Notes under the pieces: generated by a model
The model's input: the letters and a program-made list of their open reading frames with translations, nothing else
Databases searched by the model: none
Told to the model about the DNA's origin: nothing
Shown here: positions 1 to 58,016 of the stretch, piece after piece
How positions within the stretch are numbered: position 1 is the stretch's first letter
Layout of the letters: each line of letters begins with the position of its first letter
Made by a program: the position numbers and the translations under genes
Assembly: GCA_030647265.1 (NCBI GenBank)
Contig: JAUSJM010000034.1
Span: 1-58,016, forward strand
DNA length: 58,016 nucleotides
Direction of reading: 5' to 3'
From: a bacterium
GTDB taxonomy: Bacteria > Patescibacteriota > Microgenomatia > Daviesbacterales > UBA10151

Positions 1-23
1 GATTGAAAATGTAATTTAGCCTC

Positions 24-52
24 TTGCATTATTGGGTCAAATATTGTATATT
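24..52 (+). promoter_or_regulatory. candidate sigma70-type promoter for tuf (TTGCAT-N17-TATATT)
   Basis: ttgcat at 24-29, a 17-nt spacer, tatatt at 47-52. The leader has a small hairpin ccagct/agctgg at 60-75. Confidence 0.4.
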
Positions 53-97
53 TTCCTTACCAGCTGAGTAGCTGGCTTATTTTGCTTAAAAACTAAT

Positions 98-1282
98 ATG
101 GCAGACGCTAAAAAATACGAAAGAACAAAACCGCACGTTAATATTGGCACCATGGGTCATGTGGATCACGGTAAAACCACTTTAACCGCCGCTATCATGA
201 CTGTTTTGGCTGGCAAGGGGCTGGCCCAGAAATCTTCTGTTGATGAGATTGACAACGCTCCTGAGGAAAAAGCTCGTGGTATTACTATTAATATTTCCCA
301 CCGAGAATATGAGACAGAGAAAAGGCACTATGCCCACATTGATATGCCGGGTCACGCCGACTATATCAAAAACATGATTACCGGTGCTGCTCAAACAGAC
401 GGAGCAATTTTGGTAGTGTCTGCTCCTGATGGACCCATGCCTCAAACCCGGGAGCACATCCTTTTGGCCCGTCAGGTAGGAGTACCGGCAGTTGTAGTTT
501 ACCTGAATAAAACCGATCAGGTCTCTGATCCGGAGCTTTTGGATTTGGTGGAAGAGGAAGTAAGAGATCTTTTAAAGAAATACCAGTATGATCCTAACTC
601 CCCTATCATCAGAGGTTCAGCCTTGAAGGCTTTGAGTGGTGATCCTGAGGCTGTTAAATCTATCGAAGAGCTGATGAAAGCGGTTGACGAGTGGATTCCT
701 ACTCCTACCCGGGATATTGATAAGCCCTTCCTGATGGCTGTAGAGGATGTTTTCTCTATTAAGGGCCGGGGAACAGTGGTGACGGGAAGAATTGAGAGAG
801 GAAAAGTTAAGGTCAACGAAGAAATTGAAATTATAGGAATCAGACCAACAAAGAAAAGCGTTGTGACTGGAATAGAAATGTTTCATAAAATGCTTGATGA
901 AGGTCAAGCCGGAGATAATGCCGGGATACTTCTTCGCGGTATTGAAAAAGATGATGTGGAGCGCGGTCAGGTGTTGGCTAAACCCGGCTCTATCACTCCT
1001 CACGCTGAATTTGAAGCGGAAGTTTATGTTCTTTCTAAAGAAGAGGGCGGAAGACACACTCCGTTCTTTAAAGGTTACAGACCACAATTCTATATCAGAA
1101 CCACTGACGTGACCGGCGAAGTAATCTTGCCGGAAGGTGTAGAGATGGTGATGCCTGGTGATACCACCAAGATGACAGCTAAGCTTATTACTCCGGTAGC
1201 TATGGAAGAGGGTTTAAGGTTTGCTGTCAGAGAAGGTGGAAAGACAGTGGGAGCTGGGGTAATCACGAAGATTATTAAGTAA
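98..1282 (+). CDS. tuf: translation elongation factor Tu
   Basis: 394-aa ORF with [11 protein letters not shown]-loop, DMPGHADY and NKTD GTPase motifs. Sits directly upstream of rpsJ. Confidence 0.97.
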
Positions 1283-1307
1283 CTAAGAGATAGTTTAGGG
1301 TATTAAG

Positions 1308-1330
1308 AGGGGGCTAAAAGGCCCTTTTTT
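1308..1330 (+). terminator. weak terminator-like element after tuf
   Basis: Short GC stem gggc/gccc (1311-1314 / 1321-1324) followed by a T6 run. Confidence 0.3.
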
Positions 1331-1388
1331 CATGAGGTTGTGGTAGAATATAGCACATTAACAGTAGGAAAAAGTATTTTTAAAAAAT

Positions 1389-1700
1389 ATGGCTAAAGGA
1401 CGTATTCGCGTAAAACTTAAAAGTTATGATCATCGGGTACTCGATAGCACTATCGAGCAGCTTTTGGATACTGCTTTACGTACCGGTGCCAAAATTGTTG
1501 GCCCGATCCCTCTTCCTACTAAAACAGAAAAATTTACTGTTATCCGAGGTACTTCTTCTAACGCTAAAAATTCCCAGGAAGCTTTTGAACTAAAAACCCA
1601 CAAGAGACTGGTAGAAATCGTTGAACCAACAGATAAGACTATTGATAGCCTTATGCATTTGGAATTACCGGCAGGAGTAGACATTGAGATAAAGACGTAA
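1389..1700 (+). CDS. rpsJ: 30S ribosomal protein uS10
   Basis: 103-aa ORF with the uS10-type N-terminus RIRVKLKSYDHRVLD. Lies directly after tuf. Confidence 0.95.
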   Translation: MAKGRIRVKLKSYDHRVLDSTIEQLLDTALRTGAKIVGPIPLPTKTEKFTVIRGTSSNAKNSQEAFELKTHKRLVEIVEPTDKTIDSLMHLELPAGVDIEIKT

Positions 1701-1752
1701 ATAGACTTTGGGGATTTCCCGATAGTCTTTTCTTTTTGCTTTGCAAAAACGT

Positions 1753-1818
1753 AAAACTATTGATTCCTTAATGCACTTGGAACTCCCCGCCGGAGTTGAC
1801 ATCGAAGTCAAGATGTAG
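1753..1818 (+). pseudogene. orphan duplicate of the last 21 codons plus stop of an rpsJ gene
   Basis: Encodes KTIDSLMHLELPAGVDIEVKM*, against KTIDSLMHLELPAGVDIEIKT* for the intact gene at 1635-1700. There is no upstream rpsJ-like reading frame. Confidence 0.8.
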
Positions 1819-2112
1819 GATTCTCCCCTACGAAATGTTCTAGTAACCGTTGATCGCTTGCCAGCAAGATTAGCAATAAGTGAGTGGGCATTTCCAAAAC
1901 TTGCTTACCTTGAGCATCCTTGAGAATAAAAGCAAAATTACGGTCCGATAGCATCTGGAGACTTTTTCTTAATAATAGTGCCTGACGGGTGATTTCGCTT
2001 ATACTCTATTAGTTTTTATAGCCTCTGTCCTAAGAGATTCCTGAAGTTCTGGTTCCAAGTCAATTGTTATTCTTATTCTTTTAGATGTGTTGTCAAGGCG
2101 TTCTCCAGACAT
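1808..2112 (-). pseudogene. frameshifted ribbon-helix-helix (CopG/Arc-type) antitoxin-like gene
   Basis: Hand translation gives ATG 2112, MSGERLDNTSKRIRITIDLEPELQESLRTEAIKTNRV*, stop at 1999. It continues in another frame as SISEITRQALLLRKSLQ... down to 1808. Joined, the pieces form a typical RHH strand-helix-helix. An AGGGGGA Shine-Dalgarno lies upstream. Confidence 0.45.
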
Positions 2113-2177
2113 TCCCCCTATTATAGGGTACAAATACGATTTGTCAACTTTCGTTTTTGAGGCTAGGGATTTTTAGC

Positions 2178-2206
2178 TTGACACATTAAAGGTGTAAGGC
2201 TAAATA
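2178..2206 (+). promoter_or_regulatory. candidate promoter TTGACA-N17-TAAATA inside the rpsJ-rplC insert
   Basis: ttgaca at 2178-2183, a 17-nt spacer, taaata at 2201-2206. It faces the DUF4258-like/DUF2283 pair. Confidence 0.4.
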
Positions 2207-2229
2207 TTGTCCTATGCTATCATAAAGAT

Positions 2230-2397
2230 GTGAGAATTCTTTTGACACTTCATGTTCATGAGAAGCTTCAGGAGAAGGATGCGAAGCTACTAAAAATTAC
2301 CAAGAAGAAGATCCTGGCAGTTCTCTCACATCCTGATAAGATTAATCGGACTAATTATCCAGCAGAGAAAGGAAGATATGAAAGTAAAGTATTTTGA
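2230..2397 (+). CDS. short DUF4258-like toxin candidate (GTG start, 55 aa, possibly truncated)
   Basis: Hand translation: VRILLTLHVHEKLQEKDAKLLKITKKKILAVLSHPDKINRTNYPAEKGRYESKVF*. It shows the H..EKL...I....IL.VL..PD pattern and overlaps the DUF2283 start by 20 nt. Absent from the ORF track. Confidence 0.3.
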   Translation: MRILLTLHVHEKLQEKDAKLLKITKKKILAVLSHPDKINRTNYPAEKGRYESKVF

Positions 2398-2626
2398 AGA
2401 CGCTGATTTGTTAAGCTTTCGTATTAGTAATGAGCCATACAAGTACGCTCGTCAGTTTGATGATGTCATTATTCACTACAGTGCAAAAAAGGAACCGGTT
2501 TTAATTGAGGTGATTGACGCGGCGAAGTTCCTCAAAAAGACTACCCACCTGTTACCTAAAAAGGTCCAGGCTAAAATTTGGCCTGGGAGAGTTTCCACCC
2601 CAGTTGCTCACCAAATTAAGCGTTGA
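2378..2626 (+). CDS. DUF2283-family small protein (usual partner of DUF4258)
   Basis: 82-aa ORF. The N-terminus MKVKYFEDADLLSFRIS resembles the DUF2283 consensus (MKI.YD.EADALYI.L). Confidence 0.55.
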   Translation: MKVKYFEDADLLSFRISNEPYKYARQFDDVIIHYSAKKEPVLIEVIDAAKFLKKTTHLLPKKVQAKIWPGRVSTPVAHQIKR

Positions 2627-2720
2627 TATCTTTCTCTTGCAATCTAGCTTCAAGCTATGCTACAATCCGGATACACCATGGAGTGGAAATAGAATAAAAA
2701 CAATTTTTCAGTAAATTGTG

Positions 2721-2755
2721 CGTCCTGAGCGAGTGTAAACGAGTCTAAGGATACG
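2721..2755. repeat. CCTGAGC...AAGGA hairpin-repeat copy (variant)
   Basis: cgtcctgagcgagtgtaaacgagtctaaggatacg. It shares the CCTGAG / CGA..AAGGA ends with the copies at 2781-2815, 14619-14663, 30427-30446 and 51440-51457. Confidence 0.5.
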
Positions 2756-2780
2756 ACAATTGAAGGTGTGCACAATTGCT

Positions 2781-2820
2781 GAGTGAGACCCTGAGCAAAG
2801 TCGAAGGGCTCACTCTTTTT
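2781..2820 (+). terminator. intrinsic-terminator-like hairpin (also a copy of the CCTGAGC..GAAGGG repeat)
   Basis: gagtgagaccct (2781-2792) pairs with agggctcactc (2805-2815): 11 bp with one bulge and a 12-nt loop gagcaaagtcga. It is followed by T5 and then T6. It ends 15 nt before the rplC ATG. Confidence 0.6.
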
Positions 2821-2834
2821 AATGGCTTTTTTAT

Positions 2835-3626
2835 ATGATTAATACTTTATTGGGAATAAAAAAGAATATGACATCTACCTATGATGCCCGGGGCAGAAGG
2901 GTGGGAGCTACTGTAGTGGAAGTTATGCCTAATTTTGTGACCCAGGTAAAGACTGCTGACAGCAAAGATGGCTATGAGGCAGTGCAATTAGGGCTAGGAA
3001 GCAAAAAATCTGTCCGAAAACCTCAACTAGGTCATCTTAAAAAAGCCGGAGTAGATCAAAAAGTAAGATGGCTTAGAGAAGTAAGAGAAGATATGGCAGA
3101 TGTCAAATTAGGAGACTCAGTTGAAGTCTCCTCTGTTTTTTCTAAGGGTGACGCTGTCAAAGTGACTGGTATATCCAAGGGTCGGGGTTTTCAGGGAGGA
3201 GTCAGACGTTATGGTTTTGCAGGAGGTCCTAAAACTCACGGCCAGTCAGACAGGCACCGGGCTCCCGGTTCCATTGGTTCCGGCACTACCCCGGGGAGAG
3301 TTTTAAAAGGTAAAAGGATGGCCGGGCATATGGGAGCAGCTACGGTTTCCGTCCGAGGTTTAGAGGTGGTAGAGGTAGACAAAAGTAAAAATTTGTTAAT
3401 TATTAAGGGAGGAATCCCCGGAGCTACCGGTTCCTTGGTCAGTATTTCTAAACTGGGAAGAATTAAAGGTTATACTCCCCCTCCGGAAGAGAAACCAGAG
3501 GAGGAAGAGGAATCTGAGGAGAAAAAGGTAGAGGCAGGTGCTAGCGAGGCAGAAGGACAAACTGCAATTGAAGCAGAAGCAGCAGAAACACCAGAAGTAA
3601 AGGAGGGAGCAGAAAATGCCGGTTAA
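2835..3626 (+). CDS. rplC: 50S ribosomal protein uL3 with an acidic C-terminal tail
   Basis: 263 aa with the uL3 core (KGRGFQGGVRRYGF, GHMG). The last ~50 aa are an E/A-rich extension. Confidence 0.95.
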   Translation: MINTLLGIKKNMTSTYDARGRRVGATVVEVMPNFVTQVKTADSKDGYEAVQLGLGSKKSVRKPQLGHLKKAGVDQKVRWLREVREDMADVKLGDSVEVSSVFSKGDAVKVTGISKGRGFQGGVRRYGFAGGPKTHGQSDRHRAPGSIGSGTTPGRVLKGKRMAGHMGAATVSVRGLEVVEVDKSKNLLIIKGGIPGATGSLVSISKLGRIKGYTPPPEEKPEEEEESEEKKVEAGASEAEGQTAIEAEAAETPEVKEGAENAG

Positions 3627-4386
3627 AAAGTCTCCGCCAAAGGCGGATCAGCCTGTGGCTGAAAAAGTAAAAGAAACAAAAACTAAAAAAGTGACTGCTA
3701 AGGTAGCTAGGCCAAGAAGTGTAGCAGTAGGTTTGTCTGTCCCTGTGTACAGCCTGGAGGGCAAGGAAAGCGGAACCTTAAGCCTACCTAAAGAAATTTT
3801 TGGGGGAGCTGTTAATAAGGTTCTCCTGTCCCAGGCCTTAAGGGTTTATATGAATAACCAAAAGACCCATTTTGCCCATACCAAGACCCGTTCTGAGGTT
3901 AAAGTTTCCACCAGAAAAATTTACCGCCAGAAAGGTACAGGAGGAGCCAGACACGGAGCCAGATCAGCTCCGATTTTTGTGGGCGGAGGAGTGGCTTTGG
4001 GACCGAAGTTTAGAAAAGTGATCTTGGATTTGCCCAAAAAGATGAAACAAAAGGCATTACTGGCAGCCCTTTCTTCCAAGGTGCAGGCCAAAGAAGCAGT
4101 AGGGATAGAAGGTTTAGATAAAGCTTCCGGAAAAACCAGCCAGATGCAAAAATTAATGAAGGGGCTCTCTAAAAATGGTGCTTTTTTAGCAAAAAGTAAC
4201 GCTCTGCTGGCTTTGGGAGAAAAAAATGATCAGGTTGTCCGGGCTGCCAGGAATTTACCGGGCTTAGATATTTTACCAGTAGAGCAGCTGAATGCTTTGG
4301 AGGTTATGTCACATCAAACTTTGATCTTAACTAAGGAAGCAGTAGTAAAACTTTCCACTAAAGTTCAAGGAGAGGTAAAATCATGA
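3616..4386 (+). CDS. rplD: 50S ribosomal protein uL4 with a basic N-terminal extension
   Basis: 256 aa with the uL4 core (RQKGTGGARHG). It has a ~40-aa K-rich N-terminus and overlaps rplC by 11 nt. Confidence 0.93.
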   Translation: MPVKKSPPKADQPVAEKVKETKTKKVTAKVARPRSVAVGLSVPVYSLEGKESGTLSLPKEIFGGAVNKVLLSQALRVYMNNQKTHFAHTKTRSEVKVSTRKIYRQKGTGGARHGARSAPIFVGGGVALGPKFRKVILDLPKKMKQKALLAALSSKVQAKEAVGIEGLDKASGKTSQMQKLMKGLSKNGAFLAKSNALLALGEKNDQVVRAARNLPGLDILPVEQLNALEVMSHQTLILTKEAVVKLSTKVQGEVKS

Positions 4387-4766
4387 ATATCATCTTAAGA
4401 AAAGCCATTATTTCCGAGAAAGCGATGAAGCAGGCAGGACAAAATCTTTATACTTTTTTGGTAAGCTCTAAGGCCCGGAAGCCGGAGATTGCCAAAGCGG
4501 TTAAGGAAAAGTTCGGAGTAGAGGTCGTGGCAGTAAAAACAGTAAACTTTAAAGAGGGAAGCAAAATGCAGCGGACCAGGAGAAAGTATTTTTCTGTCCC
4601 GGGCTACAAAAAAGCTTTGGTAGCCTTAAAAGATGGACAAAAAATCGCCCTCTTTGAAGCTGAGGCAGCTACGGAACAGGAAGTTGAGCCCAAAGAGGAA
4701 GTCAGAGAAAAAAAGAGCTTGCTTAGAGGTACTAAGGTAAAGATCGAGAAAGGAGGAAAGAAGTAA
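4383..4766 (+). CDS. rplW: 50S ribosomal protein uL23
   Basis: 127 aa with an ATGA overlap onto rplD. Position in the cluster and the uL23 core fit; the C-terminal tail is E/K-rich. Confidence 0.92.
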   Translation: MNIILRKAIISEKAMKQAGQNLYTFLVSSKARKPEIAKAVKEKFGVEVVAVKTVNFKEGSKMQRTRRKYFSVPGYKKALVALKDGQKIALFEAEAATEQEVEPKEEVREKKSLLRGTKVKIEKGGKK

Positions 4767-4767
4767 G

Positions 4768-5586
4768 ATGGCTTTAATGCAGTACAAAGAAAAAACACCT
4801 AGCCGCCGCTTTGCTTCTAAAATGGGCAAACCGGAGAAAAATGAGAACGCTCCCAAGGGGTTGTGGAAGATTTTAGTAAAACACAGCGGTCGTTCTAAGG
4901 GTCGGGTGACAGTGCGCCATCAAGGTGGCAGGCACAAAAGGTACTACCGGGAGATTGATTTTAAACGCAATAAATTTGGGGTGGAAGGTGTTGTTGCTGC
5001 TTTGGAATACGATCCCAACCGCAATGTCGGCATTGCCCTTATAAAATACTCTGATGGGGAATATCGTTATATCCTGGCTCCCCAAGGTCTGAAGGTGGGA
5101 GACAAGGTGGAAGCCGGAGAAAAGGTAGAGATTAGGACGGGCAATGCCATGAGGCTAAAAAGCCTGCCGGTTGGCACGATGGTCCATAATGTGGAGTTGG
5201 TGCCGGGAAAGGGTGGACAGCTGGGAAGAAGTGCTGGAATCTCTTTGGCTTTACAAGCCAAGCAAGCTCCTTTCGCTCACTTGAAAATGCCTTCCGGAGA
5301 GATTAGAATGGTTCCTTTGCAGGCCTTGGCCACCGTAGGGATTTTAGGAAATGAGGACTGGAAGCATATTAACTTTGGTAAAGCAGGAAGAAAAAGACAT
5401 ATGGGAATAAGGCCAACAGTCAGAGGGACTGCTCAAGAACCAAGTTCTCATCCTCATGGTGGTGGTGAAGGAAGATCTGGAGTAGGAAGAAAGAAACCGA
5501 TGACAAAGTACGGCAGACCGGCTGTAGGCAAGACCAGGAAGAAAGGAAAGCAGTCCGGTAGGTATATTATAAAGAGGAGAAAGTAA
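4768..5586 (+). CDS. rplB: 50S ribosomal protein uL2
   Basis: 272 aa with GGRHKRYYR and HPHGGGEGR motifs. Confidence 0.97.
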
Positions 5587-5611
5587 ATATTTTATTTACG
5601 CAAGAAAAAAT

Positions 5612-5896
5612 ATGAGTAGAAGTTTAAAAAAAGGACCATATATTGATGTCAAGTTGATGAAAAAGATCATGGCCCAAAAGTCAGAGGGTCAAAAGAGTGC
5701 TATTAAAACCTGGGCCAGGGCATCACAAATTGCCCCGGAGTTTGTGGGTCATACTTTTATGATCCATAACGGTAAAATTTTTATTTCGGTTTATATAACA
5801 GAGGCCATGGTAGGTCATAGGTTGGGAGAGTTTTCTCCCACGAGAACTTTTAAAGGCCACGGTAAGATGACGGAAAAGTCTACAGCAAAGACATAA
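5612..5896 (+). CDS. rpsS: 30S ribosomal protein uS19
   Basis: 94 aa with SLKKGPYID and HNGK motifs. Confidence 0.96.
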
Positions 5897-5903
5897 AAAG
5901 AAT

Positions 5904-6266
5904 ATGGAAGTAATGACAATACAAAAATATATACATACCTCGCCGAGAAAGCTCAGACTGGTAGCGGATATGGTCAGAAAGATGAAACCTTCCCGGGCTT
6001 TGGTAACTTTACAGTTTGCTAATAAGGCTGCAGCTTTGCCTTTGAAAAAAGCTTTACAGACGGTGTTGGCTGATGCTGAACAAAAAAAGCTTCAGCAGGA
6101 AACGTTGGCTTTTAAAGTTTTGGAGATTAATGAGGGACCAAAGCTTGCCCGTTACCATGCCGGTACCAAGGGACGGGCCAACCCTTATAGACGGAAGATG
6201 AGCCATATCAAAATCGTCTTGACAGACGATTCAAAAGTCTCCGCGATAAAGAAAGGGGAAAAGTAA
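5904..6266 (+). CDS. rplV: 50S ribosomal protein uL22
   Basis: 120 aa with SPRKLRLVADMVR. The start could instead be ATG 5913. Confidence 0.93.
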   Translation: MEVMTIQKYIHTSPRKLRLVADMVRKMKPSRALVTLQFANKAAALPLKKALQTVLADAEQKKLQQETLAFKVLEINEGPKLARYHAGTKGRANPYRRKMSHIKIVLTDDSKVSAIKKGEK

Positions 6267-6910
6267 TGGGACAAAAGATACATCCAATTGGTTTTAGAAT
6301 GGGAGAAACGGCAACCTGGGAGTCTAGGTGGTTTGGCGACAAAAAAAAATACCGTCAGTTTGTAGTGGAAGATATTAAAATTCGGGAGCTTTTGATGAAA
6401 AAGCTTAAAGGAGCAGGTGTGACAAAGGTGGAAATTGAAAGAGCCAGCAACCGTTTAAAGGTCTTAATCTTTGTGGCCCGCCCGGGAGTGTTAATCGGAC
6501 GAGGAGGTACGGGTCTCTCGGAGCTAAAAAAGTTCCTCATGCAAGAGCTGAATATTAAAGAAGAAAGCGCTTTGGAAATTGCTCCCATGGATATAAAAGC
6601 CCCCGATTTATCAGCCTACTTGGTAGCCCAAAGTGCTGCTGAGCAGCTGATCAAAAGGCTGCCGGCCCAAAGGGTGATGAACCAGATTCTTGATCGGGTC
6701 ATGAGAGCTGGAGCCAAAGGAGTGAGAATTGTTTTAGCAGGAAGAATCGGAGGAGCAGAGATTGCCCGCCGGGAGTGGAAAGCCACAGGCACTATGCCGC
6801 TTCATACCATCCGCCAGGATATTGATTTTGCCTCAGTTCCGGCTTTGACTAAATCGGGATATGTGGGAGTAAAAGTGTGGATTAACCGTGGTGAGGCAAT
6901 AGAAAGTTAA
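6266..6910 (+). CDS. rpsC: 30S ribosomal protein uS3
   Basis: 214 aa with the [11 protein letters not shown]-terminus and a KH domain. Confidence 0.96.
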
Positions 6911-6914
6911 AAAT

Positions 6915-7331
6915 ATGGCATTACTTGTACCAAAAAGAGTTAAACATCGAAAAACATTCCGCGGTAAACGGGGCGGTTTGGCTACCCGCGGCAATACCCT
7001 CTCTTTCGGAAGTTTTGGTTTGAAAGCCATGGAGAGCGGTTGGATCTCCTCCCGGCAGCTGGAAGCAGCCAGGCGGGCGATTACCCACTTTACCGCCCGG
7101 GGAGGAAGATTATGGATTCGGATCTTTCCCGATAAACCGGTAACTAAGCATCCAGCTGAGGCCAGAATGGGTTCCGGGAAGGGTGATGTTATAGGGTATG
7201 TCGCAGTGGTTAAACCCGGATCAATTATTTTTGAGATGGGAGCTGTTCCCTCCCAGACTGCAGTTGAAGCTTTAAGACTGGCAGCCCATAAACTGCCCTT
7301 ACAAACAAGATTTGTCACTAAAGAAAGTTAA
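6915..7331 (+). CDS. rplP: 50S ribosomal protein uL16
   Basis: 138 aa with PKRVKHRK and RMGSGKG. Confidence 0.96.
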
Positions 7332-7343
7332 AAGGAGAAAAAG

Positions 7344-7565
7344 ATGAAGAAAAACGATTTGGCAGAAATAAAAAAGATTGATCAAGCCTCTTTAAAAGAG
7401 AGGGTTAAAAAGTTACAAAAAGAGATTTTGGATTTGCTCTTTGATAAGGGAATGGGTAAAATATCAAACTCAAAGCAAATTAAAAATAAAAGAAGGGATT
7501 TGGCCCAGATGATGACAATTTTAAGACAAAAACAACTGATTGCAGAGCTGGAGGCAAAGAAATGA
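7344..7565 (+). CDS. rpmC: 50S ribosomal protein uL29
   Basis: 73-aa helical ORF between rplP and rpsQ. Confidence 0.9.
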   Translation: MKKNDLAEIKKIDQASLKERVKKLQKEILDLLFDKGMGKISNSKQIKNKRRDLAQMMTILRQKQLIAELEAKK

Positions 7566-8005
7566 TAAAAGAAAAAGGAAAACAACAAAAAACTTTAAGC
7601 CATCTTCTTCGGGGAAGGGTTGTTTCTGCCAAGTTACCGCAAACTGTCACGGTGTTGGTGGAAAGAACTAAAGTTCATCCGATTTACGGAAAGTCCTATA
7701 GAAGGAGCAAAAAATATTTGGCCCACACTACCCTGTCTTTAACAGAGGGGGATTTAGTGGAGATGATTAAATGTAAGCCTATTTCTAAAAACAAGCACTT
7801 CCTGGTCTTAAAGATGGTTGGTAAGGATATTGAAGCTGTAGTAACAGAACAGTTAAAAGAAGAGGCAGCCAAGGAGATTGCCGAGGCTATGCCAGTAGAG
7901 AAGACTGAGGAGACTTCAGTCATCAGTAATCAGACAGAGGAGAAAGTAGTAAAAGATCAAGAAAAGAGAAAGCCCAAACAAAGAAAGGAGAAGTCTAAAA
8001 GCTAA
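7562..8005 (+). CDS. rpsQ: 30S ribosomal protein uS17 with a long K/E-rich C-terminal tail
   Basis: 147 aa with the uS17 core (RGRVVSAKLPQTVTVLVER...HPIYGK). About 60 extra residues at the C-terminus; ATGA overlap with rpmC. Confidence 0.93.
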   Translation: MIKEKGKQQKTLSHLLRGRVVSAKLPQTVTVLVERTKVHPIYGKSYRRSKKYLAHTTLSLTEGDLVEMIKCKPISKNKHFLVLKMVGKDIEAVVTEQLKEEAAKEIAEAMPVEKTEETSVISNQTEEKVVKDQEKRKPKQRKEKSKS

Positions 8006-8030
8006 CAGCTGAAGACTGATAACTGATTTT

Positions 8031-8399
8031 ATGGTTCAACACAGGACGATGTTAAAAGTGGCAGATAACAGTGGAGCAAAAATCTTGCAGGTGATTCAGC
8101 CGTTAGGCGGATCCGGTAAGAGAAAGGCTACTTTGGGGGAGACAATGGTGGCAGTGGTAAAAGGTGCTATTCCCAACGGTCAGGTAAAAGACTCAGAAAT
8201 AGTGAGGGTGGTACTAGTGAGAGCTAGAAAAGAGATCAGACGAGCAGATGGTTCCTATATTAAGGATGATGAAAATGCCGGAGCGGTTATCGAAAAAGAC
8301 GGAAACTTAAGGCCCACAAGACTTTTTGGACCGATTGCCCGGGAGGTTAGAGAAAGGGGTTTTACTAAAATTGCCTCTTTGGCTCCGGAAGTATGGTAA
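8031..8399 (+). CDS. rplN: 50S ribosomal protein uL14
   Basis: 122 aa with the ADNSGAK motif. Confidence 0.97.
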   Translation: MVQHRTMLKVADNSGAKILQVIQPLGGSGKRKATLGETMVAVVKGAIPNGQVKDSEIVRVVLVRARKEIRRADGSYIKDDENAGAVIEKDGNLRPTRLFGPIAREVRERGFTKIASLAPEVW

Positions 8400-8414
8400 G
8401 GAGGATTTAAAAAC

Positions 8415-8723
8415 ATGAAAATTAAAAAGAATGACACTGTAAAAGTATTATTAGGCAAAGATCAAGGTAAAACCGGAAAAGTGCTACGTGTTTTAGGGAA
8501 GGAAGACAAAGTTTTAGTGGAAGGGGTCAATATTTCTAAACGACATGTCGGGAAAAAGGGCCAAACAGAAGGGGGAATTATAGATTTGGTAAAACCTCTG
8601 AATATCAGTAATGTGGCTTTGGTTTGTCCGAGTTGTAAAAAGCCCACCCGGGTAGGCTATAAATTAAATGGTCAAAGTAAAGTCAGAGTTTGTAAAAAAT
8701 GCCAAGAGGAGATTAAAGCATGA
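8415..8723 (+). CDS. rplX: 50S ribosomal protein uL24
   Basis: 102 aa with a KOW motif ([20 protein letters not shown]). Confidence 0.95.
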
Positions 8724-9268
8724 ACAGATTAAGAGAAAAATATCAAAAAGAGATACTTCCTAAACTAAAAGAGGAGTTTGGTGCTAAAAATAATCTGGCA
8801 GTGCCAAAAGTTTCTAAAGTGGTGGTAAATGTGGGTATGGGTGATGCCAAGGATAACCAGCAGGCAGCAGAAAAAGTGGTGGCAGACTTAGCTGCTTTGG
8901 CGGGACAAAAACCGGTTATTATGAAGGCCAAAAAATCCATTTCCGGATTTAAACTGGCGAAAGGGCAGCCGGTAGGAGCGATGGTAACGCTGCGGGGAGA
9001 AAGGATGTATCAGTTTTTAGACAAGCTGTTTAGCATAGTTTTGCCTAAAGTAAGAGACTTTAGAGGTATTGCCGACACCTCTTTTGACTTGCGCGGTAAC
9101 TTTACTTTAGGGCTTAAGGAACAAGCTATTTTCCCGGAAATAGGTTTTCAAAGTTCTTCTCCTTCGGTTAAAATAAGAGGCTTGGAAATTTCCATTGTGG
9201 GCACGGCCCGAAACCGGGAAGAAGGACGAAGATTATTGGAACTTTTAGGAATGCCCTTTAAAAAATAA
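8720..9268 (+). CDS. rplE: 50S ribosomal protein uL5
   Basis: 182 aa; uL5 core and cluster position fit. ATGA overlap with rplX. Confidence 0.96.
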
Positions 9269-9274
9269 ACAACT

Positions 9275-9454
9275 ATGGCTAAAAAAAGTAACGTTGTGAA
9301 GAAAAAAGAAAAATATGCGGTGCGCTACCACAGCCGCTGTTTGCGATGTGGCAAGACACGCTTTGTTTTTCGAAGATTTGGTTTGTGCAGAATTTGTTTT
9401 AGGGAGTTAGCCCACTTGGGCCAACTGCCGGGAGTAAAAAAGTCCAGCTGGTAA
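9275..9454 (+). CDS. rpsN: 30S ribosomal protein uS14, zinc-binding short type
   Basis: Hand translation: [59 protein letters not shown] (59 aa). It has CxxC...CxxC. Below the ORF-track cutoff. Confidence 0.93.
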
Positions 9455-9458
9455 AAAT

Positions 9459-9854
9459 ATGGATAAAGTAGGAGACTTACTGATTAGAATAAAAAATGCC
9501 TATATGGCTTCCAGGAAGGAGACAGTTGCTCCTTACTCTAAACTGAGTTTGGCGATCTGTCAGCTTTTGGTAAAGGAAGGCTACCTGGAAAAATGTGAAG
9601 CCAAAGAGAGACAGATTAAAATATTCTTAAAATATGAAAACGATAAGACTAAAACTACCGGTAAAGCTCCGGCCTTGACTGATGTAAAAAGAGTATCTAA
9701 GCCGGGCCGCCGGGTTTATCAGGGAAATAAGCTTTTACCGAGAGTTTATAACGGTTTAGGGATAGCTATCATCTCCACTCCCAAAGGGGTGATGAGTGAT
9801 AAGCAAGCCAGAAAGGAGAAGGTAGGCGGAGAAGTCATGGCCTTCGTCTGGTAA
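9459..9854 (+). CDS. rpsH: 30S ribosomal protein uS8
   Basis: 131 aa with the DLLIRIKNA N-terminus, in the expected cluster position. Confidence 0.96.
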   Translation: MDKVGDLLIRIKNAYMASRKETVAPYSKLSLAICQLLVKEGYLEKCEAKERQIKIFLKYENDKTKTTGKAPALTDVKRVSKPGRRVYQGNKLLPRVYNGLGIAIISTPKGVMSDKQARKEKVGGEVMAFVW

Positions 9855-9858
9855 AGAT

Positions 9859-10413
9859 ATGAGCAGAGTAGGTAATAATCCCATTGCAGTTCCTCAAACA
9901 GTAAATGTGGAGATTGAGGGGCAAAAAGTAGCTGTCAAAGGGCCTTTAGGGGAGTTGTCTTTACACTGCCAACCCCAACTGAAGGTCGTTTTAGAGGATT
10001 CACAAATTATAGTGAAACGGAAGAAAGAAGATGCTTTTTCCCGTTCCCTGCACGGACTGACCAGGTCTTTAATTGCCAATATGGTCCAGGGAGTGGAAAA
10101 GGGTTGGGAGAAAAAACTGGAGCTTATAGGGGTAGGTTACAGGGCACAATTAAACGGAGAAAAACTAGTATTAAATGTCGGCTTTTCCCATCCTGTGGAG
10201 GTAGCAGCTCCGGAAGGCATCCGTTTTGCAGTGGCAGATAACACTAAGATCACTGTTTCCGGAATTGATAAAAGTTTAGTGGGGCAGGTTGCTGCCACCA
10301 TCAGAAAGGTCAGACCGCCTGAGCCTTACCAGGGCAAAGGAATCCGTTATGTTGGAGAATACGTTCGCCGTAAAGCGGGAAAAGCCGGTAAGGTAGGAGC
10401 AGGGGCAAAGTAA
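9859..10413 (+). CDS. rplF: 50S ribosomal protein uL6
   Basis: 184 aa with the SRVGNNPI N-terminus. Confidence 0.96.
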
Positions 10414-10426
10414 TCAAGGAGAAACA

Positions 10427-10765
10427 ATGAAGTTAAATTTAAGACAGAAAAGGCATTTTAAAATAAGAAAGCATTTAACTGGCACTGCCTCTTGTCCCAG
10501 GCTGGCGGTTTTCCGTTCCAGCCAGCATATCTATGCCCAAATTATTGATGATAGCAAAGGTAAGACCCTGCTTTCCGGTTCTGATTTGAAATTAGATAAA
10601 AAGGGTGCAAAAATTGAAGTAGCTTTTGAGGTAGGTAAGAAACTGGGCCAGGAAGCCCTGAAAAAGGGTATTAAAGAGGTAGTTTTTGACAGAGGCGGAT
10701 TCTTATATCATGGAAGAGTAGCCAAAGTTGCCGAAGGTGCCAGGGAGGGAGGACTGAAATTTTAA
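10427..10765 (+). CDS. rplR: 50S ribosomal protein uL18
   Basis: 112 aa with [18 protein letters not shown] and [11 protein letters not shown]. Confidence 0.96.
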
Positions 10766-11298
10766 TGAATCTTGATAATTTACGTAACCAGTCAGAATAT
10801 TTTGAAAAAGTAGTCCAGGTCAACCGTGTTTCCAAAAAGACCAAAGGAGGAGATAAAAGATCTCTCTCAGTACTAGTGGTTTCAGGTGATAAAAGAGGAC
10901 GGGTGGGGGTAGGACTGGGAAAAGCCTCAGATGTCCAGTCGGCAGTGAGAAAGGCCACAACTTATGCTCAAAGACATATGATTACAGTACCTTTGAAAGA
11001 CAATCACACCATTCCCCATGCTATTGTTTTAAAACACGGGGCAGCTAGGGTAATGCTCAAACCTGCACCTGTGGGAACAGGAATTATCGCCGGAGGAGCA
11101 GTGCGGGTAGTGGTGGAGGCAGCAGGCATTTCCGATATTGTTTCTAAAATTTTAGGAACCAATAACCGGGCTTCCAATGTTTATGCTACCTTAGAAGCTT
11201 TAAGCAGGCTAAAGAAAATTAACCATGAAGCTGAAAAACCTACTGAAAAGGAAGAAAATAAATCCAAAAAGAAGGAGAAGAAAGATGAAGCTGCATAA
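10765..11298 (+). CDS. rpsE: 30S ribosomal protein uS5 with a K/E-rich tail
   Basis: 177 aa with VNRVSKKTKGG and GTGIIAGGAVR. Confidence 0.96.
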   Translation: MNLDNLRNQSEYFEKVVQVNRVSKKTKGGDKRSLSVLVVSGDKRGRVGVGLGKASDVQSAVRKATTYAQRHMITVPLKDNHTIPHAIVLKHGAARVMLKPAPVGTGIIAGGAVRVVVEAAGISDIVSKILGTNNRASNVYATLEALSRLKKINHEAEKPTEKEENKSKKKEKKDEAA

Positions 11299-11725
11299 GC
11301 TGTTAAAGGTAACGGGGAAAACAAAAAAAAGACTGGGACGGGGTTTAGGATCGGGGAAAGGTAAAACTGCTACTCGGGGAACCAAGGGCCAGAAAGCTCG
11401 GGAGAAGGTGGCAATAGGGTTTATCGGGGGCACCCTGCCTTTATACAAAAAGATCCCTTATCGCCGTGGTTTAGGTAATCCTAAACGGAGTCGAAAGATG
11501 GTTCCTCTGCCTCTTGCCAAGCTTGGCGGTTTTAAATCTCAATCCAGTATTGATTTGCAGGCTTTGATTGAAAAGGGGCTGGTTGGTGAAAAAGAAGCCC
11601 GCTTTAGGGGGGTAAAGGTTGTTAATGGCGGAGAAATAACTGTGGCCTTAAAGGTTAATCTTCCTGTGACTACTGCCGCCGCTTTAAAGATTGTCAAAGC
11701 AGGAGGAACAATTATCCGTGGCTAG
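11285..11725 (+). CDS. rplO: 50S ribosomal protein uL15
   Basis: [39 protein letters not shown] is the canonical uL15 N-terminus. I prefer ATG 11285 over the track's 11225, which lies inside rpsE. Confidence 0.92.
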
Positions 11726-13004
11726 CCTACTTGCTCCGCTTTTAGGGGCTTTCAAGATTCCCGACTTACGCCGCAAAATTATTATCACCGCCGTAGTTAT
11801 TGTAATTTACCGCATCGCCGCCCATATTCCTGTAGGAGGAGTTGATTTAGCCGCTTTAAAATCTCTTTTCGAAAGTAACCAATTTTTAGGGCTGCTGGAT
11901 ATTTTTTCCGGCGGTACTTTAGGAAACTTTTCTATTATATCTTTGGGGTTAAATCCTTACATCAATGCCTCCATTATTATGCAGCTTTTAACGATGGTTT
12001 TCCCCTCCCTGGAAGCCCTTTCTAAAGAAGGGGAATTTGGGAGGCAGAAAATTAACCAATATACAAGATATCTGACAGTTCCTTTGGCTGTTCTGCAATC
12101 AGTGGGAATGTTTACTCTCTTGAAAAACCAGGGCATTGTTCCTCAGGCTATTCCCCTTAGTATCCTGGCTATTATTGTTGCTATGACAGCGGGGACGATC
12201 TTTGCCATGTGGTTGGGAGAGTTGATTACTGAGTATGGAGTAGGCAACGGTATCTCTTTGCTTATCTTTGCCGGCATTGTAGCTCAGGCGCCGGTCGCTT
12301 TTACCCAGACCATCTCTATTGCCGATCAACAGCAGATATTAAACTTATTGCTTTTTGGCGCCCTGGGTTTAGCTATTACTGCGGGTATCGTCTTTATAAA
12401 CGAAGGCAGGAGGCAGATTATGGTCCAGTATGCCCGGAGATTTCTGGGAGGCAGGGAGGTGGGAGGATCGTCTACTTACTTACCACTCCGAGTTAATCAA
12501 GCAGGGGTAATACCTATAATCTTTGCCGTTTCTTTGGTACTTATTCCCTCCTTTGCCGGTCAATATTTGTCTTCGGTAAACCAACCGATGCTGCAGTCAG
12601 TAGGCCGATGGTTTTTGACTTACTTTACGGTTAACTCCTGGGCCTATAATCTAACCTACTTTATCTTGGTTATCGGTTTTACCTACTTTTACACGGCGGT
12701 GGTTTTTAATCCCGGTAAAATTTCCGAAGAGATTAAAAAATCCGGAGCTTTTATTCCCGGTATTAGGCCGGGGACAGCCACTGCTGCATATTTAAACTAT
12801 ATTTTGCTCCGAATTACCTTGGCAGGGGCGGTCTTTTTGGGCTTAGTGGCCATCTTGCCTTCCATTGTTTCCCAGATGACGGGGGTTACCACTCTAGCTA
12901 TCGGAGGCACCGGGCTATTGATTGTGGTCTCAGTTATTTTAGATACCGCCAAACAGTTTGAGAGCAGATTGGTGGAAAGAAATTACGAGAGGTTTTTAAC
13001 TTAA
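11718..13004 (+). CDS. secY: preprotein translocase subunit SecY
   Basis: Polytopic membrane ORF between rplO and adk. I prefer GTG 11718, which follows AGGAGG (11701-11706), over the track's TTG 11691. Confidence 0.93.
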
Positions 13005-13005
13005 G

Positions 13006-13542
13006 GTGAAGGTCATGATTACCGGTCCGCAAGGATCAGGAAAAACCACCCAAGCAAAAGCTTTAGCCAAAAAGTTAGGACTGTGTTTGATAGAGGTGGG
13101 TGCTATGCTGCGGGAGAGAGTTAAAAAGGGCGATCCTTGGAGTCTGGAGGTCAGGAAAACCTTAGACGAGGGGCAGCTGATGGACGATCAGCTGGTTTCC
13201 CGTTTAGTGAAAAAAAGGATTTCTGAGAGTGATTGCCAGCAGGGATTTGTCAGTGACGGCTACCCCCGGACTTTCTCTCAACATCTGGAATGCGATGCAG
13301 GATTTGATAAAGTCTTATATTTAAAAATTTCCGACGAGGAAGCGATAAAAAGACTGCTAAAAAGAGGCCGGGAAGATGACAACCTGCCGGCGATTGAAAA
13401 AAGATTAACTTGGTATCACGAGGAGACGAAACCACTTTTGGATTATTACCAGGACTTAGGGATTTTGGTGACTATCAACGGCGAGCGACCCATAAAGGAG
13501 GTAGCAAAAGAGATCGAAGGGTATTTTAAGGACCAACCATGA
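13006..13542 (+). CDS. adk: adenylate kinase (short form)
   Basis: 178 aa with a GTG start and the P-loop GPQGSGKTTQ. Confidence 0.88.
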   Translation: MKVMITGPQGSGKTTQAKALAKKLGLCLIEVGAMLRERVKKGDPWSLEVRKTLDEGQLMDDQLVSRLVKKRISESDCQQGFVSDGYPRTFSQHLECDAGFDKVLYLKISDEEAIKRLLKRGREDDNLPAIEKRLTWYHEETKPLLDYYQDLGILVTINGERPIKEVAKEIEGYFKDQP

Positions 13543-14309
13543 AGGGGATGATCAGAAGCCAGAAGGAGTTGGAACTGATGAAGCAAAGCGGAAAGATCAC
13601 CGCTTTGGCTTTAAAGAAAGCTATAGAAAGTGCTCGCCCTGGTATTTCTTTGCTGGAGGTAGAACAGGTAGCAGAGGAGGAGATTAAAAAACTGGGGGCG
13701 GAGCCATCTTTTAGGAGTGTGCCTGGTTATCATTGGACAACCTGTCTGACAGTCAATGATGAAGTGGTTCATGGCCTGCCCCGGGATATAAAGCTACGGG
13801 TAGGAGATGTTTTAGGTATAGATGTGGGAGCACTTTTTAAAGGCTGGCATACAGATTCTGCTTGGTCGGTACTGGTGGGAGGGGGTTTAGATAAGGGGTT
13901 GGCAGAGAAAAAGAGGTTTTTGCAAGTTGGGGAAGATGTTTTATGGAAAGCTATCTCTCAAGCGGTAGAAGGAAAAAGAGTAGGTGATATTTCAGCTACT
14001 ATTCAGCAGGGGATAGAAAGGCAGGGATATTCGGTGGTTAGAAGCTATGCCGGGCATGGAGTAGGCAGATATGGCCATGAGGAGCCGGAGATACCGGAGT
14101 ACGGCAGTTTCGGTAGAGGGTTGCTTTTGAAGGCAGGGATGACTTTGGCTGTCGAGGTAATTTATGCTTCCGGTAGGGGTGAGGTTTTTGAGACGGGGGA
14201 TGGTTGGACAGTAGCTACCAGGGACAGAAGCCTGGGAGGGCTTTTTGAGATGACGGTTATTGTAGGTAAGAACAAACCGGAGGTTCTGACTGATTGGAGA
14301 AACTCATAG
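13539..14309 (+). CDS. map: methionine aminopeptidase type I
   Basis: 256-aa MetAP fold (GIDVGA..., AGHGVG, ...EVI). ATGA overlap with adk. Confidence 0.92.
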   Translation: MKGMIRSQKELELMKQSGKITALALKKAIESARPGISLLEVEQVAEEEIKKLGAEPSFRSVPGYHWTTCLTVNDEVVHGLPRDIKLRVGDVLGIDVGALFKGWHTDSAWSVLVGGGLDKGLAEKKRFLQVGEDVLWKAISQAVEGKRVGDISATIQQGIERQGYSVVRSYAGHGVGRYGHEEPEIPEYGSFGRGLLLKAGMTLAVEVIYASGRGEVFETGDGWTVATRDRSLGGLFEMTVIVGKNKPEVLTDWRNS

Positions 14310-14365
14310 TAGTGTTGCCTTTTGAATCTAGGTTTGGTAAAATTATTCACTGTGCCTAAAAAATC

Positions 14366-14620
14366 ATGGATGATCAGAGTTTAAACAAAGATGTTATTGA
14401 GGTAGAAGGAAAAGTACTGGAAGTGTTGCCCAACACTATGTTCCGGGTGGAGATTGATAAATCTGAGGTTCCGGAACTTTTAGGGAGGGTGATTTTAGCT
14501 CATATTTCCGGTAAAATGCGCATGCACTATATCAGGCTGCTAACAGGAGACAGGGTCAAACTGGAGATGAGTCCGAAGTATGATATAGACAAAGGAAGAA
14601 TTACTTTTAGATTAAGGTGA
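14366..14620 (+). CDS. infA: translation initiation factor IF-1
   Basis: 84-aa S1-like ORF with [20 protein letters not shown]. Confidence 0.93.
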
Positions 14621-14663
14621 CGCTTTGCGTCATCCTGAGGAGCCATTAAGGCGACGAAGGATC
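14619..14663. repeat. CCTGAGG...CGAAGGA hairpin-repeat copy between infA and rpmJ
   Basis: gacgctttgcgtcatcctgaggagccattaaggcgacgaaggatc. It contains the gacgc/gcgtc mini-hairpin and atcct...aggat ends. Confidence 0.5.
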
Positions 14664-14675
14664 TAGAAAGAATAT

Positions 14676-14792
14676 ATGAAAGTGCAAGCTAGTATAAAAA
14701 CAAGGTGTAAGTTTTGTAAAATAGTAAAACGGGAAGGCATTTTATATGTCATCTGTCCCCGTGATCCAAGACATAAACAAAGACAAGGATAA
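14676..14792 (+). CDS. rpmJ: 50S ribosomal protein bL36
   Basis: Hand translation: [38 protein letters not shown] (38 aa). Below the ORF-track cutoff. Confidence 0.95.
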
Positions 14793-14796
14793 AAAT

Positions 14797-15246
14797 ATGG
14801 AAATATTACAAATGTTACAGAATTTTCAGCAAGGTCCGAAAGATCCGATGGAATTTGGAGCAAGCTGTTTAAAGTCGGCAGAAAGACGGGTAAGAAGTGG
14901 TTGGAATAACAATATATCAATTGTTTTCGCGGATAGAAGTGGGATGCCTCAATTAACAGTTCCGATGATAGATAATAAAGATAATGTTTTAGATTTTACT
15001 GAGGCGGAAGTAGATCAATTAGTAGGAGAGAGGTGGTTACTAGGAGAGCATGGAGAGATTGAGGGCAGATGGGTAGTTTGTGACGGGGGGAGAAAGAAGC
15101 GTGTGTTAGAGTATAATGGTTCTTCGAAAGGTGATTTTTCTTGGATTTTAAGGAAATACACTTTAGATAATAATTCTCTGCTTGCAAGTATTGTCTCAAG
15201 CGTAAGGCTTGAATGGGTAATGATAAGGAGTGGATTATACGCATAA
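14797..15246 (+). CDS. hypothetical protein inserted between rpmJ and rpsM
   Basis: Track ORF is 14746-15246. I prefer ATG 14797 (MEILQMLQNF...), 4 nt after the rpmJ stop with AAGGAT upstream. It ends 3 nt before rpsM. No recognisable domain. Confidence 0.6.
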   Translation: MEILQMLQNFQQGPKDPMEFGASCLKSAERRVRSGWNNNISIVFADRSGMPQLTVPMIDNKDNVLDFTEAEVDQLVGERWLLGEHGEIEGRWVVCDGGRKKRVLEYNGSSKGDFSWILRKYTLDNNSLLASIVSSVRLEWVMIRSGLYA

Positions 15247-15249
15247 AAT

Positions 15250-15642
15250 ATGGCGAGAATTGCAGGAGTAAACCTACCGGATCAAAAAAGAGTGGATATC
15301 GGACTAACTTATATCTTTGGTATAGGACGGTCAAACGTGGTTCAGGTGTTAGAGACAGCTAAGGTAGAAGCTTCCAAAAAGGTCAAAGATTTAACGGAAG
15401 AGGAAATTGGAAGATTGCAGAAAGCGTTGGACCAGTTTAGAGTGGAAGGAGATTTAAGACAGTTTATCAGCCAAAATATCAGAAGACTGGAAGATATCGG
15501 TTCTTATCGGGGGCTAAGGCACAGGAGGGGCTTACCGGTAAGGGGCCAAAGGACCAGGTCCAATTCCAGGACCAGGAAAGGTAAAAGAAAGACGGTTGGT
15601 ACAGTAAGGAAGGAAATTGTAACCAAGGTGGGAAGCAAATAA
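15250..15642 (+). CDS. rpsM: 30S ribosomal protein uS13
   Basis: 130 aa with the [11 protein letters not shown]-terminus. Confidence 0.97.
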
Positions 15643-15643
15643 T

Positions 15644-16045
15644 ATGGCTAAAAAACAGACAATAAAAACCAGAGCAGTAAAAAAGAGTGCCCCGAAGCAG
15701 GTTTTTGCGGGAAGAGTTTATGTTACTGCCACCTTTAATAACACTTTAGTGACTTTAACCGATAACCAAGGTAACTCTTTAGCCTGGGGTTCTGCCGGAG
15801 CCTCCGGTTTTAAGGGAGCCAGAAAAGCTACCCCCTTTGCTGCTATCACTGCAGTGGAGAGTGTTGTCAGTAAAGGAAAAGAGTTGGGAATGAACTCTGT
15901 TGAGGTTTACATTAAAGGACCGGGGCCGGGAAGAGATGCTGCCATCAGAGCTTTGAGAAGTGCCGGTTTAAATATCACCATGATTGCCGATGTCACCCCG
16001 ATTCCCTATAACGGGCCAAGGGCTAAGAAAAAGAGGAGAGTTTAA
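15644..16045 (+). CDS. rpsK: 30S ribosomal protein uS11
   Basis: 133 aa with the uS11 core (FNNTLVTLTD, GFKGARKATPFAA). Confidence 0.97.
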   Translation: MAKKQTIKTRAVKKSAPKQVFAGRVYVTATFNNTLVTLTDNQGNSLAWGSAGASGFKGARKATPFAAITAVESVVSKGKELGMNSVEVYIKGPGPGRDAAIRALRSAGLNITMIADVTPIPYNGPRAKKKRRV

Positions 16046-16046
16046 A

Positions 16047-16652
16047 GTGGCAAGATACACCGGACCGAAAAGAAGATTAAGCAGAAGAGAAGGTACTGCC
16101 CTTTTTGCCAAGGATTTGGCTTATTTGGAAAGAAAAGGGGCTGTTCCCCCCGGACAACACGGAACAGGTAGAGCCCGCCGGAAGGTTTCTGAGTACGGTA
16201 TTCAACTTAGAGAAAAACAAAAAGCAAAAAGAATTTACGGACTTTTAGAAAGGCAGTTTGCCAAGTATTACCAAATTGCCAGTAGGAAGCGCGGTAATAC
16301 CGGCCAGGCACTCCTTGAGCTTTTAGAAACCCGTTTGGATAATGTAGTTTACCGCTTAGGTTTTACCACTTCAAGGGCTTCAGCCAGACAGATGGTTTCC
16401 CACGGGCATATCAAGATAGACGGCAAAAAAGTGAATATTCCCTCCTTTCAAGTTAAACCGGGAATAACTGTTGCTATTTTAGATAAAATGTTGGATAATA
16501 CTCAGGTTAAAAAGAGTTTGGAAGAGAGTCAAACCTTGCCAGAGTGGCTTCAGAGGAAGGCTACAGTGGGCAAGGTTTTACGAGTACCCACCAGAGATGA
16601 GATGGAGCCGGGGATTAACGAGCAGATGATTGTGGAATACTACAGCAGATAA
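16047..16652 (+). CDS. rpsD: 30S ribosomal protein uS4
   Basis: GTG 16047 gives (M)ARYTGPKRRLSRREG, the canonical uS4 start. The track's 15984 start lies inside rpsK. Confidence 0.95.
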   Translation: MARYTGPKRRLSRREGTALFAKDLAYLERKGAVPPGQHGTGRARRKVSEYGIQLREKQKAKRIYGLLERQFAKYYQIASRKRGNTGQALLELLETRLDNVVYRLGFTTSRASARQMVSHGHIKIDGKKVNIPSFQVKPGITVAILDKMLDNTQVKKSLEESQTLPEWLQRKATVGKVLRVPTRDEMEPGINEQMIVEYYSR

Positions 16653-16659
16653 ATAGAGA

Positions 16660-17571
16660 ATGATTAACTTTAAAATTACAAAACAAGATGAAAATGACAA
16701 ATCGGGCTCTTTCGTCATTGAGCCTTTAGAGAGAGGATTTGGTCATACCGTGGGTAACTGTTTAAGACGGGTGCTTCTGACCAACCTGGAAGGAGCAGCT
16801 ATTATTTCTATTAAGCTTGACGGAGTGGCTCATCCTTTTTCTACCATCTCCGGTATTTCTGAAGATGTTATGCAAATAATCCTCAACCTGAAAAAAGTAA
16901 GGTTAAAGGTCTTTTCCGATAACCCTGTAAGGTTGGTGCTGAAAGCTTCCGGTAAAGGTGATATCAGAGCTCGGGATATTGATGCTTTGGGAGGCGGAGA
17001 GATTATTAACCCCGATTTACATATTGCTTCTTTGACCTCTCCTTCCGCCAAGTTTAATCTGGAGATGATGGCAGATAAAGGAGTGGGTTATGTCGGAGCT
17101 GATGAGAAGAAAACTTCCGAGATTGGTGTCATTCCCATTGATTCCATCTATACTCCGGTGACTTCTGTAACTTACAAGGTGGAAGCAACCCGTGTTGGCC
17201 GAAGTACTAACTTTGATAAGTTGACCATTAGTATCACCACAGATGGTACCATTACTCCGGAAGAGGCTTTAATGTCCAGCGCCAAGTCCCTAAGCTCCTA
17301 TTTTAAACAGCTTTACGAACCGGTTTTTGATGGCGAAGAGGGTATACCGGTAGCTGCTGTTTCTGATGATACCTTAAAGATGAGTGTAGAAGAGTTAGAT
17401 CTGCCGGTTCGAATTACCAATGCTTTGAAAGCAGTGGAGATTGACAGTGTAGGACAGCTTATTAGCACTCCCAAAGTGGTACTTTTAAAGACCAAGAACC
17501 TGGGAGTACAATCTCTCGGTTTAATTTCTCAAAAGCTTACAGAAAGGGGCTTGAGTTTAAGTGAGGCATAG
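16660..17571 (+). CDS. rpoA: DNA-directed RNA polymerase subunit alpha
   Basis: 303 aa with an N-terminal dimerisation domain and an alpha-CTD (LDLPVRITNALK). Confidence 0.95.
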   Translation: MINFKITKQDENDKSGSFVIEPLERGFGHTVGNCLRRVLLTNLEGAAIISIKLDGVAHPFSTISGISEDVMQIILNLKKVRLKVFSDNPVRLVLKASGKGDIRARDIDALGGGEIINPDLHIASLTSPSAKFNLEMMADKGVGYVGADEKKTSEIGVIPIDSIYTPVTSVTYKVEATRVGRSTNFDKLTISITTDGTITPEEALMSSAKSLSSYFKQLYEPVFDGEEGIPVAAVSDDTLKMSVEELDLPVRITNALKAVEIDSVGQLISTPKVVLLKTKNLGVQSLGLISQKLTERGLSLSEA

Positions 17572-18094
17572 AGTTTATGGTAAACACCTTGGACGCGATA
17601 AAGATGAACGAAGGTCTCTTTTTAGGGGCTTAGTCCGCGAACTCTTCATCCACGAAAGTATAGTCACCACCCAAGCCAAAGCCAAAGCTATAAAAGGCTT
17701 GGTAGACCGTTTAATTAGCAAGAGCAGGAAAGATGATTTGACTTCCAAACATCTGGCTGGAGAGTTTTTGTCTTCAAAAGAAATTACTAAGAAGCTTCTG
17801 GAAGAGATTGCTCCCCGTTATAAAGAAAGAACCTCCGGTTTTACCAATTTGGTGAAGTTAGGGCAAAGGGCTGGAGACGGGGCCATGCTGGTCAAGATGA
17901 GCTTGGTCCAGGAAGACAAGAAAAAGTTATTAGCTGTCAGTCGCTCGCCTCGCTTCGGCGAAGCGGGTCAGTCGTCAGATACTAGTCAATCGGTTGTCGG
18001 TGAGTCTGTAACAGAGGAACAGAAAACTGATAAACCAAAACCTAAAAATCGAAAACCGAAAACAGGTAATAAGAAAGCAAAGGGGAAGAAATAA
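17561..18094 (+). CDS. rplQ: 50S ribosomal protein bL17 with a ~60-aa low-complexity tail
   Basis: 177 aa with a GTG start and the bL17 core ([23 protein letters not shown]). The tail contains a cgcttcggcgaagcg palindrome and a K/P-rich end. Confidence 0.94.
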
Positions 18095-18096
18095 TT

Positions 18097-18525
18097 ATGT
18101 CTACTAACAGGTTATCTATCAAAGAGATACGAAGAGAGTGGCATTTAGTGGATGCTAAAAATAAAGTGCTGGGAAGATTGGCTACCGAGGTGGCTACCAT
18201 CCTGATGGGAAAAAATAAACCTAACTTTGTGCCTTACTTAGACACAGGGGATAGTGTGGTGGTTATTAATGCCGAAAAGGTGGCAGTGACCGGTAAAAAA
18301 GAAAAGCAAAAAGTGTACACCCGCCATTCAGGTTATCCTGGAGGATTAAAGCAAGCAACCTTAGATAAAGTGCGGGCTGCTAAACCGGAAGAGGTTGTTT
18401 TTCATGCGGTAAAAGGGATGGTGCCGAAAACTAAACTTGGCAGGCAGATGATAAAAAAGTTACATGTATATGCCGGTTTAGAACACCCATTTAAAAACCG
18501 ATTAAAGGAGCAGGATGGCAAATAG
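18097..18525 (+). CDS. rplM: 50S ribosomal protein uL13
   Basis: 142 aa with [15 protein letters not shown]. Confidence 0.96.
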
Positions 18526-18916
18526 TAACAAACTCAGCCAAAGCGTAGGTAGAAGGAAAGAGTCTGTGGCCAGAGTCAGGCTGATTGAAGGTAATGGACA
18601 GATTATAATAAACAGCAAGCCAGCTGCCGAGGTTTTTCCGGGGATTATCTGGCAGAAAACCTACCAAAGGCCTTTTGAACTGACTAAAACCATCGGTAAG
18701 TACACTGCTACAGTCAAGGTGACAGGTGGGGGGACCTCCTCTCAACTTGGAGCTATTACCCATGGGATTTCCAGGTCTCTGGCCCAAATCTCTCCTGAGT
18801 TCAGATCCCAATTAAAAAAATATGGCTTTTTAACCCGGGATGCCCGAGTCAAAGAGAGAAGAAAGTACGGTTTAGCCCACAAAGCCAGGGCTAAGAAGCA
18901 ATCTCCAAAACGTTAA
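18515..18916 (+). CDS. rpsI: 30S ribosomal protein uS9
   Basis: 133 aa with [10 protein letters not shown] and a C-terminal ...KKQSPKR. Confidence 0.96.
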
Positions 18917-18974
18917 GGTTTTCTCCCATCTTGACACAACTTTTTTACATGTATTACCCTAAATGTAGGAGGTG

Positions 18975-19013
18975 ATGGCTGTGGCTAAGAAAAAAGGTAA
19001 GAAGAAGAAATAA
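18975..19013 (+). other. 12-codon Lys-rich mini-ORF behind a strong Shine-Dalgarno
   Basis: taggaggtg precedes atg gct gtg gct aag aaa aaa ggt aag aag aag aaa taa (MAVAKKKGKKKK*). It could instead start at GTG 18981, 8 nt after AGGAGG. Confidence 0.3.
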
Positions 19014-19071
19014 AATTGTAAGCTGTATTAATGACAAAGTATAAACCCTGGAATATAATTCGAGGAGAAAC

Positions 19072-19269
19072 ATGAAACCGAAGAAGCTTTATAGGAGCCA
19101 GAAAGACAGGGTTATTACCGGGGTTTTTGGTGGACTGGGAGATTATTTTAATGTTGATGCCAATATTTTAAGATTGGCCTGGATTTTAATAACTGCTTTT
19201 ACCGGTTTTATCCCCGGGATTATAGCCTATATTTTAGCGGTTATTATTATTCCCCTGAGCGAGAAATAA
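19072..19269 (+). CDS. PspC-domain small membrane protein
   Basis: 65 aa with LYRSQKDRVITGVFGGLGDYFNVDANILRLAW followed by a TM helix. Confidence 0.75.
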   Translation: MKPKKLYRSQKDRVITGVFGGLGDYFNVDANILRLAWILITAFTGFIPGIIAYILAVIIIPLSEK

Positions 19270-19363
19270 ATCTTACCAATCCCTTACCCTACAATTCAGC
19301 CAACTTCCTCTGGTGGTGTTAAGCGCGCATAGCTGTCTCCGATATAAGGAGATTTTACCTCTA

Positions 19364-19444
19364 GTTGATGATTATATTGAAAAACCTTTTGAACTAGATG
19401 ATTTTATAGAAAGAGTTTGTCGGGTTATCAAAAGACCAAAATAA
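19364..19444 (+). pseudogene. remnant of a response-regulator receiver-domain C-terminus
   Basis: Hand translation: VDDYIEKPFELDDFIERVCRVIKRPK*, matching the (G)ADDYI.KPF receiver motif. There is no start codon, and an in-frame stop lies ~40 codons upstream. Confidence 0.5.
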
Positions 19445-19630
19445 ATTAAAAAGAAGTCTTATAATCTTTTTGGGTTTTCCCCTCAAACTTGATAGTAATG
19501 TAAGGACCGTTTTGAGAGGCCCTGATGATGAGTATCTCCTTGATAAAATGAGGCAAAAAAGAGTTTACCACCTTCAGTCAACAAGGTCCAGTTCATGGTG
19601 TAGAATCCTATGGTGTAAAACGTAGGTTTT

Positions 19631-19653
19631 TATCTAACCTCGGGGGTTAGATA
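19631..19653 (-). terminator. 9-bp hairpin 3 nt downstream of the GDE-like gene stop
   Basis: tatctaacc / ggttagata with a 5-nt loop. There is no clear U-tract on the minus strand, so function is uncertain. Confidence 0.35.
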
Positions 19654-19655
19654 TA

Positions 19656-20936
19656 CTAGATTGCCAGATCTAAGATTGAGGCAGCGGACCAGGCTTGGGT
19701 GTGGCAGCTGACCTGGCCGGAGGGAGAGCAATATTCGCTATATCCTGAATCAGTTTTATTGTAGAGCTCAATGGAACAGCCAAAATGACGGATGGGTAAA
19801 AGGGAAGCCTCTTTTAACTTTTTGGCTTCTTTCTTAAAGCCAAAGTTTTCTAAGCCTTCCACAACTAAACCGTTGAGCACGGGCCAAAAGCTGCCGTTAT
19901 GGTAAGAGTCGGGGTTAGGATTAAAGGTGGGAGAAAAGGAACTCATGGTACGGATTCCTGCTCCCTCAACAAATAAATCCGGCAAAAAACCCCGGGTGAC
20001 AAAATCTGCCAGGATTTTTTCCTCAATAATGGAAACGGTTTTTCCAAGGTCCCGGTCTGATGCCCAAAGGCATAGTAAGGGGTTAGCAGTAATAGTGGGA
20101 ATTTGTTGCTTTTGGCCGTCCAAAGCCTGGGCTGCAAAATAAAACCCTTGGTCTTGAAGAAGAAACTTCTTATTAAAGGTCTGCTTCATACCTTCCGCAA
20201 AGGAAGCCAGCTTTTGGGCAAACCGGGGTGATTGGTTTTGGTAAAATTTGGCCCACAAGGTTAAAGACATCCAAGCAAAGGCTTGTACCTCTACCGGAGC
20301 AATGGGATATTGAGGCAGTAGTCCTTGAGGGGTGAGGATAGATTGGTGAGAATCAGTCCAGGATTGGACACTTAACCCTCCAAATTGCCTGGTAGGGGGA
20401 AAATCATATTCCAATAAAAAGTCTTTATCCGGGTCGCCAAAGCTTATAATCCAGTTAAGACCTGCTTCTACCGAAGGTAAAACATTAATTAAAAACTCGT
20501 TGTCAGAAATTGCTTGCCAATATCTATAGAGAGCGATAAGGGATAAAGGGGTGGAGTCCAGGGAGTCGTAGTTTCTCATTGTCCCGTCAGGATAAATAAA
20601 CCACGGTTTTTGAAGGGGGTTTTGGGGGGCTGTTAAATGGGAATGGTTATCTTTTCGAAACTCGTGGATAAACTTCCCCGGTTGTTCCCCACTTTCCAGG
20701 TTAAATTCTTTCCCTTGGAGTAATATTAGGTTAAGCAGAGCTTTATGACAGGTCTCAAGGAGATATGGGAGAGGTTTGCGGGAATGGGCTCGGAGGATCT
20801 TTAAGATGGTAATAGCGCTATCTCTCCCAAAAACGCAACCAAAAGCCTCTTCCCGAGCAGAAGCATAAATGCCTTCCTCTGTAGAAAGATTAAGGATTGA
20901 TTGATAGGCTAACTGATACAGATCGTCAGTATTCAT
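19656..20936 (-). CDS. amylo-alpha-1,6-glucosidase / glycogen-debranching-enzyme C-terminal-domain (GDE_C-like) protein
   Basis: 426 aa with FGRDSAITIL and YHNGSFWPVLNG, typical of the (alpha/alpha)6 GDE_C family. Confidence 0.6.
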   Translation of the reverse strand: MNTDDLYQLAYQSILNLSTEEGIYASAREEAFGCVFGRDSAITILKILRAHSRKPLPYLLETCHKALLNLILLQGKEFNLESGEQPGKFIHEFRKDNHSHLTAPQNPLQKPWFIYPDGTMRNYDSLDSTPLSLIALYRYWQAISDNEFLINVLPSVEAGLNWIISFGDPDKDFLLEYDFPPTRQFGGLSVQSWTDSHQSILTPQGLLPQYPIAPVEVQAFAWMSLTLWAKFYQNQSPRFAQKLASFAEGMKQTFNKKFLLQDQGFYFAAQALDGQKQQIPTITANPLLCLWASDRDLGKTVSIIEEKILADFVTRGFLPDLFVEGAGIRTMSSFSPTFNPNPDSYHNGSFWPVLNGLVVEGLENFGFKKEAKKLKEASLLPIRHFGCSIELYNKTDSGYSEYCSPSGQVSCHTQAWSAASILDLAI

Positions 20937-21054
20937 GGGCAGAATCTAACCTTTTTAAAATGCCTACTTCGCTAGCGAAGCGAGTAAACAACCACGAAGT
21001 TTAGCAGAAAGAAAGGATATTACAAGGGGTAAAAAAGAGGTCGGTAAGATTATA

Positions 21055-22152
21055 TTAAGAGTGAGAGGAAGTATAAACTGAGGATGTAAGATGGGAAAGT
21101 CCATTATTGTGTGGAAGTTTGACCCGACGCATATGAAGAAGTTTTCTGTAAACCTCCTCATAGCCATCAGCCATTCTTTGAGCAGAAAAGTTTTTTAGGG
21201 CGTGCTGACGACAAACTTGACGATCTATTTGGTGAATTTTTTCCACTGCCTCAATTATTCCTTCCACATCATCAACCACAAAGCCGGTTTTCCCATCAGC
21301 TACAACTTCCGGGACAGAGCCTTTGTTTATCGCTACTACCGGACAACCGCAAGTCATAGCTTCTATCATAGTAAGACCAAAAGGCTCTTTCCAAGTAATG
21401 GGGTGAAGTAGACACAAAGCTTTACTCATTAGTTTGTTTCTTTCTTTCTCATTGACTTCTCCGACCCAGCGGATTTGTTCGGAAAGCTGAGGACCAACAT
21501 ATTCCTGAAAGTATTGCATATCAACGCTTTCCAGTTTGGCAGCCATAATTAAGGGTAAATTTAAATTTTGAGCCACTTCGATAGCCAAATGAGTTCCCTT
21601 TTCCATGGAAATCCTTCCCACAAACAAAAGATAGCCTTCATTCTCATCTGAAAAAGGATAATGATCCATCTTCAGACCGTTATAAACGTTACCGATGTAG
21701 TTAAGGTGAGGTGCGGACTCCGCTTGAGCGTGGGAGATGCTGACCAAAGGTACGTTTTTTAAGGCTTCAAAAATACGCCTATTCTCCGGGTTAAAGGCTC
21801 CATGAAGAGTCATCACTGTGGGAGTAGTAGCGATGTTAGTGGTAGGGAGGCTGAGGTGTCCTACATGATCATGAATAATATCAAATTCATCTTGCCTTGA
21901 ATAAGTCAGACCAATATTTAACATGGTAAAAACATTGGCTCCGTAGATATCTTTAAGCTTGGCTTCTCGTAAAGCTTTAGGATAGACTGAGACCAACTGA
22001 GCCGAGGTTTGAGAATCTCCGCTGGCAAAAAGGGTGACCTCATGCCCTCTTTTCACTAACTCCTCTGTTAAGTTCCAAACCACCCTTTCTGTACCCCCAT
22101 ACTTTTTAGGAGGGACGGACTCGATGATGGGAGCAAGTTGGGCGATTTTCAT
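21055..22152 (-). CDS. GT4-family glycosyltransferase
   Basis: 365 aa with an N-terminal YGGTERVV...GHEVTLF and a C-terminal EPFGLTMIEAMTCGCPVVA. Confidence 0.75.
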   Translation of the reverse strand: MKIAQLAPIIESVPPKKYGGTERVVWNLTEELVKRGHEVTLFASGDSQTSAQLVSVYPKALREAKLKDIYGANVFTMLNIGLTYSRQDEFDIIHDHVGHLSLPTTNIATTPTVMTLHGAFNPENRRIFEALKNVPLVSISHAQAESAPHLNYIGNVYNGLKMDHYPFSDENEGYLLFVGRISMEKGTHLAIEVAQNLNLPLIMAAKLESVDMQYFQEYVGPQLSEQIRWVGEVNEKERNKLMSKALCLLHPITWKEPFGLTMIEAMTCGCPVVAINKGSVPEVVADGKTGFVVDDVEGIIEAVEKIHQIDRQVCRQHALKNFSAQRMADGYEEVYRKLLHMRRVKLPHNNGLSHLTSSVYTSSHS

Positions 22153-22240
22153 CTTGTGTCTTCAAGGAGGAGACTTGAAAATGATAGCTTACAAAGTTGT
22201 GAGTTTGGCCAAAAAAAAGCAAGAAATAAGCAAGAGTTTT

Positions 22241-22843
22241 TTAAACCAGGCTCAGCTGTTCCGCTTTGGGTTGGGAAGCTTTGTCCAATATTTGGGGAAT
22301 GACTTTAAAATCTTCCTTTAGCTGGGTCATGATAGCTGAAGCTCTGAGGGCTGCTGCAGGATGGTACATGGGGATAACGGTAACCTCTTTCCCTTTCCAG
22401 TAAGCAGTTTTGATCTTCCCGTGGACTTGGGAGATTTTGACTCCCGGTAAAAATTTACCCATGGAAAATCTTCCCAGGGTCACAATAACTTTGGGGTTAA
22501 TGATAGTGATCTCTTTATCTACATAGGGGGCAAAAGCAGCGATCTCTTGTGGCTCGGGGTCGCGGTTTTCCGGAGGCCGGAAACGGACAACGTTGGAAAT
22601 ATAAACATCTTCCCTTATAAAGCCGATGCTTTGGATAAGTTCATCTAAAAGTTTTCCGGCTTGCCCTACAAAGGGCCTGCCTTTTTGGTCTTCCCAATAG
22701 CCCGGGGCTTCTCCCAGAAAATAGATGGGAGCATCAGAGTTGCCTTCCCCAAACACCAACTGGATAGCACCTTCTCTTAAGGGAAGGCTTTTATCCTCTT
22801 CCATTTGTTTTTTTAACTCTAGAAGCTGTGTCTTTTTATCCAT
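22241..22843 (-). CDS. uracil-DNA glycosylase family 4
   Basis: 200 aa with GEGNSDAPIYFLGEAPG and GRPFVGQAGKLL. Confidence 0.8.
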   Translation of the reverse strand: MDKKTQLLELKKQMEEDKSLPLREGAIQLVFGEGNSDAPIYFLGEAPGYWEDQKGRPFVGQAGKLLDELIQSIGFIREDVYISNVVRFRPPENRDPEPQEIAAFAPYVDKEITIINPKVIVTLGRFSMGKFLPGVKISQVHGKIKTAYWKGKEVTVIPMYHPAAALRASAIMTQLKEDFKVIPQILDKASQPKAEQLSLV

Positions 22844-22907
22844 GAAGTTATTCTAACATATGATTTAGATTACAGTTTCTCAAAGAGGGACTGGATATAA
22901 TAAGTTC

Positions 22908-23108
22908 ATGGCAGAATATGAAGAAAGGAGTGGGAGCTATGGAAAAAGGCCTCTCTGGCAGTGGATTTTAATTTATGTTGTCATAGCCATCATCGTTTAT
23001 GGTCTGATCTATTACTTCTTCTTGGGCAAAAGAGGTAGTTCTACTTCCGCTCCTCAAACTCCCACTACTCAATCTCCAAGTGGTGGTTCTGGTGGGTTGG
23101 GATACTAA
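22908..23108 (+). CDS. small single-pass membrane protein, function unknown
   Basis: 66 aa with one TM helix (WQWILIYVVIAIIVYGLIYYFFL) and an S/T/G/P-rich tail. Confidence 0.4.
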   Translation: MAEYEERSGSYGKRPLWQWILIYVVIAIIVYGLIYYFFLGKRGSSTSAPQTPTTQSPSGGSGGLGY

Positions 23109-23119
23109 TCCAGGGTGGT

Positions 23120-23680
23120 TTAAGAAAGTTTAAAGGCACCTTTTCTTAAGAGGATAACTTCATGGTTTTGGATTTTAATGAGGGTTGAGGGTTGGCCAGT
23201 TAACTTCTCTCCATCTAAGTAAAAATCAACACTATCACTAAAATAATTTTTAGCTTCCTCTAAAGTTCTGGCTGGAGGCTCTCCTTTTGGATTGGCTGAA
23301 GGAGCAACCAAAGGGCCTATTTGTTGTAAAAGCTCTAAAAGTTTTTGATCCTTAGGTAATCTAAAAGCCAAACTATTGGTGCCTCGATGAAGATAGGTAA
23401 ACTTTTCACCCGAGCAGGGGAGAATCACACTAACAGGATTGGGCCAGATCTTTTTAAGAAATTTTTGAGTTTTTTCATCAAGCTGGATTTTAAATAACTT
23501 TAAATCATCCAAGGAAGAGATGAGGATAATAAAAGATTTGTTTTCAGATCTGTCTTTAAGTTGATTGATTCTTTCTACAGTTTCTTTATTTAAAGCACTG
23601 CCTACTAATCCATAAAGAGTATCAGTGGGTATTACTCCCACCTTCCCACCTTTCAAAAGATGGATAATATCCTGCTTCAT
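23120..23680 (-). CDS. tsaC: L-threonylcarbamoyladenylate synthase (YrdC/TsaC/Sua5 domain)
   Basis: 186 aa with VIPTDTLYGLVG and SANPKGEPPA. Confidence 0.8.
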   Translation of the reverse strand: MKQDIIHLLKGGKVGVIPTDTLYGLVGSALNKETVERINQLKDRSENKSFIILISSLDDLKLFKIQLDEKTQKFLKKIWPNPVSVILPCSGEKFTYLHRGTNSLAFRLPKDQKLLELLQQIGPLVAPSANPKGEPPARTLEEAKNYFSDSVDFYLDGEKLTGQPSTLIKIQNHEVILLRKGAFKLS

Positions 23681-23955
23681 AAGATATTAAATTCAGTATA
23701 ATTCCTTACCTTAGCTGGGGAAGTATCTACTTTGCTGACTTGAGAAAGGGGTGGTCCTTTTTGACACCACCTGAGAAATTCTTCCAAAGCTTCAGGGTTT
23801 CCTTCTGCTTCAATATGAACAGAACCATTAGGTAAATTTTTGACTAAACCCTTAATGCTCAACTTATCAGCCTGATCTTTAGCTGAGCCTCTGAACCACA
23901 CTCCCTGAACCTGACCGGAAATAGTAATATTTAGGTGTTTAACCATCGAGGCCAC
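23677..23955 (-). CDS. acyP: acylphosphatase
   Basis: 92 aa with GQVQGVWFRGS and the ...GSVHIEAEG pattern. Confidence 0.8.
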   Translation of the reverse strand: MASMVKHLNITISGQVQGVWFRGSAKDQADKLSIKGLVKNLPNGSVHIEAEGNPEALEEFLRWCQKGPPLSQVSKVDTSPAKVRNYTEFNIL

Positions 23956-24827
23956 CCTATTTGTTTAAAAATTTTTCTAAAACGGAAGTGGTGCAGAAAC
24001 TCCTGGGAAAAAAGATAGAAAAAGCCAGCATAAAGGATTCCTGCTACTACATCAATGACATAGTGTTCTCCCAAATAAACAATGGAAAACCACACTGCTA
24101 AAACATAAGGCAGGAAAAATAGAGCTTTTCTTTTAAAGGTTTTCAGGGCAAAAAAGAAGATGAGGAGGGGGTAGGCAGCATGAAGCGAGGGAAGAGCAGC
24201 AATAGGGTTGGGATTAAGGTTTTGGTAAGCGGTAAGAATTTTAGAGCTGCTAAAAAGAACAGGTAGGGTAAAGTCCATAATTTTGCTCACTCCCACCAAA
24301 TATCCTTCTTTTACCGCTACCCAAGGTGGAGCAGTGGGAAAAAGGAGATAGGTAATCCAGGCGGCATAGGAAAGAAGAGACAGGGCTGTGACAAACTCCC
24401 GGAAAGAACGCTTGTTGTTTATCCACAGCAAAAATCCGAAGGCCAAAAAGAGAACAAAGTGCATAAAATAAACAAAGGTTGCCAGGAAATCATACCAGGA
24501 AAGGGATTCGGGGTGGTAAAGGTGTTGTTGTAAAAAGACAGTGGGGAGGGCGCCAAAAAGCAGCTGGTCTACACGGATTTGACTATAGCTGATCTGGGAA
24601 GTCAGATTAGGCACAAACCATCTTAAGAAATCGTAAGAGATGATGATAAAAAGAAAAGGGGCCCAGTCAAGGATAAAATTGCGGGTTTTTTTAACCAGCA
24701 ACCCTCCAAATAAAATGACAAAAAAGTACCGGCCGGGAGAGATAGCTACTCCCTGACCAACTAAAAGGAGGGTGGTCACAATCATGTAAATGATAAACAG
24801 GGAGAAGATAAAAAAACGGTGTTTCAA
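23931..24827 (-). CDS. PAP2-superfamily integral membrane protein
   Basis: 298-aa polytopic ORF with C-terminal PSLHAAY ... GEHYVIDVVAG motifs. Confidence 0.5.
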   Translation of the reverse strand: MKHRFFIFSLFIIYMIVTTLLLVGQGVAISPGRYFFVILFGGLLVKKTRNFILDWAPFLFIIISYDFLRWFVPNLTSQISYSQIRVDQLLFGALPTVFLQQHLYHPESLSWYDFLATFVYFMHFVLFLAFGFLLWINNKRSFREFVTALSLLSYAAWITYLLFPTAPPWVAVKEGYLVGVSKIMDFTLPVLFSSSKILTAYQNLNPNPIAALPSLHAAYPLLIFFFALKTFKRKALFFLPYVLAVWFSIVYLGEHYVIDVVAGILYAGFFYLFSQEFLHHFRFRKIFKQIGWPRWLNT

Positions 24828-24870
24828 GCTGAAAATATCTTACCAGTTTTTGGCCACACGTTCAACGAGG

Positions 24871-27480
24871 TTAGGCTAGCTTCAGGTGTCTTTGATGGTT
24901 ATTGATTTCTTTGAGCAGATCAAAGAAAGCTAAAAAGAGGAATGTTATTGCTAAGCTGGTAATCCAAGCTGTCAGATGAAGAGGTTGGGTTTTAAAGATC
25001 AGATTCAAAGGAGAATAGATGATCAAGAAAGTGGCGAGAATGGAGATAATGGAGGCATATGCAAGATAGCGATTAATAAAAGGAGAGCGGGTGAGAACTT
25101 GATATCTAAAAGAGCGGAAGTTGAAAGCGTTACCAATCTCCAATAAAATTAGAGTGAGTAGTGCCACGGTTTGGGCTGTTTCGTGAGAGTAGTGAAAAAT
25201 ATTAAAAACTAAAAAGTAACTGGCTAGAGTCAAAAAGGCCATAATTATTCCGGTGAAGATGGTAGTTCTAAGAAGTAATGGATCAAGAATAGCTGATTTT
25301 TTACGTGGTTTTTGTAACATAATGTCTTTTGATGGCTTATTGAAAGCGTGCGTAATAGCCGGTAAGTCGTCCGTGACCAGATTCATAAAAAGGATTTGTA
25401 ATGCCAAAAGTATCGGGACTTTCCAGCCTAAAAGAGGGGCAAGAATGACTCCTAAAAAGAGGATGGTAAGTTCAGCGAAGTTACAGGATAGTTGATAGCT
25501 TACAAATTTTCTGATGTTGTTAAAGACGGTTCGACCCTCCTTGATAGCTTCGACAATAGTGATAAAATTGTCATCTTTTAGAGTTAGGTCGGCTACAGAC
25601 CTTGCAACATCGGTGCCGTTTTTACCCATAGCTATCCCGATTTGGGCCTCCTTTAATGCTGGAGCATCGTTGACCCCATCTCCGGTCATAGTTACTACCT
25701 CTCCCATCTCTTTTAAAACTTTAACAATACGCAGTTTGTGTTCCGGCCTAACTCGGGCAAAGATTGTTACAGAAGAAATGACTTTGGCCATCTCCTCGTC
25801 GGTTATCTTATCCAGATCACTTCCTTCTAAGATTTCTCCTTCTAGACCAATTTCGGAAGCTATAGCTAACGCTGTTTCCCGATGGTCGCCGGTGATCATT
25901 TTAACTTTTATTCCTGCTTGGTAGGCAACCTTGATTGCTTCTGCTACCCCTTCGCGGGGCGGGTCATCAATGCCAACCAGACCCAAAAATGTCAGATTCT
26001 CTTCCGAGTAGTTTCGTTGAGAGGTAGTATTGGTATAAGACAGAGCGAGAGTACGGAAGGAATCTTTTGTCATCTGGCTGTTAACTTTAAGGATTTTTTC
26101 TTTTTCTTCCTGGCTTAAATTGCATTTTGCGAGTATTACTTCCGGGGCCCCTTTAGCAAAGATAAATTCTTCTTTACCTAAACTGCCTAAAACTGACATC
26201 ATCTTTCTCTCAGAGCTAAAAGGAGTTTCTTCTTGGCGGACAAAATCTAAATCTTCACGGAAAATTCCCGCCTTTGCTGCTAGAATCAGCAAAGAACTTT
26301 CAGTGGGAGTGCCAAGAGTGTGATACTCTTCATCTTCGCCGGTTCTTTCGATATAAGCATCGTTACATGAAACTGCTGCTCTAAAAAGCATTTGCAGCCC
26401 TTTTTCCTGAGAGACATCTATTTTTTGGCCGTTACTTGAAAAATCTCCTTTTGCCTCATATCCTGCTCCATCTACATCAAAGAGAGTGTTGTCAGAGAAA
26501 ATTTTTTTAACAGTCATCTCACCTCGAGTTAGTGTTCCGGTTTTATCGGTACAAATAATAGTTGTTTCACCCAAAGTCTCAATAATGGACATTCTGTTGA
26601 CGATAGCGTTTTTAGAAGCCATACGACTTACTCCAATAGCTAAGGTAGTGGTTAACACTACCGGTAAGCCTTCCGGAAAAGCAGAAACTGTCAGAGCAAT
26701 AACTAGGATCAGAATAGGAGTCAAAGTTTCCCAAGAGATAGCTGTGGTTTGAAAAAGCATCAATACTCCGGTAAGCAGGGAGATGGCAATGGCAGCGATT
26801 ACCATATAGCGGGCGATAGCATTTACCTTCCGTTGTAAAGGCAGCTCTTTTTCAGTTTTGGAGATGAGGTTGACGATCTGTCCAAAACGGGTGTTCATTC
26901 CGGTGTGTAGAATTTGGGCTTGGCACTTTCCTGCTACCACATAGGTGCCCATATATATGAAGTTATCTTCTTTTGCTTCTTCCAAGTTTTTTGAAGCAGT
27001 TTTTCTAATCTCTTTAGACTCTCCGGTTAGAATAGACTCGTTAATCCTTAGATTTTTTTCTTGTAAGATAAGACAGTCGGCGGGGATATGTTCTCCGGTT
27101 CGTAAAATAAGGATGTCTCCGGGAACAAGATCCCGAGAGGGAACCTCCTTCTCTTTGCTATCACGGATAACGATAGAGGTGGGAGTGATCATTTTCTTTA
27201 AAGCTTGGATTGCTTTTTCCGCCCGGTATTCTTGAATAAAGGTGATCCCGATAACCATTAAAATCACCAGAGAAATGGTGTAAGCGGTTAATGTTTCTCC
27301 CACTAAAAAGGAGATAAGGATAGCAAAAGAAAGAAGATAGAGGATATAATTACCCCGAAGCTGTTTTATTATCAACTTCAAAGGGTTGGCAGTATTAGTT
27401 TCTTTAATTTCGTTATACCCCCACTGTTTTAATCTAGTTTGAATGTCTTTTGAGGGTAAACCCAAAACCTTTGTTTCCAT
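24871..27480 (-). CDS. cation-transporting P-type ATPase (type II-like)
   Basis: 869 aa with TGES, PEGLP, CTDKTGTLT and TGDGVNDAPALK. Confidence 0.92.
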   Translation of the reverse strand: METKVLGLPSKDIQTRLKQWGYNEIKETNTANPLKLIIKQLRGNYILYLLSFAILISFLVGETLTAYTISLVILMVIGITFIQEYRAEKAIQALKKMITPTSIVIRDSKEKEVPSRDLVPGDILILRTGEHIPADCLILQEKNLRINESILTGESKEIRKTASKNLEEAKEDNFIYMGTYVVAGKCQAQILHTGMNTRFGQIVNLISKTEKELPLQRKVNAIARYMVIAAIAISLLTGVLMLFQTTAISWETLTPILILVIALTVSAFPEGLPVVLTTTLAIGVSRMASKNAIVNRMSIIETLGETTIICTDKTGTLTRGEMTVKKIFSDNTLFDVDGAGYEAKGDFSSNGQKIDVSQEKGLQMLFRAAVSCNDAYIERTGEDEEYHTLGTPTESSLLILAAKAGIFREDLDFVRQEETPFSSERKMMSVLGSLGKEEFIFAKGAPEVILAKCNLSQEEKEKILKVNSQMTKDSFRTLALSYTNTTSQRNYSEENLTFLGLVGIDDPPREGVAEAIKVAYQAGIKVKMITGDHRETALAIASEIGLEGEILEGSDLDKITDEEMAKVISSVTIFARVRPEHKLRIVKVLKEMGEVVTMTGDGVNDAPALKEAQIGIAMGKNGTDVARSVADLTLKDDNFITIVEAIKEGRTVFNNIRKFVSYQLSCNFAELTILFLGVILAPLLGWKVPILLALQILFMNLVTDDLPAITHAFNKPSKDIMLQKPRKKSAILDPLLLRTTIFTGIIMAFLTLASYFLVFNIFHYSHETAQTVALLTLILLEIGNAFNFRSFRYQVLTRSPFINRYLAYASIISILATFLIIYSPLNLIFKTQPLHLTAWITSLAITFLFLAFFDLLKEINNHQRHLKLA

Positions 27481-27584
27481 AATAGTTTTAAAGTTACCTT
27501 TAACTATAGCAGATCTAAGTTTCCTGAAGAAAAAACTTCATTCTCTAGATTTCGCCGGTAAGTTATTAATGTTAATATTAAATT

Positions 27585-29996
27585 ATGCCGCCTAATTTTA
27601 TCCGCCATTTTGAAGAGCTGGGAATGAAAGATGTTCCGGAGGCGGGAGGCAAAAATGCCTCCTTGGGAGAAATGATTCGTAACCTTGCTCCCCAAGGGGT
27701 GAAGATCCCCGGAGGGTATGTAGTCACCGCCTTTGCCTACCGCTATTTCCTGGCCCAAACTGGTTTAAAAGATTTTATTAAGCAGACTCTTGAAGGATTA
27801 AAAACTACCAACCTGGACGATTTAAAACTTCGGGCGGAGATTGTCCGGGAGAAGATTAAACACACCGAGTTTCCTGCTGAATTGAGAGAGGCTATTATTT
27901 TTGCCCATCAGGAAGCAGAGAAAAAGTATGGCCCCCATTCCGACTTTGCGGTGCGCTCTTCCGCTACTGCCGAAGATTTACCTGATGCCTCTTTTGCAGG
28001 AGAGCATGAAACATATCTTAATATCAGAGGGGTAGATGCTACTTTAAAAGCTATCAGAAGATGTATGGCCTCTCTTTTTACAGAGAGAGCTATCTCCTAC
28101 CGGGTAGATAAAGGTTTTGATCACTTTGAGATAGCTTTATCGGTAGGGGTAGAAAAGATGGTCCGCTCTGATTTAGGCTGTTCCGGGGTAATGTTTACTT
28201 TGGATACGGAGAGCGGTTTTCCGGGGGTGGTAGTCATTAACGGTTCCTGGGGTTTGGGGGAGTTGATTGTTCAAGGAGAGGTCACTCCGGATGAATTTTT
28301 GGTGTTTAAGGAATCTTTCGGCGGACATAATAAAAAGTGTTTTTATAAACCGATCATTGATAAAAAGTTGGGAGTAAAAAATCAGAAGATGGTTTATTCC
28401 GATAAAAGACCTACCAAGATTATTGCCACCACGGAAAAAGAACGCCAGAGTTTTATTTTAGATGATACGGAGGTAATGATGCTCTCTTTATGGGGGATGA
28501 AGATTGAGGAACACTACTCAAAAAAGATTGGCAGGTGGACACCAATGGATATCGAGTGGGCCAAAGACGGAAGAACAGGGGAGCTATTTATTGTTCAGGC
28601 CCGTCCGGAAACTGTCCACTCTACCCGTGATTTTTCCAAAATTTATGAGTATGTTCGCTTAGAGGATGGGAAGAGGTTGGTTTCAGGCATATCAGTGGGT
28701 ATTAAGATCGCTATCGGGAAAGCTAGGGTAATCTTAGATCCTTCCGGTATCAATAAATTTAAGAAAGGAGAAGTGCTAGTGACCAGGATGACTGATCCGG
28801 ATTGGGAACCGATTATGAAAATGGCCTCGGCTATTATTACTGATCAAGGAGGCAGAACTTCCCATGCGGCGATTGTTTCCCGGGAGCTGGGGATTCCCTG
28901 TGTGGTGGGTAGTATTGAAGGGACTACTAAGATTAAGACGGGAGAGATGGTAACAGTGGATACTTCAGGAAGTGAGGGTTTAGTTTTTGAAGGATTTTTG
29001 AAATTTAAATTAGTTGAACATGATGTTAAAAAACTTCCCCGTACTAAAACCAAGATTATGTTAAATATCGCTACTCCCGATACAGCTTTTGAAAAGTCGT
29101 TTATTCCTTCTGACGGAGTGGGACTGGCCCGGGAAGAGTTTATTATTGCTTCCAATATCGGTATTCATCCCCTGGCAATGGTAAATTTTTCAAAACTTCC
29201 CGAGCCGCTGCAAAAACAAATTAACCGCAAGACTTTAGGCTTTGAGGATAAGGTACAGTTTTATATTGATAAATTGGCCTTTGGTATTGCTAAAATAGCA
29301 GCGGCTTTTTATCCCAAAGAGGTGATTGTCCGTTTTTCAGATTTTAAAACTAACGAGTATCGTACATTACTGGGTGGAGAACTATATGAACCGAAAGAAG
29401 AAAATCCCATGATTGGTTTTAGAGGTGCTTCCCGTTATTATCACCCTGATTTTGCTCCCGCTTTTGCCCTGGAGGTAAAAGCGATTAAAAAAGTAAGGGA
29501 AGAGATGGGACTCACTAACCTTTTAGTAATGGTGCCTTTTTGTCGGACGGTGGAAGAAGGGAAAAAGGTGATAAAAGTTATGGAAGAACATGGTTTGGTA
29601 AGAGATCCTGAGACCAACTCAGGACTACGGGTTTATGTGATGTGTGAGATTCCCGCTAATGTCATTTTAGCTGATGAGTTTTTAGAGGTTTTTGATGGGA
29701 TGAGTATTGGCAGCAACGATCTCACCCAACTGGCTTTAGGCATTGACCGGGATGGAAATGAGAAGATAAAAGGTATCAGCAATGAAAATGATCAAGCTGT
29801 TAAAAAGTTAATTTCTGAAGTAATAAAAGTTTGTAAGTCTAAAGGAAAATATATCGGTATCTGTGGTCAAGCACCTTCCGATTATCCTGAATTTGCCCAA
29901 TTTTTAGTAACTTTAGGAATTGATAGCATATCTTTAAATCCTGACACTGCTATTAAAACGAGACTCCGAATTTACGAACAAGAGCAGAAGAGATGA
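27585..29996 (+). CDS. ppsA: phosphoenolpyruvate synthase (pyruvate, water dikinase)
   Basis: 803 aa with GGKNASLGEM and the swivel His region GGRTSHAAIVSRELGIPCVVG. The C-terminus is a PEP-utilising barrel (GSNDLTQ). Confidence 0.9.
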   Translation: MPPNFIRHFEELGMKDVPEAGGKNASLGEMIRNLAPQGVKIPGGYVVTAFAYRYFLAQTGLKDFIKQTLEGLKTTNLDDLKLRAEIVREKIKHTEFPAELREAIIFAHQEAEKKYGPHSDFAVRSSATAEDLPDASFAGEHETYLNIRGVDATLKAIRRCMASLFTERAISYRVDKGFDHFEIALSVGVEKMVRSDLGCSGVMFTLDTESGFPGVVVINGSWGLGELIVQGEVTPDEFLVFKESFGGHNKKCFYKPIIDKKLGVKNQKMVYSDKRPTKIIATTEKERQSFILDDTEVMMLSLWGMKIEEHYSKKIGRWTPMDIEWAKDGRTGELFIVQARPETVHSTRDFSKIYEYVRLEDGKRLVSGISVGIKIAIGKARVILDPSGINKFKKGEVLVTRMTDPDWEPIMKMASAIITDQGGRTSHAAIVSRELGIPCVVGSIEGTTKIKTGEMVTVDTSGSEGLVFEGFLKFKLVEHDVKKLPRTKTKIMLNIATPDTAFEKSFIPSDGVGLAREEFIIASNIGIHPLAMVNFSKLPEPLQKQINRKTLGFEDKVQFYIDKLAFGIAKIAAAFYPKEVIVRFSDFKTNEYRTLLGGELYEPKEENPMIGFRGASRYYHPDFAPAFALEVKAIKKVREEMGLTNLLVMVPFCRTVEEGKKVIKVMEEHGLVRDPETNSGLRVYVMCEIPANVILADEFLEVFDGMSIGSNDLTQLALGIDRDGNEKIKGISNENDQAVKKLISEVIKVCKSKGKYIGICGQAPSDYPEFAQFLVTLGIDSISLNPDTAIKTRLRIYEQEQKR

Positions 29997-31192
29997 AGAT
30001 TTCCGATATTAACCTTCGTATTATTTCTGATTCCCGAGGTGAGGATACTTTGGAAGCAGAGATGTTTTCCGGGGAGGAAAAGGTAGTAACTTCTGTTCCT
30101 TCTGGTAAAAGTAAGGGCAGTGGTGAAGCTGTAGTCTTACCTCCTCATCTGGTTCTTCATAAACTCGAGTGGATCAAATCAAGGGTTTGTAACAGGGAAT
30201 TTTCCACACTTGGGGAGTTTGATGATCTTCTTTTAACTTTGGATGGGACTGCCGATAAATCCAGTTTAGGGGGAAATTTAATGTTGGTTTTAAGTATGGC
30301 CTTTACCAAGCTTTTGGCTAAAAAGGGAAGGCTAGAAACTTTTGAGCTGATAGCCAAGCTTTCCAGAACAACTTTAGGAAAATTTCCCCTTTGTTTTTAT
30401 AACTTGATAGAAGGTGGGGTTCATGTCCCTTCGACTTCGCTCAGGGCAAGTTTGCCCTTTCAAGAATACCTCTATATTCCTCAAACCAACTCTCCCAAAG
30501 AGAGTTTAGAGATGGTGCAAAAGGTTATTAAATTGTTGGGAGAAAAAATTCATACTAGGCATGGGAAACAGGAGATGGGAGACGAAGGAGGATATGCTCT
30601 GTCAGGAGAAGACTCTTTATTAGGTCTGATGTTACTTGAGGAAACACAGGAAGAGCTGGGAATGAAGCATAAAATAGGTTTAGATATAGCTGCTTCTACT
30701 TTTTTTTCACAGGGTAAGTATAAGATGGAAGGAAAGATGGTAGATAATAACTATCTGGGGGAGTTGTATCAAGGGATAGTTGAAGATTTTCCACTATTTT
30801 CTATAGAAGATCCTTTTGCTGAAGAGGATTGGCAGGGGTTTGAAGAAATTACTAAAAAGCTAGGAGATAAAATTTGGATTGTGGGTGATGATTTAACTAC
30901 CACAAATCCTAGGAGAATTAGAGAAGCTTATGAGAAACAAGCTATTAATGCTGTCATTGTTAAACCTACTCAAATAGGAACTGTCTCAGAAACAATTCAG
31001 GCAGCACTTTTAGCTAAAAGCTATGGTTGGAAAATCATTGTTTCTCACCGTGGCAGAGAAACAATGGATACCTTTATTGCTGATTTGGCAGTAGGACTAG
31101 GGGCAGACGGTTTTAAATCAGGCTCTCCTACTCAAAAGACAAGACTGGTAAAATATCAGAGGTTAGTAGAAATAGAAAGGAGTTTAAAATAA
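29993..31192 (+). CDS. eno: divergent enolase
   Basis: 399 aa with SDSRGEDTLE, GDEGGYA, IEDPFAEEDW..VGDDLTTTN and SHRGRETMDTFIADLAV...KSGSP..TRLVKYQRLVEIE. ATGA overlap with ppsA. Confidence 0.75.
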   Translation: MKISDINLRIISDSRGEDTLEAEMFSGEEKVVTSVPSGKSKGSGEAVVLPPHLVLHKLEWIKSRVCNREFSTLGEFDDLLLTLDGTADKSSLGGNLMLVLSMAFTKLLAKKGRLETFELIAKLSRTTLGKFPLCFYNLIEGGVHVPSTSLRASLPFQEYLYIPQTNSPKESLEMVQKVIKLLGEKIHTRHGKQEMGDEGGYALSGEDSLLGLMLLEETQEELGMKHKIGLDIAASTFFSQGKYKMEGKMVDNNYLGELYQGIVEDFPLFSIEDPFAEEDWQGFEEITKKLGDKIWIVGDDLTTTNPRRIREAYEKQAINAVIVKPTQIGTVSETIQAALLAKSYGWKIIVSHRGRETMDTFIADLAVGLGADGFKSGSPTQKTRLVKYQRLVEIERSLK

Positions 31193-31827
31193 TGGCTTAT
31201 TTGGCTTTAGTAAGACATGGGGAATCAGCTTGGAATGCCCAAGGAATTTGGACCGGGATTACTAATGTGGAGTTGGATGAGGAGGGCAAAGAAAATTCCC
31301 GGAAGGTTGGTGAAGTTTTAAAGGGGATGGATTTTACTGTAGCCTTTACATCCAAGCTTAGAAGAGCAGAAGAAACTTTAACAGAGATCTTAAAAGTTTT
31401 AGGAAAAACTGATTTGCCTATTATAGAAGATGCTGCTTTAAATGAAAGGGATTACGGATCTTTAACCGGAAAAAATAAATGGGAAGTAGAAAAAGAGTAT
31501 GGGGAGGAACAATTTGAGAGTTGGAGAAGAGGCTGGGATGAACCGGTACCGGGAGGAGAAACTTTAAAGGATGTTTATGGGAGGGTAGTTCCTTTTTATA
31601 AAAATCAAATTCTTCTGGAACTTTTGGCAGGGAAAAATGTTTTAGTGGTAGCCCATGGTAACTCTTTAAGGGCTTTAATTAAATATCTGGATGATATTTC
31701 TGATGAAGGGGTGACTCATTTAGAAGTTCACCCTGATGAGATCTTTATTTATGAAATAGATAAAAATGGAAAAATTATAAAAAAAGAGATAAAAAAAGTA
31801 GATCTAATGGAATCCTCCAAGTATTAA
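31192..31827 (+). CDS. gpmA: 2,3-bisphosphoglycerate-dependent phosphoglycerate mutase
   Basis: 211 aa with LVRHGESAWN and HGNSLRAL. TAATG overlap with eno. Confidence 0.85.
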   Translation: MAYLALVRHGESAWNAQGIWTGITNVELDEEGKENSRKVGEVLKGMDFTVAFTSKLRRAEETLTEILKVLGKTDLPIIEDAALNERDYGSLTGKNKWEVEKEYGEEQFESWRRGWDEPVPGGETLKDVYGRVVPFYKNQILLELLAGKNVLVVAHGNSLRALIKYLDDISDEGVTHLEVHPDEIFIYEIDKNGKIIKKEIKKVDLMESSKY

Positions 31828-31831
31828 CTTC

Positions 31832-33838
31832 CTAAGCTGCTAATTGGTATGTAAAAAGAGGAGATAGTTGCCCATGATTAGCAGTTTCACCTTGTTCCCC
31901 AGAAGGAACAAACCATCCTTGAGGTCCTTGGTATGGATGAGTGTGAGTAAAATGGTTTGTAACTTTAGCGAGATCTTCTCTTGTAATATTGTAATTAATA
32001 TCAACAGAATGAGTTGACGAGATGGTTACTAAGTTATTTTTCAGCCATTCCTCTATGTTAGTAATGCCCCAATGAGGATCTTGGGCCAGATCGTTTCTAA
32101 TAAAGTTTTCCACATCTTCCCTTAAATCTTCTCTTACTACTACAAGGAACGGTTCTTGAGTTAAATTGACAGCAAAACCAGGGGTTTGGGGATTGTTATG
32201 AGAGTATTTTTTATCAAACAAGTGCCATCCATCTTGACTCATAAATTGAGATTGGGTAAATAAAGAACCTTTATTAAATGCCAAAGTAACACCTTGAAAA
32301 TACATATAAGGACTATTTTCTGAAAAACATACTTGATGAGCTTCTTGATCAGGAGGCTTCTTATATATAGCTTTAGCTATCTTTTCATATTCGCTCTTGC
32401 TAACCCTTTTTGTGTGTCCCCATGCATCTGTCATAATTACGTAATCCTTGCCCACCTTTACTAAACCGCTGCTAAAAACCGCTTCTCCATAATTATCTAT
32501 CTGGTATTGCTTAGAAGCCAAGACCTTTCTTCTTAGAATAGATTTAATAACGTCAATTGGTCCTGAATGAAAAAGAAGATCTTGAGAAGTAGCTAACTCA
32601 GTATCTAATTTTTCTTGATTGGTGCCAATGATATCGATGCTCGCCATTTTTTGAACTGCTGCTGAAAGCCAGGAATGTTGACCTTGCGGATTTAATTCTC
32701 GGATCTTTTCTGCTAACTTTGCAGCTAAGTCAAGATATTCCTGAGATAGAGACGCGCCTTGTAAAACATCTGCTGGCTCTCCAGGGTTTTTTATAGGTAG
32801 ACTACTTTCTGAAATATTATCAGCTAGTTTGCAGACTCTATCTGTCACTAGATCTCGATATTGTTTAATATGGTTCATATAACCATCGACAGTGCCTAAG
32901 AATCTCCGATTGCTATCTTCATGTAGATGTTGGGTAATTTCTACTTCTCTAATCCAATTCTCTCCATCTAGATAACCTGTCATAAAGGAGGAGGGATGTG
33001 TTGGAGTTAATGATGCTTTATAAGTTTTAAACCATTCTTGGCATTTTGATAAATAGTAAGTATATGAAGCGCTTTGTCTAGCAAGTCCTTTCGAGGTGTC
33101 AAAAAAAGAGGATAAGGCATTTGCTACTATTGTTGCTCGTTCAGCTTCTGGTGCACTTAAAGCCTCATGCAGTACCTGCATTCCAGAAACACTATAATTT
33201 GGTTTAAAACTGGGATCCCTAAAACCGAGATTAAGAAGATCACCAACCCTTTCACTAAGTAACTGATTCATCCTTGCCATAAACACCTCTTTTCCCTGCA
33301 AGTAATCCTTGGAGGGTACTAAAGTTTTAACTCTTTTAACTAAACCCCTAATTCCTGGTGCATGACCAAACTTCTGGACTTCTTCTTCTGTGAACCTTCC
33401 TTCCGTATATGGAGTTTGAGTGAATGGATTAGGGGTATTTCTCAATTCAGGGGCGTCTTGACCTTTAGTAAGTTTATTATAAGCCTTTTGTAGAAGCCTA
33501 ACCTCTCTTTTTACAACCTCAACTAGTTTATCTTGTTTTTCCTTATCTTCAGGACTTACATTCTCAGCTAGTCGGTGAACCTCGTCTTTGTCTACTTGTT
33601 TGTTCTGAGCTGAAGCAGTAACTTTTATCACACCATCAACGATAGTCTCAATTACTTGGCCGTTTGCTCTTGCAGCTTTGTAGGTGTCTTTAATTACATA
33701 TCTTGATTTTTCAGGGAATTGATCTATCTGAGGTCGTTGAGAGTGTCCGACTATTTCTTTATTTTCCTGCTTCCTGTCGACTTCTCGATTTTTCTGGCCA
33801 TCAGTATGATCTTCCCCGGCGTCAGTAAACTCTTGCAT
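31832..33838 (-). CDS. large orphan protein (668 aa), no recognisable domain, no signal peptide or TM
   Basis: Long uninterrupted ORF convergent with gpmA (4-nt gap) and 59 nt downstream of the ldhA-like gene. No motif I can assign. Confidence 0.6.
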   Translation of the reverse strand: MQEFTDAGEDHTDGQKNREVDRKQENKEIVGHSQRPQIDQFPEKSRYVIKDTYKAARANGQVIETIVDGVIKVTASAQNKQVDKDEVHRLAENVSPEDKEKQDKLVEVVKREVRLLQKAYNKLTKGQDAPELRNTPNPFTQTPYTEGRFTEEEVQKFGHAPGIRGLVKRVKTLVPSKDYLQGKEVFMARMNQLLSERVGDLLNLGFRDPSFKPNYSVSGMQVLHEALSAPEAERATIVANALSSFFDTSKGLARQSASYTYYLSKCQEWFKTYKASLTPTHPSSFMTGYLDGENWIREVEITQHLHEDSNRRFLGTVDGYMNHIKQYRDLVTDRVCKLADNISESSLPIKNPGEPADVLQGASLSQEYLDLAAKLAEKIRELNPQGQHSWLSAAVQKMASIDIIGTNQEKLDTELATSQDLLFHSGPIDVIKSILRRKVLASKQYQIDNYGEAVFSSGLVKVGKDYVIMTDAWGHTKRVSKSEYEKIAKAIYKKPPDQEAHQVCFSENSPYMYFQGVTLAFNKGSLFTQSQFMSQDGWHLFDKKYSHNNPQTPGFAVNLTQEPFLVVVREDLREDVENFIRNDLAQDPHWGITNIEEWLKNNLVTISSTHSVDINYNITREDLAKVTNHFTHTHPYQGPQGWFVPSGEQGETANHGQLSPLFTYQLAA

Positions 33839-33897
33839 GACTTTAATATAACATTTCTGGATTAAAGAGTGGCTTTATCTCAACGAAGAGTTGAAGA

Positions 33898-34917
33898 TTA
33901 ATCTTTATTGACAATATTCTCAGGTTTTCCTTCTAGGAAGGAGTTAATATTTTTAACAGTAGTCTCCATGATGGAAAACTCTGCTTCCTTGGTATAAAAG
34001 GCCATGTGGGGGGTAATCAGTACTTGAGGTTGATTAATTAAGATATGGGTTTCTAAAACATTCTTTAAATCTTTTGACTTTAATTTCTTTTTAGATAATA
34101 ACTCTGCTTCTTCTTTTAACTCCCCCTCCTCCTCTAAAACATCCAGGGCTGCCCCAGCTAAATGTTCCTGGGTTAAGGCTTGGAAAAGAGCTTCAGTTTC
34201 TACTACAGCTCCCCGGGCAGTGTTAATAAGTAGACTGCCTTTTTTCATCAAGAAGATATTATCCCGATTAATCAGATGATGGGTCTCTTTCATGTAAGGC
34301 ACATGAAGAGTAACAATGTCAGCAGTTTTTAACAATTCCTCCAAAGAAACATAAGAAAAACTTAAGGTTTTAGAAAGCTCTTCATTGGGGTAAGCATCAC
34401 AAGCTACAACATTCATCTGGAAGCCTTGAGCTATCTTAATAACATTAGCCCCAATCTTGCCTGTCCCTACTACTCCTAAAGTCTTGCCGTTTAAATCAAA
34501 ACCCCGAAGGCCTTCAAAATCAAAATCACAACCGACCTTTAACCTGTTAATTCCCTGATAAATTTTTCGGGAGAGATTCAAGATTAAACCAAAGGCAAAT
34601 TCAGCCACAGTGTGGGAACCATAAGCTGGAACGTTAGCCACTGGAATTTTTTTATCTTTGGCAGCTTTAAGGTCAATGTTATCAAAACCGGTAGATCTGG
34701 CAACAATAAGTTTTAGATTAGGGAAGTGGTTGATAACTTTGGGGGTGACAGCGCAATCTACAAAAACTGAGATAACATCAAAATCTGATTTTTCCGGTAA
34801 AGAGTCTTCGGTGATGGGTTCCGGGAAAAAAGTCAGCTCATGATCAGCAAGACCTTTAGAAAAGTAGCTTTCCTTTTCTGCTTCCTCTACCCCGAAAAAG
34901 GCAATTTTCATATTCAT
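33898..34917 (-). CDS. D-isomer-specific 2-hydroxyacid dehydrogenase (D-lactate dehydrogenase-like)
   Basis: GVVGTGKIGANV Rossmann motif and ...TPHMAFYT. I prefer the MNMKIAFFG start (34917) over the track's 34956. Confidence 0.8.
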   Translation of the reverse strand: MNMKIAFFGVEEAEKESYFSKGLADHELTFFPEPITEDSLPEKSDFDVISVFVDCAVTPKVINHFPNLKLIVARSTGFDNIDLKAAKDKKIPVANVPAYGSHTVAEFAFGLILNLSRKIYQGINRLKVGCDFDFEGLRGFDLNGKTLGVVGTGKIGANVIKIAQGFQMNVVACDAYPNEELSKTLSFSYVSLEELLKTADIVTLHVPYMKETHHLINRDNIFLMKKGSLLINTARGAVVETEALFQALTQEHLAGAALDVLEEEGELKEEAELLSKKKLKSKDLKNVLETHILINQPQVLITPHMAFYTKEAEFSIMETTVKNINSFLEGKPENIVNKD

Positions 34918-34989
34918 ATTAATTCCATTATGCCCTAATTGTTTAGTAATAGGCAAGATGGTTTGAAAATTAATTTAAGGAACAGTAGA

Positions 34990-35573
34990 ATGGGGGAGAT
35001 GAAAAAGGAAGAACTTACTATTACGCCGGAGAAGGTAGCAGAGATTGTAGCTCAGGCTTCATATGATCTTTGGAAGGATGAAGAATTTAGGAAGATGGTA
35101 AATTTTGAAACTCTCTCCCAAACAGAACAGGATAGAATTTTTAATGAGCTGGAGGTAACCCTTTTGGGGCTGGTATTTTTACAAGCAGAACAACAACCAC
35201 TACTTTTGGATACCCAGAAAAAAGTGATAGATGCTTTTTAAAAATTTTAGAAAATTTAAATGTAGAAGAAAAATTTATAAAAGAATGGAAATTACTAATC
35301 AAACTTCGTTTGAAAGAATATAAAGGTGATTTTTTAATAGCTTTAAAAGAAGCAAAATCTTGGAAAGATTTAAATGATGGTCAAGAGATAAAAGTGATTT
35401 GGGCGAGAGTGGAAACTTTGACTATCGATTCCCTAAGACATATCAGAGGAGGAAAAATAGAAAAGGATGATCCCCTGTGGGTATACCTTAGAAAATGGTT
35501 AACCCTGATGGAGGTAGTCTCTACCAAAGCTTTACAACAATCCCTAAGTAAAATCAAAGTAGGAGTCTGCTAA
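34990..35573 (+). pseudogene. hypothetical gene split by a frameshift at a T5A5 run (track ORFs 34939-35241 and 35310-35573)
   Basis: Frame 1 ends ...KKVIDAF* at 35241. The frame starting at 35238 reads LKILENLNVEEKFIKEWKLLIKLRLKEYKGDF... straight into the second ORF. Confidence 0.5.
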
Positions 35574-35620
35574 ATATATCTTGCCAATTCCTAAACTTAA
35601 GATAGAATATATCTATCTTT

Positions 35621-36526
35621 ATGAAGAAAATTGTAGTGCCCCAGAACATGTCTTTTTACCCAGATCAAATTGAGAGATTAAAGTCCTTAGGAGAAACAAC
35701 CATTTATAATGATATGCCGACCCCGGAGGAATGGTTTGAGCGTTGTAAAGATGCTGACATAATCTGTACAGGTGAGGTAGGTATGGAAACAAGAGGTTAT
35801 GAATTAAGAAACAAATACTTTTCTCTTCCCATGGTGGGAACAGGGTGGTTAGATTTGCCGAGACTTAAGGAAGGTGGGAACTCTCTTTCCAATAGTCCTG
35901 GATGTAACAAAGAGGCTGTTTCAGAATGGATTATAGGCATGATGATTTATATGCTCAGACAATTTGACAGGCTTATCGGGGTAACCAATAAGAGTAAGCA
36001 AGAAGTATTTAAAAGATCTCCAGGTTTAGCAGGTAAAAATGTGACTGTTTTAGGGAAAGGAAATATTGGTTCTAGGGTTGGAGAAATATGTAAAGTTATG
36101 GGGATGGATGTTACCTATTTTCAAAGAGGTGATGATTTATTGGAAAAGACTAAAGATGCTGATGTAGTAGTAAGTTGCCTTAAGGTAGAGCCTTCTACAA
36201 AAAACTTACTTGATAAAAAATTCTTCAATTCACTAAAAAAGGGATCATATTTTATAATTATTACTGCTTCTTCAATTTATGATATTGATGCAATGTTTGA
36301 GGCTTTAGATAAGGAAATATTAGCAGGGGTGGCAGATGATTCAGCTGGAATGCCTGTAGCAGAGGCGGATAATCCCTACTATTTAAAATTAATAAGTCAC
36401 CCTAAAGTTGTAGCAACTCCTCATATTGCTTTTAACACTGATGCTACATCCAGAAAAGCTAATGATATTATGATAGACAATGTCGGAAACTGGATTAAAG
36501 GTAAGCCTTCAAATATTGTTATTTAA
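35621..36526 (+). CDS. 2-hydroxyacid dehydrogenase family protein (second paralog)
   Basis: 301 aa with the GKNVTVLGKGNIGSRVG NAD motif and ATPHIAFNT. Confidence 0.6.
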   Translation: MKKIVVPQNMSFYPDQIERLKSLGETTIYNDMPTPEEWFERCKDADIICTGEVGMETRGYELRNKYFSLPMVGTGWLDLPRLKEGGNSLSNSPGCNKEAVSEWIIGMMIYMLRQFDRLIGVTNKSKQEVFKRSPGLAGKNVTVLGKGNIGSRVGEICKVMGMDVTYFQRGDDLLEKTKDADVVVSCLKVEPSTKNLLDKKFFNSLKKGSYFIIITASSIYDIDAMFEALDKEILAGVADDSAGMPVAEADNPYYLKLISHPKVVATPHIAFNTDATSRKANDIMIDNVGNWIKGKPSNIVI

Positions 36527-36636
36527 AAATTTTTATTAAAAATCAGGTGTTTTTAGGAACGCCACATCGGATGTGGCAAGTGTAGAAAATTAAAAATTAC
36601 AAAATCATTACACAGGTGATGTATAATATGGTTATT

Positions 36637-36876
36637 ATGAAACAGAAGGTTCTTCAATATGATGCTGTTTTTGAAAAAGAAGAGGATGGAGGTTATTCTG
36701 TTTGGGTACCTGATCTACCCGGGTGTTGTTCCCAAGGGGATAGTCTGGAAGAATCAATAGAAAATATCAAGGAGGCTATTGAACTGTATTTGGAGGATGC
36801 TGATCAGGAACAGCTGGAGCAAGGCAGTTCCCATAAAGACCGGTATTTTATCCCCGTTGAAGTGGCCAGTCCGTAA
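36637..36876 (+). CDS. hicB: HicB-family antitoxin
   Basis: YDAVFEKEEDGGYSVWVPDLPGCCSQGDSLEESIENIKEAIELYLED is the UPF0150/HicB N-terminal fold. I prefer ATG 36637; the track starts at GTG 36616. Confidence 0.75.
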   Translation: MKQKVLQYDAVFEKEEDGGYSVWVPDLPGCCSQGDSLEESIENIKEAIELYLEDADQEQLEQGSSHKDRYFIPVEVASP

Positions 36877-36885
36877 ACGTAAGAC

Positions 36886-37119
36886 ATGTCTAATGTCCCT
36901 CAAGTCAGCGGTCAAGAATTAATTAAAGCTCTAGTAAAAATCGGATTCTCTGTGGTTCGTCAGAAGGGAAGCCATACTAGACTGGTCAAAATAAAAGAAA
37001 ATGGCTTCAAGCAACTAGTTACAGTACCTAATCATAAAATCATACGTAAAGGAACTTTACTGAACGGAGTTTTAAAAGCAATTAATCTACCATTGGAAGA
37101 TTTTAAAAAGCTACTTTAA
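36886..37119 (+). CDS. hicA: HicA-family mRNA interferase toxin
   Basis: 77 aa with VSGQELIKALVKIGFSVVRQKGSHTRL. Confidence 0.8.
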   Translation: MSNVPQVSGQELIKALVKIGFSVVRQKGSHTRLVKIKENGFKQLVTVPNHKIIRKGTLLNGVLKAINLPLEDFKKLL

Positions 37120-37147
37120 TAATAGACGTTTTTAATTTCTTAACTAA

Positions 37148-38122
37148 TTAGATAACGCAATCTTCCAGGGCTACAATACTTTTATTGGTAGCATCTAACT
37201 CAAATTCTATTCCCATTGGCCAGGTATAATTTTTTACCAGATGGCCTAACTCATTAACTTGAAGAATAGGAAAATTTTTGTCTTTAGTAATCTCTAAAAC
37301 GATATCTCCTATTTCTCGATAAAATTTTTCATCGTTTTGTATGTCAGGAAAATATCCCAAAATCAAACCGTTGATACGGTTAAAAATGCCCATCAATTTT
37401 AAGTATTGTAACCTCATGTGAATAGTGTGTGACCCCTCCATACTTTCTAGGAAAAGGATCTTACCTTCTAGATTATTTAAATATTTGGCTCCAATAAGTG
37501 CCATGAGTATTTCTAAATACCCACCTATGAGCTTTCCTTTTGCTTGGCCTTGCCGGATAGTTTTCCATCCATCCGGTATTTTCTTCCCATTATCGTTTAT
37601 TAAATTGCCTAACGGATGAAATTCTGCCTTGCCTTCAACTAAGCATTTCCACATCTGTTCATCAAATTTTTTAGTGTCTTTTTGAATCCCAAATCCATAA
37701 ATTAAATCTGGACCATAAAAAGTGATAAGTCCTGTTTTATCAGTAGTAGGTGCCAGCAGTGTAGTACCATCACTCATACCGATAAATATCTTGGGATTAT
37801 TTTTTATTAACTCAAAATCCAAAAGTGGTAAAACTTCATTGGCAGTCTCTCCACCAATTGACATCAAAACGGCCTTCACTTCTGGATCCCGAAACATATC
37901 ATGCAAATCTTCAGCTCTTTGTTCAGGAGTGGCAGCAGAGTAAAAATATTTTCCTTGGGAGTGTTTTCCAAGTTTGTAATTAAACCCAAACTGTTTTAGT
38001 TTTTCTAGCCCTTTATAAAAACCCTCTGTTTGTTCGCTCTCTATGTTAATTGATTGAGAAGGGGAAATAATGCCAATTGTATCTCCCTTATTTAATCTCG
38101 AGGGTTTAATCACTTTATACAT
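37148..38122 (-). CDS. ldcA: LD-carboxypeptidase (peptidase S66)
   Basis: 324 aa with GDTIGIISPS, GMSDGTTLL (Ser nucleophile context) and ELGH near the C-terminus. Confidence 0.8.
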   Translation of the reverse strand: MYKVIKPSRLNKGDTIGIISPSQSINIESEQTEGFYKGLEKLKQFGFNYKLGKHSQGKYFYSAATPEQRAEDLHDMFRDPEVKAVLMSIGGETANEVLPLLDFELIKNNPKIFIGMSDGTTLLAPTTDKTGLITFYGPDLIYGFGIQKDTKKFDEQMWKCLVEGKAEFHPLGNLINDNGKKIPDGWKTIRQGQAKGKLIGGYLEILMALIGAKYLNNLEGKILFLESMEGSHTIHMRLQYLKLMGIFNRINGLILGYFPDIQNDEKFYREIGDIVLEITKDKNFPILQVNELGHLVKNYTWPMGIEFELDATNKSIVALEDCVI

Positions 38123-38195
38123 AACCTAAAAGATTGTATCAAAATTACATTAAACATCCTAGGGAAATATAAAAACCGATGTTGAAGTTGTTTGG

Positions 38196-38318
38196 TTACA
38201 TTTTTACTACCTCAGTAGAAGGTAAGACCACATTTTGATTTTGGGAAGCTTGGGCAAAAACAAGACTGGGAAAAAGAAGAGTTAGAGTAAAAATAATAAG
38301 CCAAAAAACCTTTCTCAC
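38196..38318 (-). CDS. possible 40-aa secreted peptide (GTG start)
   Basis: Hand translation: (M)RKVFWLIIFTLTLLFPSLVFAQASQNQNVVLPSTEVVKM*. The N-terminus is signal-peptide-like. Lies just upstream of ldcA on the same strand. Confidence 0.2.
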   Translation of the reverse strand: MRKVFWLIIFTLTLLFPSLVFAQASQNQNVVLPSTEVVKM

Positions 38319-38427
38319 TTCAAGATCATATTATCTGGAAAAAATAATAAAAGTAAATGAGAAGAAAGAAAAGAAAAGGTAATAGATCTTTTGGAAAATA
38401 TTTAAAAAGAAGAGTACAATAAGCACC

Positions 38428-39003
38428 ATGAATGATGATGTAACTATAATTCCACCTGCTCCTGTTTCTGATAACAACAGCAGTATTACTCCTATAACTT
38501 CCAATACCACTCAGCATGAGATGGAAATTATTACTGTCAATGAAGTAACAGCAGGAAACCGCCGTCAGGCAGAAGCGACCCTCAGAGCTTTGGCGGAGGC
38601 AGGTTTGGATCTAGAGCTGGCAGCTAAAGGTTTAGAAGAAGGTCATGGAAATACTGTTAATAAGATGATCACTAACCAAAGATTTATTGATATGGAAAAT
38701 AAGGTAGGAGGTATGGCAGTCTCCCAAAATTCGGTGGCTGCCTGGCAGCTGGAAGCCAAAAAAGTTTTAGGGTCAGGAAATGTTCAGTCAGAAAACACTG
38801 GTAACCCTGGATTATTAATTTATCAGGGAGTGGGGACTGAGATAGAAAAGATGGAAGATTTAAGAGAAGAGATTGGTAGCAGGAGAATTAAGATGGTGGT
38901 AGTTATGGGAACCAAAGTAGCAGGGGAGATAGAAGCTTCTAAAGAAGATCCAAGCTTACCCTCTGCAAGTTCAAGTGGTAAAATACTAAGTTACGGGGAT
39001 TAG
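38428..39003 (+). CDS. hypothetical protein (191 aa)
   Basis: ORF with no recognisable domain. Its last 10 nt overlap tRNA-Pro. Confidence 0.4.
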   Translation: MNDDVTIIPPAPVSDNNSSITPITSNTTQHEMEIITVNEVTAGNRRQAEATLRALAEAGLDLELAAKGLEEGHGNTVNKMITNQRFIDMENKVGGMAVSQNSVAAWQLEAKKVLGSGNVQSENTGNPGLLIYQGVGTEIEKMEDLREEIGSRRIKMVVVMGTKVAGEIEASKEDPSLPSASSSGKILSYGD

Positions 39004-39065
39004 TTCATCGGCAGAACGCCGGGCTGGGGGTCCGGATGTAGGGAGTTCAATTCTCCCATCCCCGA
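38994..39065 (+). tRNA. tRNA-Pro (anticodon GGG)
   Basis: Hand-folded cloverleaf: acceptor cggggat/atccccg, D arm gttc-atcggca-gaac, anticodon arm ccggg-ctgggGg-tccgg (U33, GGG, G37). Variable loop atgta, T arm gggag-ttcaatt-ctccc, discriminator A. CCA is not encoded. Confidence 0.85.
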
Positions 39066-39067
39066 CA

Positions 39068-39295
39068 GATCGAGAATTGGTGAAAGATGCTATCCGTCTT
39101 TATGTTGAGAGTTTACAAAAACATAAAGAACATATCCCTCAAGAAGAAAACTCCCTCATTAGCTCAGTGGATATAGACCTGCCACAGCTTTATGCCTAAG
39201 ACTTACAAACTCATCTAAAAGAGATTCCCAAGGGGACTTTGACTGCCATATTAAGAGAGTCTGGAGTTTCCCAAGACGAGTTTAAAAAAGCCTGA
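39068..39295 (+). pseudogene. toxin-antitoxin gene remnants immediately 3' of tRNA-Pro
   Basis: One frame reads DRELVKDAIRLYVESLQKHKEHIPQEENSLISSVDIDLPQLYA* (RHH/antitoxin-like C-terminus). It then reads DLQTHLKEIPKGTLTAILRESGVSQDEFKKA* (HicA-like C-terminus). There is no proper start. Confidence 0.4.
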
Positions 39296-39339
39296 TTTAT
39301 AAGGCAAACTTTTACTCCCTACTCTTCTGGCTTTGTACC

Positions 39340-39353
39340 TATGTATCCATACA
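39340..39353 (+). promoter_or_regulatory. inverted-repeat motif TATGTATCCATACA upstream of recA
   Basis: Exact 14-mer also present at 44206-44219. Here it lies between TTGTAC (39333-39338) and TAGAAT (39355-39360). Confidence 0.5.
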
Positions 39354-39379
39354 CTAGAATTTAAGATCAAAGTGGGGGC

Positions 39380-39407
39380 TTGACATAGTTTCGGGTTTTG
39401 TTAATAT
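39380..39407 (+). promoter_or_regulatory. candidate recA promoter TTGACA-N16-TAATAT
   Basis: ttgaca at 39380-39385 and taatat at 39402-39407. This predicts a start site at or near ATG 39415. Confidence 0.4.
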
Positions 39408-40509
39408 GAAACATATGCCACAAGATAACGGTGATGCCAAAAAAATTGCCATTTTAACTGCCATGCAACAGATCCAAAAGCAGTATGGCACGGGTTCAAT
39501 TATGAGGTTGGGTGAGCGGGTCGAGAAGATGTCTATTGATATTATTTCCACGGGTTCGATTGCTTTGGATTTGGCTCTGGGTGTAGGTGGACTTCCTAAA
39601 GGGAGAATTATTGAAATTTACGGTCCTGAAGCTTCTGGTAAAACAACAGTAGCTTTACATGTCATTGCCCAGGCTCAGAAAAAAGGCGGGGTAGCAGCTT
39701 TTATCGATGCCGAACATGCTTTAGATCCCCAAAGGGCTCAAAAGTTAGGAGTAAACTTGGATGACCTGTTAATTTCCCAGCCAGATACCGGAGAGCAGGC
39801 CCTGGAAATTGCTGAAACTTTAATCCGTTCCGGAGGTATTGATGTGATTGTTATTGACTCAGTAGCAGCCTTGGTTCCCAAAGCGGAGATTGAAGGTGAA
39901 ATGGGTGATTCTATGATGGGTGTTCAGGCCAGACTAATGTCTCAGGCTCTTCGAAAACTTACCGGAGCTATTTCCAATACTAACACCATCGCTATTTTTA
40001 CTAATCAGCTGAGGCAAAAGATTGGGGTGATGTTTGGCAATCCGGAAGTAACTACTGGAGGTATGGCCTTAAAGTTTTACTCTTCGGTTCGTTTGGATAT
40101 CAGAAAGATTGAAAATATAAAATCCGGTGATGTGGTAATAGGGTCCAGGCATCGGGTAAAGGTAGTGAAAAATAAGGTCGCTCCCCCATTTAGGATTGCT
40201 GAATTTGATATGGATTTTGATGGCATCTCTCATGAGGGAGAGCTTTTGGATGTTGGTATAGAGCTGGGGATATTAACCAAATCCGGAGCTTTTATTAAAT
40301 GGGAAGAAAAATTATTAGGTCAAGGGAGACAAGCAGTAATTATTACCTTGAAAGAAGACAAAAAACTGGCTGAAAAATTAGAAAAAGATATCAGAGAAAG
40401 ATGGGGTAAACAGGCATCAGGTAAGGATATAGTAGTAGGAAAAGAAGAACAGGAAGAAGCTATGCCTGCCGGCAGACAGGAAGCAGGTTTAGTAGAAGAA
40501 GCAGTCTAA
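39406..40509 (+). CDS. recA: recombinase RecA
   Basis: 367 aa with GPEASGKTT Walker A and IVIDSVAAL. The start could be ATG 39415. The C-terminal tail is extended. Confidence 0.96.
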
Positions 40510-40517
40510 CTTTTTGG

Positions 40518-41180
40518 ATGCCCAAAATTACCTCAGTAGAACCTCAGAAAAAGAACCCTAGAAGATTTAATGTTTTTTTAGATGGATTATTTGCTTTTGG
40601 AGCAGATGAAGATTTAATAGTAAATTACCGTCTTATCCCGGGAAAAATAATCGAACAAAAAGATCTGGAAAAACTGCTTTTTGAATCAGAAGTGGGGAAG
40701 CTCATGGAGCGAATGTACGGGCTTTTTTCTATGAGAGCTCGTTCTGAGAAAGAGGTTAGAAATTATTTAAGGAATTTATCCTTTAAAAGAAAAATAAAAG
40801 ATAAGGAAGAAATTTCTCAGTTGGTGATTGATCTTTTGGTGGAGAGGTTAAAGCAAAAGGGGATGATAAATGATTTGGAATTTGCTAAAGCTTGGGTAGA
40901 AGGAAGAAGAAAAAGCAAACAAAAGGGGGTAAGAGCTTTAGAGATGGAACTTTTTCAAAAGGGAATTAACAGAGAAATAATTGAAGAAGTCGTCAGTCAT
41001 CAGCCGTCAGCTGTCAGCGAAGAAGAGTTAGCAAAACTTGCTCTAGAAAAAAAGATGAGGTCTTGGAAAAACTTGGAAGGTTGGGAATTAAAGAAAAAAG
41101 CTACAGAATTTCTTTTAAGAAAGGGTTTCGATTATTCAGTGGTAAAAACTGTAGTTGAAAATATTCTAAAAACAGGGTAA
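40518..41180 (+). CDS. recX: RecA regulator RecX
   Basis: 220 aa directly after recA, with the RecX-type helical repeat pattern. Confidence 0.8.
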   Translation: MPKITSVEPQKKNPRRFNVFLDGLFAFGADEDLIVNYRLIPGKIIEQKDLEKLLFESEVGKLMERMYGLFSMRARSEKEVRNYLRNLSFKRKIKDKEEISQLVIDLLVERLKQKGMINDLEFAKAWVEGRRKSKQKGVRALEMELFQKGINREIIEEVVSHQPSAVSEEELAKLALEKKMRSWKNLEGWELKKKATEFLLRKGFDYSVVKTVVENILKTG

Positions 41181-41305
41181 ACTACTATCAAAGTTTAGGA
41201 AACTTGAGGAAAAAGTGATGGTTCAAGCAGCTTTTGTAGTTACCAAAACAGCTTACCTTCAAAAGCTCTCATAGAGGGTCTCTTTTCCTTTTCCTAAAAA
41301 ATTTT

Positions 41306-42646
41306 ATGCAAAAAACATTTGGACCTGGCAGTTCTGTGCCTTCTTCTGATCCTGTCTCTTCAGGAGATTTTGGCAAACAGGAGGCAGAGTTGGCAAAGAG
41401 GGAAGGTATTTTGGAGGAAAGAGAAAGACTTCTGGCTGAGAAGCTCACCGCTGTTGATCAGAGGTTGGGGGAAGTGGAAAAAATCCGCAAAGATTTAGTT
41501 GCTAAGTTAGAAAAATCTGCCGGACTTCCTCAAGAAGAAGCCAAAAAGCTGCTTTTGGAAAATATTGAAAAAGAGTTAGCTTCAGAAATTTCCAAAAGAA
41601 TTAAAGAAGCAGAAGAAGAGATCAAGGTTGAATCTGATGAAAGAGCTCGTTCTATCCTGGCAGAAGCGATGCTTCATGGGGTAACAGATTATGTGGCTGA
41701 ATTTACCACCTCTCAAGTAAAACTTCCTGATGAAGAGATGAAAGGAAGGATTATCGGTAAAGAAGGCCGCAACATCCGGGCTTTTGAAAACGCTACCGGG
41801 GTGGATGTATTGATGGATGAAACACCGGGAGTGTTAATTTTGTCTTCTTTTGATGCTGTCAGACGAGAAATTGCCCATATCGCTTTAGAGAGACTTATGC
41901 AGGATGGGAGGATTCAGCCGGAAAGGATTGAAGAGATTGTTAAAAGAACCCAAGAGGAGGTAGAAAAGATCATGTTTCAGGCAGGGGAGGCTTTGGCTCA
42001 CGAAGTGGGGGTTTATAACTTACCCCGGGAACTGATCTCTTTACTGGGCCGTTTTAAATACCGTTATTCTTATGGCCAAAACATGATCCAGCATACCCTG
42101 GAAGAGACAAAAATTGGCGTTGCTTTAGCTAAAATGCTGGGGGCCAATGTCAATATTGTCAGACTGGGCTGTCTTTTACATGATATCGGTAAGGTAGTTG
42201 ATCAAGACGATGAAGGAACACATGTGGAAAAAGGTGTCAGTGTGGCTAAAAAATATGGTTTGCCGGAAGAGGTTATAAATTGTATCGCTGAACACCATGA
42301 GGAAAAGCCTTTTTCTGCCGTAGAATCAATTATTTGTTATATCGCTGACGCTATCTCGGGAGCCAGACCCGGTGCCAGACGGGAAGATATTGAAGGATAT
42401 ATAAAGCGGATTGAGGATATTGAAAAGATTGCTACGTCCTATGAAGGGGTGGAAAAAGCCTTTGCCGTTTCGGCAGGACGGGAAGTAAGAGTGGTAGTTT
42501 TCCCGGAAAAAGTTTCCGATGAGGAATTACCTAAACTTACCCATGACATTGCTCAAAGGATCTCCAAAGAGGTGATGGTTCCGGGCCAGGTAAAAGTTAC
42601 AGCTATCAGAGAAGTCAGAGCTATGGATTACGCCATGACATCCTAA
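41306..42646 (+). CDS. rny: ribonuclease Y (no N-terminal membrane anchor in this ORF)
   Basis: 446 aa with a coiled-coil, a KH domain (GRIIGKEGRNIRAFE) and an HD domain (LLHDIGK). Confidence 0.88.
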   Translation: MQKTFGPGSSVPSSDPVSSGDFGKQEAELAKREGILEERERLLAEKLTAVDQRLGEVEKIRKDLVAKLEKSAGLPQEEAKKLLLENIEKELASEISKRIKEAEEEIKVESDERARSILAEAMLHGVTDYVAEFTTSQVKLPDEEMKGRIIGKEGRNIRAFENATGVDVLMDETPGVLILSSFDAVRREIAHIALERLMQDGRIQPERIEEIVKRTQEEVEKIMFQAGEALAHEVGVYNLPRELISLLGRFKYRYSYGQNMIQHTLEETKIGVALAKMLGANVNIVRLGCLLHDIGKVVDQDDEGTHVEKGVSVAKKYGLPEEVINCIAEHHEEKPFSAVESIICYIADAISGARPGARREDIEGYIKRIEDIEKIATSYEGVEKAFAVSAGREVRVVVFPEKVSDEELPKLTHDIAQRISKEVMVPGQVKVTAIREVRAMDYAMTS

Positions 42647-43830
42647 TATTTTATTCTCCAAGCCAGGAAATAGTTTAAGAGCAATAAAAAAACTCCTCCT
42701 AAAAAGACATGGGAGAGAATAATTGCTCCGGTAATATTAAAGTTAGCCAGGCCAGCAGGGTTTTTAATGTTTAATCCCAACATGAGGTAAATAATCGCTA
42801 TAGTCAGGAAAAAGATAGGAGAGAGTTTAGTTTTATAAAACAGATAAGTGGTAGTTATCAGGGGGAAAAGAACGATGGTGAAATGGTGCTGCCAGGCAAA
42901 GGTAGAAAAGATAAGGGTGTATAAAATACCGATATTCCAAAGAATAATTTGTGAGGTGAGATCTTGAGAGTTGATCTTTCGCTGAAAATAGATAAAAACC
43001 AGCAAAGCAAAGGACAAAAGAAGGGTGGAGAATATTCTGATAGAGGTAAGAGGTAAAGAAAATCTTAAAAAAACAGCCGTAAGTGATTGGTTATAGTAGA
43101 CAGGGTCATAAAGGTTAAAATAACGGGGGATAACTGCCCAGTAATGTAAGAAAAGGTCAGGACCAAAAACCAAGAGGGTAACAGCTCCCAAGGTTAATAA
43201 ACAAACAGCAATTCCTAATAAAATTTTTATCCTTTTTTCCAGCAGAAAGAGGAATAAGAAAAAGAGGGGGGTGATCTTAAAGATGATACCCAGAGATAGA
43301 AGAAAAGCTGCTGGTAACTCTTTTTTCTTTTGGAGAAGATAGAAACTTGTAGATAAAAAGAAAAAGAGAAAATTATTAACTTCCCCCGAGCCTAAATTAA
43401 ATCTGAAGGGAAAAAACACCAGGACTCCTGATAGATAGAATATCCAAAGAAGTCTGTTGTCTGAAATATTAAGAGCTTTAAATAAAAAGTATGAACCAAT
43501 AAGAAAGGATATTAAGGACAGCAGAAACCAGGCTATCTGACTCATTTCCAGGGGTAGTAATGGGAGTAGGGAAAAGACCAATAAAGAAGGAGGGGGAGTA
43601 TGAAAATCAGAAATCTCTTTTTTGGAATAAGGATTTAGCCCAACTGACACTTGCTTTCCTGCTTGGTAGAGCACTGTAAAATCCAAAGCTGGCTTTTGTA
43701 AGACTTTTAAGTTACTGAAAGTAAACTGCCAAGTTAATAATAAAAAAAGAGGTAGGAGTAACCAGAAGAGCTTAGGATTAGAAAGAAGGGCTTGGAGCTT
43801 CATCTGCTTTACAAGCATAAGAAAAAGCAT
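42643..43830 (-). CDS. polytopic membrane protein, DUF2029/GT87-like glycosyltransferase
   Basis: 395 aa with ~10 TM segments and an LDFTVLYQAGKQVSVGLNPYS loop typical of the DUF2029 family. Confidence 0.45.
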   Translation of the reverse strand: MLFLMLVKQMKLQALLSNPKLFWLLLPLFLLLTWQFTFSNLKVLQKPALDFTVLYQAGKQVSVGLNPYSKKEISDFHTPPPSLLVFSLLPLLPLEMSQIAWFLLSLISFLIGSYFLFKALNISDNRLLWIFYLSGVLVFFPFRFNLGSGEVNNFLFFFLSTSFYLLQKKKELPAAFLLSLGIIFKITPLFFLFLFLLEKRIKILLGIAVCLLTLGAVTLLVFGPDLFLHYWAVIPRYFNLYDPVYYNQSLTAVFLRFSLPLTSIRIFSTLLLSFALLVFIYFQRKINSQDLTSQIILWNIGILYTLIFSTFAWQHHFTIVLFPLITTTYLFYKTKLSPIFFLTIAIIYLMLGLNIKNPAGLANFNITGAIILSHVFLGGVFLLLLNYFLAWRIKY

Positions 43831-43873
43831 AGTACTTTACAACTGGACAGCTATCTGATAGATTACATCTAGG

Positions 43874-44146
43874 ATGACAAAGAACGAATTAATTGAGAAG
43901 GTAGCAAAAAAATCTTATCTTACCAAGAGGGCCACTACTGAGGCAGTAAATAATACCTTTGGTTTTATTGAAGATGCTTTGACAAGAGGAGAGAAAGTGG
44001 TGGTTTCCGGTTTTGGGACCTTTTTAATTCGCTCTCGGGCTGCCAGGAGGGGTAGAAACCCCCAAACAGGGCAGACTATTCAAATCCCTCAGAAAAAACT
44101 CCCCGGTTTTACTGCCGGAAAAACCCTCAAAAGAAAAGTTAGATAG
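43874..44146 (+). CDS. hup: HU-family DNA-binding protein
   Basis: 90 aa with GFGTFLIRSRAARRGRNPQTGQTIQIP. Confidence 0.92.
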   Translation: MTKNELIEKVAKKSYLTKRATTEAVNNTFGFIEDALTRGEKVVVSGFGTFLIRSRAARRGRNPQTGQTIQIPQKKLPGFTAGKTLKRKVR

Positions 44147-44205
44147 TATTTTTCCTTTTCCCTGGCTATTTTTGCTACTTGACTCCTCTACCCTTTTAAA
44201 GTTAG

Positions 44206-44219
44206 TATGTATCCATACA
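44206..44219 (+). promoter_or_regulatory. inverted-repeat motif TATGTATCCATACA upstream of the TrpR-like gene
   Basis: Identical to 39340-39353. It overlaps a TAGTAT -10-like hexamer (44203-44208), 18 nt after TTGACT (44179-44184). Confidence 0.5.
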
Positions 44220-44258
44220 GGAAGAATTTAGAGTTCTCGTCCAAAGGACGATGGACCT

Positions 44259-44570
44259 TTGGCCCAAAAAGTCAAAATGAGCAAGCCTAAAACCAACTCT
44301 GCTGTTAATATCCCTGACCACCTTATCAGAGAGCTTCTTACCCCATCAGAACTTCGAATGTTACAAAACCGTTGGAAAATAATGAACCTTTTAGAGGAAG
44401 GTCTGACTATTAGGGGGATAGCTGAAGAGGTGAAGGTGGGAACAGATACAGTGGTAAGGGTAGCCCGGATGACAGAAAGAAAAACAGTCAGGGAAGCTCT
44501 AAATAAGAATTTGAATTCAAAGAGGACTATCAAATCCAAAACCCCCTGGATTTTCGGTAAGTCAGAGTAG
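44259..44570 (+). CDS. TrpR-related YerC/YecD-family DNA-binding protein
   Basis: 103 aa with LLTPSELRMLQNRWKIMNLLEEGLTIRGIAEEVKVGTDTVVRVAR. The track start is TTG; ATG 44277 is an alternative. Confidence 0.7.
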   Translation: MAQKVKMSKPKTNSAVNIPDHLIRELLTPSELRMLQNRWKIMNLLEEGLTIRGIAEEVKVGTDTVVRVARMTERKTVREALNKNLNSKRTIKSKTPWIFGKSE

Positions 44571-45278
44571 TTATTTAAAAGTAGCAGCCAGTTTTTCCCA
44601 CTGGGCTTTGCGAAGTTTCAGTCTTTCGTCACTATCAATAATTTCTTTTGCTTTTTGCAGGTGTTCTTTGGCTTTTTCTGGGTTGTCCTCACGGAGCATT
44701 TCTACTAAGTGCATATGGTTTCCTGATACCCAAACGTTTTTATTGTAATCGGAAATTTCTGCTGACGTTTCCAGTTCACTCAGAGCACTCTCTGCCCTCT
44801 CAAGTGCAGTTTTATCACCAGTATTGTACTCGGCATGAGCCAAATGGAATTTAAAATCAGCTATAATAGCTGGTCTCTCAGGAACACGGTGAACAACGGG
44901 AGGATTATTGATAATATTATCAAGAGCTTCTCTAAAAGAGTTTGTGGCGTTTTGATGTTCTCCAAGAATTTCCTGAAGTTTGCCGAGATTAAATAAAGGA
45001 ATAGCCAGAGCAGTTTTATCACCACTTTCCTGGGCAATATCTACAGAGGCCATGGCAGTATACTTAGCAAGGATTAGGTAGGCTTTGTTTTCTGTTTGCT
45101 CATATAAATGACGAAGAGTAATGACACGGCCAGCAAGTGCTTCTGCGAAACCAAGAAGATCGTTCTCTTTTTGATAGGAAACCATCGCCCTCTCAGATAG
45201 CTCTAATGACTTGGTAAAATCTCCAGCTTCTCTGGCTTGCTCAGATTGGCCATGTAGTTGTCTTGCTTCTAGTTCCAC
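44571..45278 (-). CDS. TPR-like helical repeat protein, function unknown
   Basis: 235-aa all-helical repeat ORF. Its stop abuts the stop of the TrpR-like gene. Confidence 0.5.
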   Translation of the reverse strand: MELEARQLHGQSEQAREAGDFTKSLELSERAMVSYQKENDLLGFAEALAGRVITLRHLYEQTENKAYLILAKYTAMASVDIAQESGDKTALAIPLFNLGKLQEILGEHQNATNSFREALDNIINNPPVVHRVPERPAIIADFKFHLAHAEYNTGDKTALERAESALSELETSAEISDYNKNVWVSGNHMHLVEMLREDNPEKAKEHLQKAKEIIDSDERLKLRKAQWEKLAATFK

Positions 45279-45334
45279 TATGATATTTTAGCAAATTGTG
45301 GCAAGGGTTACAATAATTCGGTAGAATAAAGCCC

Positions 45335-46330
45335 ATGAAAAAGGTTTTGGTGGTTTTGGGACCTACAGCTATCGGAAAAACAGATTTGGCTCTTAAACTG
45401 GCAAAAAAGTTTGATGGGGAGCTAATTTCCTGTGATTCCCGTCAGGTATATCAGGGCTTGGATATTGGGACAGGCAAAATGCCAAGTCAAAATTCAAAAA
45501 TCAAAAGTCAAAGGTACAAGTTAAAAGTTCAAAAGCTTAAAAGTAGATGGGTAATAAATGGGATCAGTATTTGGATGTACGATGTGGCAGATCCTCAGGT
45601 AAGGTATACAGTGGCTGATTATGTAAAAGAGGCAGAAAAGGTTATTGGAAATATTATCAAGAAAGGTAAAATACCTATCATTGTGGGAGGAACTGGTCTT
45701 TACCTGAAAGCTTTACTGGAAGGATTACCGAATCTTTCTATTCCCATGGATTATCAACTAAGAGGGGAGTTAGAGAAGCTGTCTTTAGAGGAGCTGCAGC
45801 AAATAATACAGCTACTCTCCCCTACTGGATGGAAAAAATTAAACGATTCAGACAGAAAAAATCCGCGCCGTCTCCTCCGCTCTATCGAACTTATACTTAT
45901 GAATCCATACATACAATCAATTAAAAATTTAAAATTTAAAATTAAAAATTACAATCTTTTAAAGATTGGGCTTACAGTTCCCCGCCAGGTTTTAAAGCAA
46001 CGGATTAATTTACGTCTGATTTCCAGGATAAACCAAGGATTAATTGAGGAGGGAGAGAGACTCTTAAAAGAAGGAGTAACTTTAAAAAGGATGAGAGAGT
46101 TGGGACTGGAATATGGAATGCTCGCCGAACTTCTCGGCGGTGAGATCAGCCAAAAACAGTTTCTCGAGCAGCTATCAGTAAAAATTTCTCAGTATGCTAA
46201 AAGACAGATGACTTGGTTTAAAAAAGAAAAAGATGTTTTTTGGTTTGATATAACTAAAGGGAATTTTTCTCAGGAAGTAGAAAAGATAATCCAGTCATGG
46301 TATGATCAAGCGGATGACAAGACGGATTGA
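45335..46330 (+). CDS. miaA: tRNA dimethylallyltransferase with two K-rich inserts
   Basis: 331 aa with GPTAIGKT P-loop and CDSRQVYQGLDIGTGK. The inserts are SQNSKIKSQRYKLKVQKLKS (45485-45544) and KNLKFKIKNYN (45923-45955). Confidence 0.85.
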   Translation: MKKVLVVLGPTAIGKTDLALKLAKKFDGELISCDSRQVYQGLDIGTGKMPSQNSKIKSQRYKLKVQKLKSRWVINGISIWMYDVADPQVRYTVADYVKEAEKVIGNIIKKGKIPIIVGGTGLYLKALLEGLPNLSIPMDYQLRGELEKLSLEELQQIIQLLSPTGWKKLNDSDRKNPRRLLRSIELILMNPYIQSIKNLKFKIKNYNLLKIGLTVPRQVLKQRINLRLISRINQGLIEEGERLLKEGVTLKRMRELGLEYGMLAELLGGEISQKQFLEQLSVKISQYAKRQMTWFKKEKDVFWFDITKGNFSQEVEKIIQSWYDQADDKTD

Positions 46331-47288
46331 CATTTCCTGGAAAACCATAATTTTTGTAACAGCCTTTTTTATCCTTCTGTGGATTATTTTTAAGATTTTA
46401 GATATCATCCTCCTCTTTTTTGTAGCCTTTATTTTTATGTCTGCCCTGACTCCAATAATCGAAAGACTTGTAAAATGGAAGGTGCCCAAAAGTTTGGCAG
46501 TGATAGTAGTTGTTTTATCAATCATTTTAGGAATTATAGGGGCTTTGGCTGTAGGTATTACTCCCCTCGTCACCCAAACCAGCAACTTGGGGAGTAAGTT
46601 GTCAGAAACTGTGGCTTTATTTCCTCAGACTTTAAGGCTTGACCAGTCGGTGATTTCTCAGGAGGTCTCCCGGCTTTCCGGACAGGCTGTTTCTATCACA
46701 GTAGATATTTTCAGAAACGTCATCGGTTTTGTCAGTGTCCTGGTGATTACTATCTATCTTCTTTTGGACCGGGAAAAAATTGAAGGTTATGCTACTTCCT
46801 TTTTTGGTCCTCGCCAGGATAGAGCCAAAAAAATACTTAGGATGATCGAGGACAAACTGGGAGACTGGCTGCGGGGACAGCTTGTTTTATCTTTAGCAGT
46901 TGGGGTCATGGTTTATATTGGGTTAGTTGCCTTGGGTTTGGATTATGCTTTGCCTTTGGCCATTATTGCCGGGTTTTTAGAGGTGGTGCCTGTTTTAGGT
47001 CCGATCATCTCTGCTATCCCCGCTATTTTACTGGCATTAACTGTTTCTCCCCTGCTGGCCCTTTTAGTAGCGGGGGTTTATTTTGTTATTCAGGAGTTAG
47101 AAGGACATCTTCTAGTGCCCTTAATAATGAAGAGGGCAGTAGGGCTAAATCCCATTTTAGTTATCCTGGCTATTTCAGTGGGAAGCAGGCTTTTGGGATT
47201 GGGAGGAGCACTACTGGCTGTACCTATTGCGGTAGTAATTCAGCTCATTTTGCAAGAGAGTCTAAAGATTGAAGAAGAGCTCTCCTAA
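46302..47288 (+). CDS. AI-2E family transporter (PerM/UPF0118)
   Basis: 328-aa polytopic ORF with ...LGDWLRGQLVLSL... and GFLEVVPVLGPIISAIPA. It overlaps miaA by 29 nt if the start is 46302. Confidence 0.85.
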   Translation: MIKRMTRRIDISWKTIIFVTAFFILLWIIFKILDIILLFFVAFIFMSALTPIIERLVKWKVPKSLAVIVVVLSIILGIIGALAVGITPLVTQTSNLGSKLSETVALFPQTLRLDQSVISQEVSRLSGQAVSITVDIFRNVIGFVSVLVITIYLLLDREKIEGYATSFFGPRQDRAKKILRMIEDKLGDWLRGQLVLSLAVGVMVYIGLVALGLDYALPLAIIAGFLEVVPVLGPIISAIPAILLALTVSPLLALLVAGVYFVIQELEGHLLVPLIMKRAVGLNPILVILAISVGSRLLGLGGALLAVPIAVVIQLILQESLKIEEELS

Positions 47289-47289
47289 A

Positions 47290-47318
47290 TTTGATTCCAG
47301 GCTAGTGACAGGGTATAA
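47290..47318 (+). promoter_or_regulatory. promoter TTGATT-N17-TATAAT for the RNase P RNA
   Basis: ttgatt at 47290-47295 and tataat at 47313-47318. The P1 stem starts ~7 nt downstream. Confidence 0.6.
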
Positions 47319-47324
47319 TATGCC

Positions 47325-47631
47325 TGCTTAGGAAGCTGGATGATATGCTGAGCCGCAAGGCGAAGTAAGGAAAGTCCAGACAGCACAGAGCAGGGTGCCC
47401 GCCGTAAGGCGAGGACGGGAAAACCGCTAGTTAGAGTAACAGTGACGAACCGAGGTCAAGCTCGGGTGAAACGGACAATCCTCCCCGCTGCAATCCTAGA
47501 TCAGACTGAGCTGCTCGCTCGATAGTCGAAATAAGGAGCGTCCCGGCTAAACCGGGATTGGGATGACTTTAAACATCATTTCAAAGATAGATTTCATCTA
47601 AAACAAAATCTGGCTTACTGGTTTCCTAAGC
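47325..47631 (+). ncRNA. rnpB: RNase P RNA (bacterial type A-like, compact ~307 nt)
   Basis: P4 5' strand GGAAAGTCCAGACAGCACAGAGCAGGGTGCC, plus GGGTGAAACGG. P4 3' strand AAACAAAATCTGGCTTA. P1 pairs cttaggaa (47326-47333) with ttcctaag (47623-47630). Confidence 0.85.
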
Positions 47632-47635
47632 AAAC

Positions 47636-47672
47636 AAAAGGAGCTCACTTTTTGGTGGCTCCTTTTGTTTTT
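47636..47672 (+). terminator. intrinsic terminator after rnpB
   Basis: aaaaggagc(t)cac / gtggctcctttt stem followed by gttttt. Confidence 0.65.
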
Positions 47673-47680
47673 ACGTACAC

Positions 47681-47727
47681 ACCGAAAGAATTATCAAAAA
47701 TGCAGACTTAAATTCTTTCGGTTTTTT
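47681..47727 (+). terminator. second hairpin plus T-run
   Basis: accgaaagaatt (47681-47692) pairs with aattctttcggt (47711-47722). The loop is 18 nt and a T-run follows. Confidence 0.5.
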
Positions 47728-47965
47728 AGATACGGTTTAGGTATCTTGTCCCTCTAAGCTTTAGTCTAGATCAAAAAGCTCTTTGGCAAGTCCTCCAATG
47801 CATTGTATGAACATTTCCAGCATATGATGGGAATTCTTACTTGTCAACTTTTGTGGTATATTCCAGTTATTATCTGATGGAGACAGAGATGCATTGTTTA
47901 CTTCTCCCGGGGTTTGAAGCTAAACAACCCCAGGGGTTGGGAATGCTGGTACTTTAATCTTTAAT

Positions 47966-48532
47966 ATGGAGTCAGAGATAGAATACCACCCAGCAGAAAG
48001 AGAGATATTGCCCAAAGATTTAAGGGAGTTTTTTGTAAGAGCTAGGAGGGCTACTTATGCTGGAAATGCTAAGCCTGTAGATACACCTCTTCTTCCAAGG
48101 GCTAAAGAGCTAGTTTACACTACCGATCCAACCCAAGAACCAAACTCTCCTTATTATTACTATGATTCTTATGATGACAGAGGAGAAAGACCTGGAAATT
48201 TTGCTGGAGCGGAGAGGATAACTAGCCTATTAGAGGGAGGAGATCCAGTTTTAAGATGTCAATATGTTGGAGGATTAACTAATGAAGGGCTTAAATTAGG
48301 TGAGGGAACTATATATGGAAGACTTCAAAGGGTATTAAAAGAGCATGTAGAGAAAGTAAGGTTTGGTAATAAAGTAAAGGTATCATTTGCTGATGATAAA
48401 GGGGATTGGGTTTATGAAGATAAAGGGATGGTAGAGGACTGGGGATGGAGTGGAAGAGAGAGGATTTACCATAAGGGAATTTTAGTTTATGACATTATTT
48501 ATGGTGGGAATTGTTATCTTCGCGGATTTTAA
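47966..48532 (+). CDS. hypothetical protein, DUF5680-like
   Basis: 188 aa. The pattern F..A...TYAG...(Y.D.Y.G...F.G.E)...Y.GG resembles DUF5680. Assignment is from memory only. Confidence 0.35.
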   Translation: MESEIEYHPAEREILPKDLREFFVRARRATYAGNAKPVDTPLLPRAKELVYTTDPTQEPNSPYYYYDSYDDRGERPGNFAGAERITSLLEGGDPVLRCQYVGGLTNEGLKLGEGTIYGRLQRVLKEHVEKVRFGNKVKVSFADDKGDWVYEDKGMVEDWGWSGRERIYHKGILVYDIIYGGNCYLRGF

Positions 48533-48593
48533 TCAGCTCGAATTTTAACTTACTATTTACTATCCTATATTTTTTGCTAAACTCAAGATATAA

Positions 48594-50114
48594 ATGCTTG
48601 CAAAAGTTATTTCTGGGGCTAATGTAGGGTTGGAATCAATAGGGGTGACAGTGGAGGTGGATATTGCTTCCCAAGGACTCCCCTCTTTTACCCTCGTTGG
48701 TTTGGCTGACAGAGCTGTAGAGGAGTCTAGGGAGAGGGTTAGATCTGCTTTAAAAAATAGTGGGGCTGATTTTCCTGCTAAAAGAATTACTGTTAACCTT
48801 GCTCCGGCAGATCTTCCTAAAGAGGGCCCAGCTTTTGATTTACCCATTGCTGTAGGACTACTTTTGGCCTCAGGCCAGCTGGAAAAAGACCTCTCAGATA
48901 CCTTGCTGGTAGGAGAGTTGTCTTTGGATGGAAGTTTAAGATCAACACACGGTGTTTTGTCTTTTACTCTGCTGACTAAAAGTTTAGGTTTGAAAAGAAT
49001 CTTTGTCCCCAAAGAGAATGGAGTGGAAGCAGCAGTAGTAGAAGGGATAGAGGTTTTTGCTTTTGATAATTTACTACAGGTTTTTAAGTTTTTAATAGGC
49101 TCGGAAGAGGTTTTTCCGCAGCCCCTGACTGATTTAAATTTAATAAACCATGTAATTTTTGAATATGACTTTAAAGATATTAAAGGCCAGCAGCAAGCCA
49201 GAAGGGCTTTGGAAATAGCTGCTGCCGGAGGTCACAACGTTATAATGAAAGGTCCGCCGGGAGCAGGAAAGACCCTTTTGGCCCGGGCTTTTCCTTCCAT
49301 CTTGCCTTCCATGAGTAAAGAAGAGGCTCTAGAGGTAACCAAGATTTATTCAGTTTCGGGCAACCTTTCTTCTGACCAGCCGATTATTACTTCCCGGCCC
49401 TTCAGATCTCCCCATCACACTGCCTCTTATGTAGGAATGGTGGGAGGAGGAAATAATATCAAGCCTGGAGAAGTCTCTTTAGCCCACCGGGGAGTACTAT
49501 TTTTAGACGAGCTGCCGGAATTCCCCAGACAAGTACTGGAGGCTTTAAGACAGCCGGTGGAAGACCGAAAGGTCACTATTTCCCGGGCTTCCGGGTCTTT
49601 GTCTTTCCCCTCCCAGTTTACCCTCCTTTGTGCCTTAAACCCCTGTCCTTGTGGTTTTTTGGGAGACCCCAAGAAAAACTGCTGCTGTATGCCGGGGCAA
49701 ATCTCCAGATATAAAAAGAAAGTTTCCGGGCCTCTTTTGGATCGGATAGATATTCATCTGGATGTGCCGGCAGTGGAGGTGGAAAAATTAACCGGTCAGG
49801 AAACTGCGGAAGATTCCCAAGCCATTAAAACTAGGGTGGAAAAAGCCAGGAATATTCAGCAGGAAAGGTTTAAAGGGAGTGGAATTTTGACAAATTCCGA
49901 GATGAGTAATGCCCAGATAAAAACCTGGTGCAGAATTACCCAAGATGCTTTAGATCTTTTAAAGATGGCTATTTCCCAAATGAATCTGTCTGCCAGAGGT
50001 TACCACCGGGTTCTCAAGCTTTCCCGAACCATTGCTGATTTAGCTTCATCAGAAAATATTTTAGCAGAACATGTAGCTGAGGCTTTAACCTATCGGGCCA
50101 GAGAAGAAAACTAG
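48594..50114 (+). CDS. comM: YifB/ComM family Mg-chelatase-like AAA+ ATPase
   Basis: 506 aa with an N-terminal Lon-protease-like domain, GPPGAGKT Walker A, VLFLDELPEF Walker B and a C-terminal helical domain. Confidence 0.9.
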   Translation: MLAKVISGANVGLESIGVTVEVDIASQGLPSFTLVGLADRAVEESRERVRSALKNSGADFPAKRITVNLAPADLPKEGPAFDLPIAVGLLLASGQLEKDLSDTLLVGELSLDGSLRSTHGVLSFTLLTKSLGLKRIFVPKENGVEAAVVEGIEVFAFDNLLQVFKFLIGSEEVFPQPLTDLNLINHVIFEYDFKDIKGQQQARRALEIAAAGGHNVIMKGPPGAGKTLLARAFPSILPSMSKEEALEVTKIYSVSGNLSSDQPIITSRPFRSPHHTASYVGMVGGGNNIKPGEVSLAHRGVLFLDELPEFPRQVLEALRQPVEDRKVTISRASGSLSFPSQFTLLCALNPCPCGFLGDPKKNCCCMPGQISRYKKKVSGPLLDRIDIHLDVPAVEVEKLTGQETAEDSQAIKTRVEKARNIQQERFKGSGILTNSEMSNAQIKTWCRITQDALDLLKMAISQMNLSARGYHRVLKLSRTIADLASSENILAEHVAEALTYRAREEN

Positions 50115-50154
50115 ATTGTGAATTTTTCAGAAAACAAAATACCCTATTTCCCTA

Positions 50155-50185
50155 TTGACGGATACTGCCGGGAAGTCCTTATAAT
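50155..50185 (+). promoter_or_regulatory. candidate promoter TTGACG-N19-TATAAT
   Basis: ttgacg at 50155-50160 and tataat at 50180-50185. The spacer is slightly long. Confidence 0.35.
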
Positions 50186-50194
50186 CGGGTTGGT

Positions 50195-51382
50195 ATGCCA
50201 GAAGGTGAATTAGGTCTTAACTCTTCCCGGTTTGTTAACACCCGTATTTCTCTTGGCGACATTAATGTTCTTCCTCAACCCCGTAAAACTTTCGAAGGAC
50301 TAGATATTTTAGCCCAAGATATTGCCCGCAATGGGCTAGTATATAACCTGTTTGTAGCTCAACAAACAGAGGAAAGTTGTGTGGAATATCTAAATTATAT
50401 CAATAATGTTAGGAAAACAGAGGTTAATGTTGGTGATCTGGTTCATAAAAATGTTGGTAGTAAAAGGATTTATTATCTGTTAATTGATGGCGAAACACGT
50501 TTTCGTGCAATCAAATGGCTTAGAGAAAATGGATGTGCAGAATGTGTAGAAAAACATGGGCCTGGGGGATGCAATTGTTATAGCAGGCATTTCACGGATA
50601 ATTTGGTTGATGCCCGTTTAGCAACAGGCATGTCTCCACAAGAAGCAATTAGGCTCCAATACTCAGCAAATATCCACACTAAAGTTCCACCATATGAAGA
50701 AGCAAGGGACTTATATGAATTTTGGAATGTTCGCCGAAGGATTGATCCTAGGTTATCTAAGGCAGAATTTGCCAGAGAGGTAGGGAGGTCTCCGCAAACA
50801 ATAAGGGACGCCCTTAAATTTTGTCTTTTGCCCGATAATATTCAGGAACTGGTTACAAACAAAAGATTACATTATGGAATTGCTTGCGAGCTTACCCGTT
50901 TGCAGGAGAGCAGTTTGCCAGAAGAAGAGTTACTGATATGGGCAGTTAGGGGGATTATTGGTAGCCAGAAACTTGCAGAGTTTAGACAACGGGTTAGTCA
51001 GTATCTTGAGGAACGAAAAAATGGACAACTCTCGCTGCTTGACCTTTTTGATACTAATTATCAAAGGCAGTTAGAAAGAAGAAATCGCCGTCTAGTGGTA
51101 GGAGAGAAAATGGTAAGGGGGGTACATGAGGTGGCTAGATACTGGAAAATTATCCTTGATAGTATTGGGGTAAAATTAATTGAGGCAGATGTGATTCCCT
51201 TTGATCATATTGATGATACTTACTCACTAGGTAGTCCTCTAAGAGTGTACAGGAAATTTGTGGAATTAGAAGCTGAGGTACTGGCTCTTTTGAGGGGGAG
51301 ACTTCCTTTGCACGTTGTCAAACAAGCTGAGAAAGTTATCCTCCAAACTCAACAAACGCTTAATACTACTTCTCAAAATTAA
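50195..51382 (+). CDS. divergent ParB-like (ParB/Srx N-terminal domain plus HTH) protein with a Cys-rich insert
   Basis: 395 aa with a GxxRxxA box (DGETRFRA). The HTH is SKAEFAREVGRSPQTIRDALKFCLLPDNIQELV...YGIACEL. The insert is CAECVEKHGPGGCNCYSRH. Confidence 0.6.
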   Translation: MPEGELGLNSSRFVNTRISLGDINVLPQPRKTFEGLDILAQDIARNGLVYNLFVAQQTEESCVEYLNYINNVRKTEVNVGDLVHKNVGSKRIYYLLIDGETRFRAIKWLRENGCAECVEKHGPGGCNCYSRHFTDNLVDARLATGMSPQEAIRLQYSANIHTKVPPYEEARDLYEFWNVRRRIDPRLSKAEFAREVGRSPQTIRDALKFCLLPDNIQELVTNKRLHYGIACELTRLQESSLPEEELLIWAVRGIIGSQKLAEFRQRVSQYLEERKNGQLSLLDLFDTNYQRQLERRNRRLVVGEKMVRGVHEVARYWKIILDSIGVKLIEADVIPFDHIDDTYSLGSPLRVYRKFVELEAEVLALLRGRLPLHVVKQAEKVILQTQQTLNTTSQN

Positions 51383-51396
51383 ATTTGTTCAACCTA

Positions 51397-51428
51397 CAAA
51401 AAGCCCCGCTTGAAGCGGGACCTTTTGT
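51397..51428. terminator. bidirectional terminator-like hairpin
   Basis: cccgc-ttgaa-gcggg flanked by acaaaaag and accttttgt. Lies between the convergent ParB-like and DUF5679 genes. Confidence 0.5.
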
Positions 51429-51477
51429 AAATGGTGAAACCCTTCGATAAACTCGGGACACCGATTTTTACTACTCT

Positions 51478-51621
51478 TTAGACTGCAGAACCGATTTTGT
51501 ACATTCCGGTATTGCAAACAGAGCAGCTAGCCTTAACGGCTGCTTTACCATTTTTCATGGTAACATTTTGAGGGTCTTTAGCCTCCTGTTTTTGGCGGCA
51601 TTTTACACAATACATTTGCAT
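51478..51621 (-). CDS. DUF5679-like small zinc-ribbon protein (47 aa)
   Basis: Hand translation: MQMYCVKCRQKQEAKDPQNVTMKNGKAAVKASCSVCNTGMYKIGSAV*. It has CxxC...CxxC and GGAGGTG upstream. Below the ORF-track cutoff. Confidence 0.6.
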   Translation of the reverse strand: MQMYCVKCRQKQEAKDPQNVTMKNGKAAVKASCSVCNTGMYKIGSAV

Positions 51622-51653
51622 CGATCTTCACCTCCTTTCAAAAAAGTTTTGGT

Positions 51654-51926
51654 TTATATTTTTTGTAAACTAAAATACAACACCAGCTGGGCCCCGATAA
51701 TGATTGAAGCAAGGATAGTGGTTTTAAGAAGATCGGACCGTAAGTAGTTGACCTCGGCCGGAGGTTTTACCGCTGCTTCTGTCTTATTCTCGGCAGCGGG
51801 AGCAGTAAAAGTCGCCTTTACTTGAGTAGGGGAAGAGGAGTCTTTTTCTTTACCATAAAGCTGTGATCTAAGAGCTTGGAGTCTTTTTTCAGCTTCAGTT
51901 AACTTTTTGGAACGGGAGTAAGTCAT
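51654..51926 (-). CDS. small C-terminally anchored membrane protein
   Basis: 90 aa with a coiled N-terminus and one C-terminal TM helix. Confidence 0.45.
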   Translation of the reverse strand: MTYSRSKKLTEAEKRLQALRSQLYGKEKDSSSPTQVKATFTAPAAENKTEAAVKPPAEVNYLRSDLLKTTILASIIIGAQLVLYFSLQKI

Positions 51927-52054
51927 GGCTTTTTAAGCTCATTTGAGCCTAACACGATCAGTTGTGCCTGTCAAGCATGACTTATCTTGTGAAGTTTTCC
52001 CTCTCTTCTCGTTGACAAAGCCTAAACTACTTTTGTATAGTGAAAGAGTAATTT

Positions 52055-52492
52055 ATGTATCCAGATGGATTAAACGGAGTCTTTTTGGTTTGGGGGGCGG
52101 TAAGTACTATTTGGATCATTATTTTAACAGTCCTGCTTTGGAAACAGAGCTCCGATTTTAAGAAGCTTTTTCCCAAAGAAGGACAAAATTTTCGGGATAA
52201 GTTAAAAGAGGTTCTATCTGAAGTAGAAGGTTTGGAAGAGTTTAAAGTAAGGTGCTTGGGAAATTTACAAAAAGTGTTCTTGAAAAGGTATAACCCTTAT
52301 CAAGATACAGGAGGAGACCAAAGTTTTTCTTTGGCTCTGTTAAATGGAAGAGGAGACGGGGTAGTGGTGACCAGCCTTCATTCCCGGGCCGGGACCAGGG
52401 TTTTTGCTAAAGGGGTGAAGGAAGGAATGGAGGCTCAGGTGCAGTTCTCTCAGGAAGAAAAAGAGGTTGTCAGACGGGCCATGGGCCAGTAG
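52055..52492 (+). CDS. DUF4446-family protein
   Basis: 145 aa with an N-terminal TM helix and RYNPYQDTGGDQSFSLALLNGRGDGVVVTSLHSR. Confidence 0.6.
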   Translation: MYPDGLNGVFLVWGAVSTIWIIILTVLLWKQSSDFKKLFPKEGQNFRDKLKEVLSEVEGLEEFKVRCLGNLQKVFLKRYNPYQDTGGDQSFSLALLNGRGDGVVVTSLHSRAGTRVFAKGVKEGMEAQVQFSQEEKEVVRRAMGQ

Positions 52493-52504
52493 GAATAATT
52501 TAAG

Positions 52505-53698
52505 ATGCTGAGTGTCTTTAATAATTTAACACTGCTGCAAAAAAGTTTATTAACTTCTATTTTGGCAGTGGTGTCATTTATAACCTTCGCCGGAGCTTCT
52601 TATTCATTTTTTTCCAAAACAGCTGGTACCGGTATTAGCAGCGACCTTACCACCTCTTTGCCTAAAGCAGACGGCATTTTTGTGGAAGATCCCAAGGAAC
52701 CAAAGACGGCAAGCTGCCCTCTGAACGGTGAGATGCACACCAAAAAGGTGGGGGATTTATGGGATGCTAAGTTACCCTTGGCGGTGATGATTGAAAATCA
52801 TACTGAAGCTCGCCCCCAATCCGGTCTCTCTTCGGCTGATGTGGTGTATGAGGCGGTGGCGGAAGGGGGGATCACCCGTTTTATGGCCTTTTTCCTTTGT
52901 AATCCTTCCGATGTTCAGGTAGGACCGGTGAGGTCTGCCCGCACTTACTTTTTAGACTGGCTCTCGGAATACAACGCTTTATATGCCCATGTGGGGGGAG
53001 CAAATTCTCCCGGTCCGGCTAATGCCCTGGGGCAAATTATCAAGTACGGTATTATGGACTTGAATCAGTTTGGTATCGGTTTCCCCACCTTCTGGCGTGA
53101 TTACCAACGCTTAGGTCATCCTGTAGCTACGGAACACACTATGTATTCTACTACTCAAAAGCTTTTGGCAGCGGGAGCAAAAAGAGGTTGGACGGTAACC
53201 TTGGAAGATGGGAAAAAGTGGACAGATGAATTTATTTCCTGGAAATTTAAAGACGATGCTCCCGGCAAGCCCCAACAGGGAAGTGGTATTACACTGGCTG
53301 ACAAAATCAATGTGGAATTTTGGCAGGGATATTCCGGTTACGGAGTGACTTGGAACTATGATGTTACTTGCAACTGTTACAAGAGGCTTAACGGTGGTGC
53401 ACCTCATCTGGATTTGGATAATAATCATCAGCTTGCCGCTAAAAACGTGGTAGTCCAGTTTGAAAGGGAATCCCGGGCCAACGATGGTTACGAAGGTAAT
53501 GTCCATCTGATCTATAAAACTATCGGTGAGGGCAAGGCGCTATTTTTCATCGACGGAAAGGCAATTGAAGGTAAATGGAGTAAAGCTTCCCGAGTGGCTC
53601 GGACAAAGTACACCGACAGTAAGGGGCAGGAAATTGCCTTTGACCGAGGCCGAATTTGGATTCAAACTGTCCCAGAAGGGTCGAATGTAAGTTATTAA
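52505..53698 (+). CDS. DUF3048-domain secreted or anchored protein (YerB-like)
   Basis: 397 aa with an N-terminal TM/signal anchor and PLAVMIENHTEARPQSGLSSADVVYEAVAEGGITRFMAFF. Confidence 0.7.
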   Translation: MLSVFNNLTLLQKSLLTSILAVVSFITFAGASYSFFSKTAGTGISSDLTTSLPKADGIFVEDPKEPKTASCPLNGEMHTKKVGDLWDAKLPLAVMIENHTEARPQSGLSSADVVYEAVAEGGITRFMAFFLCNPSDVQVGPVRSARTYFLDWLSEYNALYAHVGGANSPGPANALGQIIKYGIMDLNQFGIGFPTFWRDYQRLGHPVATEHTMYSTTQKLLAAGAKRGWTVTLEDGKKWTDEFISWKFKDDAPGKPQQGSGITLADKINVEFWQGYSGYGVTWNYDVTCNCYKRLNGGAPHLDLDNNHQLAAKNVVVQFERESRANDGYEGNVHLIYKTIGEGKALFFIDGKAIEGKWSKASRVARTKYTDSKGQEIAFDRGRIWIQTVPEGSNVSY

Positions 53699-53742
53699 GC
53701 TTATTTCTGCCTGGCTTATTTTCTGCCCGGAAAGGAGGGACA

Positions 53743-54327
53743 ATGGAAGAGCTTTTTGTTTCGCGTGTTCGGGTTAAACTTCTTGAACTTTTTTTAACTA
53801 CTCAGGAACCACTGTTGCATGTTAGAGAGATCGTTCGCCGTGTTAAAGAAGAAATTAACGCTGTAAGGAGAGAACTTTTAAGAATGGAAAAGTACGGTTT
53901 AGTCACTTCTGAATGGAGAGCCAACCGCCGCCTGTACCATTTCCGCCGTGACTACATCTTTTATCCGCAGCTTTTGGGGTTGGTGGCAAAATCAACCGGT
54001 TTAGGAGGAGCGATTATTAGAAACCGCGGCCGTTTAGGAAAAATTAAGTACGCCATGATCTCTACCCGTTACGTTCATCACGCCCCGGCAGGAGCGGATG
54101 ATGTTGATTTGTTGGTGGTGGGGCAGATTATTTTGCCCGAGCTGCAGGCACTGGTAGCTGATGAGCAGGCCAAAAGGGAGACTGAGATCAACTACTCTTT
54201 TATGGATGAACCGGAGTTTCAATTTCGGGTTAAAAGACGTGATCCTTTCATCTTGAGAGTGCTTACTCAGCCTAAAATTATGCTTTTGGGTGACGAGGAA
54301 GAGATGCTCAAAGGAGTTGCCATTTAA
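53743..54327 (+). CDS. winged-helix (ArsR-like) regulator with a nucleotidyltransferase-like C-terminal half
   Basis: ATG 53743 follows AAAGGAGGG. Contains VRVKLLELFL...LHVREIVRRV..INAVRRELLRMEKYGLV and DVDLLVVG. Confidence 0.55.
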   Translation: MEELFVSRVRVKLLELFLTTQEPLLHVREIVRRVKEEINAVRRELLRMEKYGLVTSEWRANRRLYHFRRDYIFYPQLLGLVAKSTGLGGAIIRNRGRLGKIKYAMISTRYVHHAPAGADDVDLLVVGQIILPELQALVADEQAKRETEINYSFMDEPEFQFRVKRRDPFILRVLTQPKIMLLGDEEEMLKGVAI

Positions 54328-54332
54328 CCCTC

Positions 54333-55697
54333 ATGAACCGGCGGTTTGTTTTGTGGATCATTATTGTTTTGACGATGCTCTCTTTGTGGGTCAATTTACC
54401 CTCCACCAAAGAGTTTAACTTAAGCCTTTTAAAATCAGGTAAACTTGGGCTCAAAATTTTAGGATATAAGCTGAATTTGGATTTTTTAGCTCCTGCTAAC
54501 ATCAGCGGTAAATTCCCTCTTCATTTAGGTTTGGATTTACAGGGAGGGTCGGAGTTAACCCTGCAAACCGATATGAGCAAGATTAACCCGAGTGACCGGG
54601 ACACGGCTTTAGAGTCCGCCCGGCAGGTTATTGAAAGAAGGGTCAATTTGTACGGGGTTTCCGAAAGCTTGGTTCAGTCTTCCAAACTGGGAGACCGGAG
54701 GCGGATTTTAGTGGAACTTCCGGGGGTTCGGGATGCTTCAGCAGCAGCCAATTTAGTGGGGAAAACCGCCCAGCTGGAATTTCGGGAGATACCTGCTTCT
54801 CCTTCTGCCGAAGCCTCAGCCTCGGCTTTGTCCCAACTTATGGAAGCAAAACCAACGGGCTTGACCGGAGCGGATTTAAAAAAAGCCTCCGTGACTTTCG
54901 GGAGCGGGGGTAAAAACGCCGGGCCGGAAGTATCCATCCAGTTTACCGACCAGGGTGCACAAAAATTCGCCGAGATTACTAGAAAGAACGTCGGTAAACC
55001 GTTGCCTATATTCTTGGACGGAGTGCCGGTTAGTGCGCCTGTAGTGCAACAGGAAATTTTGGGAGGTAGTGCAGTAATTACGGGAAACTTTACTACCTCC
55101 CAGGCAAAGGAGTTGGCGATCCAGCTTAACGCCGGAGCCTTGCCGGTACCGATTGAGATTTTACAACAGCGTTCTATCGGTGCCACTTTAGGCGGAGCCT
55201 CGGTACAAAAAAGCTTAACTGCCGGGGTGATCGGTATAGTGGCGGTGATGATTTTTATGGCCTTCTATTACGGAGTTTACGGCTTACTGGCGGATCTGGC
55301 ACTGCTGATTTACTCTTTACTGGTACTGGCTGTTTTTAGGACGGGGTTGTTTATCATCCCGCCGGTGACTTTAACTTTGGCGGGCATTGCCGGGTTTATC
55401 CTTTCTATCGGTATGGCGGTGGATGCCAATATCCTGACTTTCGAAAGAATTAAAGAGGAACTTCGCTCCGGTAAAAGCGGAAAGCTGGCGCTGGAGCATG
55501 GCTTTAACCGGGCCTGGACTTCCATCCGGGATTCTAACATCTCCTCTTTGATTACTGCCGCCATATTGTATATTTTGGGGACTAATGTAGTGCGGGGATT
55601 TGCTCTGACCTTGGCGATCGGGGTTTTAATTTCCATGTTTTCAGCAATCGTTATCACCAGAACTTTAATGAGACAGTTACCGAGGTTTAAAAAATGA
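54333..55697 (+). CDS. secD: protein-export membrane protein SecD
   Basis: 454 aa with an N-terminal TM helix, a periplasmic domain (LGLDLQGGSELTLQ) and a 5-TM C-terminal RND-like half. Confidence 0.92.
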   Translation: MNRRFVLWIIIVLTMLSLWVNLPSTKEFNLSLLKSGKLGLKILGYKLNLDFLAPANISGKFPLHLGLDLQGGSELTLQTDMSKINPSDRDTALESARQVIERRVNLYGVSESLVQSSKLGDRRRILVELPGVRDASAAANLVGKTAQLEFREIPASPSAEASASALSQLMEAKPTGLTGADLKKASVTFGSGGKNAGPEVSIQFTDQGAQKFAEITRKNVGKPLPIFLDGVPVSAPVVQQEILGGSAVITGNFTTSQAKELAIQLNAGALPVPIEILQQRSIGATLGGASVQKSLTAGVIGIVAVMIFMAFYYGVYGLLADLALLIYSLLVLAVFRTGLFIIPPVTLTLAGIAGFILSIGMAVDANILTFERIKEELRSGKSGKLALEHGFNRAWTSIRDSNISSLITAAILYILGTNVVRGFALTLAIGVLISMFSAIVITRTLMRQLPRFKK

Positions 55698-56569
55698 AGT
55701 TTACATCCAAGAATCCCCATTATGAATACCTTCGAAAAAAATGGTTGGGGAAACATAAAGCTGCTTCTGAAAAGCTGCTGACTAATCACGGTGAATCTTT
55801 GCGCCACTTGGCTTTGGGAAGTTTGGGAGGGTTGGTGCTTCTGACGACCCCCGGGATGGCGGGAGCAATTCCCCAAACACAGACCCTTTCGGCAGACGGT
55901 GTTACCTCACATGAGGATAAAAATGCTTTGCTGGCAGCAGCTTTAAAAGATAAAGTTCCCCAGGATATGAGAAAGCTGACTCCCGAAGAGGAGGGGCAAA
56001 TTGGTGAGATTTTATCCCAGGAGCTGGGGGTGAAAGCGACGGCAGAGATAGGAGGTCTCAGATTAAATAGGTCTTACGGTTTGATCGGCGGAGAACAACA
56101 TTTATACCGTTTTCCGGGGGATAATTTATACCGCCACGCAGACAATGCCTCAGATTGGGCGATGTATGGGTCATCGGGTATTGCTCCGGGTCTGGGGGCC
56201 TGGGGGTATTTTGTTTCTAGTGAAGCATCTTTTACTCCCAAAGATAAGGAAAGGGAACGGTATTATTTGGCGGTCCAGACTTTTTTAGCTCCTGGGTTTG
56301 CGGAAAATGTGGGAAAGTACCGCGATTTTTTCAGGTTTCGTAAGATGGTGGTGGTAAACCCCAAAACCGGTCAATCAGTGGTGGCAGTTATCGGAGATGC
56401 CGGGCCGGCGGAGTGGACGGGAAAACACTTGGGGGGTTCACCCGAGGTGATGCAAGCTGTGGGGTTGGCTTCCGGACCTAGGAAGGGGGCAGTGCTATAT
56501 TTTTTTGTGGACGATCCCCAGGACCAAATTCCCTTGGGACCGATTAGGGTAAGGGGAGGACGAAGCTAA
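55694..56569 (+). CDS. membrane-anchored extracytoplasmic protein with an RlpA-like (double-psi beta-barrel) C-terminal region; inserted between secD and secF
   Basis: 291 aa with a TM at about residues 40-58. KMVVVNPKTGQSVVAVIGDAGPAEW...GGSPEVMQAVGL resembles the RlpA/DPBB V.V.N..NG.SV.V.V.DRGP...DLS..A...LG pattern. ATGA overlap with secD. Confidence 0.4.
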   Translation: MKFTSKNPHYEYLRKKWLGKHKAASEKLLTNHGESLRHLALGSLGGLVLLTTPGMAGAIPQTQTLSADGVTSHEDKNALLAAALKDKVPQDMRKLTPEEEGQIGEILSQELGVKATAEIGGLRLNRSYGLIGGEQHLYRFPGDNLYRHADNASDWAMYGSSGIAPGLGAWGYFVSSEASFTPKDKERERYYLAVQTFLAPGFAENVGKYRDFFRFRKMVVVNPKTGQSVVAVIGDAGPAEWTGKHLGGSPEVMQAVGLASGPRKGAVLYFFVDDPQDQIPLGPIRVRGGRS

Positions 56570-56901
56570 TGGCTCACTTTTATTCACATCTGATCAAAAT
56601 AGAAACATTAGTTTTAAAACTTGAGGTGCTGGGTTTGGAGAACAAACATAACAGGCATTTGACGAGTTTAGTGGATGACACAATCCACCAGGCGGTTCTG
56701 GAAAGAGTTTTGAGTAAGCTTCCTAAGGAAAAACGGAGGGATTTTTTAGTGCTGGTGGCTCAAAATAGAGACACTATGGAAGTGATGACTTTCTTAAATG
56801 GTAAAATTGACAATGTAGAGAAGGAGATTATGGAAGTAGCCGAAGAGGTCATGAAGGAATTTCTGGCCGATATCGAAGAAGCAGAGAGGTTGAAACTATG
56901 A
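56569..56901 (+). CDS. hypothetical cytoplasmic helical protein (110 aa) between secD and secF
   Basis: ORF with a TAATG overlap upstream and an ATGA overlap with secF. No recognisable domain. Confidence 0.5.
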   Translation: MAHFYSHLIKIETLVLKLEVLGLENKHNRHLTSLVDDTIHQAVLERVLSKLPKEKRRDFLVLVAQNRDTMEVMTFLNGKIDNVEKEIMEVAEEVMKEFLADIEEAERLKL

Positions 56902-57785
56902 CTGATTTAATGGGTAAAAAATGGTGGTTTTTTGGAATCTCTCTGCTAGTCATTTTACCGGGACTGATCTCTTTAGTTTTTCATGGATTAAACTTAGGGA
57001 TAGATTTTATCGGGGGAACACTTTTGGAGTACAAATTTGAAAAGAATTTGGATAGAAACACCATAAAACAAACTTTAATCAGTCATGGGGTGGATGTTTC
57101 CAGTATTACTGACTCCGGACCAACAACCTACATTATTAAAACCAAGCCCCTGCCTGCTCCTAGAATTTCCCAAGTTAAAGATCTTTTAGGTCAACAGTTT
57201 GGTAAGGTGGAAGAGATCAGGGTAGAGAGTGTGGGACCGGTCATTGGTTCAGAAACTACCAAGAATGCCTTCATTGCTTTGATTTTGGCTTCCCTGATGA
57301 TTGTGGTTTACCTGGCTTTAGCTTTCAGAAAAGTACCCCGGCCTGCTTCTTCCTGGAGGTTTGGGGTAACAGCGGTGATAGCATTATTACATGATGTCTT
57401 GGTACTGGCAGGGATTTTTTCCATCTTAGGTTATTTTTGGGGGGTGGAGATAGATGTGCTGTTTGTCACAGCCATGCTGACGGTAATAGGTTTTTCCGTA
57501 CACGATACTATTGTGGTGTTTGACAGAATCAGGGAGAATTTGCCCAAACATCTCTCCAGGAAGTTTTCCGAAGTAGCTAATATCTCGGTTACCCAAACCC
57601 TGGCCAGATCTTTAAACACCTCTTTGACGGTAGTTTTTGTATTATTGGCTTTGCTGCTCTTTGGAGGGGAAACCATCAGGTGGTTTGTAGTAGCATTACT
57701 AGTAGGAATTATCTCCGGAACTTATTCCTCCATTTTCAATGCCACAGCCCTGTTGGATTTATGGGAAGAAAGATTAGGCCACTAA
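56898..57785 (+). CDS. secF: protein-export membrane protein SecF
   Basis: 295 aa with GIDFIGGTLLEY and a 5-TM C-terminal half. Confidence 0.92.
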   Translation: MTDLMGKKWWFFGISLLVILPGLISLVFHGLNLGIDFIGGTLLEYKFEKNLDRNTIKQTLISHGVDVSSITDSGPTTYIIKTKPLPAPRISQVKDLLGQQFGKVEEIRVESVGPVIGSETTKNAFIALILASLMIVVYLALAFRKVPRPASSWRFGVTAVIALLHDVLVLAGIFSILGYFWGVEIDVLFVTAMLTVIGFSVHDTIVVFDRIRENLPKHLSRKFSEVANISVTQTLARSLNTSLTVVFVLLALLLFGGETIRWFVVALLVGIISGTYSSIFNATALLDLWEERLGH

Positions 57786-58016
57786 CCTATTTCTTTAATT
57801 CTTTTTAAAAGATAACCCCGATTATTTTTTTCAGCATCTTCTAGGACTTCTTCAAAGAGTTTGTTCAAAACTTTCCCTACCTTTGGACCTGGTTTGATAT
57901 TTAAAACTTTCATCACATCAGTCCCGTTAACTTTTAAATCAGTTACAGAAAAAGGTTTATGTAAAACCTGGGTGATTCTTTCTCTAAACTGTTCAATTAT
58001 ACAGGAAAATGCCCTT
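57782..58016 (-). CDS. C-terminal part of a CCA-adding enzyme / poly(A) polymerase family protein (partial; runs off the window)
   Basis: Hand translation of the minus strand: ...PFSVTDLKVNGTDVMKVLNIKPGPKVGKVLNKLFEEVLEDAEKNNRGYLLKRIKEIG*. This is the typical L.I.G.DLM...I.PGP.IG..L tail. Confidence 0.5.
   Translation of the reverse strand, partial: RAFSCIIEQFRERITQVLHKPFSVTDLKVNGTDVMKVLNIKPGPKVGKVLNKLFEEVLEDAEKNNRGYLLKRIKEIG

Follow-up and report, generated by a model that had tools for sequence, protein, structure and literature searches.

A second 3′ end behind the intact rpsJ of a Daviesbacteria-like bacterium, probably the scar of a C-terminal displacement

Introduction

How does a bacterium come to carry, 52 nt past the stop codon of an intact rpsJ, a second and diverged copy of the last codons of that gene? 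The question is raised by a stretch of bacterial DNA of 58,016 nucleotides (JAUSJM010000034.1; the whole stretch is hereafter called the window), in which the gene for ribosomal protein S10 is followed by such a fragment. The original prediction held that the fragment had evolved as part of a functional but different rpsJ before landing at its present position, that it should be read as a recombination or integration scar rather than as a recent in-situ duplication, and that scars of this kind are rare in the most conserved operon of a genome. Here, the two gene ends were compared with each other and with the corresponding loci of relatives, which showed the junction to be real and the arrangement to recur; the pair is probably the scar of a C-terminal displacement that resulted from recombination with the rpsJ locus of another lineage.

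Results

The features of the window, and the displaced rpsJ ends of its relatives, are compiled in Table 1. The product of rpsJ matched the Pfam family Ribosomal_S10 (1.6e-32) with positions 1–98 of the 98 in the profile covered. Its residues 1–82 are of the type found in the close clade (RLVEIVEPTD), and the gene as it stands is probably a hybrid. The closest S10 proteins (up to 94% identity) came from metagenome contigs, and the named relatives are Candidatus Daviesbacteria of the CPR/Microgenomates group. The relatives' loci comprised the nearest S10 genes with their flanks and 80 metagenome loci obtained with a degenerate gene-end pattern; the close clade was delimited at an S10 identity of 76% or more, and distant CPR relatives were those below 73%. 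When genome contigs were searched with the S10 protein, the matches listed belonged to Chloroflexota, Actinomycetota and similar bacteria (≤65% identity) and were reused as control. Altogether, the duplicate-negative controls numbered 128 (48 distant CPR loci and 80 non-CPR genomes).

Table 1. Features of the window and displaced rpsJ ends in close-clade relatives (positions in nucleotides of the window, or relative to the live stop codon and to the rpsJ codon at the junction).
Feature	Position	Strand	Description
tuf	98–1282		window
rpsJ (ribosomal protein S10)	1389–1700	+	103-aa ORF, intact
Live rpsJ 3′ end	1635–1700	+	codons 83–103 plus TAA, ending IKT
Spacer between copies	1701–1752	+	52 nt, no ORF
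Displaced copy of rpsJ 3′ end	1753–1818	+	21 codons plus TAG, ending VKM
Ribbon-helix-helix (RHH; CopG-type) gene, frameshifted	1808–2112	−	ORFs 2133..1999 and 1954..1808; converges on the fragment
Sigma-70-type promoter of the RHH gene	2120–2147	−	TTGACA-16-TATAAT, 12/12 consensus
55-aa remnant of the 85–87-aa partner gene of DUF2283 cassettes	2230–2397	+	roughly the middle 38 residues missing
DUF2283 gene	2378–2626	+	82 aa, intact; antitoxin-like cargo; Pfam PF10049 (9.8e-9)
Native rplC operon promoter	2637–2666	+	TTGCAA-18-TACAAT with extended TG; conserved in relatives' spacers
Structured leader with terminator hairpin before rplC	2705–2820	+	from alignment; native spacer, not scar
rplC (L3)	2835–3626	+	ORF; PF00297 on the identical Logan contig; normal downstream neighbour of rpsJ
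Displaced copy, L083/L084 (two runs)	88 nt after live stop; junction codon 83		20/21 aa; last 28 nt identical to live copy
Displaced copy, L174	33 nt after live stop; junction codon 83		21/21 aa; 12 synonymous codon differences
Displaced copy, L095	814 nt after live stop; junction codon 89		16 codons; 4 synonymous and 0 non-synonymous differences
Displaced copy, L169	652 nt after live stop, behind 182-aa ORF; junction codon 89		16 codons; 2 residue changes
Displaced copies, L170	one behind GIY-YIG gene, one fused to DUF2283 end; junction codons 92/93		two stacked fragments
Displaced copy, L085	behind 126-aa ORF; junction at or before codon 79		decayed, with indels and stops

The live end and the fragment translate as KTIDSLMHLELPAGVDIEIKT and KTIDSLMHLELPAGVDIEVKM, respectively, each followed by a stop. 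They were identical at 49 of 66 bases and at 19 of 21 residues, and both figures, which had been claimed from a hand alignment, were exact on recomputation. Differences at codon positions 1, 2 and 3 numbered 4, 2 and 11. Ten codons differed synonymously, every pair listed in the original prediction being correct, and the stop codons differed besides (TAA/TAG); as likewise claimed, only two pairs were non-synonymous (live/fragment: ATA/GTC, I/V, and ACG/ATG, T/M). The Nei–Gojobori estimates were 0.77 for pS, which is saturated, and 0.12 for pN. When neutral decay was simulated with 16 random substitutions, none of 100,000 runs gave two or fewer residue changes without a stop (P < 1e-5). Thus, the predicted signature of purifying selection held: the two copies belonged to distinct rpsJ alleles, both functional, while such selection acted on their divergence, and with neutral decay rejected, the reading as a scar rather than a recent duplication in situ is borne out.

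Similarity between the copies sets in at 1634 and 1752, one T being common to both before the K codon and nothing further upstream. A repeat search of the window returned the same pair (1634–1699 and 1752–1817, 76%), which is also the sole short peptide-level duplicate within the 58 kb. The longest run common to both copies comprises 9 nt (ACTATTGAT) and is located just past the junction. The fragment has no plausible start of its own; a TTG at 1741 is the sole in-frame candidate, and by eye no Shine-Dalgarno-like run was visible ahead of it.

The junction is real and reproducible, and no assembly artefact. A Logan contig produced by another assembler (SRR13727527_270417; L001) was 100% identical to positions 1045–3662 of the window (2,618 nt), and since no more than nine consecutive bases are common to the two copies, a k-mer graph could not have joined them by mistake. 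The same architecture was also encountered in other samples and assemblies (L083 and L084, which stem from two different runs, and contigs from NCBI, ENA and JGI).

Displaced rpsJ ends were present in seven close-clade lineages (the window, L083/84, L174, L095, L169, L170 and L085; Table 1) and missing from the other close-clade loci examined (roughly 30 distinct arrangements). No such duplicate was present in the 48 distant CPR loci, nor in the 80 genomes from Chloroflexota, Actinomycetota and other non-CPR groups. With seven lineages carrying one, the notion that scars like this are rare does not hold within this clade. The same distribution, with the duplicate missing from other members of the clade and from 128 of 128 controls, rules out a conserved cis-regulatory leader; the original prediction had named a structured leader conserved in all relatives as an objection to itself, and the leader that is truly conserved is the one directly before rplC (2705–2820). 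In the intact pairs (window, L083/84, L174 and L095), the differences were almost all synonymous, with a dN/dS of 0.035 between the live end and the fragment of L083/84. The fragment of L169 has begun to decay, as its residue changes show. The gradation from intact copies to decayed ones speaks for the downstream copies being dead remnants.

The displaced copy of L174 (1415–1515) is in frame with the live gene, from which it is separated by the TAG and 11 sense codons, so that a ribosome reading through the stop would add another S10 C-terminus to the protein; its junction is a palindrome (GTCTT followed by AAGAC). In L095, a sigma-70 region 4 ORF, an 87-aa ORF and a DUF2283 gene are located between the live stop and the second copy.

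Overall, four junction positions were observed: codon 83 in three lineages, codon 89 in two, codons 92/93, and one at or before codon 79. The codon-83 junction was identical to the base in the window, L083/84 and L174, which do not form a clade. A single ancestral duplication common to these lineages was rejected because the three do not group in the neighbour-joining tree, which is star-like, and because the copies show no clustering by position (the live end of the window is nearest the fragment of L174, and the live end of L174 nearest the fragment of L083). The codon-83 spacers are short and devoid of ORFs (52, 88 and 33 nt in the window, L083/84 and L174, respectively), each with a GC hairpin after the stop; in the window, a terminator scan marked a hairpin at 1708–1722, together with a T run, as weakly terminator-like. 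No sequence similar to the 52-nt spacer was present in any fetched locus.

Within this spacer, positions 1722–1733 (ATAGTCTTtTCT) constitute a short inverted copy of the live junction codons (11/12 match, which 0 of 300 shuffles reached), and in the minimum-energy fold of the window this stretch pairs with AAAGAC near the stop instead. An inverted copy of live codons 83–84, 12–21 nt past the stop, was present in the window, L083 and L174 and covaries with the third base of codon 84 (T/A/G). It is strong in L083 (13/13, with a stem in the minimum-energy fold; z −3.1), moderate in the window and weak in L174, the stem being outside the minimum-energy fold of the latter two. Pairing at long range between codon 83 and the spacer was rejected as a general feature of the RNA, the stem being convincing in L083 only. 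The inverted copy may point to a site-specific mini-element, or to a hairpin by which the breakpoint is determined.

The region into which the fragments were displaced is itself variable. The distance from rpsJ to rplC was 100–150 nt in most distant CPR relatives compared with 210–5,157 nt in the close clade, where the shortest spacers (210–240 nt) are made up of two conserved elements, a promoter (TTGCxT ... TGCTAcAAT) and, with a terminator hairpin at its end, a structured leader that the whole close clade shares. Many close-clade lineages carry 0.3–5 kb of unrelated cargo between the rpsJ stop and the rplC promoter: sigma-70 region 4 ORFs directly after rpsJ, small GIY-YIG genes flanked by hairpin repeats, Hsp70-like genes, glycosidases, the pair of an 85–87-aa gene and a DUF2283 gene and, judged from sequence alone, genes resembling a HicAB pair and an IS200/RAYT-type transposase (the L145 spacer gene resembles the latter type, on the same grounds). 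L177 and L178 are 1 nt apart in rpsJ, differ at 0 of 190 nt upstream, and are unrelated from the stop codon onward. The S10–L3 junction is, in this clade, an insertion hot spot and a fast-turning cargo bay. L177, L178, L176 and L179 encode an identical S10 protein (P0010) and have three different genes directly past the stop.

GIY-YIG genes directly follow rpsJ in four lineages and are once located between two copies (L170, PF01541); they lie on the opposite strand and encode proteins of about 90 aa that consist of the catalytic domain only. Small ORFs begin 4–14 nt past the rpsJ stop in L085 (4313–4693), L095 (2483–2749) and L147 (117–608), two of the three being located between a live and a displaced rpsJ end. 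Those of L095 (8e-6) and L147 (9e-11) matched Pfam Sigma70_r4; the 126-aa ORF of L085 has no Pfam match itself and is related to the sigma-70 region 4 ORFs (BLASTP to the L147 ORF, 2.6e-6).

In the window, the cargo begins with the RHH gene, the end of which overlaps the last 11 nt of the fragment. Three-frame translation yielded one continuous protein after a 1-nt frame repair, and the repaired protein matched Pfam RHH_1 (1.3e-4; 22.2 bits against a cut-off of 20.5). The frameshift, a single base near 1995–2000, could reflect a pseudogene, a sequencing error or a programmed shift; a partner toxin gene for the RHH gene is not present. The 55-aa remnant resembles the 87-aa ORF of L082 at its N-terminus (37% over 35 aa) and that of L095 at its C-terminus (57% over 14 aa). 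Neither Pfam nor NCBIfam gave a match for the 55-aa and 85–87-aa ORFs or the 126-aa ORF of L085. Homologous DUF2283 cassettes reside in the rpsJ–rplC spacer of L082, L095 and L170 (34–41% identity for L082 and L095), in all of which the partner gene encodes 85–87 aa. An intact DUF2283 gene next to a truncated partner would be the usual pattern of a decaying toxin–antitoxin pair that keeps its antitoxin. The DUF2283 stop is 10 nt from the native rplC promoter.

For the rplC leader, RNAalifold on 16 relatives gave 23 pairs, six of them with compensatory changes; an Rfam search of window positions 1–6000, which include the leader, had no match at E ≤ 1. Its 5′ segment CAGTARATYGYGC has two alternative pairing partners further downstream, after which comes the terminator hairpin CTGAGTGAG...CTCACTCTTTTT, and the leader looks like an attenuator for the L3-L4-L23-L2 genes. 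Hairpin repeats of the form (G)TC(A)TCCTGAGCG-N-CGAAGGA(TC) occur on either side of the rpsJ-adjacent GIY-YIG genes of relatives (L170, at 672–700 and about 990–1025; flanks in L134, L115 and L093) and are also located inside variable loops of the rplC leader in the window (2718–2750 and 2786–2806), L083, L106, L090 and L153; they look like REP-like mobile hairpins. A candidate third, decayed rpsJ copy at about 2640–2700 (local alignment 40 versus a null of 27 ± 3.6) was rejected, since it aligns with the native promoter and spacer of relatives. Elsewhere in the window, 33910–34692 (− strand) and 35840–36520 (+ strand) encode divergent paralogues (26% identity over about 260 aa), judging by their sequence of the 2-hydroxyacid dehydrogenase type.

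Which of the two ends arrived last was assessed from several sides. Of the 120 closest S10 proteins, 96 end in VKM, the consensus of the clade; IKT occurs in two of them, namely the window and P0029/L085, and L085 has a VKM-type remnant behind its inserted ORF. The identity to close-clade genes was 51.4 of 66 for the fragment versus 48.6 for the live end (Wilcoxon p 4e-4, on non-independent data and with synonymous sites saturated), and distant genes were equally near both copies. The best nucleotide matches of the live end were in distant lineages (L108, 56/66; L129, 55/66) and those of the fragment in close-clade genes (L095, 57/66; L101, 56/66). Between the window and L083, in which the fragment is at the native distance from the rplC promoter, the 5′ part of the gene was 82.5% identical, the fragments agreed at 49/66 and the live ends, further below, at 45/66. 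Both copies are 68–86% identical to almost any S10 gene end, and nucleotide comparison cannot polarise the event because it is near saturation. Codon usage was rejected as a polarising test, since both copies fit the window (p 0.19 and 0.28); C-ending codons make up 8 of 21 in the fragment, a somewhat high share next to the 17% of the genome and one that would suit an imported fragment. Also counting against the live end as newcomer is that the cargo is placed after the fragment and not between the copies. Among the fetched loci, there was no donor above 86% over 66 nt for either copy, including the rpsJ end matching 1753–1818 that the original prediction had proposed to seek, and no match to the 52-nt spacer or to 1819–2640.

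The live end (IKT) was likely the latest arrival and the fragment (VKM) the earlier end. That the fragment is the piece that landed here, as originally predicted, is therefore doubtful: its ending is the consensus, it is slightly nearer to close relatives, and the ending of the live copy is otherwise seen in L085 only. The fragment itself may have come in earlier with the cargo behind it, and a two-step history reconciles the evidence for and against the live end as newcomer.

Discussion

The pair of gene ends is probably a C-terminal displacement scar that arose by recombination with the rpsJ locus of another lineage. Foreign rpsJ DNA would have recombined into the gene, with the result that the last 21 codons of one allele are now live and those of the other allele lie dead 52 nt downstream. 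As to the order of events, their direction and the enzymology, we infer the following. In a first step, toxin–antitoxin-like cargo (the RHH gene, the 85–87-aa gene and the DUF2283 gene) would have been placed between the then-live end, now at 1753–1818, and the rplC promoter. In a second step, about 118 nt (1635–1752), comprising a foreign rpsJ end of the IKT type and the 52 nt with their small hairpin, would have been inserted at codon 83, pushing the former end beyond the reading frame. The left join would have used homology in the conserved gene, and the right join would have been illegitimate or site-specific; the process would be comparable to homology-facilitated illegitimate recombination or to the arrival of a small element equipped with a replacement gene end of its own. 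Against such a displacement speaks that no recombinase or nuclease gene is located between the copies of the window and that no donor was found. A further point against it is the codon-83 junction common to three lineages, which random illegitimate joining would not predict.

The opposite polarity, in which the live end and the 52 nt are native and a foreign piece of rpsJ was inserted together with its cargo (1753–2626) 52 nt past the stop, is structurally possible because the cargo follows the fragment instead of separating the copies. It would agree with the fragment still being attached to a cargo type that directly follows rpsJ in L082, with the abundance of C-ending codons in the fragment, and with the native stop–promoter distance of 2 to 70 nt, within which 52 + 10 nt would fall; the low identity among the cassettes of the window, L082 and L095 moreover indicates that these were acquired separately. 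Such an import would, however, require V to have become I and M to have become T within the otherwise strongly conserved last three residues, and the only other gene ending in IKT, that of L085, has its VKM-type copy displaced. L083 and L174 share the codon-83 junction without any cargo able to carry a fragment, and it is the live copy that the inverted stretch in the spacer matches, a stretch which relatives without duplicates lack. On balance, we consider the import of fragment and cargo unlikely.

A special case of the displacement would be an ORF-less mini-element of about 100–150 nt that inserts specifically at rpsJ codon 83 and carries a recoded S10 C-terminus, a stop and a hairpin; it might be a degenerate homing-endonuclease element or a non-autonomous element moved in trans. 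Suggestive of this are the identical junction in three lineages that are not one clade, their short, ORF-less spacers with a GC hairpin after the stop, the inverted copy of the live junction that covaries with codon 84, and the GIY-YIG genes that follow rpsJ in relatives and once separate two copies. Yet no copy of such an element was found elsewhere, the three spacers are not alike, and no codon-83 case keeps an ORF; the long-range stem is clear in L083 only and not part of the minimum-energy fold of the window or L174, and no homing activity is known for the short GIY-YIG proteins here. A mini-element, in either form, is thus a rather doubtful proposition.

The duplication could also be old, with the downstream copy kept by selection because it is used, for instance as an alternative C-terminus or as a small peptide. 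The fragments of the window, L083 and L174 are indeed intact, with 0–1 non-consensus residues and mutual differences that are almost only synonymous, and that of L174 is in frame with the live gene. Copies retained for use would nevertheless be at odds with the lack of clustering by position, with spacers that are out of frame in the window (52 nt) and L083 (88 nt), with the fragment's lack of a visible Shine-Dalgarno-like run, with the decayed examples in L085 and L169, and with the many close relatives, the majority, that do without a copy; this explanation is highly improbable. A tandem duplication in situ with subsequent drift, or a chimeric assembly from two strains, would account for copies that are direct and near-tandem but is scarcely credible given the rejection of neutral decay, a 52-nt spacer that (by eye) is not repeated past the fragment, the shortness of the runs common to both copies, the identical contig from an independent assembler and the same architecture in other samples and assemblies.

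A displacement of this kind has counterparts in other systems. It has been shown for the mobile-ORF (mORF, homing-endonuclease) gene hybrids of fungal mitochondria, namely for atp6 of Allomyces macrogynus and for atp6, atp9, cox2 and nad3 of Glomus sp., where the live copy upstream was the one imported (PMC3630166), which favours the live end as the newcomer here too. As in these hybrids, an inserted in-frame C-terminus is followed by element DNA and then by the displaced native C-terminus, an arrangement that the window displays with its live end and fragment; the C-termini are far apart in nucleotides and nearly identical in protein; and the event recurs in related lineages. The endonuclease ORF between the copies is absent from the window, where 52 ORF-less nt separate them, and has an equivalent only in L170 with its GIY-YIG gene. 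The systems differ in that a bacterial chromosome and an essential ribosomal protein gene are concerned here, and in that the small GIY-YIG genes of the relatives, on the opposite strand, are putative endonucleases.

The displacement of C-termini in Rhs/CDI systems and the sequential displacement of effector–immunity modules of the T6SS in Vibrio cholerae have been proposed to proceed via homology-facilitated illegitimate recombination (PMC5361080). There, too, a conserved 5′ part serves as anchor, and the old end, along with its partner genes, is driven downstream by the 3′ module that comes in; the window likewise shows a 5′ anchor, a divergent 3′ module and an old 3′ piece with its former neighbours. 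Stacked orphans, as in L170, and toxin–antitoxin-like cargo are further points of likeness. The arrays of several displaced pieces are not matched by the window, which has one fragment, and L170 has two. In contrast to these systems, one junction is common to three lineages here, and the displaced piece encodes the same protein sequence and no new toxin, so there is no obvious selective gain from the swap itself.

DNA integrated by phage 21/e14 supplies a synonymous-variant 3′ end to icd, by which the essential gene stays intact and its old end comes to lie at the far junction. The att site concerned is located in icd of E. coli (cited in PMC12803456). The likeness consists in a replacement 3′ end made of synonymous variants, with the old end kept downstream; the difference is that no integrase, phage genes or element body are present here. 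No ORF, and hence no tyrosine or serine recombinase gene, is contained in 1701–1752, and the ORFs between copies in relatives gave no match to recombinase families among those scanned; what the relatives have between the copies are sigma-70 region 4 ORFs, the pair of an 87-aa gene and DUF2283, a GIY-YIG gene and unassigned ORFs. The 9-nt run common to both copies just after the junction is long enough for an att-like core and proves nothing. A search of 2.9 million viral contigs with the degenerate gene-end pattern MHLELPAGVDIE had no match. Events of the type recorded at this locus are known, but its place and form are unusual, with an essential ribosomal gene as target, no ORF between the copies and a common junction.

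The most conserved bacterial operon appears to be open to foreign DNA, with the end of rpsJ repeatedly overwritten by alleles of other lineages in one CPR clade, and what follows the gene can be unrelated even between strains whose rpsJ differs by a single base. This is of consequence for concatenated ribosomal-protein phylogenies, because their genes can be chimeric. There is also a bearing on genome binning and strain tracking in the CPR, and on how streamlined, possibly competent episymbionts gain toxin–antitoxin and other accessory genes. The common codon-83 junction offers a concrete and testable target for a site-specific mechanism. Tentatively, and with a good deal of doubt, a family of tiny ORF-less insertions (about 100–150 nt) might target codon 83 of rpsJ in Daviesbacteria-like bacteria and be rendered harmless by the recoded last 21 codons, stop and hairpin that they bring along. 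If true, the codon-83 insertions would be the bacterial equivalent, free of any endonuclease, of the mobile ORFs of mitochondria with their replacement gene ends, and a gene-cassette bay within the S10 operon would have the end of rpsJ as its docking site.

Follow-up and report, generated by a model that had tools for sequence, protein, structure and literature searches.

The gap between rpsJ and rplC in a patescibacterial genome: a probable gene-end scar, a decaying toxin-antitoxin cassette and a native rplC promoter and leader

The window analysed here, a stretch of 58,016 nucleotides from a member of the Patescibacteria, carries the ribosomal-protein genes rpsJ and rplC 1134 nt apart. The original prediction, which had drawn attention to this distance, held that a selfish toxin-antitoxin (TA) module had invaded the S10 operon and that its promoter may now drive rplC and the genes downstream. 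All the spacer pieces that it listed are present in the sequence where it had placed them, and the TA debris is likewise real (a DUF2283 pair module, a frameshifted RHH gene and a toxin-like gene bearing a deletion), but the invasion of the operon is not supported. The locus is made up as follows:

1389-1700, plus strand: rpsJ (uS10), complete, ending in ...DIEIKT and a stop (PF00338, E 1.6e-32)
1701-1751, plus strand: spacer after rpsJ, two hairpins followed by a U-rich run
1753-1818, plus strand: second copy of the last 21 codons of rpsJ and a stop, KTIDSLMHLELPAGVDIEVKM, a direct repeat
1808-2112, minus strand: RHH-family gene with a 2-nt frameshift at about 2006-2007 (three-frame translation; Pfam match of the read-through)
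2120-2147, minus strand: sigma-70 promoter of the RHH gene, TTGACA-16-TATAAT, a perfect consensus with 12/12 matches
2178-2222, plus strand: promoter region of the toxin/antitoxin pair, TTGACA-N17-TAAATA (2178-2206) and then an extended -10, TGCTATCAT (2214-2222)
2230-2397, plus strand: remnant of a toxin-like gene, 55 aa, equivalent to an 86-aa protein minus 31 internal residues
2378-2626, plus strand: intact gene for a DUF2283 protein (YuzE-type, predicted antitoxin; PF10049 match)
2637-2666, plus strand: native rplC promoter, TTGCAA, N18, TACAAT with TG upstream, (TG)CTACAAT, listed by the promoter scan
2667-2834, plus strand: 5' leader RNA of rplC (alignment, covariation and covariance model)
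2708-2713 with 2777-2782: outer helix of the leader
2715-2723 with 2753-2760: inner helix of the leader
2724-2750: variable tip of the leader
2781-2815: terminator-like hairpin of the leader, followed by UUUUU at 2816-2820
2835-3626, plus strand: rplC (uL3; PF00297, E 1.5e-14)

Pfam memberships had been proposed for three peptides of the spacer; that of the DUF2283 ORF stands firmly, that of the RHH gene is borderline and depends on reading through its frameshift, and that of the 55-aa ORF is borne by its relatives, below threshold. The DUF2283 ORF matches PF10049 above the gathering score (E 9.8e-9; 35.7 bits, cut-off 23) over model positions 1-48 of 49; its product is 88% identical to the homologue P0002, and its dN/dS of 0.047 points to purifying selection. 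It overlaps by 20 nt the 55-aa ORF, which aligns end to end with an 86-aa homologue (P0006) except for an internal gap of 31 residues that are absent in comparison with all relatives, and which is hence not an intact toxin gene. The deletion is in-frame, 93 nt long, and removes residues 42-72, corresponding to three of the four strands in a low-confidence single-sequence AlphaFold model of P0006 (pLDDT 47, and hence not used for a fold search). By itself this ORF, previously called DUF4258-like, has no Pfam match at E <= 10, whereas intact P0006 matches DUF4258 (PF14076) sub-threshold over model positions 1-70 of 71 (E 8.5e-4, 20 bits vs 25) and also has a full-length sub-threshold match to PBECR3; only two of nine members of the toxin-like family reach E <= 0.01 with DUF4258. 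None of the three cassette peptides has an NCBIfam match, and sequence searches of the PDB with DUF2283, P0006 and the toxin alignment as queries yielded nothing meaningful.

The proposal that the two ORFs form a pair of the toxin/antitoxin type is sustained, as they are adjacent, co-oriented small genes whose pairing is kept in 9 of 13 other loci, where a full-length toxin-like partner of about 84-94 aa lies directly upstream of DUF2283 and mostly overlaps it. Two further DUF2283 loci retain the last 14-18 residues of the toxin alone. One relative, the contig L079, preserves the intact pair in the very same place, with the gene order tuf - rpsJ - sigma70_r4 gene - intact 86-aa/DUF2283 pair - ORF - rplC promoter/leader. 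The arrangement resembles HigBA-like toxin-first pairs: both genes are small and overlap, DUF2283 follows the toxin-like gene, and the promoter contains a palindrome. Its recurrence in relatives is in line with the predicted pairing of DUF4258 and DUF2283 (YuzE). Unlike the latter pairs, the toxin-like protein shows only sub-threshold similarity to DUF4258 or PBECR3 and is internally deleted here; its toxicity is putative, and the antitoxin role of DUF2283 is itself a prediction, for which UniProt is cited (PMC12521503). Taken together, these features suggest a toxin-first, HigBA-style pair in which the toxin-like gene, distantly related to the DUF4258/BECR-like proteins, would have lost its core through the in-frame deletion.

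The frameshifted RHH (CopG-like) gene on the minus strand is also borne out. Its separate pieces (1999-2133 and 1808-1954) have no Pfam match, and the read-through joined across the frameshift just reaches PF01402, RHH_1 (E 3.9e-4, 20.7 bits, cut-off 20.5), with a match that spans the shift. While a word-based homologue search with the read-through as query returned no match, phmmer with the C-terminal piece linked it to two intact RHH relatives of 86 and 116 aa (P0009 and P0010) that have the C-terminal domain in common. The -10 element of its promoter ends 7 nt before the ATG, and the RHH mRNA is therefore probably leaderless. On the opposite strand the TTGACA-N17-TAAATA motif is present as predicted and encloses a palindrome, ACAC..GTGT (2181-2195); its -10 is weak, with 3/6 consensus positions and no final T, and was not listed by the consensus scan. 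The segment 2197-2222, including the extended -10 TGCTATCAT, is similar in L079, and copies of the pair-promoter motif also occur in the corresponding spacer of G212. The RHH gene and the toxin-like pair would thus be driven from divergent promoters.

We think it improbable that all three genes of the cassette still work as a module, a reading in which the RHH frameshift is an artefact of assembly and the 55-aa protein acts as a short toxin or adaptor. The frameshift could indeed be an assembly error in this metagenome-assembled genome, and the RHH gene has a perfect promoter; moreover, the deletion is in frame, preserves the overlap with the start of DUF2283, and leaves a remnant that holds all nine invariant residues of the alignment (an alignment which includes the remnant itself), with a dN/dS of 0.25 over the retained parts. 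Against this, what was deleted is most of the predicted beta-sheet, partners at the other paired loci are full-length, toxin loss with retention of DUF2283 is seen in two other loci, and no intact near-identical copy was found among 5.8 billion proteins. With the core of the toxin-like gene deleted and the RHH gene frameshifted, the cassette most likely no longer poisons the cell, and we infer that DUF2283 persists as an orphan antitoxin; given the constraint and the retained residues, the 55-aa remnant may nonetheless keep some residual role. We also asked whether the pair had lately passed horizontally between the window and L079, and dropped the idea: the nucleotide identity of the pair is 79-85%, as against 74.5% for tuf-rpsJ, yet both are close to saturated with synonymous differences (pS 0.61 vs 0.71), so that no claim of transfer is possible.

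Downstream of the cassette lies a control region that belongs to rplC. Its promoter is conserved in 29/29 loci of one alignment set, and the promoter with a structured leader of about 170 nt precedes rplC in 74 of 77 related genomes. The two hairpin repeats (2714-2760 and 2781-2815) formerly counted as part of the cassette debris are real, but they are helices of this conserved leader. The terminator-like hairpin folds with -17.9 kcal/mol (z -3.4), its U-run ends 14 nt before the rplC ATG, and hairpin and U-run are present in 22/22 aligned leaders. Across the alignment 94% of the cells are paired, and compensatory changes on both sides occur at seven pairs, with the observed score attained by none of 500 shuffles; for instance, pair 107:144 of the terminator stem is GC in 17 sequences, UA in three and CG in two. 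A covariance model of the leader matches 2705-2820 at E 6.4e-13, gives a single match per genome in 8/8 genomes of the family and has no match in 143 genomes from 50 other families of the class, from which the leader appears to be confined to one family of Patescibacteria. When 1200-3000 was searched against Rfam 15 at E <= 1, the leader had no match, and the sole hit was a chance snoRNA (E 0.32). Mimicry of 23S rRNA was likewise discarded, as the leader has only chance 7-8-mers in common with the 23S rRNA of the genome itself; hence, there is no indication that the effector is L4 or L3.

The closest parallel we could draw is to the leader of the E. coli S10 operon, which acts through L4-mediated, NusA-dependent attenuation and translational repression (PMC3616713). 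Each is a structured 5' leader, about 170 nt long, ahead of a large ribosomal-protein operon, with hairpins whose upstream parts vary, a terminator hairpin and U-run close to the first start codon, and a narrow taxonomic range (PMC3616713). Unlike its counterpart, the patescibacterial leader precedes rplC rather than rpsJ, has no sequence or Rfam similarity to it and is found in one family only. By analogy with the E. coli leader, that of rplC probably controls how much transcription proceeds into rplC-rplD and the genes that follow.

Comparison of the related genomes places the cassette in a wider context. In 25 genomes no more than 100 nt separate the rpsJ stop from the rplC promoter; the distance is 101-300 nt in two others and exceeds 300 nt in 47, reaching up to 4.4 kb; in the empty slots the promoter begins 2-30 nt past the rpsJ stop. 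By sequence, the 49 occupied slots group into 29 clusters, with cargo that includes, by Pfam, HSP70, matrixin, an IS1 fragment, an aspartyl protease, a methyltransferase and GIY-YIG genes, the last being the commonest (9/57 slots), and within a single genus the gap measures 239, 953 and 2603 nt in three species. The cargo ORFs scanned include no integrase, the IS1 fragment of one slot being the sole mobile-element piece. An apparent contig break within rpsJ in G035 proved to be merely an assembly overlap at an empty site. The content of the junction varies across the family, which suggests that the short stretch from the rpsJ stop to the -35 of rplC would constitute a boundary between transcription units and act as a slot whose cargo is replaced even among members of one genus; a cassette would be tolerated here because the slot is such a boundary. 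In having fixed flanks and interchangeable unrelated cargo among close relatives, even within a genus, the slot resembles the core-gene hotspots known for integration and defence; in contrast to these, its flanks are two ribosomal-protein transcription units, its cargo consists mostly of small genes of unknown function and the slots examined contain no integrase.

These observations bear directly on the proposed invasion, according to which a selfish TA module broke a contiguous S10 operon and the promoter at 2178-2206 now drives rplC and the genes downstream, an account that we regard as very unlikely. The hexamers are present, and with no terminator between the DUF2283 stop (2626) and 2637 cassette transcripts could still enter the leader, making read-through into rplC physically possible. 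But the rplC promoter and leader are conserved in 74 of the 77 relatives, 25 of them with empty slots, so that a cassette promoter is not needed; the TAAATA element was missed by the promoter scan; 47/74 genomes have unrelated cargo exceeding 300 nt at this position; and the junction, with a promoter and leader belonging to rplC, is an old boundary common to the family. Given that rplC retains its conserved promoter and folded leader next to a slot that is usually filled with cargo, the cassette would have neither split nor rewired the operon. Promoter use, termination at 2820 and read-through at the rpsJ-rplC locus are what we infer from the layout of these elements.

At the other end of the gap we noticed a duplication of the rpsJ end, a feature absent from the earlier list. 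A direct repeat of 66 nt (1634-1699 and 1752-1817, 76% identical) supplies the second copy, and a 25-aa ORF containing it (1741-1818) has a sub-threshold S10 match (E 0.016). Relative to the active end, which belongs to a gene 74-92% identical among its orthologues in the family, the copy shows 10 synonymous and 2 non-synonymous codon differences and a different stop (TAA/TAG). The 51 nt between the two contain no recombinase gene; the fold of 1701-1765 reaches -15.1 kcal/mol (z -2.4), with a terminator-like site listed by the scan at 1708-1722, and ATAGTCTT (1722-1729) repeats rpsJ 1635-1642 in inverted orientation. Two further genera carry this scar with an identical boundary, the copy starting at codon 82-83 in G000, G029 and G198, and the hairpin-spacer layout is also found in G198 and G029. 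Within this genome a scan for gene-end duplications revealed no second clear case, and the spacer has no other copy there. The hairpin spacer and the untranslated second rpsJ end are probably the mark of recombination at a gene end. A GIY-YIG homing nuclease was entertained as the agent behind such scars and rejected, as no scar-bearing slot has a GIY-YIG gene.

Two origins for this scar can be envisaged. In the first, a small gene-end-replacing insert consisting of a new end and the hairpin spacer (1634-1751) displaced the native rpsJ end, which we favour while granting it an even chance. In the second, the copy at 1753-1818 is the gene end of a donor, another member of the family, and entered along with the RHH cassette through homology-facilitated illegitimate recombination, which is possible, if less probable. 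The 3' end of the RHH gene extends 11 nt into the rpsJ copy, implying that the two were neighbours before the event; the differences being almost all synonymous, the two copies would have diverged as functional ends in separate genomes; an AGC serine codon is common to the active end and the closest relative, G002; and the G212 slot is a mosaic in which a duplicated piece of the rplC promoter is joined to an rpsJ copy. These points argue for import, whereas the start at codon 82-83 is identical in G000, G029 and G198 despite different cargo behind it, and the inverted copy of that start in the spacer matches the active end at 8/8, 10/10 and 12/12 positions and the displaced copy less well. A site-specific unit accounts for the shared start codon and inverted copies better than three random joins.

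The scar recalls islands and prophages that integrate at gene 3' ends and bring a replacement end with them, with attL/attR duplication, in that the last 21 codons are directly duplicated, the gene remains whole and three genera have the boundary in common. It differs from them in that the rpsJ copies are only 118 nt apart without a recombinase gene, and in having an inverted copy of the target start between them. We tentatively offer the possibility that the rpsJ end is the target of an undescribed, recombinase-less form of DNA movement, in which small units carrying a replacement end and an inverted target copy become inserted at codon 82-83 while the former end stays in the genome, and that the slot so opened beside the family-specific rplC attenuator RNA serves as a shared site of cassette exchange among species.

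We consider it likely that the gap as a whole is a composite of three layers, in which a scar of the rpsJ end (1701-1818) would be followed by a decaying TA cassette (1808-2626) that sits in the cargo slot, and this by the native promoter and leader of rplC (2637-2834). A search of the literature available to us found no published accounts of a split rpsJ-rplC junction, an rplC leader or such gene-end scars, nor any relevant paper on the DUF4258/DUF2283 pairing, on ribosomal leaders of the CPR or on rpsJ/rplC in Patescibacteria. The cassette itself is a case of ordinary TA decay, with the antitoxin kept and the toxin lost. Of broader import is that the supposedly universal adjacency of rpsJ and rplC is replaced by an operon boundary across a whole family of ultra-small bacteria, and that this boundary brings with it a dedicated rplC promoter and an uncatalogued attenuator-like leader RNA. 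Hence, gaps between rpsJ and rplC should not be taken as operon disruption in the annotation of CPR genomes or in operon-based analyses, and the leader and the gene-end scars offer a way into how genes are regulated and exchanged in organisms for which pure culture is not yet possible.

The source genome (785 kb in 35 contigs, 92% complete, a size in keeping with the Patescibacteria or CPR), of which the window is contig 29, carries rpsJ and rplC 1134 nt apart, at the coordinates given in the original prediction. The genes and promoters concerned are the following.

Genes and promoters around the rpsJ-rplC junction
98-1282, tuf
1389-1700, rpsJ
2147 to 2120, minus strand, promoter of the RHH gene, a perfect TTGACA-16-TATAAT ending 7 nt upstream of the ATG (2112)
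2637-2666, rplC promoter, TTGCAt-N17-TGnTAnAAT in the alignment of relatives and also found by a promoter scan of the window
2835-3626, rplC

This separation had been attributed to a toxin-antitoxin module that split the S10 operon and may now supply a promoter for rplC and downstream genes. Comparison of the locus in relatives, which as kin are not independent samples, showed in a first sample of 29 family loci a gap ranging from 179 to 4468 nt. In contrast, the tuf-rpsJ spacer is short throughout the relatives (about 80-420 nt). Judged by its sequence setting, rpsJ is possibly a transcription unit of one gene. By eye only, tuf is followed by a hairpin with a T-run (1308-1332), and an extended -10-like TGGTAGAAT lies 40 nt 5' of the rpsJ start (1341-1349).

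We then surveyed the slot, i.e. the stretch between the rpsJ stop and the -35 element of the rplC promoter, in the 77 family genomes in which a single contig holds both genes, using a simple promoter pattern that was found in 74 of them. Ten further genomes have a contig end between the two genes.

Slot length in the surveyed genomes
at most 100 nt: 25 genomes
101-300 nt: 2 genomes
more than 300 nt, up to 4414 nt: 47 genomes

Even within genera the slot differs, with gaps of 239, 953 and 2603 nt between species of genus g25 and slots from 14 to 4414 nt in genus g63. By sequence, the 49 occupied slots form 29 clusters, none of which is matched by the window's slot; among their cargo are Hsp70-like proteins, a matrixin-like peptidase, an IS1 fragment, an aspartyl protease, a methyltransferase and many orphans. 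The commonest cargo is antisense genes for YhbQ-type GIY-YIG nucleases (9 of 57 slots: L064, L067, L116, L122, L127, L132, L134, L141 and L149), which share 30-77% identity, always lie on the minus strand and are often beside CCTGAGC...CGAAGG hairpins; genes of this type also occur elsewhere in the window's genome, at C33 and C13. The first gene of the cargo begins, in several genomes, within a few bases of the rpsJ stop and must therefore ride on the rpsJ transcript. At one relative's locus (L079:1412-1795) a small protein consisting only of sigma-70 region 4 directly follows rpsJ (Pfam E 1.5e-11); the slot of G212 (L095) has a look-alike, recognized by eye only.

An alignment of the 200 nt 5' of rplC revealed a conserved block in every member, comprising the promoter and a leader roughly 130-290 nt long. 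The 3' end of the leader reads ACTGAGTGAG...CTCACTC TTTTT and in most members lies zero to about 15 nt before the rplC start. Across 22 aligned leaders a nested structure of outer helix, inner helix, variable tip and terminator stem is supported: pairing holds in 94% of cells, both-sided changes occur in seven pairs (e.g. pair 13:74, with CG in 15 leaders but UA in 7, and pair 107:144, with GC in 17, UA in 3 and CG in 2), and the observed score was reached by none of 500 shuffles, while slid controls collapse. Compensatory changes also support a second possible partner of the same 5' strand. A natural deletion in one relative (G008, locus L045) removes the whole inner hairpin, leaving the terminator and a perfect, longer outer helix (the alternative pairing); the inner helix is therefore dispensable there. 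Searched with a covariance model of this alignment, each of eight sampled family genomes gave exactly one match, and 143 genomes representing 50 other families in the class gave none; there is no Rfam match at the leader and no likeness to 23S rRNA. The nearest known system, as an analogy only, is the E. coli S10 leader, where L4 and NusA bring about termination at a hairpin just 5' of the first gene (PMC3616713). A conserved promoter and an attenuator-like leader, both native to rplC, would serve the gene.

The two hairpins once taken for cassette debris belong to this leader: 2714-2760 is its inner helix with the tip, and 2781-2815 its terminator stem (-17.9 kcal/mol, z -3.4). The dispersed motif CCTGAGC..GTCGAAGG lies in the variable tips of both (2789-2808 and 2725-2750), and in leader tips of about half of the relatives; tolerant hairpin tips seem to be where these repeats settle.

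Toxin-antitoxin debris is indeed present in the spacer, and one of its genes is still intact. That gene, 2378-2626, is a clear DUF2283 member (E 9.8e-9). The 55-aa ORF, predicted to be DUF4258-like, matches no family in profile searches. Its nearest relative is P0006, an intact 86-aa protein from a public contig, encoded directly 5' of a DUF2283 gene 88% identical to that of the window; the 55-aa ORF corresponds to P0006 without residues 42-72. P0006 and a second relative cover positions 1-70 of the 71 in the DUF4258 model, both below threshold, and only two of nine toxin-like family members reach E <= 0.01, hence we call the protein DUF4258-like and not a member. P0006 has a further sub-threshold match to PBECR3, a nuclease family of the barnase/EndoU/RelE-like kind. 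A full-length partner lies directly 5' of the DUF2283 homologue in 9 of 13 other loci, overlapping it in 8, and in another two only its last 14-18 residues are left; toxin loss with DUF2283 kept is therefore recurrent. Against the L079 orthologues, dN/dS is 0.047 for DUF2283 and 0.25 for the remnant's retained parts. Of 96 family genomes, 27 contain DUF2283 homologues; in all four cases checked, these and rpsJ are on separate contigs, so the putatively toxic module is mobile.

The RHH gene is, as predicted, frameshifted: three-frame translation shows a single minus-strand gene broken within the ribbon-helix-helix motif by two surplus bases at about 2006-2007, in what is a metagenome assembly. 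Neither piece matches Pfam separately; the read-through just passes RHH_1 (E 3.9e-4, 20.7 bits against a cut-off of 20.5), with a match covering the frameshift. With the C-terminal piece as query, a full phmmer search retrieved intact relatives, 86 and 116 aa long, that have the C-terminal domain in common with it.

Downstream of rpsJ, 1752-1817 directly repeats 1634-1699 (76% identity). The two sets of 21 codons differ by ten synonymous and two non-synonymous changes (I to V, T to M), both of the latter producing the family-consensus ending EVKM, and end in TAA against TAG. Both copies, then, evolved as working gene ends, which places their evolution in different genomes. Two relatives (G029, G198) have the same layout, namely a complete rpsJ, a hairpin spacer of 47-106 nt and a copy from codon 82-83; in G212 and G188 the copies are shorter and farther downstream, and G036 retains a vestige. 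In the window's genome, G029 and G198 the first 8-12 nt of the duplicated stretch recur in inverted form within the spacer; this inverted copy is an exact match to the active end and a poorer one to the displaced copy; thus the active end and spacer look like one unit. We favour, at about an even chance, a small insert that carried a replacement rpsJ end and displaced the old one. Alternatively, the copy could be a donor's gene end imported together with the RHH gene, which overlaps it by 11 nt; the mosaic slot of G212 also speaks for such an import. No recombinase gene was found, and this genome has no second clear case of gene-end duplication. The mosaic slot (L095; G212:C13:1-1600, minus strand) contains a second rplC promoter copy with the leader's first ~30 nt, joined to an rpsJ-end copy via a TAGCTTGACAC..GGTG..GCTAAATATT motif that is also present at 2172-2210 of the window. 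Separately, two 97-nt direct repeats (98% identical) flank a tRNA-like stretch, by eye, at C30:23069-23403 of the window's genome.

The observation is thus borne out, and its interpretation is right in part: the debris in the spacer stands, but the slot is pre-existing, variable and family-wide, and the promoter and leader preceding rplC belong to that gene. A search of the literature available found no paper on the split junction, the rplC leader or the gene-end scar. The cassette itself is ordinary; its context, that is the split junction, the uncatalogued leader and the gene-end scar, is of greater interest.

Follow-up and report, generated by a model that had tools for sequence, protein, structure and literature searches.

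The window, by which we mean the whole 58,016-nt stretch of DNA analysed, contains a packed tuf-S10-spc-alpha cluster of ribosomal genes. Within this cluster, an intact plus-strand ORF of 149 aa (14797–15246, hereafter orfX) lies between rpmJ and rpsM, beginning with ATG at 14797 and open to TAA at 15244–15246. The upstream neighbour rpmJ (L36; plus strand, 14676–14792) ends in TAA at 14790–14792, and the 4-nt spacer AAAT (14793–14796) separates this stop from the orfX start. The 3′ codons of rpmJ, caAGGAtaa, carry a Shine-Dalgarno-like AAGGA 7 nt upstream of the orfX ATG. On the downstream side, the 3-nt spacer AAT (15247–15249) leads from the orfX stop to the ATG at 15250 of rpsM (S13; plus strand, 15250–15642), the first gene of the ancestral alpha operon, which is followed by tightly packed rpsK, rpsD, rpoA, and rplQ. 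An AAGGAG is present on the same strand within the 3′ end of orfX (15225–15230), 19 nt upstream of the rpsM ATG. The coordinates given for the ORF in an earlier sequence-only reading (ATG at 14797, stop at 15246, 4 nt after the rpmJ stop and 3 nt before rpsM) were confirmed.

An alternative in-frame ATG at 14746, chosen by one gene caller, would give a 166-aa product overlapping rpmJ. The start at 14797 is the likelier one, because all 16 comparable ORFs in relatives begin just past the rpmJ stop, behind AAGGA. An independent assembly, a Logan contig from run SRR13727527, matches 1614 nt across rpmJ, orfX, rpsM, and rpsK with 100% identity, which rules out binning or assembly error as the source of the insert.

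Other features of the region were also recorded. A minus-strand ORF of 112 codons (14996–15334), antisense to the 3′ end of orfX and the start of rpsM, has a negative codon score, so that a gene there is improbable. Positions 14706–14722, in the rpmJ coding sequence, and 14803–14819, in the first codons of orfX, form a 17-nt inverted repeat with 82% complementarity, whose folding could enclose the rpmJ stop and the orfX start. The infA–rpmJ spacer (14621–14675) contains a small hairpin, TGACGCTTTGCGTCA, and the motif GCGTCATCCTGA, which occurs only once in this genome and also opens the rpmJ–rpsM gap of the relative L037. A second break in the cluster lies at positions 1701–2834 of the window, where 1.1 kb holding only short ORFs separates rpsJ from rplC.

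orfX is a protein-coding gene without detectable homologues

In DNA of ~39% GC, a run of 149 stop-free codons has a chance probability near 1e-4 per frame, as estimated from base composition. The codon log-likelihood of orfX is 0.167 per codon, its own frame being the best of six; random open frames score 0.032 ± 0.069 and long ORFs of the genome 0.274 ± 0.075. The score of orfX thus exceeds that of random open frames by only ~2 sd and ranks near the 5th percentile among genes of the genome. The codon usage of orfX is gene-like but weak, and orfX is a real, lineage-specific protein-coding gene. The sequence-only reading had described its DNA as more AT-rich than that of its neighbours. This is correct locally (GC 0.387 and GC3 0.32, vs. 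0.44–0.48 in the neighbours) but less marked against the genome as a whole, where orfX falls only at the 16th–18th percentile of long ORFs; the codon and GC comparison proposed as a check showed codon adaptation and GC3 to be slightly low.

The predicted product is acidic and soluble. With a pI of 5.5, vs. 10.4–11.2 for L36, S13, and S11, it is indeed not basic in the manner of a ribosomal protein, and it has no hydrophobic stretch of transmembrane type, also as first described. That no motif could be recognised by eye is borne out by the lack of any Pfam or NCBIfam match at E ≤ 10. A single-sequence AlphaFold2 model (pLDDT 33) was uninformative.

No homologue of orfX was found across ~15 billion predicted proteins. 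A word-indexed search of 5.8 billion clusters returned only orfX itself, and phmmer against 1.84 billion representatives returned only two eukaryote-like tandem-repeat proteins, judged spurious on account of their many short matched stretches. The profile searches proposed with the sequence-only reading gave no family match in Pfam, NCBIfam, PHROGs, or PADLOC, and PDB sequences likewise gave none. Searches of phages, plasmids, IMG/VR, GTDB genomes, and JGI metagenomes, and a six-frame search of 40 relatives, detected no homologue. orfX is single-copy in its 785-kb genome, in which no DNA-level source was matched; a similarity to PurD (25% identity over 73 aa, E = 0.08) was judged to be chance. 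orfX is an ORFan, having no detectable homologue outside its own genome.

Expression and translational coupling of orfX

Neither a plus-strand terminator nor a convincing promoter was found inside or beside orfX, and the region has no Rfam match; an RNA element at this position was rejected on these grounds. Having no promoter of its own, orfX would be transcribed together with the ribosomal genes. In insert-free relatives, the AAGGA at the rpmJ end serves rpsM, and where an ORF is inserted it serves that ORF; orfX would likewise borrow this motif, 7 nt ahead of its ATG, as a ribosome-binding site. Such a site inside the upstream gene, together with the short stop-start spacers on both sides, is the arrangement of a coupled cistron, and the sequence is consistent with co-transcription and translational coupling of orfX with the ribosomal genes.

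Within 4–15 nt upstream of rpsM, this genome has no Shine-Dalgarno-like motif. The nearest, the AAGGAG at 19 nt, is too far for a canonical Shine-Dalgarno interaction, suggesting that rpsM initiation probably relies on ribosomes terminating at the orfX stop. Since this stop lies 3 nt before the rpsM ATG, ribosomes leaving orfX would probably initiate S13 synthesis. If S13 initiation depends on passage through orfX in this way, then the orfX frame would be kept open by selection, whatever its protein does.

The rpmJ–rpsM seam across the family

Ribosomal-protein operons are regarded as having the most rigid gene order in bacteria and serve as phylogenetic markers for uncultured lineages. We located rpmJ and rpsM in 96 genomes (63 genera) of the family to which the orfX genome belongs, one member of which has a protein named Candidatus Daviesbacteria by NCBI. 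In most of them the junction is 0–60 nt long, typically caaggaTAAttATGgctaga. A large gap of 298–650 nt is present in 17 genomes from 14 genera, or about one in six genomes; two junctions consisting of a run of N (L013 in G016 and L052 in G046) were counted as small gaps. None of 11 genomes examined from other families of the class has a large rpmJ–rpsM gap.

Each of the 17 large gaps is filled by a single forward ORF of 72–207 codons. These junction ORFs begin 2–9 nt past CAAGGATAA, which is either the rpmJ stop motif or a leftover copy of it, and end at points from 3 nt ahead of the rpsM ATG to 8 nt into that gene, the 8-nt overlap arising from a TAG within ATGGCTAGA. orfX, starting at +4 nt and ending 3 nt before the rpsM ATG, falls within this definition. 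With the codon table of the orfX genome, all 17 score best in their own frame. Their products differ widely in length (72–207 aa) and pI (4.8–11.6), and none matches Pfam, PHROGs, or PADLOC, including nuclease, transposase, toxin, and defence families. orfX itself is absent from all 95 other family genomes, its own genome being the only species of its genus in the set, and the closest relatives have junctions of 2–47 nt; this answers the presence/absence check that had been proposed.

Gaps of intermediate size bear on the question of coupling. Among 16 gaps of 30–176 nt, 12 have no ORF spanning the distance from the rpmJ stop to the rpsM start. Coupling is therefore not obligatory in the family, an obligatory relay at this junction is rejected, and large inserts persist as genes rather than as spacers. 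The remaining four gaps contain spanning mini-ORFs, of 14 codons in L006 and L009, 9 in L015, and 42 in L049, with endings such as TAATG. They could serve as relays, or could be what is left of larger junction ORFs that have shrunk.

These observations must be weighed against the idea that orfX has no protein function and is tolerated DNA that relays ribosomes through one open frame, its peptide being a by-product or a proto-gene. The orphan status of orfX, its weak codon adaptation and low-confidence fold, the poorly spaced site ahead of rpsM, and the mini-ORFs of the four relatives would all agree with this. Yet a few codons suffice for a relay, and 450 nt of useless DNA should shrink in a genome of 785 kb. 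The 12 gaps lacking a spanning ORF argue that rpsM needs no coupling in this group, and the amino-acid and codon make-up of the junction ORFs is gene-like in 17 of 17. Selection on the protein is also evident in the sole comparable pair, L038 and L039. Between these two ORFs, codon positions 1 and 2 are 57% identical and position 3 is 41% identical, with 4-fold sites near random; the better conservation of positions 1 and 2 indicates that this family is under selection as protein. We consider a pure relay unlikely.

Five genomes have a hairpin-rich element of ~80 nt directly 3′ of the rpmJ stop. Four of them carry a junction ORF (L036, L042 with two copies of the element, L045, and L047) and one does not (L021). 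Copies are 80–89% identical between genera. The element supplies a recoded rpmJ 3′ end (AAACAACGTCAGGGATGA), which pairs with the first bases of the element, and the old rpmJ end (AAACAAAGACAAGGATAA) remains behind it as a fossil before the next start codon. In the four ORF-bearing genomes, the CAAGGATAA preceding the ORF is this leftover copy.

Free-standing homing-endonuclease cassettes are known to insert between conserved genes, as do the seg and mob genes of phage T4 in “intronless homing”. The junction ORFs resemble such cassettes in their patchy distribution and in the swapping of cargo exactly between two conserved genes, and the replacement rpmJ 3′ end brought by the hairpin element, with the old end left before the ORF, recalls the recoded duplicates of flanking-gene ends. 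On this basis, a mobile element that targets the stop-start junction, for instance a cassette of the homing-endonuclease type or a toxin or defence gene, could have left orfX as its cargo or remnant. Unlike homing cassettes, however, neither orfX nor the 16 other ORFs show a nuclease motif or a match to a nuclease, transposase, toxin, or defence family. The orfX sequence contains only one His, and neither a GIY-YIG nor an HNH pattern can be read in it. No mobile-element gene, insertion scar, terminal repeat, or significant direct or inverted repeat flanks it, and all that its two borders have in common is TAAAA(A)TATGG, made up largely of stop, spacer, and start; it is present in one copy, and it has no match in phage, plasmid, or viral collections. 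A mobile-element origin is highly improbable for orfX.

Mostly unrelated junction ORFs and their probable turnover

To assess relatedness among the junction ORFs, we combined BLASTP between pairs, z-scores from shuffling, all-frame tblastx, leave-one-out HMMs, and hhalign. Pairwise alignment z-scores have a median of 0.04, and the only clearly homologous pair is L038/L039, from the same genus (33% identity, E = 5e-27; alignment A2). Comparison of the gap DNAs by tblastx and blastn recovered the hairpin element only, with no match between ORF bodies in any frame. A weak helix-Gly motif is common to six short ORFs from six genera (L035, L037, L041, L043, L044, and L045; alignment A4), and for four of the six the leave-one-out HMM scores exceed nearly all of 500 shuffles. 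L038 scores 3–11 bits against these short-family HMMs. Among 5.8 billion clusters, both small families are restricted to their own members and strain variants of these. AlphaFold2 on L038 with its one homologue reached a pLDDT of 45; like the orfX model, this one is of too low quality to support a search by fold. orfX could be linked to no other junction ORF by BLASTP, z-scores, HMMs, or hhalign: it scores −1.1 to −1.9 bits or goes unreported against the short-family HMMs, with hhalign probabilities of 0.1% against A4 and 0.2% against A2.

Comparisons between close relatives point to turnover of the ORFs. Within one genus, the ORF of L040 is unrelated to those of L038 and L039, and its flanks are 78–91% identical to theirs, as similar as those of L038 are to those of L039. 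The well-supported sisters L036 and L042, with flanks 80% identical, carry unrelated ORFs of 149 and 110 aa. L044 has a junction ORF, vs. a 100-nt AT-rich spacer in its sister L053. A weakly resolved tree built from L36 and S13 (47 rows) requires at least 10 changes of presence or absence. On this sequence evidence, it is more likely that genes were repeatedly gained, replaced, and lost than that they diverged in place. Flanking genes of the compared relatives are ~80% identical at the DNA level, with synonymous sites close to saturation, so that divergence in place retains some probability for individual pairs.

At the level of strains, L037 and L055 (a contig of JGI metagenome 3300025015) differ over 848 aligned nt solely by a 9-nt in-frame deletion inside the junction ORF.

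Could a single ancestral gene between rpmJ and rpsM, fast-evolving, often lost, and linked in its role to translation or the ribosome, have given rise to orfX and every other junction ORF? All 17 agree in position, strand, start context, and tight packing, the motif of the six short ORFs and the scores of L038 on their HMMs hint at wider kinship, and L038/L039 demonstrate that divergence to 33% identity is possible within one genus. The near-zero median z-score, the negative HMM scores of orfX and its hhalign probabilities of at most 0.2% against both small families, and the spread of lengths and pI values speak against common descent, as does the case of L040, unrelated to its congeners despite equally similar flanks. 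Very many losses would also be needed to account for the 79 of 96 genomes without such a gene. We therefore regard a single ancestral gene as rather improbable.

Discussion

The explanation that we hold to be probable is that orfX is a lineage-specific cargo gene at a high-turnover rpmJ–rpsM seam that hosts mostly unrelated orphans, gained, replaced, and lost over time. orfX would have entered at the seam where the ancestral spc operon, with rpmJ as its last gene, meets the alpha operon, whose first gene is rpsM. Throughout this Daviesbacteria-type family, the same seam would have received, exchanged, and lost different and mostly unrelated orphan genes. Our best guess is that the orfX protein is a dispensable accessory and not a component of the ribosome.

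The sequence-only reading had offered two interpretations. The first, a lineage-specific ribosome or translation factor, finds no support, given the absence of orfX from all 95 relatives, its acidic product with neither a ribosomal nor any other recognised domain, and the lack of relationship among the genes that relatives carry at the seam. The second, an insertion riding on a strong operon, fits much better, given the lineage-specificity of orfX, its slightly low codon adaptation and GC3, and the recurrent use of the insertion site.

Small gene insertions between the operons of the ribosomal cluster have been described as the typical first step of cluster rearrangement, the inserted genes in known cases from Gammaproteobacteria and Bacilli being metabolic, e.g. 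tusDCB, bfd-bfr, and nrdHEF (PMC8046335). orfX resembles these cases (PMC8046335) in being one accessory gene between rpmJ, the last gene of spc, and rpsM, the first of alpha, and in marking the operon boundary as a permissive spot in an otherwise rigid cluster. It differs from them in being a single orphan ORF fused into a predicted translation relay, and in that the same seam bears about a dozen unrelated orphans across one family of the candidate phyla radiation (CPR). What is new here is the picture of one seam that, within a single family, repeatedly takes in orphan genes unrelated to each other, with high turnover.

Two further likenesses are instructive. With its stop-start distances of 3–4 nt on both sides, a ribosome-binding site inside the upstream gene, and a downstream gene, rpsM, without a well-placed site of its own, orfX is similar to translationally coupled cistrons and relay mini-ORFs. 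Unlike relay mini-ORFs, it is gene-like and, at 149 codons, far exceeds what a relay needs, its coupling being predicted from sequence. Like ORFans and other taxonomically restricted genes, it lacks homologues and domains and is modelled with low confidence. Unlike typical ORFans, its position is fixed and highly expressed, and in relatives other ORFans are found there time and again.

A bolder proposal, which we advance only tentatively and with some doubt, is that the seam works as a gene nursery, or a slot for expression, in which transcription and translation at ribosomal-protein levels would come automatically to whatever ORF lands there. Cargo would pass between related genomes through recombination in the two conserved genes alongside, giving a pool of small, otherwise unknown proteins with fast turnover, orfX among them. 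If this were so, such proteins might come from young or de novo genes, or from genes involved in symbiont-host or phage conflict.

For annotators, the locus is a warning that a “ribosome factor” is not to be read from position alone. With the orfX–rpsM pair, one can ask in a simple way whether delivering ribosomes to the essential gene downstream is enough to make an inserted gene indispensable. In one CPR family, different orphans are repeatedly taken up at the rpmJ–rpsM seam of a rigid cluster, each fitted into the predicted stop-start relay. The entry, expression, replacement, and decay of new genes in very small genomes can be studied there at a well-defined locus that is comparable between genomes.

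Follow-up and report, generated by a model that had tools for sequence, protein, structure and literature searches.

A conserved palindrome upstream of recA and of a TrpR-family regulator gene in Daviesbacteria

The Trp repressor of Escherichia coli (TrpR; PDB 1TRO, 1TRR) is a small, all-helical helix-turn-helix (HTH) protein that regulates its own gene together with trp and aro genes. It recognizes a 20-bp operator, TGTAcTnGTnnACnAgTACA, built from inverted half-sites of the TGT..ACA type, and there is evidence that its operators are occupied in tandem at 8-bp offsets. A relative, YerC of Bacillus subtilis (YerC/YecD; PDB 3G1C, 3KOR, 3FRW), has been identified as HisR, a histidine repressor (PMC9413887). 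HisR controls his genes through the motif cacTTTA-N6-TAAAgtg, with histidine as corepressor; about half of hisR genes have a site of their own, and the regulon was defined by comparative genomics (PMC9413887). In the part of the literature that we searched, we found no published link between a TrpR-family protein and recA or thyA.

Here we examine a window of 58,016 nucleotides, the whole stretch analysed (contig JAUSJM010000034.1 of assembly GCA_030647265.1), from a member of the Daviesbacterales. Bacteria of the candidate phyla radiation (CPR; Patescibacteria) are uncultured and have very small genomes, from which amino-acid biosynthesis is largely missing. To our knowledge, almost none of their transcription factors has been characterized. 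A sequence-only reading of the window had noted the same 14-nt inverted repeat in front of recA and in front of a gene for a TrpR/YerC-family protein. It proposed that this protein controls its own gene and a recA-recX-rny operon, which would amount to a LexA-independent regulon for DNA damage or recombination, and it described the family as one of unknown function, a description that HisR overturns.

We compared the window with 28 related Daviesbacteria loci; together they make up 520 kb, about 2% of each genome, and the resulting view of the regulon spans 10-20 kb around the regulator gene. The motif proves to be a conserved cis element with fixed positions, common to recA and the TrpR-like gene. 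The TrpR-family protein encoded at 44277-44570, a binder proposed through guilt by association, probably recognizes an operator that has the 14-mer at its core.

A palindrome at three fixed positions

Exact copies of the 14-mer TATGTATCCATACA lie on the same strand at 39340-39353 and 44206-44219, as first reported. A third copy, TATGAATCCATACA, lies at 45898-45911 within the miaA ORF and differs by one mismatch. Three copies with at most two mismatches compare with 0.28 expected, and none of 100 dinucleotide shuffles of the window contained three, which upholds the claim that the recurrence exceeds chance. The miaA copy is missing from the earlier list. The centres of the inner half-sites are 7 bp apart, tighter than the usual spacing for an HTH dimer.

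In the 520 kb, the 12-mer TGTAT-(CC|GG)-ATACA occurs exactly 43 times, against about 0.1 expected (0.115 in shuffles). Nearly all of these copies fall at three places: the promoter or start codon of the TrpR-like gene, the region upstream of recA and one quartet of codons in miaA. The centre is always CC or GG, and the flip from one to the other leaves the palindrome intact at all three classes of site. The sequence-only reading would have been undermined by copies scattered at random or by loss of the motif at recA in relatives that encode the regulator; placement is position-specific, and the motif is kept upstream of recA in 22 of 23 such loci and at the regulator gene in 27 of 28. In one complete genome, L011, which encodes the regulator, the recA site is present but the regulator gene has no site in front of it. 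In a search for RecA homologues the best 120 matches were all from Daviesbacteria, at least 81% identical.

The regulator gene (44277..44570, + strand, Pfam PF01371) encodes 97 residues from an ATG at 44277, and the 103-residue ORF proposed earlier, from a TTG at 44259, gives way to this annotation. Its promoter at 44179..44208 (+ strand), supported by a promoter scan and by conservation, consists of TTGACT (44179-84), an 18-nt spacer and TAGTAT (44203-08), the two hexamers originally described; with 39380-39407 it is one of the top two matches of the scan. TTGACT-N17/18-TAnnAT is kept in the related loci that have the CC orientation. The putative operator core, an exact copy at 44206..44219, covers the last 3 nt of the -10 element and the predicted start-site region. 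Across the loci the site, CC or GG, lies over the gene's own core promoter in 27 of 28 cases (-10 edge, +1, start codon), the arrangement expected of an autoregulated operator-repressor module, and it mostly touches or overlaps the start codon (..TATGTATCCATACATGAGC). The spacer also holds a CTCTACCC box (44186-93). Eight of 28 regulator-gene sites are preceded by a CYCTACYC box, in every case at a distance of 13-14 nt.

At recA the geometry is different. The putative operator core, TA-TGTAT-CC-ATACA at 39340..39353, has an equivalent in 22 of 23 loci (19 exact copies and three that differ at one base); the contig of L017 stops 10 nt short of recA. The probable promoter lies downstream at 39380..39407 (+ strand), where TTGACA (39380-85), a 16-nt spacer and a TG-extended TAATAT (39402-07) form the best sigma-70-type match in 39000-46400. 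The recA ATG at 39415 follows 7 nt past the -10 element, which implies a leaderless mRNA. The arrangement TTGACA-16/17-TAnnAT, with an ATG 6-9 nt past the -10, recurs in about 21 of 23 loci, and the distance from site to -35 element is 24-27 nt (17 loci by automatic scan, about 21 of 23 by inspection). The site is thereby centred at about -68, a geometry that is not simple LexA-like occlusion.

The motif had been placed inside the core promoter, between TTGTAC (39333-38) and TAGAAT (39355-60). Both hexamers are present, but they are unconserved and fail the consensus scan, and we reject them as the recA promoter. TGTAC (39334-38) is better read as an outer half-site, with a weak counterpart, GAATT, at 39357-61; the right outer half-site AWACA is found at recA in 12 of 23 loci. 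A box of CYCTACYC consensus, CCCTACTC (39317..39324, + strand), lies 17 nt upstream of the core. Of 23 recA sites, 11 have such a box in the 45 nt before them, nine at 17-18 nt, against a background of 0.002 per 45 nt. In one clade the spacer of the recA promoter is itself conserved. This second box, CYCTACYC, and the clade's conserved spacer hint at further factors.

Pfam matches identify recA (39415-40509; alternative start 39406), recX (40518-41180) and RNase Y (HD/KH; rny, 41306-42646), all on the + strand. The recA start is likely the ATG at 39415; the annotated RecA has 364 residues, with 100% identity over 100% coverage. A weak terminator-like hairpin lies at 41265-79. We presume that recA, recX and RNase Y (39415..42646) form the regulated unit, its extent and co-regulation being suggested by gene order. 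Besides this unit, no repair genes were found among the genes of the window.

The third site, operator-like TA-TGAAT-CC-ATACA at 45898..45911 (one mismatch), is read as Met-Asn-Pro-Tyr within miaA. The equivalent position carries the motif in 15 loci, where the CC/GG flip exchanges Pro and Gly. Third-codon identity is 0.97 in the site and 0.63 in the adjoining conserved RRLLRSIE codons, a difference from which we conclude that the site is maintained by selection at the DNA level. Looping between the regulator-gene and miaA sites was considered and set aside, their separation ranging from about 830 to 6000 bp. With its synonymous-site conservation and Pro/Gly flip, the miaA-embedded operator would be a clear case of a regulatory site that constrains protein sequence.

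The candidate binder and its proposed action

Which protein binds the palindrome? Every motif context, in three lineages whose neighbouring genes are otherwise unrelated, shares one gene only, that of the regulator, and its product is therefore the likely binder. In Levybacteria-like genomes, a longer subfamily with the same recognition helix as the Daviesbacteria regulator is encoded in a dcd-dNK-thyA-[TF]-folA-glyA cluster; its candidate sites, TGTAT-TG-ATACA, lie in 28-bp palindromes before its own gene and before the folA operon. Some sources label this subfamily 'YerC/YecD'. In a third lineage, TGTGTTAATACA adjoins the start codon of the regulator gene. Because these half-sites precede homologous regulator genes amid different neighbours, autoregulation by a TrpR-like binder is the best reading.

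All homologues match Pfam PF01371 (Trp_repressor); the match here spans residues 21-74 with 44.4 bits against a cut-off of 27 (E 1.8e-11). Scores for NCBIfam TIGR01321 (TrpR; 21.6 bits) and TIGR02531 (YerC/YecD, HisR; 22.2 bits) lie below the respective cut-offs of 67.25 and 42.2. By sequence profile HisR is nearest (3kor, 5e-8; 3g1c, 1.5e-7), followed by E. coli TrpR (4e-4). An AF2 monomer model (pLDDT 77) has five helices and a disordered tail, and nearly all of its top 20 Foldseek matches are TrpR or TrpR-like (TM 0.50-0.58, probability 0.98-1.0, E-values only 0.06-0.4). As modelled, the protein has the all-helical HTH fold of TrpR. Alignments reveal three invariant stretches: the N-terminal MSKP, VGTDTVVR in the HTH and a C-terminal W-[IV]-F-G tail. 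Wherever the motif is invariant, so is the recognition helix, GTDTVVR, and the palindrome with its CC/GG flip would be consistent with a symmetric dimer.

We propose that the operator consists of inverted pentamers, TGTAT-NN-ATACA, with CC or GG at the centre in Daviesbacteria, often flanked 8 bp further out by weaker TGTnn / nnACA half-sites. The full site, about 28 bp, might then be filled by a tandem pair of dimers, the arrangement of E. coli TrpR on its operators. At its own promoter, a protein bound over the -10 edge, the transcription start and mostly the start codon would exert negative autoregulation. At recA, and probably at recX and rny, it would modulate expression from upstream of the core promoter, either blocking upstream contacts of RNA polymerase (repression) or recruiting the alpha C-terminal domain (class I activation). 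We lean slightly towards repression, since the recA promoter already has the consensus form and the TrpR-family members known to us are all repressors. In miaA the site might act as a roadblock, serve as an auxiliary site or mark an internal control point. Both controls originally proposed are supported. Autoregulation stands well, backed by the position-specific sites and the homologous genes in other lineages; control of recA is the less certain, because the recA site is clear of the core promoter.

What might the protein sense? The equivalents of TrpR residues Thr44, Arg54 and Arg84, which line the corepressor pocket, are conserved in the alignment, which suggests a small-molecule ligand, and the thymidylate/folate context of the sister subfamily suggests a signal related to DNA precursors. 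A partner protein or a protease may dock on the invariant, disordered WxFG tail. A much wider scheme can be imagined, though we would lean against it as a whole. It would make this TrpR-fold family (MSKP, GTDTVVR, WxFG) specific to the CPR and a master regulator of DNA metabolism in reduced genomes, acting on recA in Daviesbacteria and on thymidylate/folate genes in Levybacteria-like genomes. The protein would sense a DNA-precursor metabolite or damage through its pocket or tail, replace LexA, to which it is unrelated, and bind a new kind of operator with four TGTnn half-sites spaced 8/7/8 bp, one site being recoded in miaA.

Competing explanations

The palindrome may be a real operator with another binder, a LexA-type, XRE-type or other protein encoded elsewhere, the TrpR-like gene being one of its targets. 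The 520 kb represent about 2% of each genome in which such a regulator might be sought, L011 keeps its recA site but has none before the regulator gene, and more than one factor is suggested by the additional CYCTACYC box, itself conserved. We nevertheless regard this explanation as unlikely: in three lineages with unrelated neighbouring genes the motif accompanies the regulator gene, recognition helix and half-sites are conserved together, and the loci contain no LexA/S24 peptidase gene and no known SOS box.

The last point extends the earlier observation that the window lacks lexA and a canonical SOS box, which holds for all 520 kb (about 2% of each genome). Neither a LexA-like ORF nor an S24 peptidase gene was found there, and tblastn searches of the same 520 kb gave no matches to LexA of E. 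coli or B. subtilis (approximate query sequences). Within 260 nt around the recA motif, five known types of LexA box had exact matches in 0 of 23 loci and one-mismatch matches in 0-4 of 23. The part of the literature that we searched yielded no description of LexA in Microgenomates. Work by Sanchez-Osuna and colleagues on the SOS network of Patescibacteria, in 2017, reportedly placed LexA in at least some of these bacteria, and for this reason the absence of LexA should not be assumed.

The palindrome might instead be a promoter or structural element. An alternative sigma factor could use CYCTACYC as its -35 element, given the fixed distance of the box upstream and the overlap of the motif with the -10 of the regulator gene; but the gap between box and motif is 17-18 nt at recA and 13-14 nt at the regulator gene, a difference that a single sigma factor would not tolerate. 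The 28-bp palindromes of the Levybacteria-like loci could fold as hairpins, but the 12-mer alone cannot, with a loop of 2 nt, and the TGT..ACA half-sites are conserved across lineages rather than covarying freely. There is also a resemblance to the DnaA box (gTATCCAtA versus TTATCCACA), and the variant TGTATCCACACA (L005, L001) includes TATCCACA. The DnaA consensus, however, requires CACA at positions 6-9, where most sites here have CATA, and symmetric conservation runs past the 9-mer. We judge the DnaA-box and hairpin readings unlikely on these grounds, and since the motif also occurs in either orientation at the same position, promoter and structural elements in general seem quite improbable.

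Chance recurrence of a functionless, AT-rich 14-mer is refuted by positional conservation, nearly all of the 43 copies lying at orthologous positions and no shuffle of the window matching the observed count, even though very large collections contain many chance copies of the exact 14-mer. A metagenome-wide scan found it in at least 120 loci; among the matches listed, none encodes RecA, MiaA or the regulator or resembles Daviesbacteria. Those listed matches are chance occurrences in unrelated organisms and are uninformative about the regulon.

Comparison with known regulators

In about 28 Daviesbacteria genomes the palindrome is conserved at recA, at the regulator gene and in miaA, which suggests that recA has a TrpR-type regulator not described before. 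The regulator, its candidate operator and three target positions are legible from sequence alone. If the proposal is true, the TrpR family gains a third function beside those tied to tryptophan (TrpR) and histidine (HisR), and recA control gains another route that does not involve LexA; the control of recombination is then also linked with the thymidylate/folate genes of sister lineages.

The regulator resembles LexA in that it is a small DNA-binding protein, predicted to be autoregulated, whose palindromic site is found also at recA. It differs in that its 97 residues hold an HTH only, with no S24 autopeptidase domain, in that its site matches no known SOS box and in that this site, at recA, stands clear of the core promoter on the upstream side. 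Control of recA or repair genes by proteins other than LexA is known from PafBC in mycobacteria, DriD in Caulobacter, DdrO/IrrE in Deinococcus and ComK, which acts on recA in B. subtilis. PafBC, DriD and ComK are activators whose sites lie at the -35 element or upstream of it, and the -68 geometry seen here would permit activation of that kind. These regulators are WYL-domain proteins, an XRE repressor with a metalloprotease, and ComK, with different motifs; we know of none in the TrpR family. A comparison with NrdR and other regulators of dNTP supply also suggests itself: the sister subfamily lies, and has candidate sites, within a thymidylate/folate cluster, which would imply control of DNA precursors. 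NrdR itself is an ATP-cone/zinc-ribbon protein that binds 16-bp boxes at nrd genes and is not homologous to the regulator here.

The closest likeness is to TrpR and HisR. The regulator shares with TrpR its Pfam family, its modelled fold, predicted autoregulation and inverted half-sites of the same TGT..ACA type, and HisR too is often autoregulated. The operators set it apart: TGTAT-N2-ATACA, with a core of 12-14 bp, has a spacing unlike that of the 20-bp TrpR and HisR operators, and its motif is neither that of TrpR nor that of HisR. No his genes were found near the regulator in 34 loci, and the targets predicted from sites are recA, miaA and folA rather than the trp and aro genes of TrpR. The MSKP N-terminus and the C-terminal WxFG tail, a further difference from TrpR, are specific to the family described here. 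We regard the regulator as a functionally new variant within the TrpR family.

A palindrome shared by three genes

The 14-nucleotide palindrome TATGTATCCATACA occurs twice in the window as an exact copy, at 39340-39353 and 44206-44219 on one strand, just as the sequence-only reading had claimed. A scan allowing up to two mismatches adds a third copy, TATGAATCCATACA, at 45898-45911. Three copies were observed at this threshold versus 0.28 expected, and none of 100 dinucleotide shuffles reaches three. The earlier gene identities (recA, recX, the regulator and their neighbours) are borne out by Pfam: RecA is encoded at 39406/39415-40509, RecX at 40518-41180, an RNase Y-type protein at 41306-42646, HU at 43874-44146 and a Trp_repressor-family regulator from an ATG at 44277, its annotated form having 97 aa. 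The third copy lies within miaA (45335-46330; TIGR00174). The window itself is a complete contig of 58 kb from a Daviesbacteria-like bacterium of the Microgenomates, part of the candidate phyla radiation.

Homologues of the regulator come nearly all from Daviesbacteria. We compared the window with 28 loci from distinct species found by genome scan, 520 kb with the window included. The core TGTAT-(CC|GG)-ATACA occurs 43 times in these 520 kb versus 0.115 in shuffles (maximum 2), and no core copy in them has a centre dinucleotide other than CC or GG. With up to one mismatch, almost every copy belongs to one of three orthologous classes: before the regulator gene, upstream of recA and inside miaA. 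The motif and the TrpR-like gene are co-conserved, with a site at the regulator gene in 27 of 28 loci (the sole exception is L011), and the motif is likewise kept upstream of recA in 22 of the 23 loci with recA upstream sequence. CC and GG centres alternate in every class (recA 20/3, regulator gene 17/10, miaA 12/3), as expected if a symmetric dimer reads both pentamers regardless of how the centre is oriented. We conclude that the motif is almost certainly a functional cis element. Two exact 14-mers, 300-430 bp apart, also occur in each of two unrelated metagenome contigs (L059, 1467 and 1895; L063, 1033 and 1312), where they probably reflect a repeat belonging to another organism.

The miaA site, present in 15 loci, directly follows a conserved RRLLRSIE segment and always covers the same four codons, Met-Tyr/Asn-Pro/Gly-Tyr. 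Third-codon identity is 0.97 within the site versus 0.63 in the adjoining conserved codons, and the flip from CC to GG swaps Pro for Gly. Together these observations argue for selection on the DNA, not the protein. Examples are the window copy (45898-45911) and those in four related loci (L001, 12270; L003, 5616; L009, 1665; L012, 12971). A promoter scan revealed no convincing promoter beside the miaA site. The distance from this site to the one at the regulator gene varies among loci from about 830 to 6000 bp, which makes a loop between the two unlikely.

Promoter geometry at the regulator gene and at recA

At the regulator gene the usual layout is TTGACT-N17/18-TAnnAT, with the motif beginning inside the -10 hexamer and finishing at the start codon or within it (..TATGTATCCATACATGAGC). 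The regulator mRNA should accordingly be nearly leaderless, as it appears to be in most relatives, and the site spans the -10 edge and +1. Because the site overlaps the promoter, the regulator would be expected to repress its own transcription. In most relatives the operator adjoins the ATG, whereas in the window a 57-nt insert (44220-44276), containing short inverted repeats (cgtcc..ggacg), separates them; different inserts are found in L007, L019 and L027. The regulator gene is directly preceded by the HU gene (43874-44146) in the window, and likewise in L001, L002, L004, L005, L007, L012, L016, L024 and L151, the last a locus with a homologous regulator. The window shares the conserved order rny...HU-regulator...miaA-AI-2E transporter with L151 and with many Daviesbacteria loci.

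The recA sites are exact in 19 loci and carry one mismatch in 3. The TTGTAC and TAGAAT hexamers noted earlier around the recA motif are not conserved among related loci. Downstream of the motif, at 24-27 nt, comes instead a promoter close to consensus, TTGACA-16/17-TAnnAT; the window copy, at 39380-39407, is the top promoter match in 39000-46400. The recA ATG follows the -10 by 6-9 nt (17 loci by automatic scan, about 21 of 23 by inspection), and no Shine-Dalgarno sequence precedes it in about 21 genomes. This combination suggests a leaderless recA mRNA, and the likely start is the ATG at 39415, not that at 39406. Measured to the -35, the same 24-27 nt place the centre of the site near -68, at fixed spacing and clear of the core promoter.

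Additional pentamers flank the recA core. Exactly 3 nt past it, AAACA or ATACA is found in 12 of 23 sites, and TGTAT or TGTAC stands 3 nt ahead of it in some, including the window (TGTAC, 39334-38). Outer and inner pentamers together form an array of four putative half-sites. The promoter spacer is also conserved: within one clade (the window, 39389-39402, and L001, L002, L004, L010, L027 and L028) TTTCGGGTTTTGTT is invariant and the 3 nt preceding it variable, and in another clade TTCGGTAAATATTTGG replaces it. This spacer sequence may be a second operator in the classical position for a repressor. Just upstream of the -35, the direct repeat TGATAT-N5-TGATAT is found in one clade (L004, 5757-5774; L010, L027, L028) and an A/T-rich stretch followed by GGGGTA in the other; both may be sequences of the UP-element type, or another site.

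A second conserved element, the CYCTACYC box, precedes the palindrome at a set distance: 17-18 nt in the case of recA (window 39317-39324) and 13-14 nt in that of the regulator gene (44186-44193), where it comes straight after the -35. It occupies equivalent positions in L001-L027, and 19 of its 52 copies in the 520 kb are at recA or regulator-gene sites. A short ORF (under 60 aa or unlisted) at about 39150-39297, ending in LKEIPKGTLTAILRESGVSQDEFKKA and a stop, borders the recA regulatory region on its upstream side; L028 has a near-identical one.

A TrpR-family protein as the candidate binder

What protein might read this palindrome? The regulator passes Pfam PF01371. Its AF2 model (pLDDT 77) has five helices and a disordered tail, and its best structural matches are TrpR and TrpR-like proteins, at a TM of about 0.55. 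The family is small: an exhaustive profile search gives 51 cluster representatives with E below 1e-10. Its recognition helix, VGTDTVVR, is invariant family-wide.

Further contexts come from other lineages. A long subfamily of 120-146 aa shares the helix and the C-terminal W-x-F-G of the short form. In five Levybacteria-like loci (L149, L150, L152, L153 and L154, about 6400-13100 in each) its gene lies in a thymidylate-cycle cluster, dcd-dNK-dcd-thyA-(nudix)-[regulator]-(HIT/nudix)-folA-glyA. There TGTAT-TG-ATACA directly precedes the regulator gene and recurs ahead of the folA operon, and the sites extend to 28-bp palindromes, for example TGTAG-tga-TGTAT-tg-ATACA-tca-CTACA or TGTTT-cca-...-tgg-AAACA. 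In L149 an F420_ligase-family gene (2776) has a further copy 33 nt upstream. At a sixth locus, with the rny-ymdB-HU-[regulator]...miaA synteny of the window, TGTGTTAATACA adjoins the regulator ATG. The regulator gene is the only gene common to every context of the half-site pair, which is the strongest available argument for its product as the binder and for autoregulation. We consider it quite probable that the TrpR-like protein binds the motif. The 8/7/8-bp spacing of TGTnn half-sites fits tandem dimers, a mode of operator binding known for E. coli TrpR (PDB 1TRR, itself among the fold matches).

Positions equivalent to Thr44, Arg54 and Arg84, which line the corepressor pocket of TrpR, are conserved in the alignment, and a small-molecule ligand is therefore plausible. 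Both termini carry invariant sequences: M-S/A-K-P at the N-terminus and, in the Lys-rich tail, predicted to be disordered, W-[IV]-F-G, within an invariant T-P-W-I-F-G-K (residues 89-97, window 44541-44570) that follows a variable, Lys-rich linker. W-x-F-G extends across the whole family. These look like short linear or docking motifs for a partner or protease.

Probable control of recA and comparison with known systems

The sequence-only reading proposed that the regulator controls both itself and recA. The core of that idea stands, with conserved sites at both genes; the promoter geometry assigned to recA does not, nor do LexA independence and a DNA-damage role in the form proposed. The data show a conserved site of fixed geometry at three loci and a co-conserved regulator. 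Control of recA transcription is probable, if somewhat less so than binding. The regulator would act on recA from about -68. Such a position is typical of class I activators, and the regulator may act as one there. It may also repress, through interference with upstream polymerase contacts, a reading favoured by the consensus, leaderless promoter and by the family's tendency to repress. That the system is a DNA-damage response we think doubtful. Neither lexA nor any known SOS box turned up in the 520 kb of window and related loci, which cover about 2% of each genome; Sanchez-Osuna and colleagues are said to have described LexA regulons in some Patescibacteria in 2017.

How does the regulator compare with known proteins? 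The family profile matches YerC/HisR-type structures from S. aureus (5e-8) and E. eligens (1.5e-7) and E. coli TrpR (4e-4). The regulator scores under the NCBIfam cut-offs of both TrpR and YerC/YecD. The label 'family of unknown function' is outdated, since YerC has been shown to be HisR, a histidine-dependent repressor with the operator cacTTTA-N6-TAAAgtg (PMC9413887). Our literature search returned no TrpR-family protein tied to recA, thyA or folA and no description of the motif. The fold is familiar, as is the logic of an autoregulated HTH dimer on palindromes; what is new is the operator, the predicted targets (recA and miaA here, with folA added for sister lineages) and the lineage of the host. 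Differing from TrpR and HisR in score, operator and targets, the regulator is classified here as a putative functional variant within a known family, neither TrpR nor HisR.
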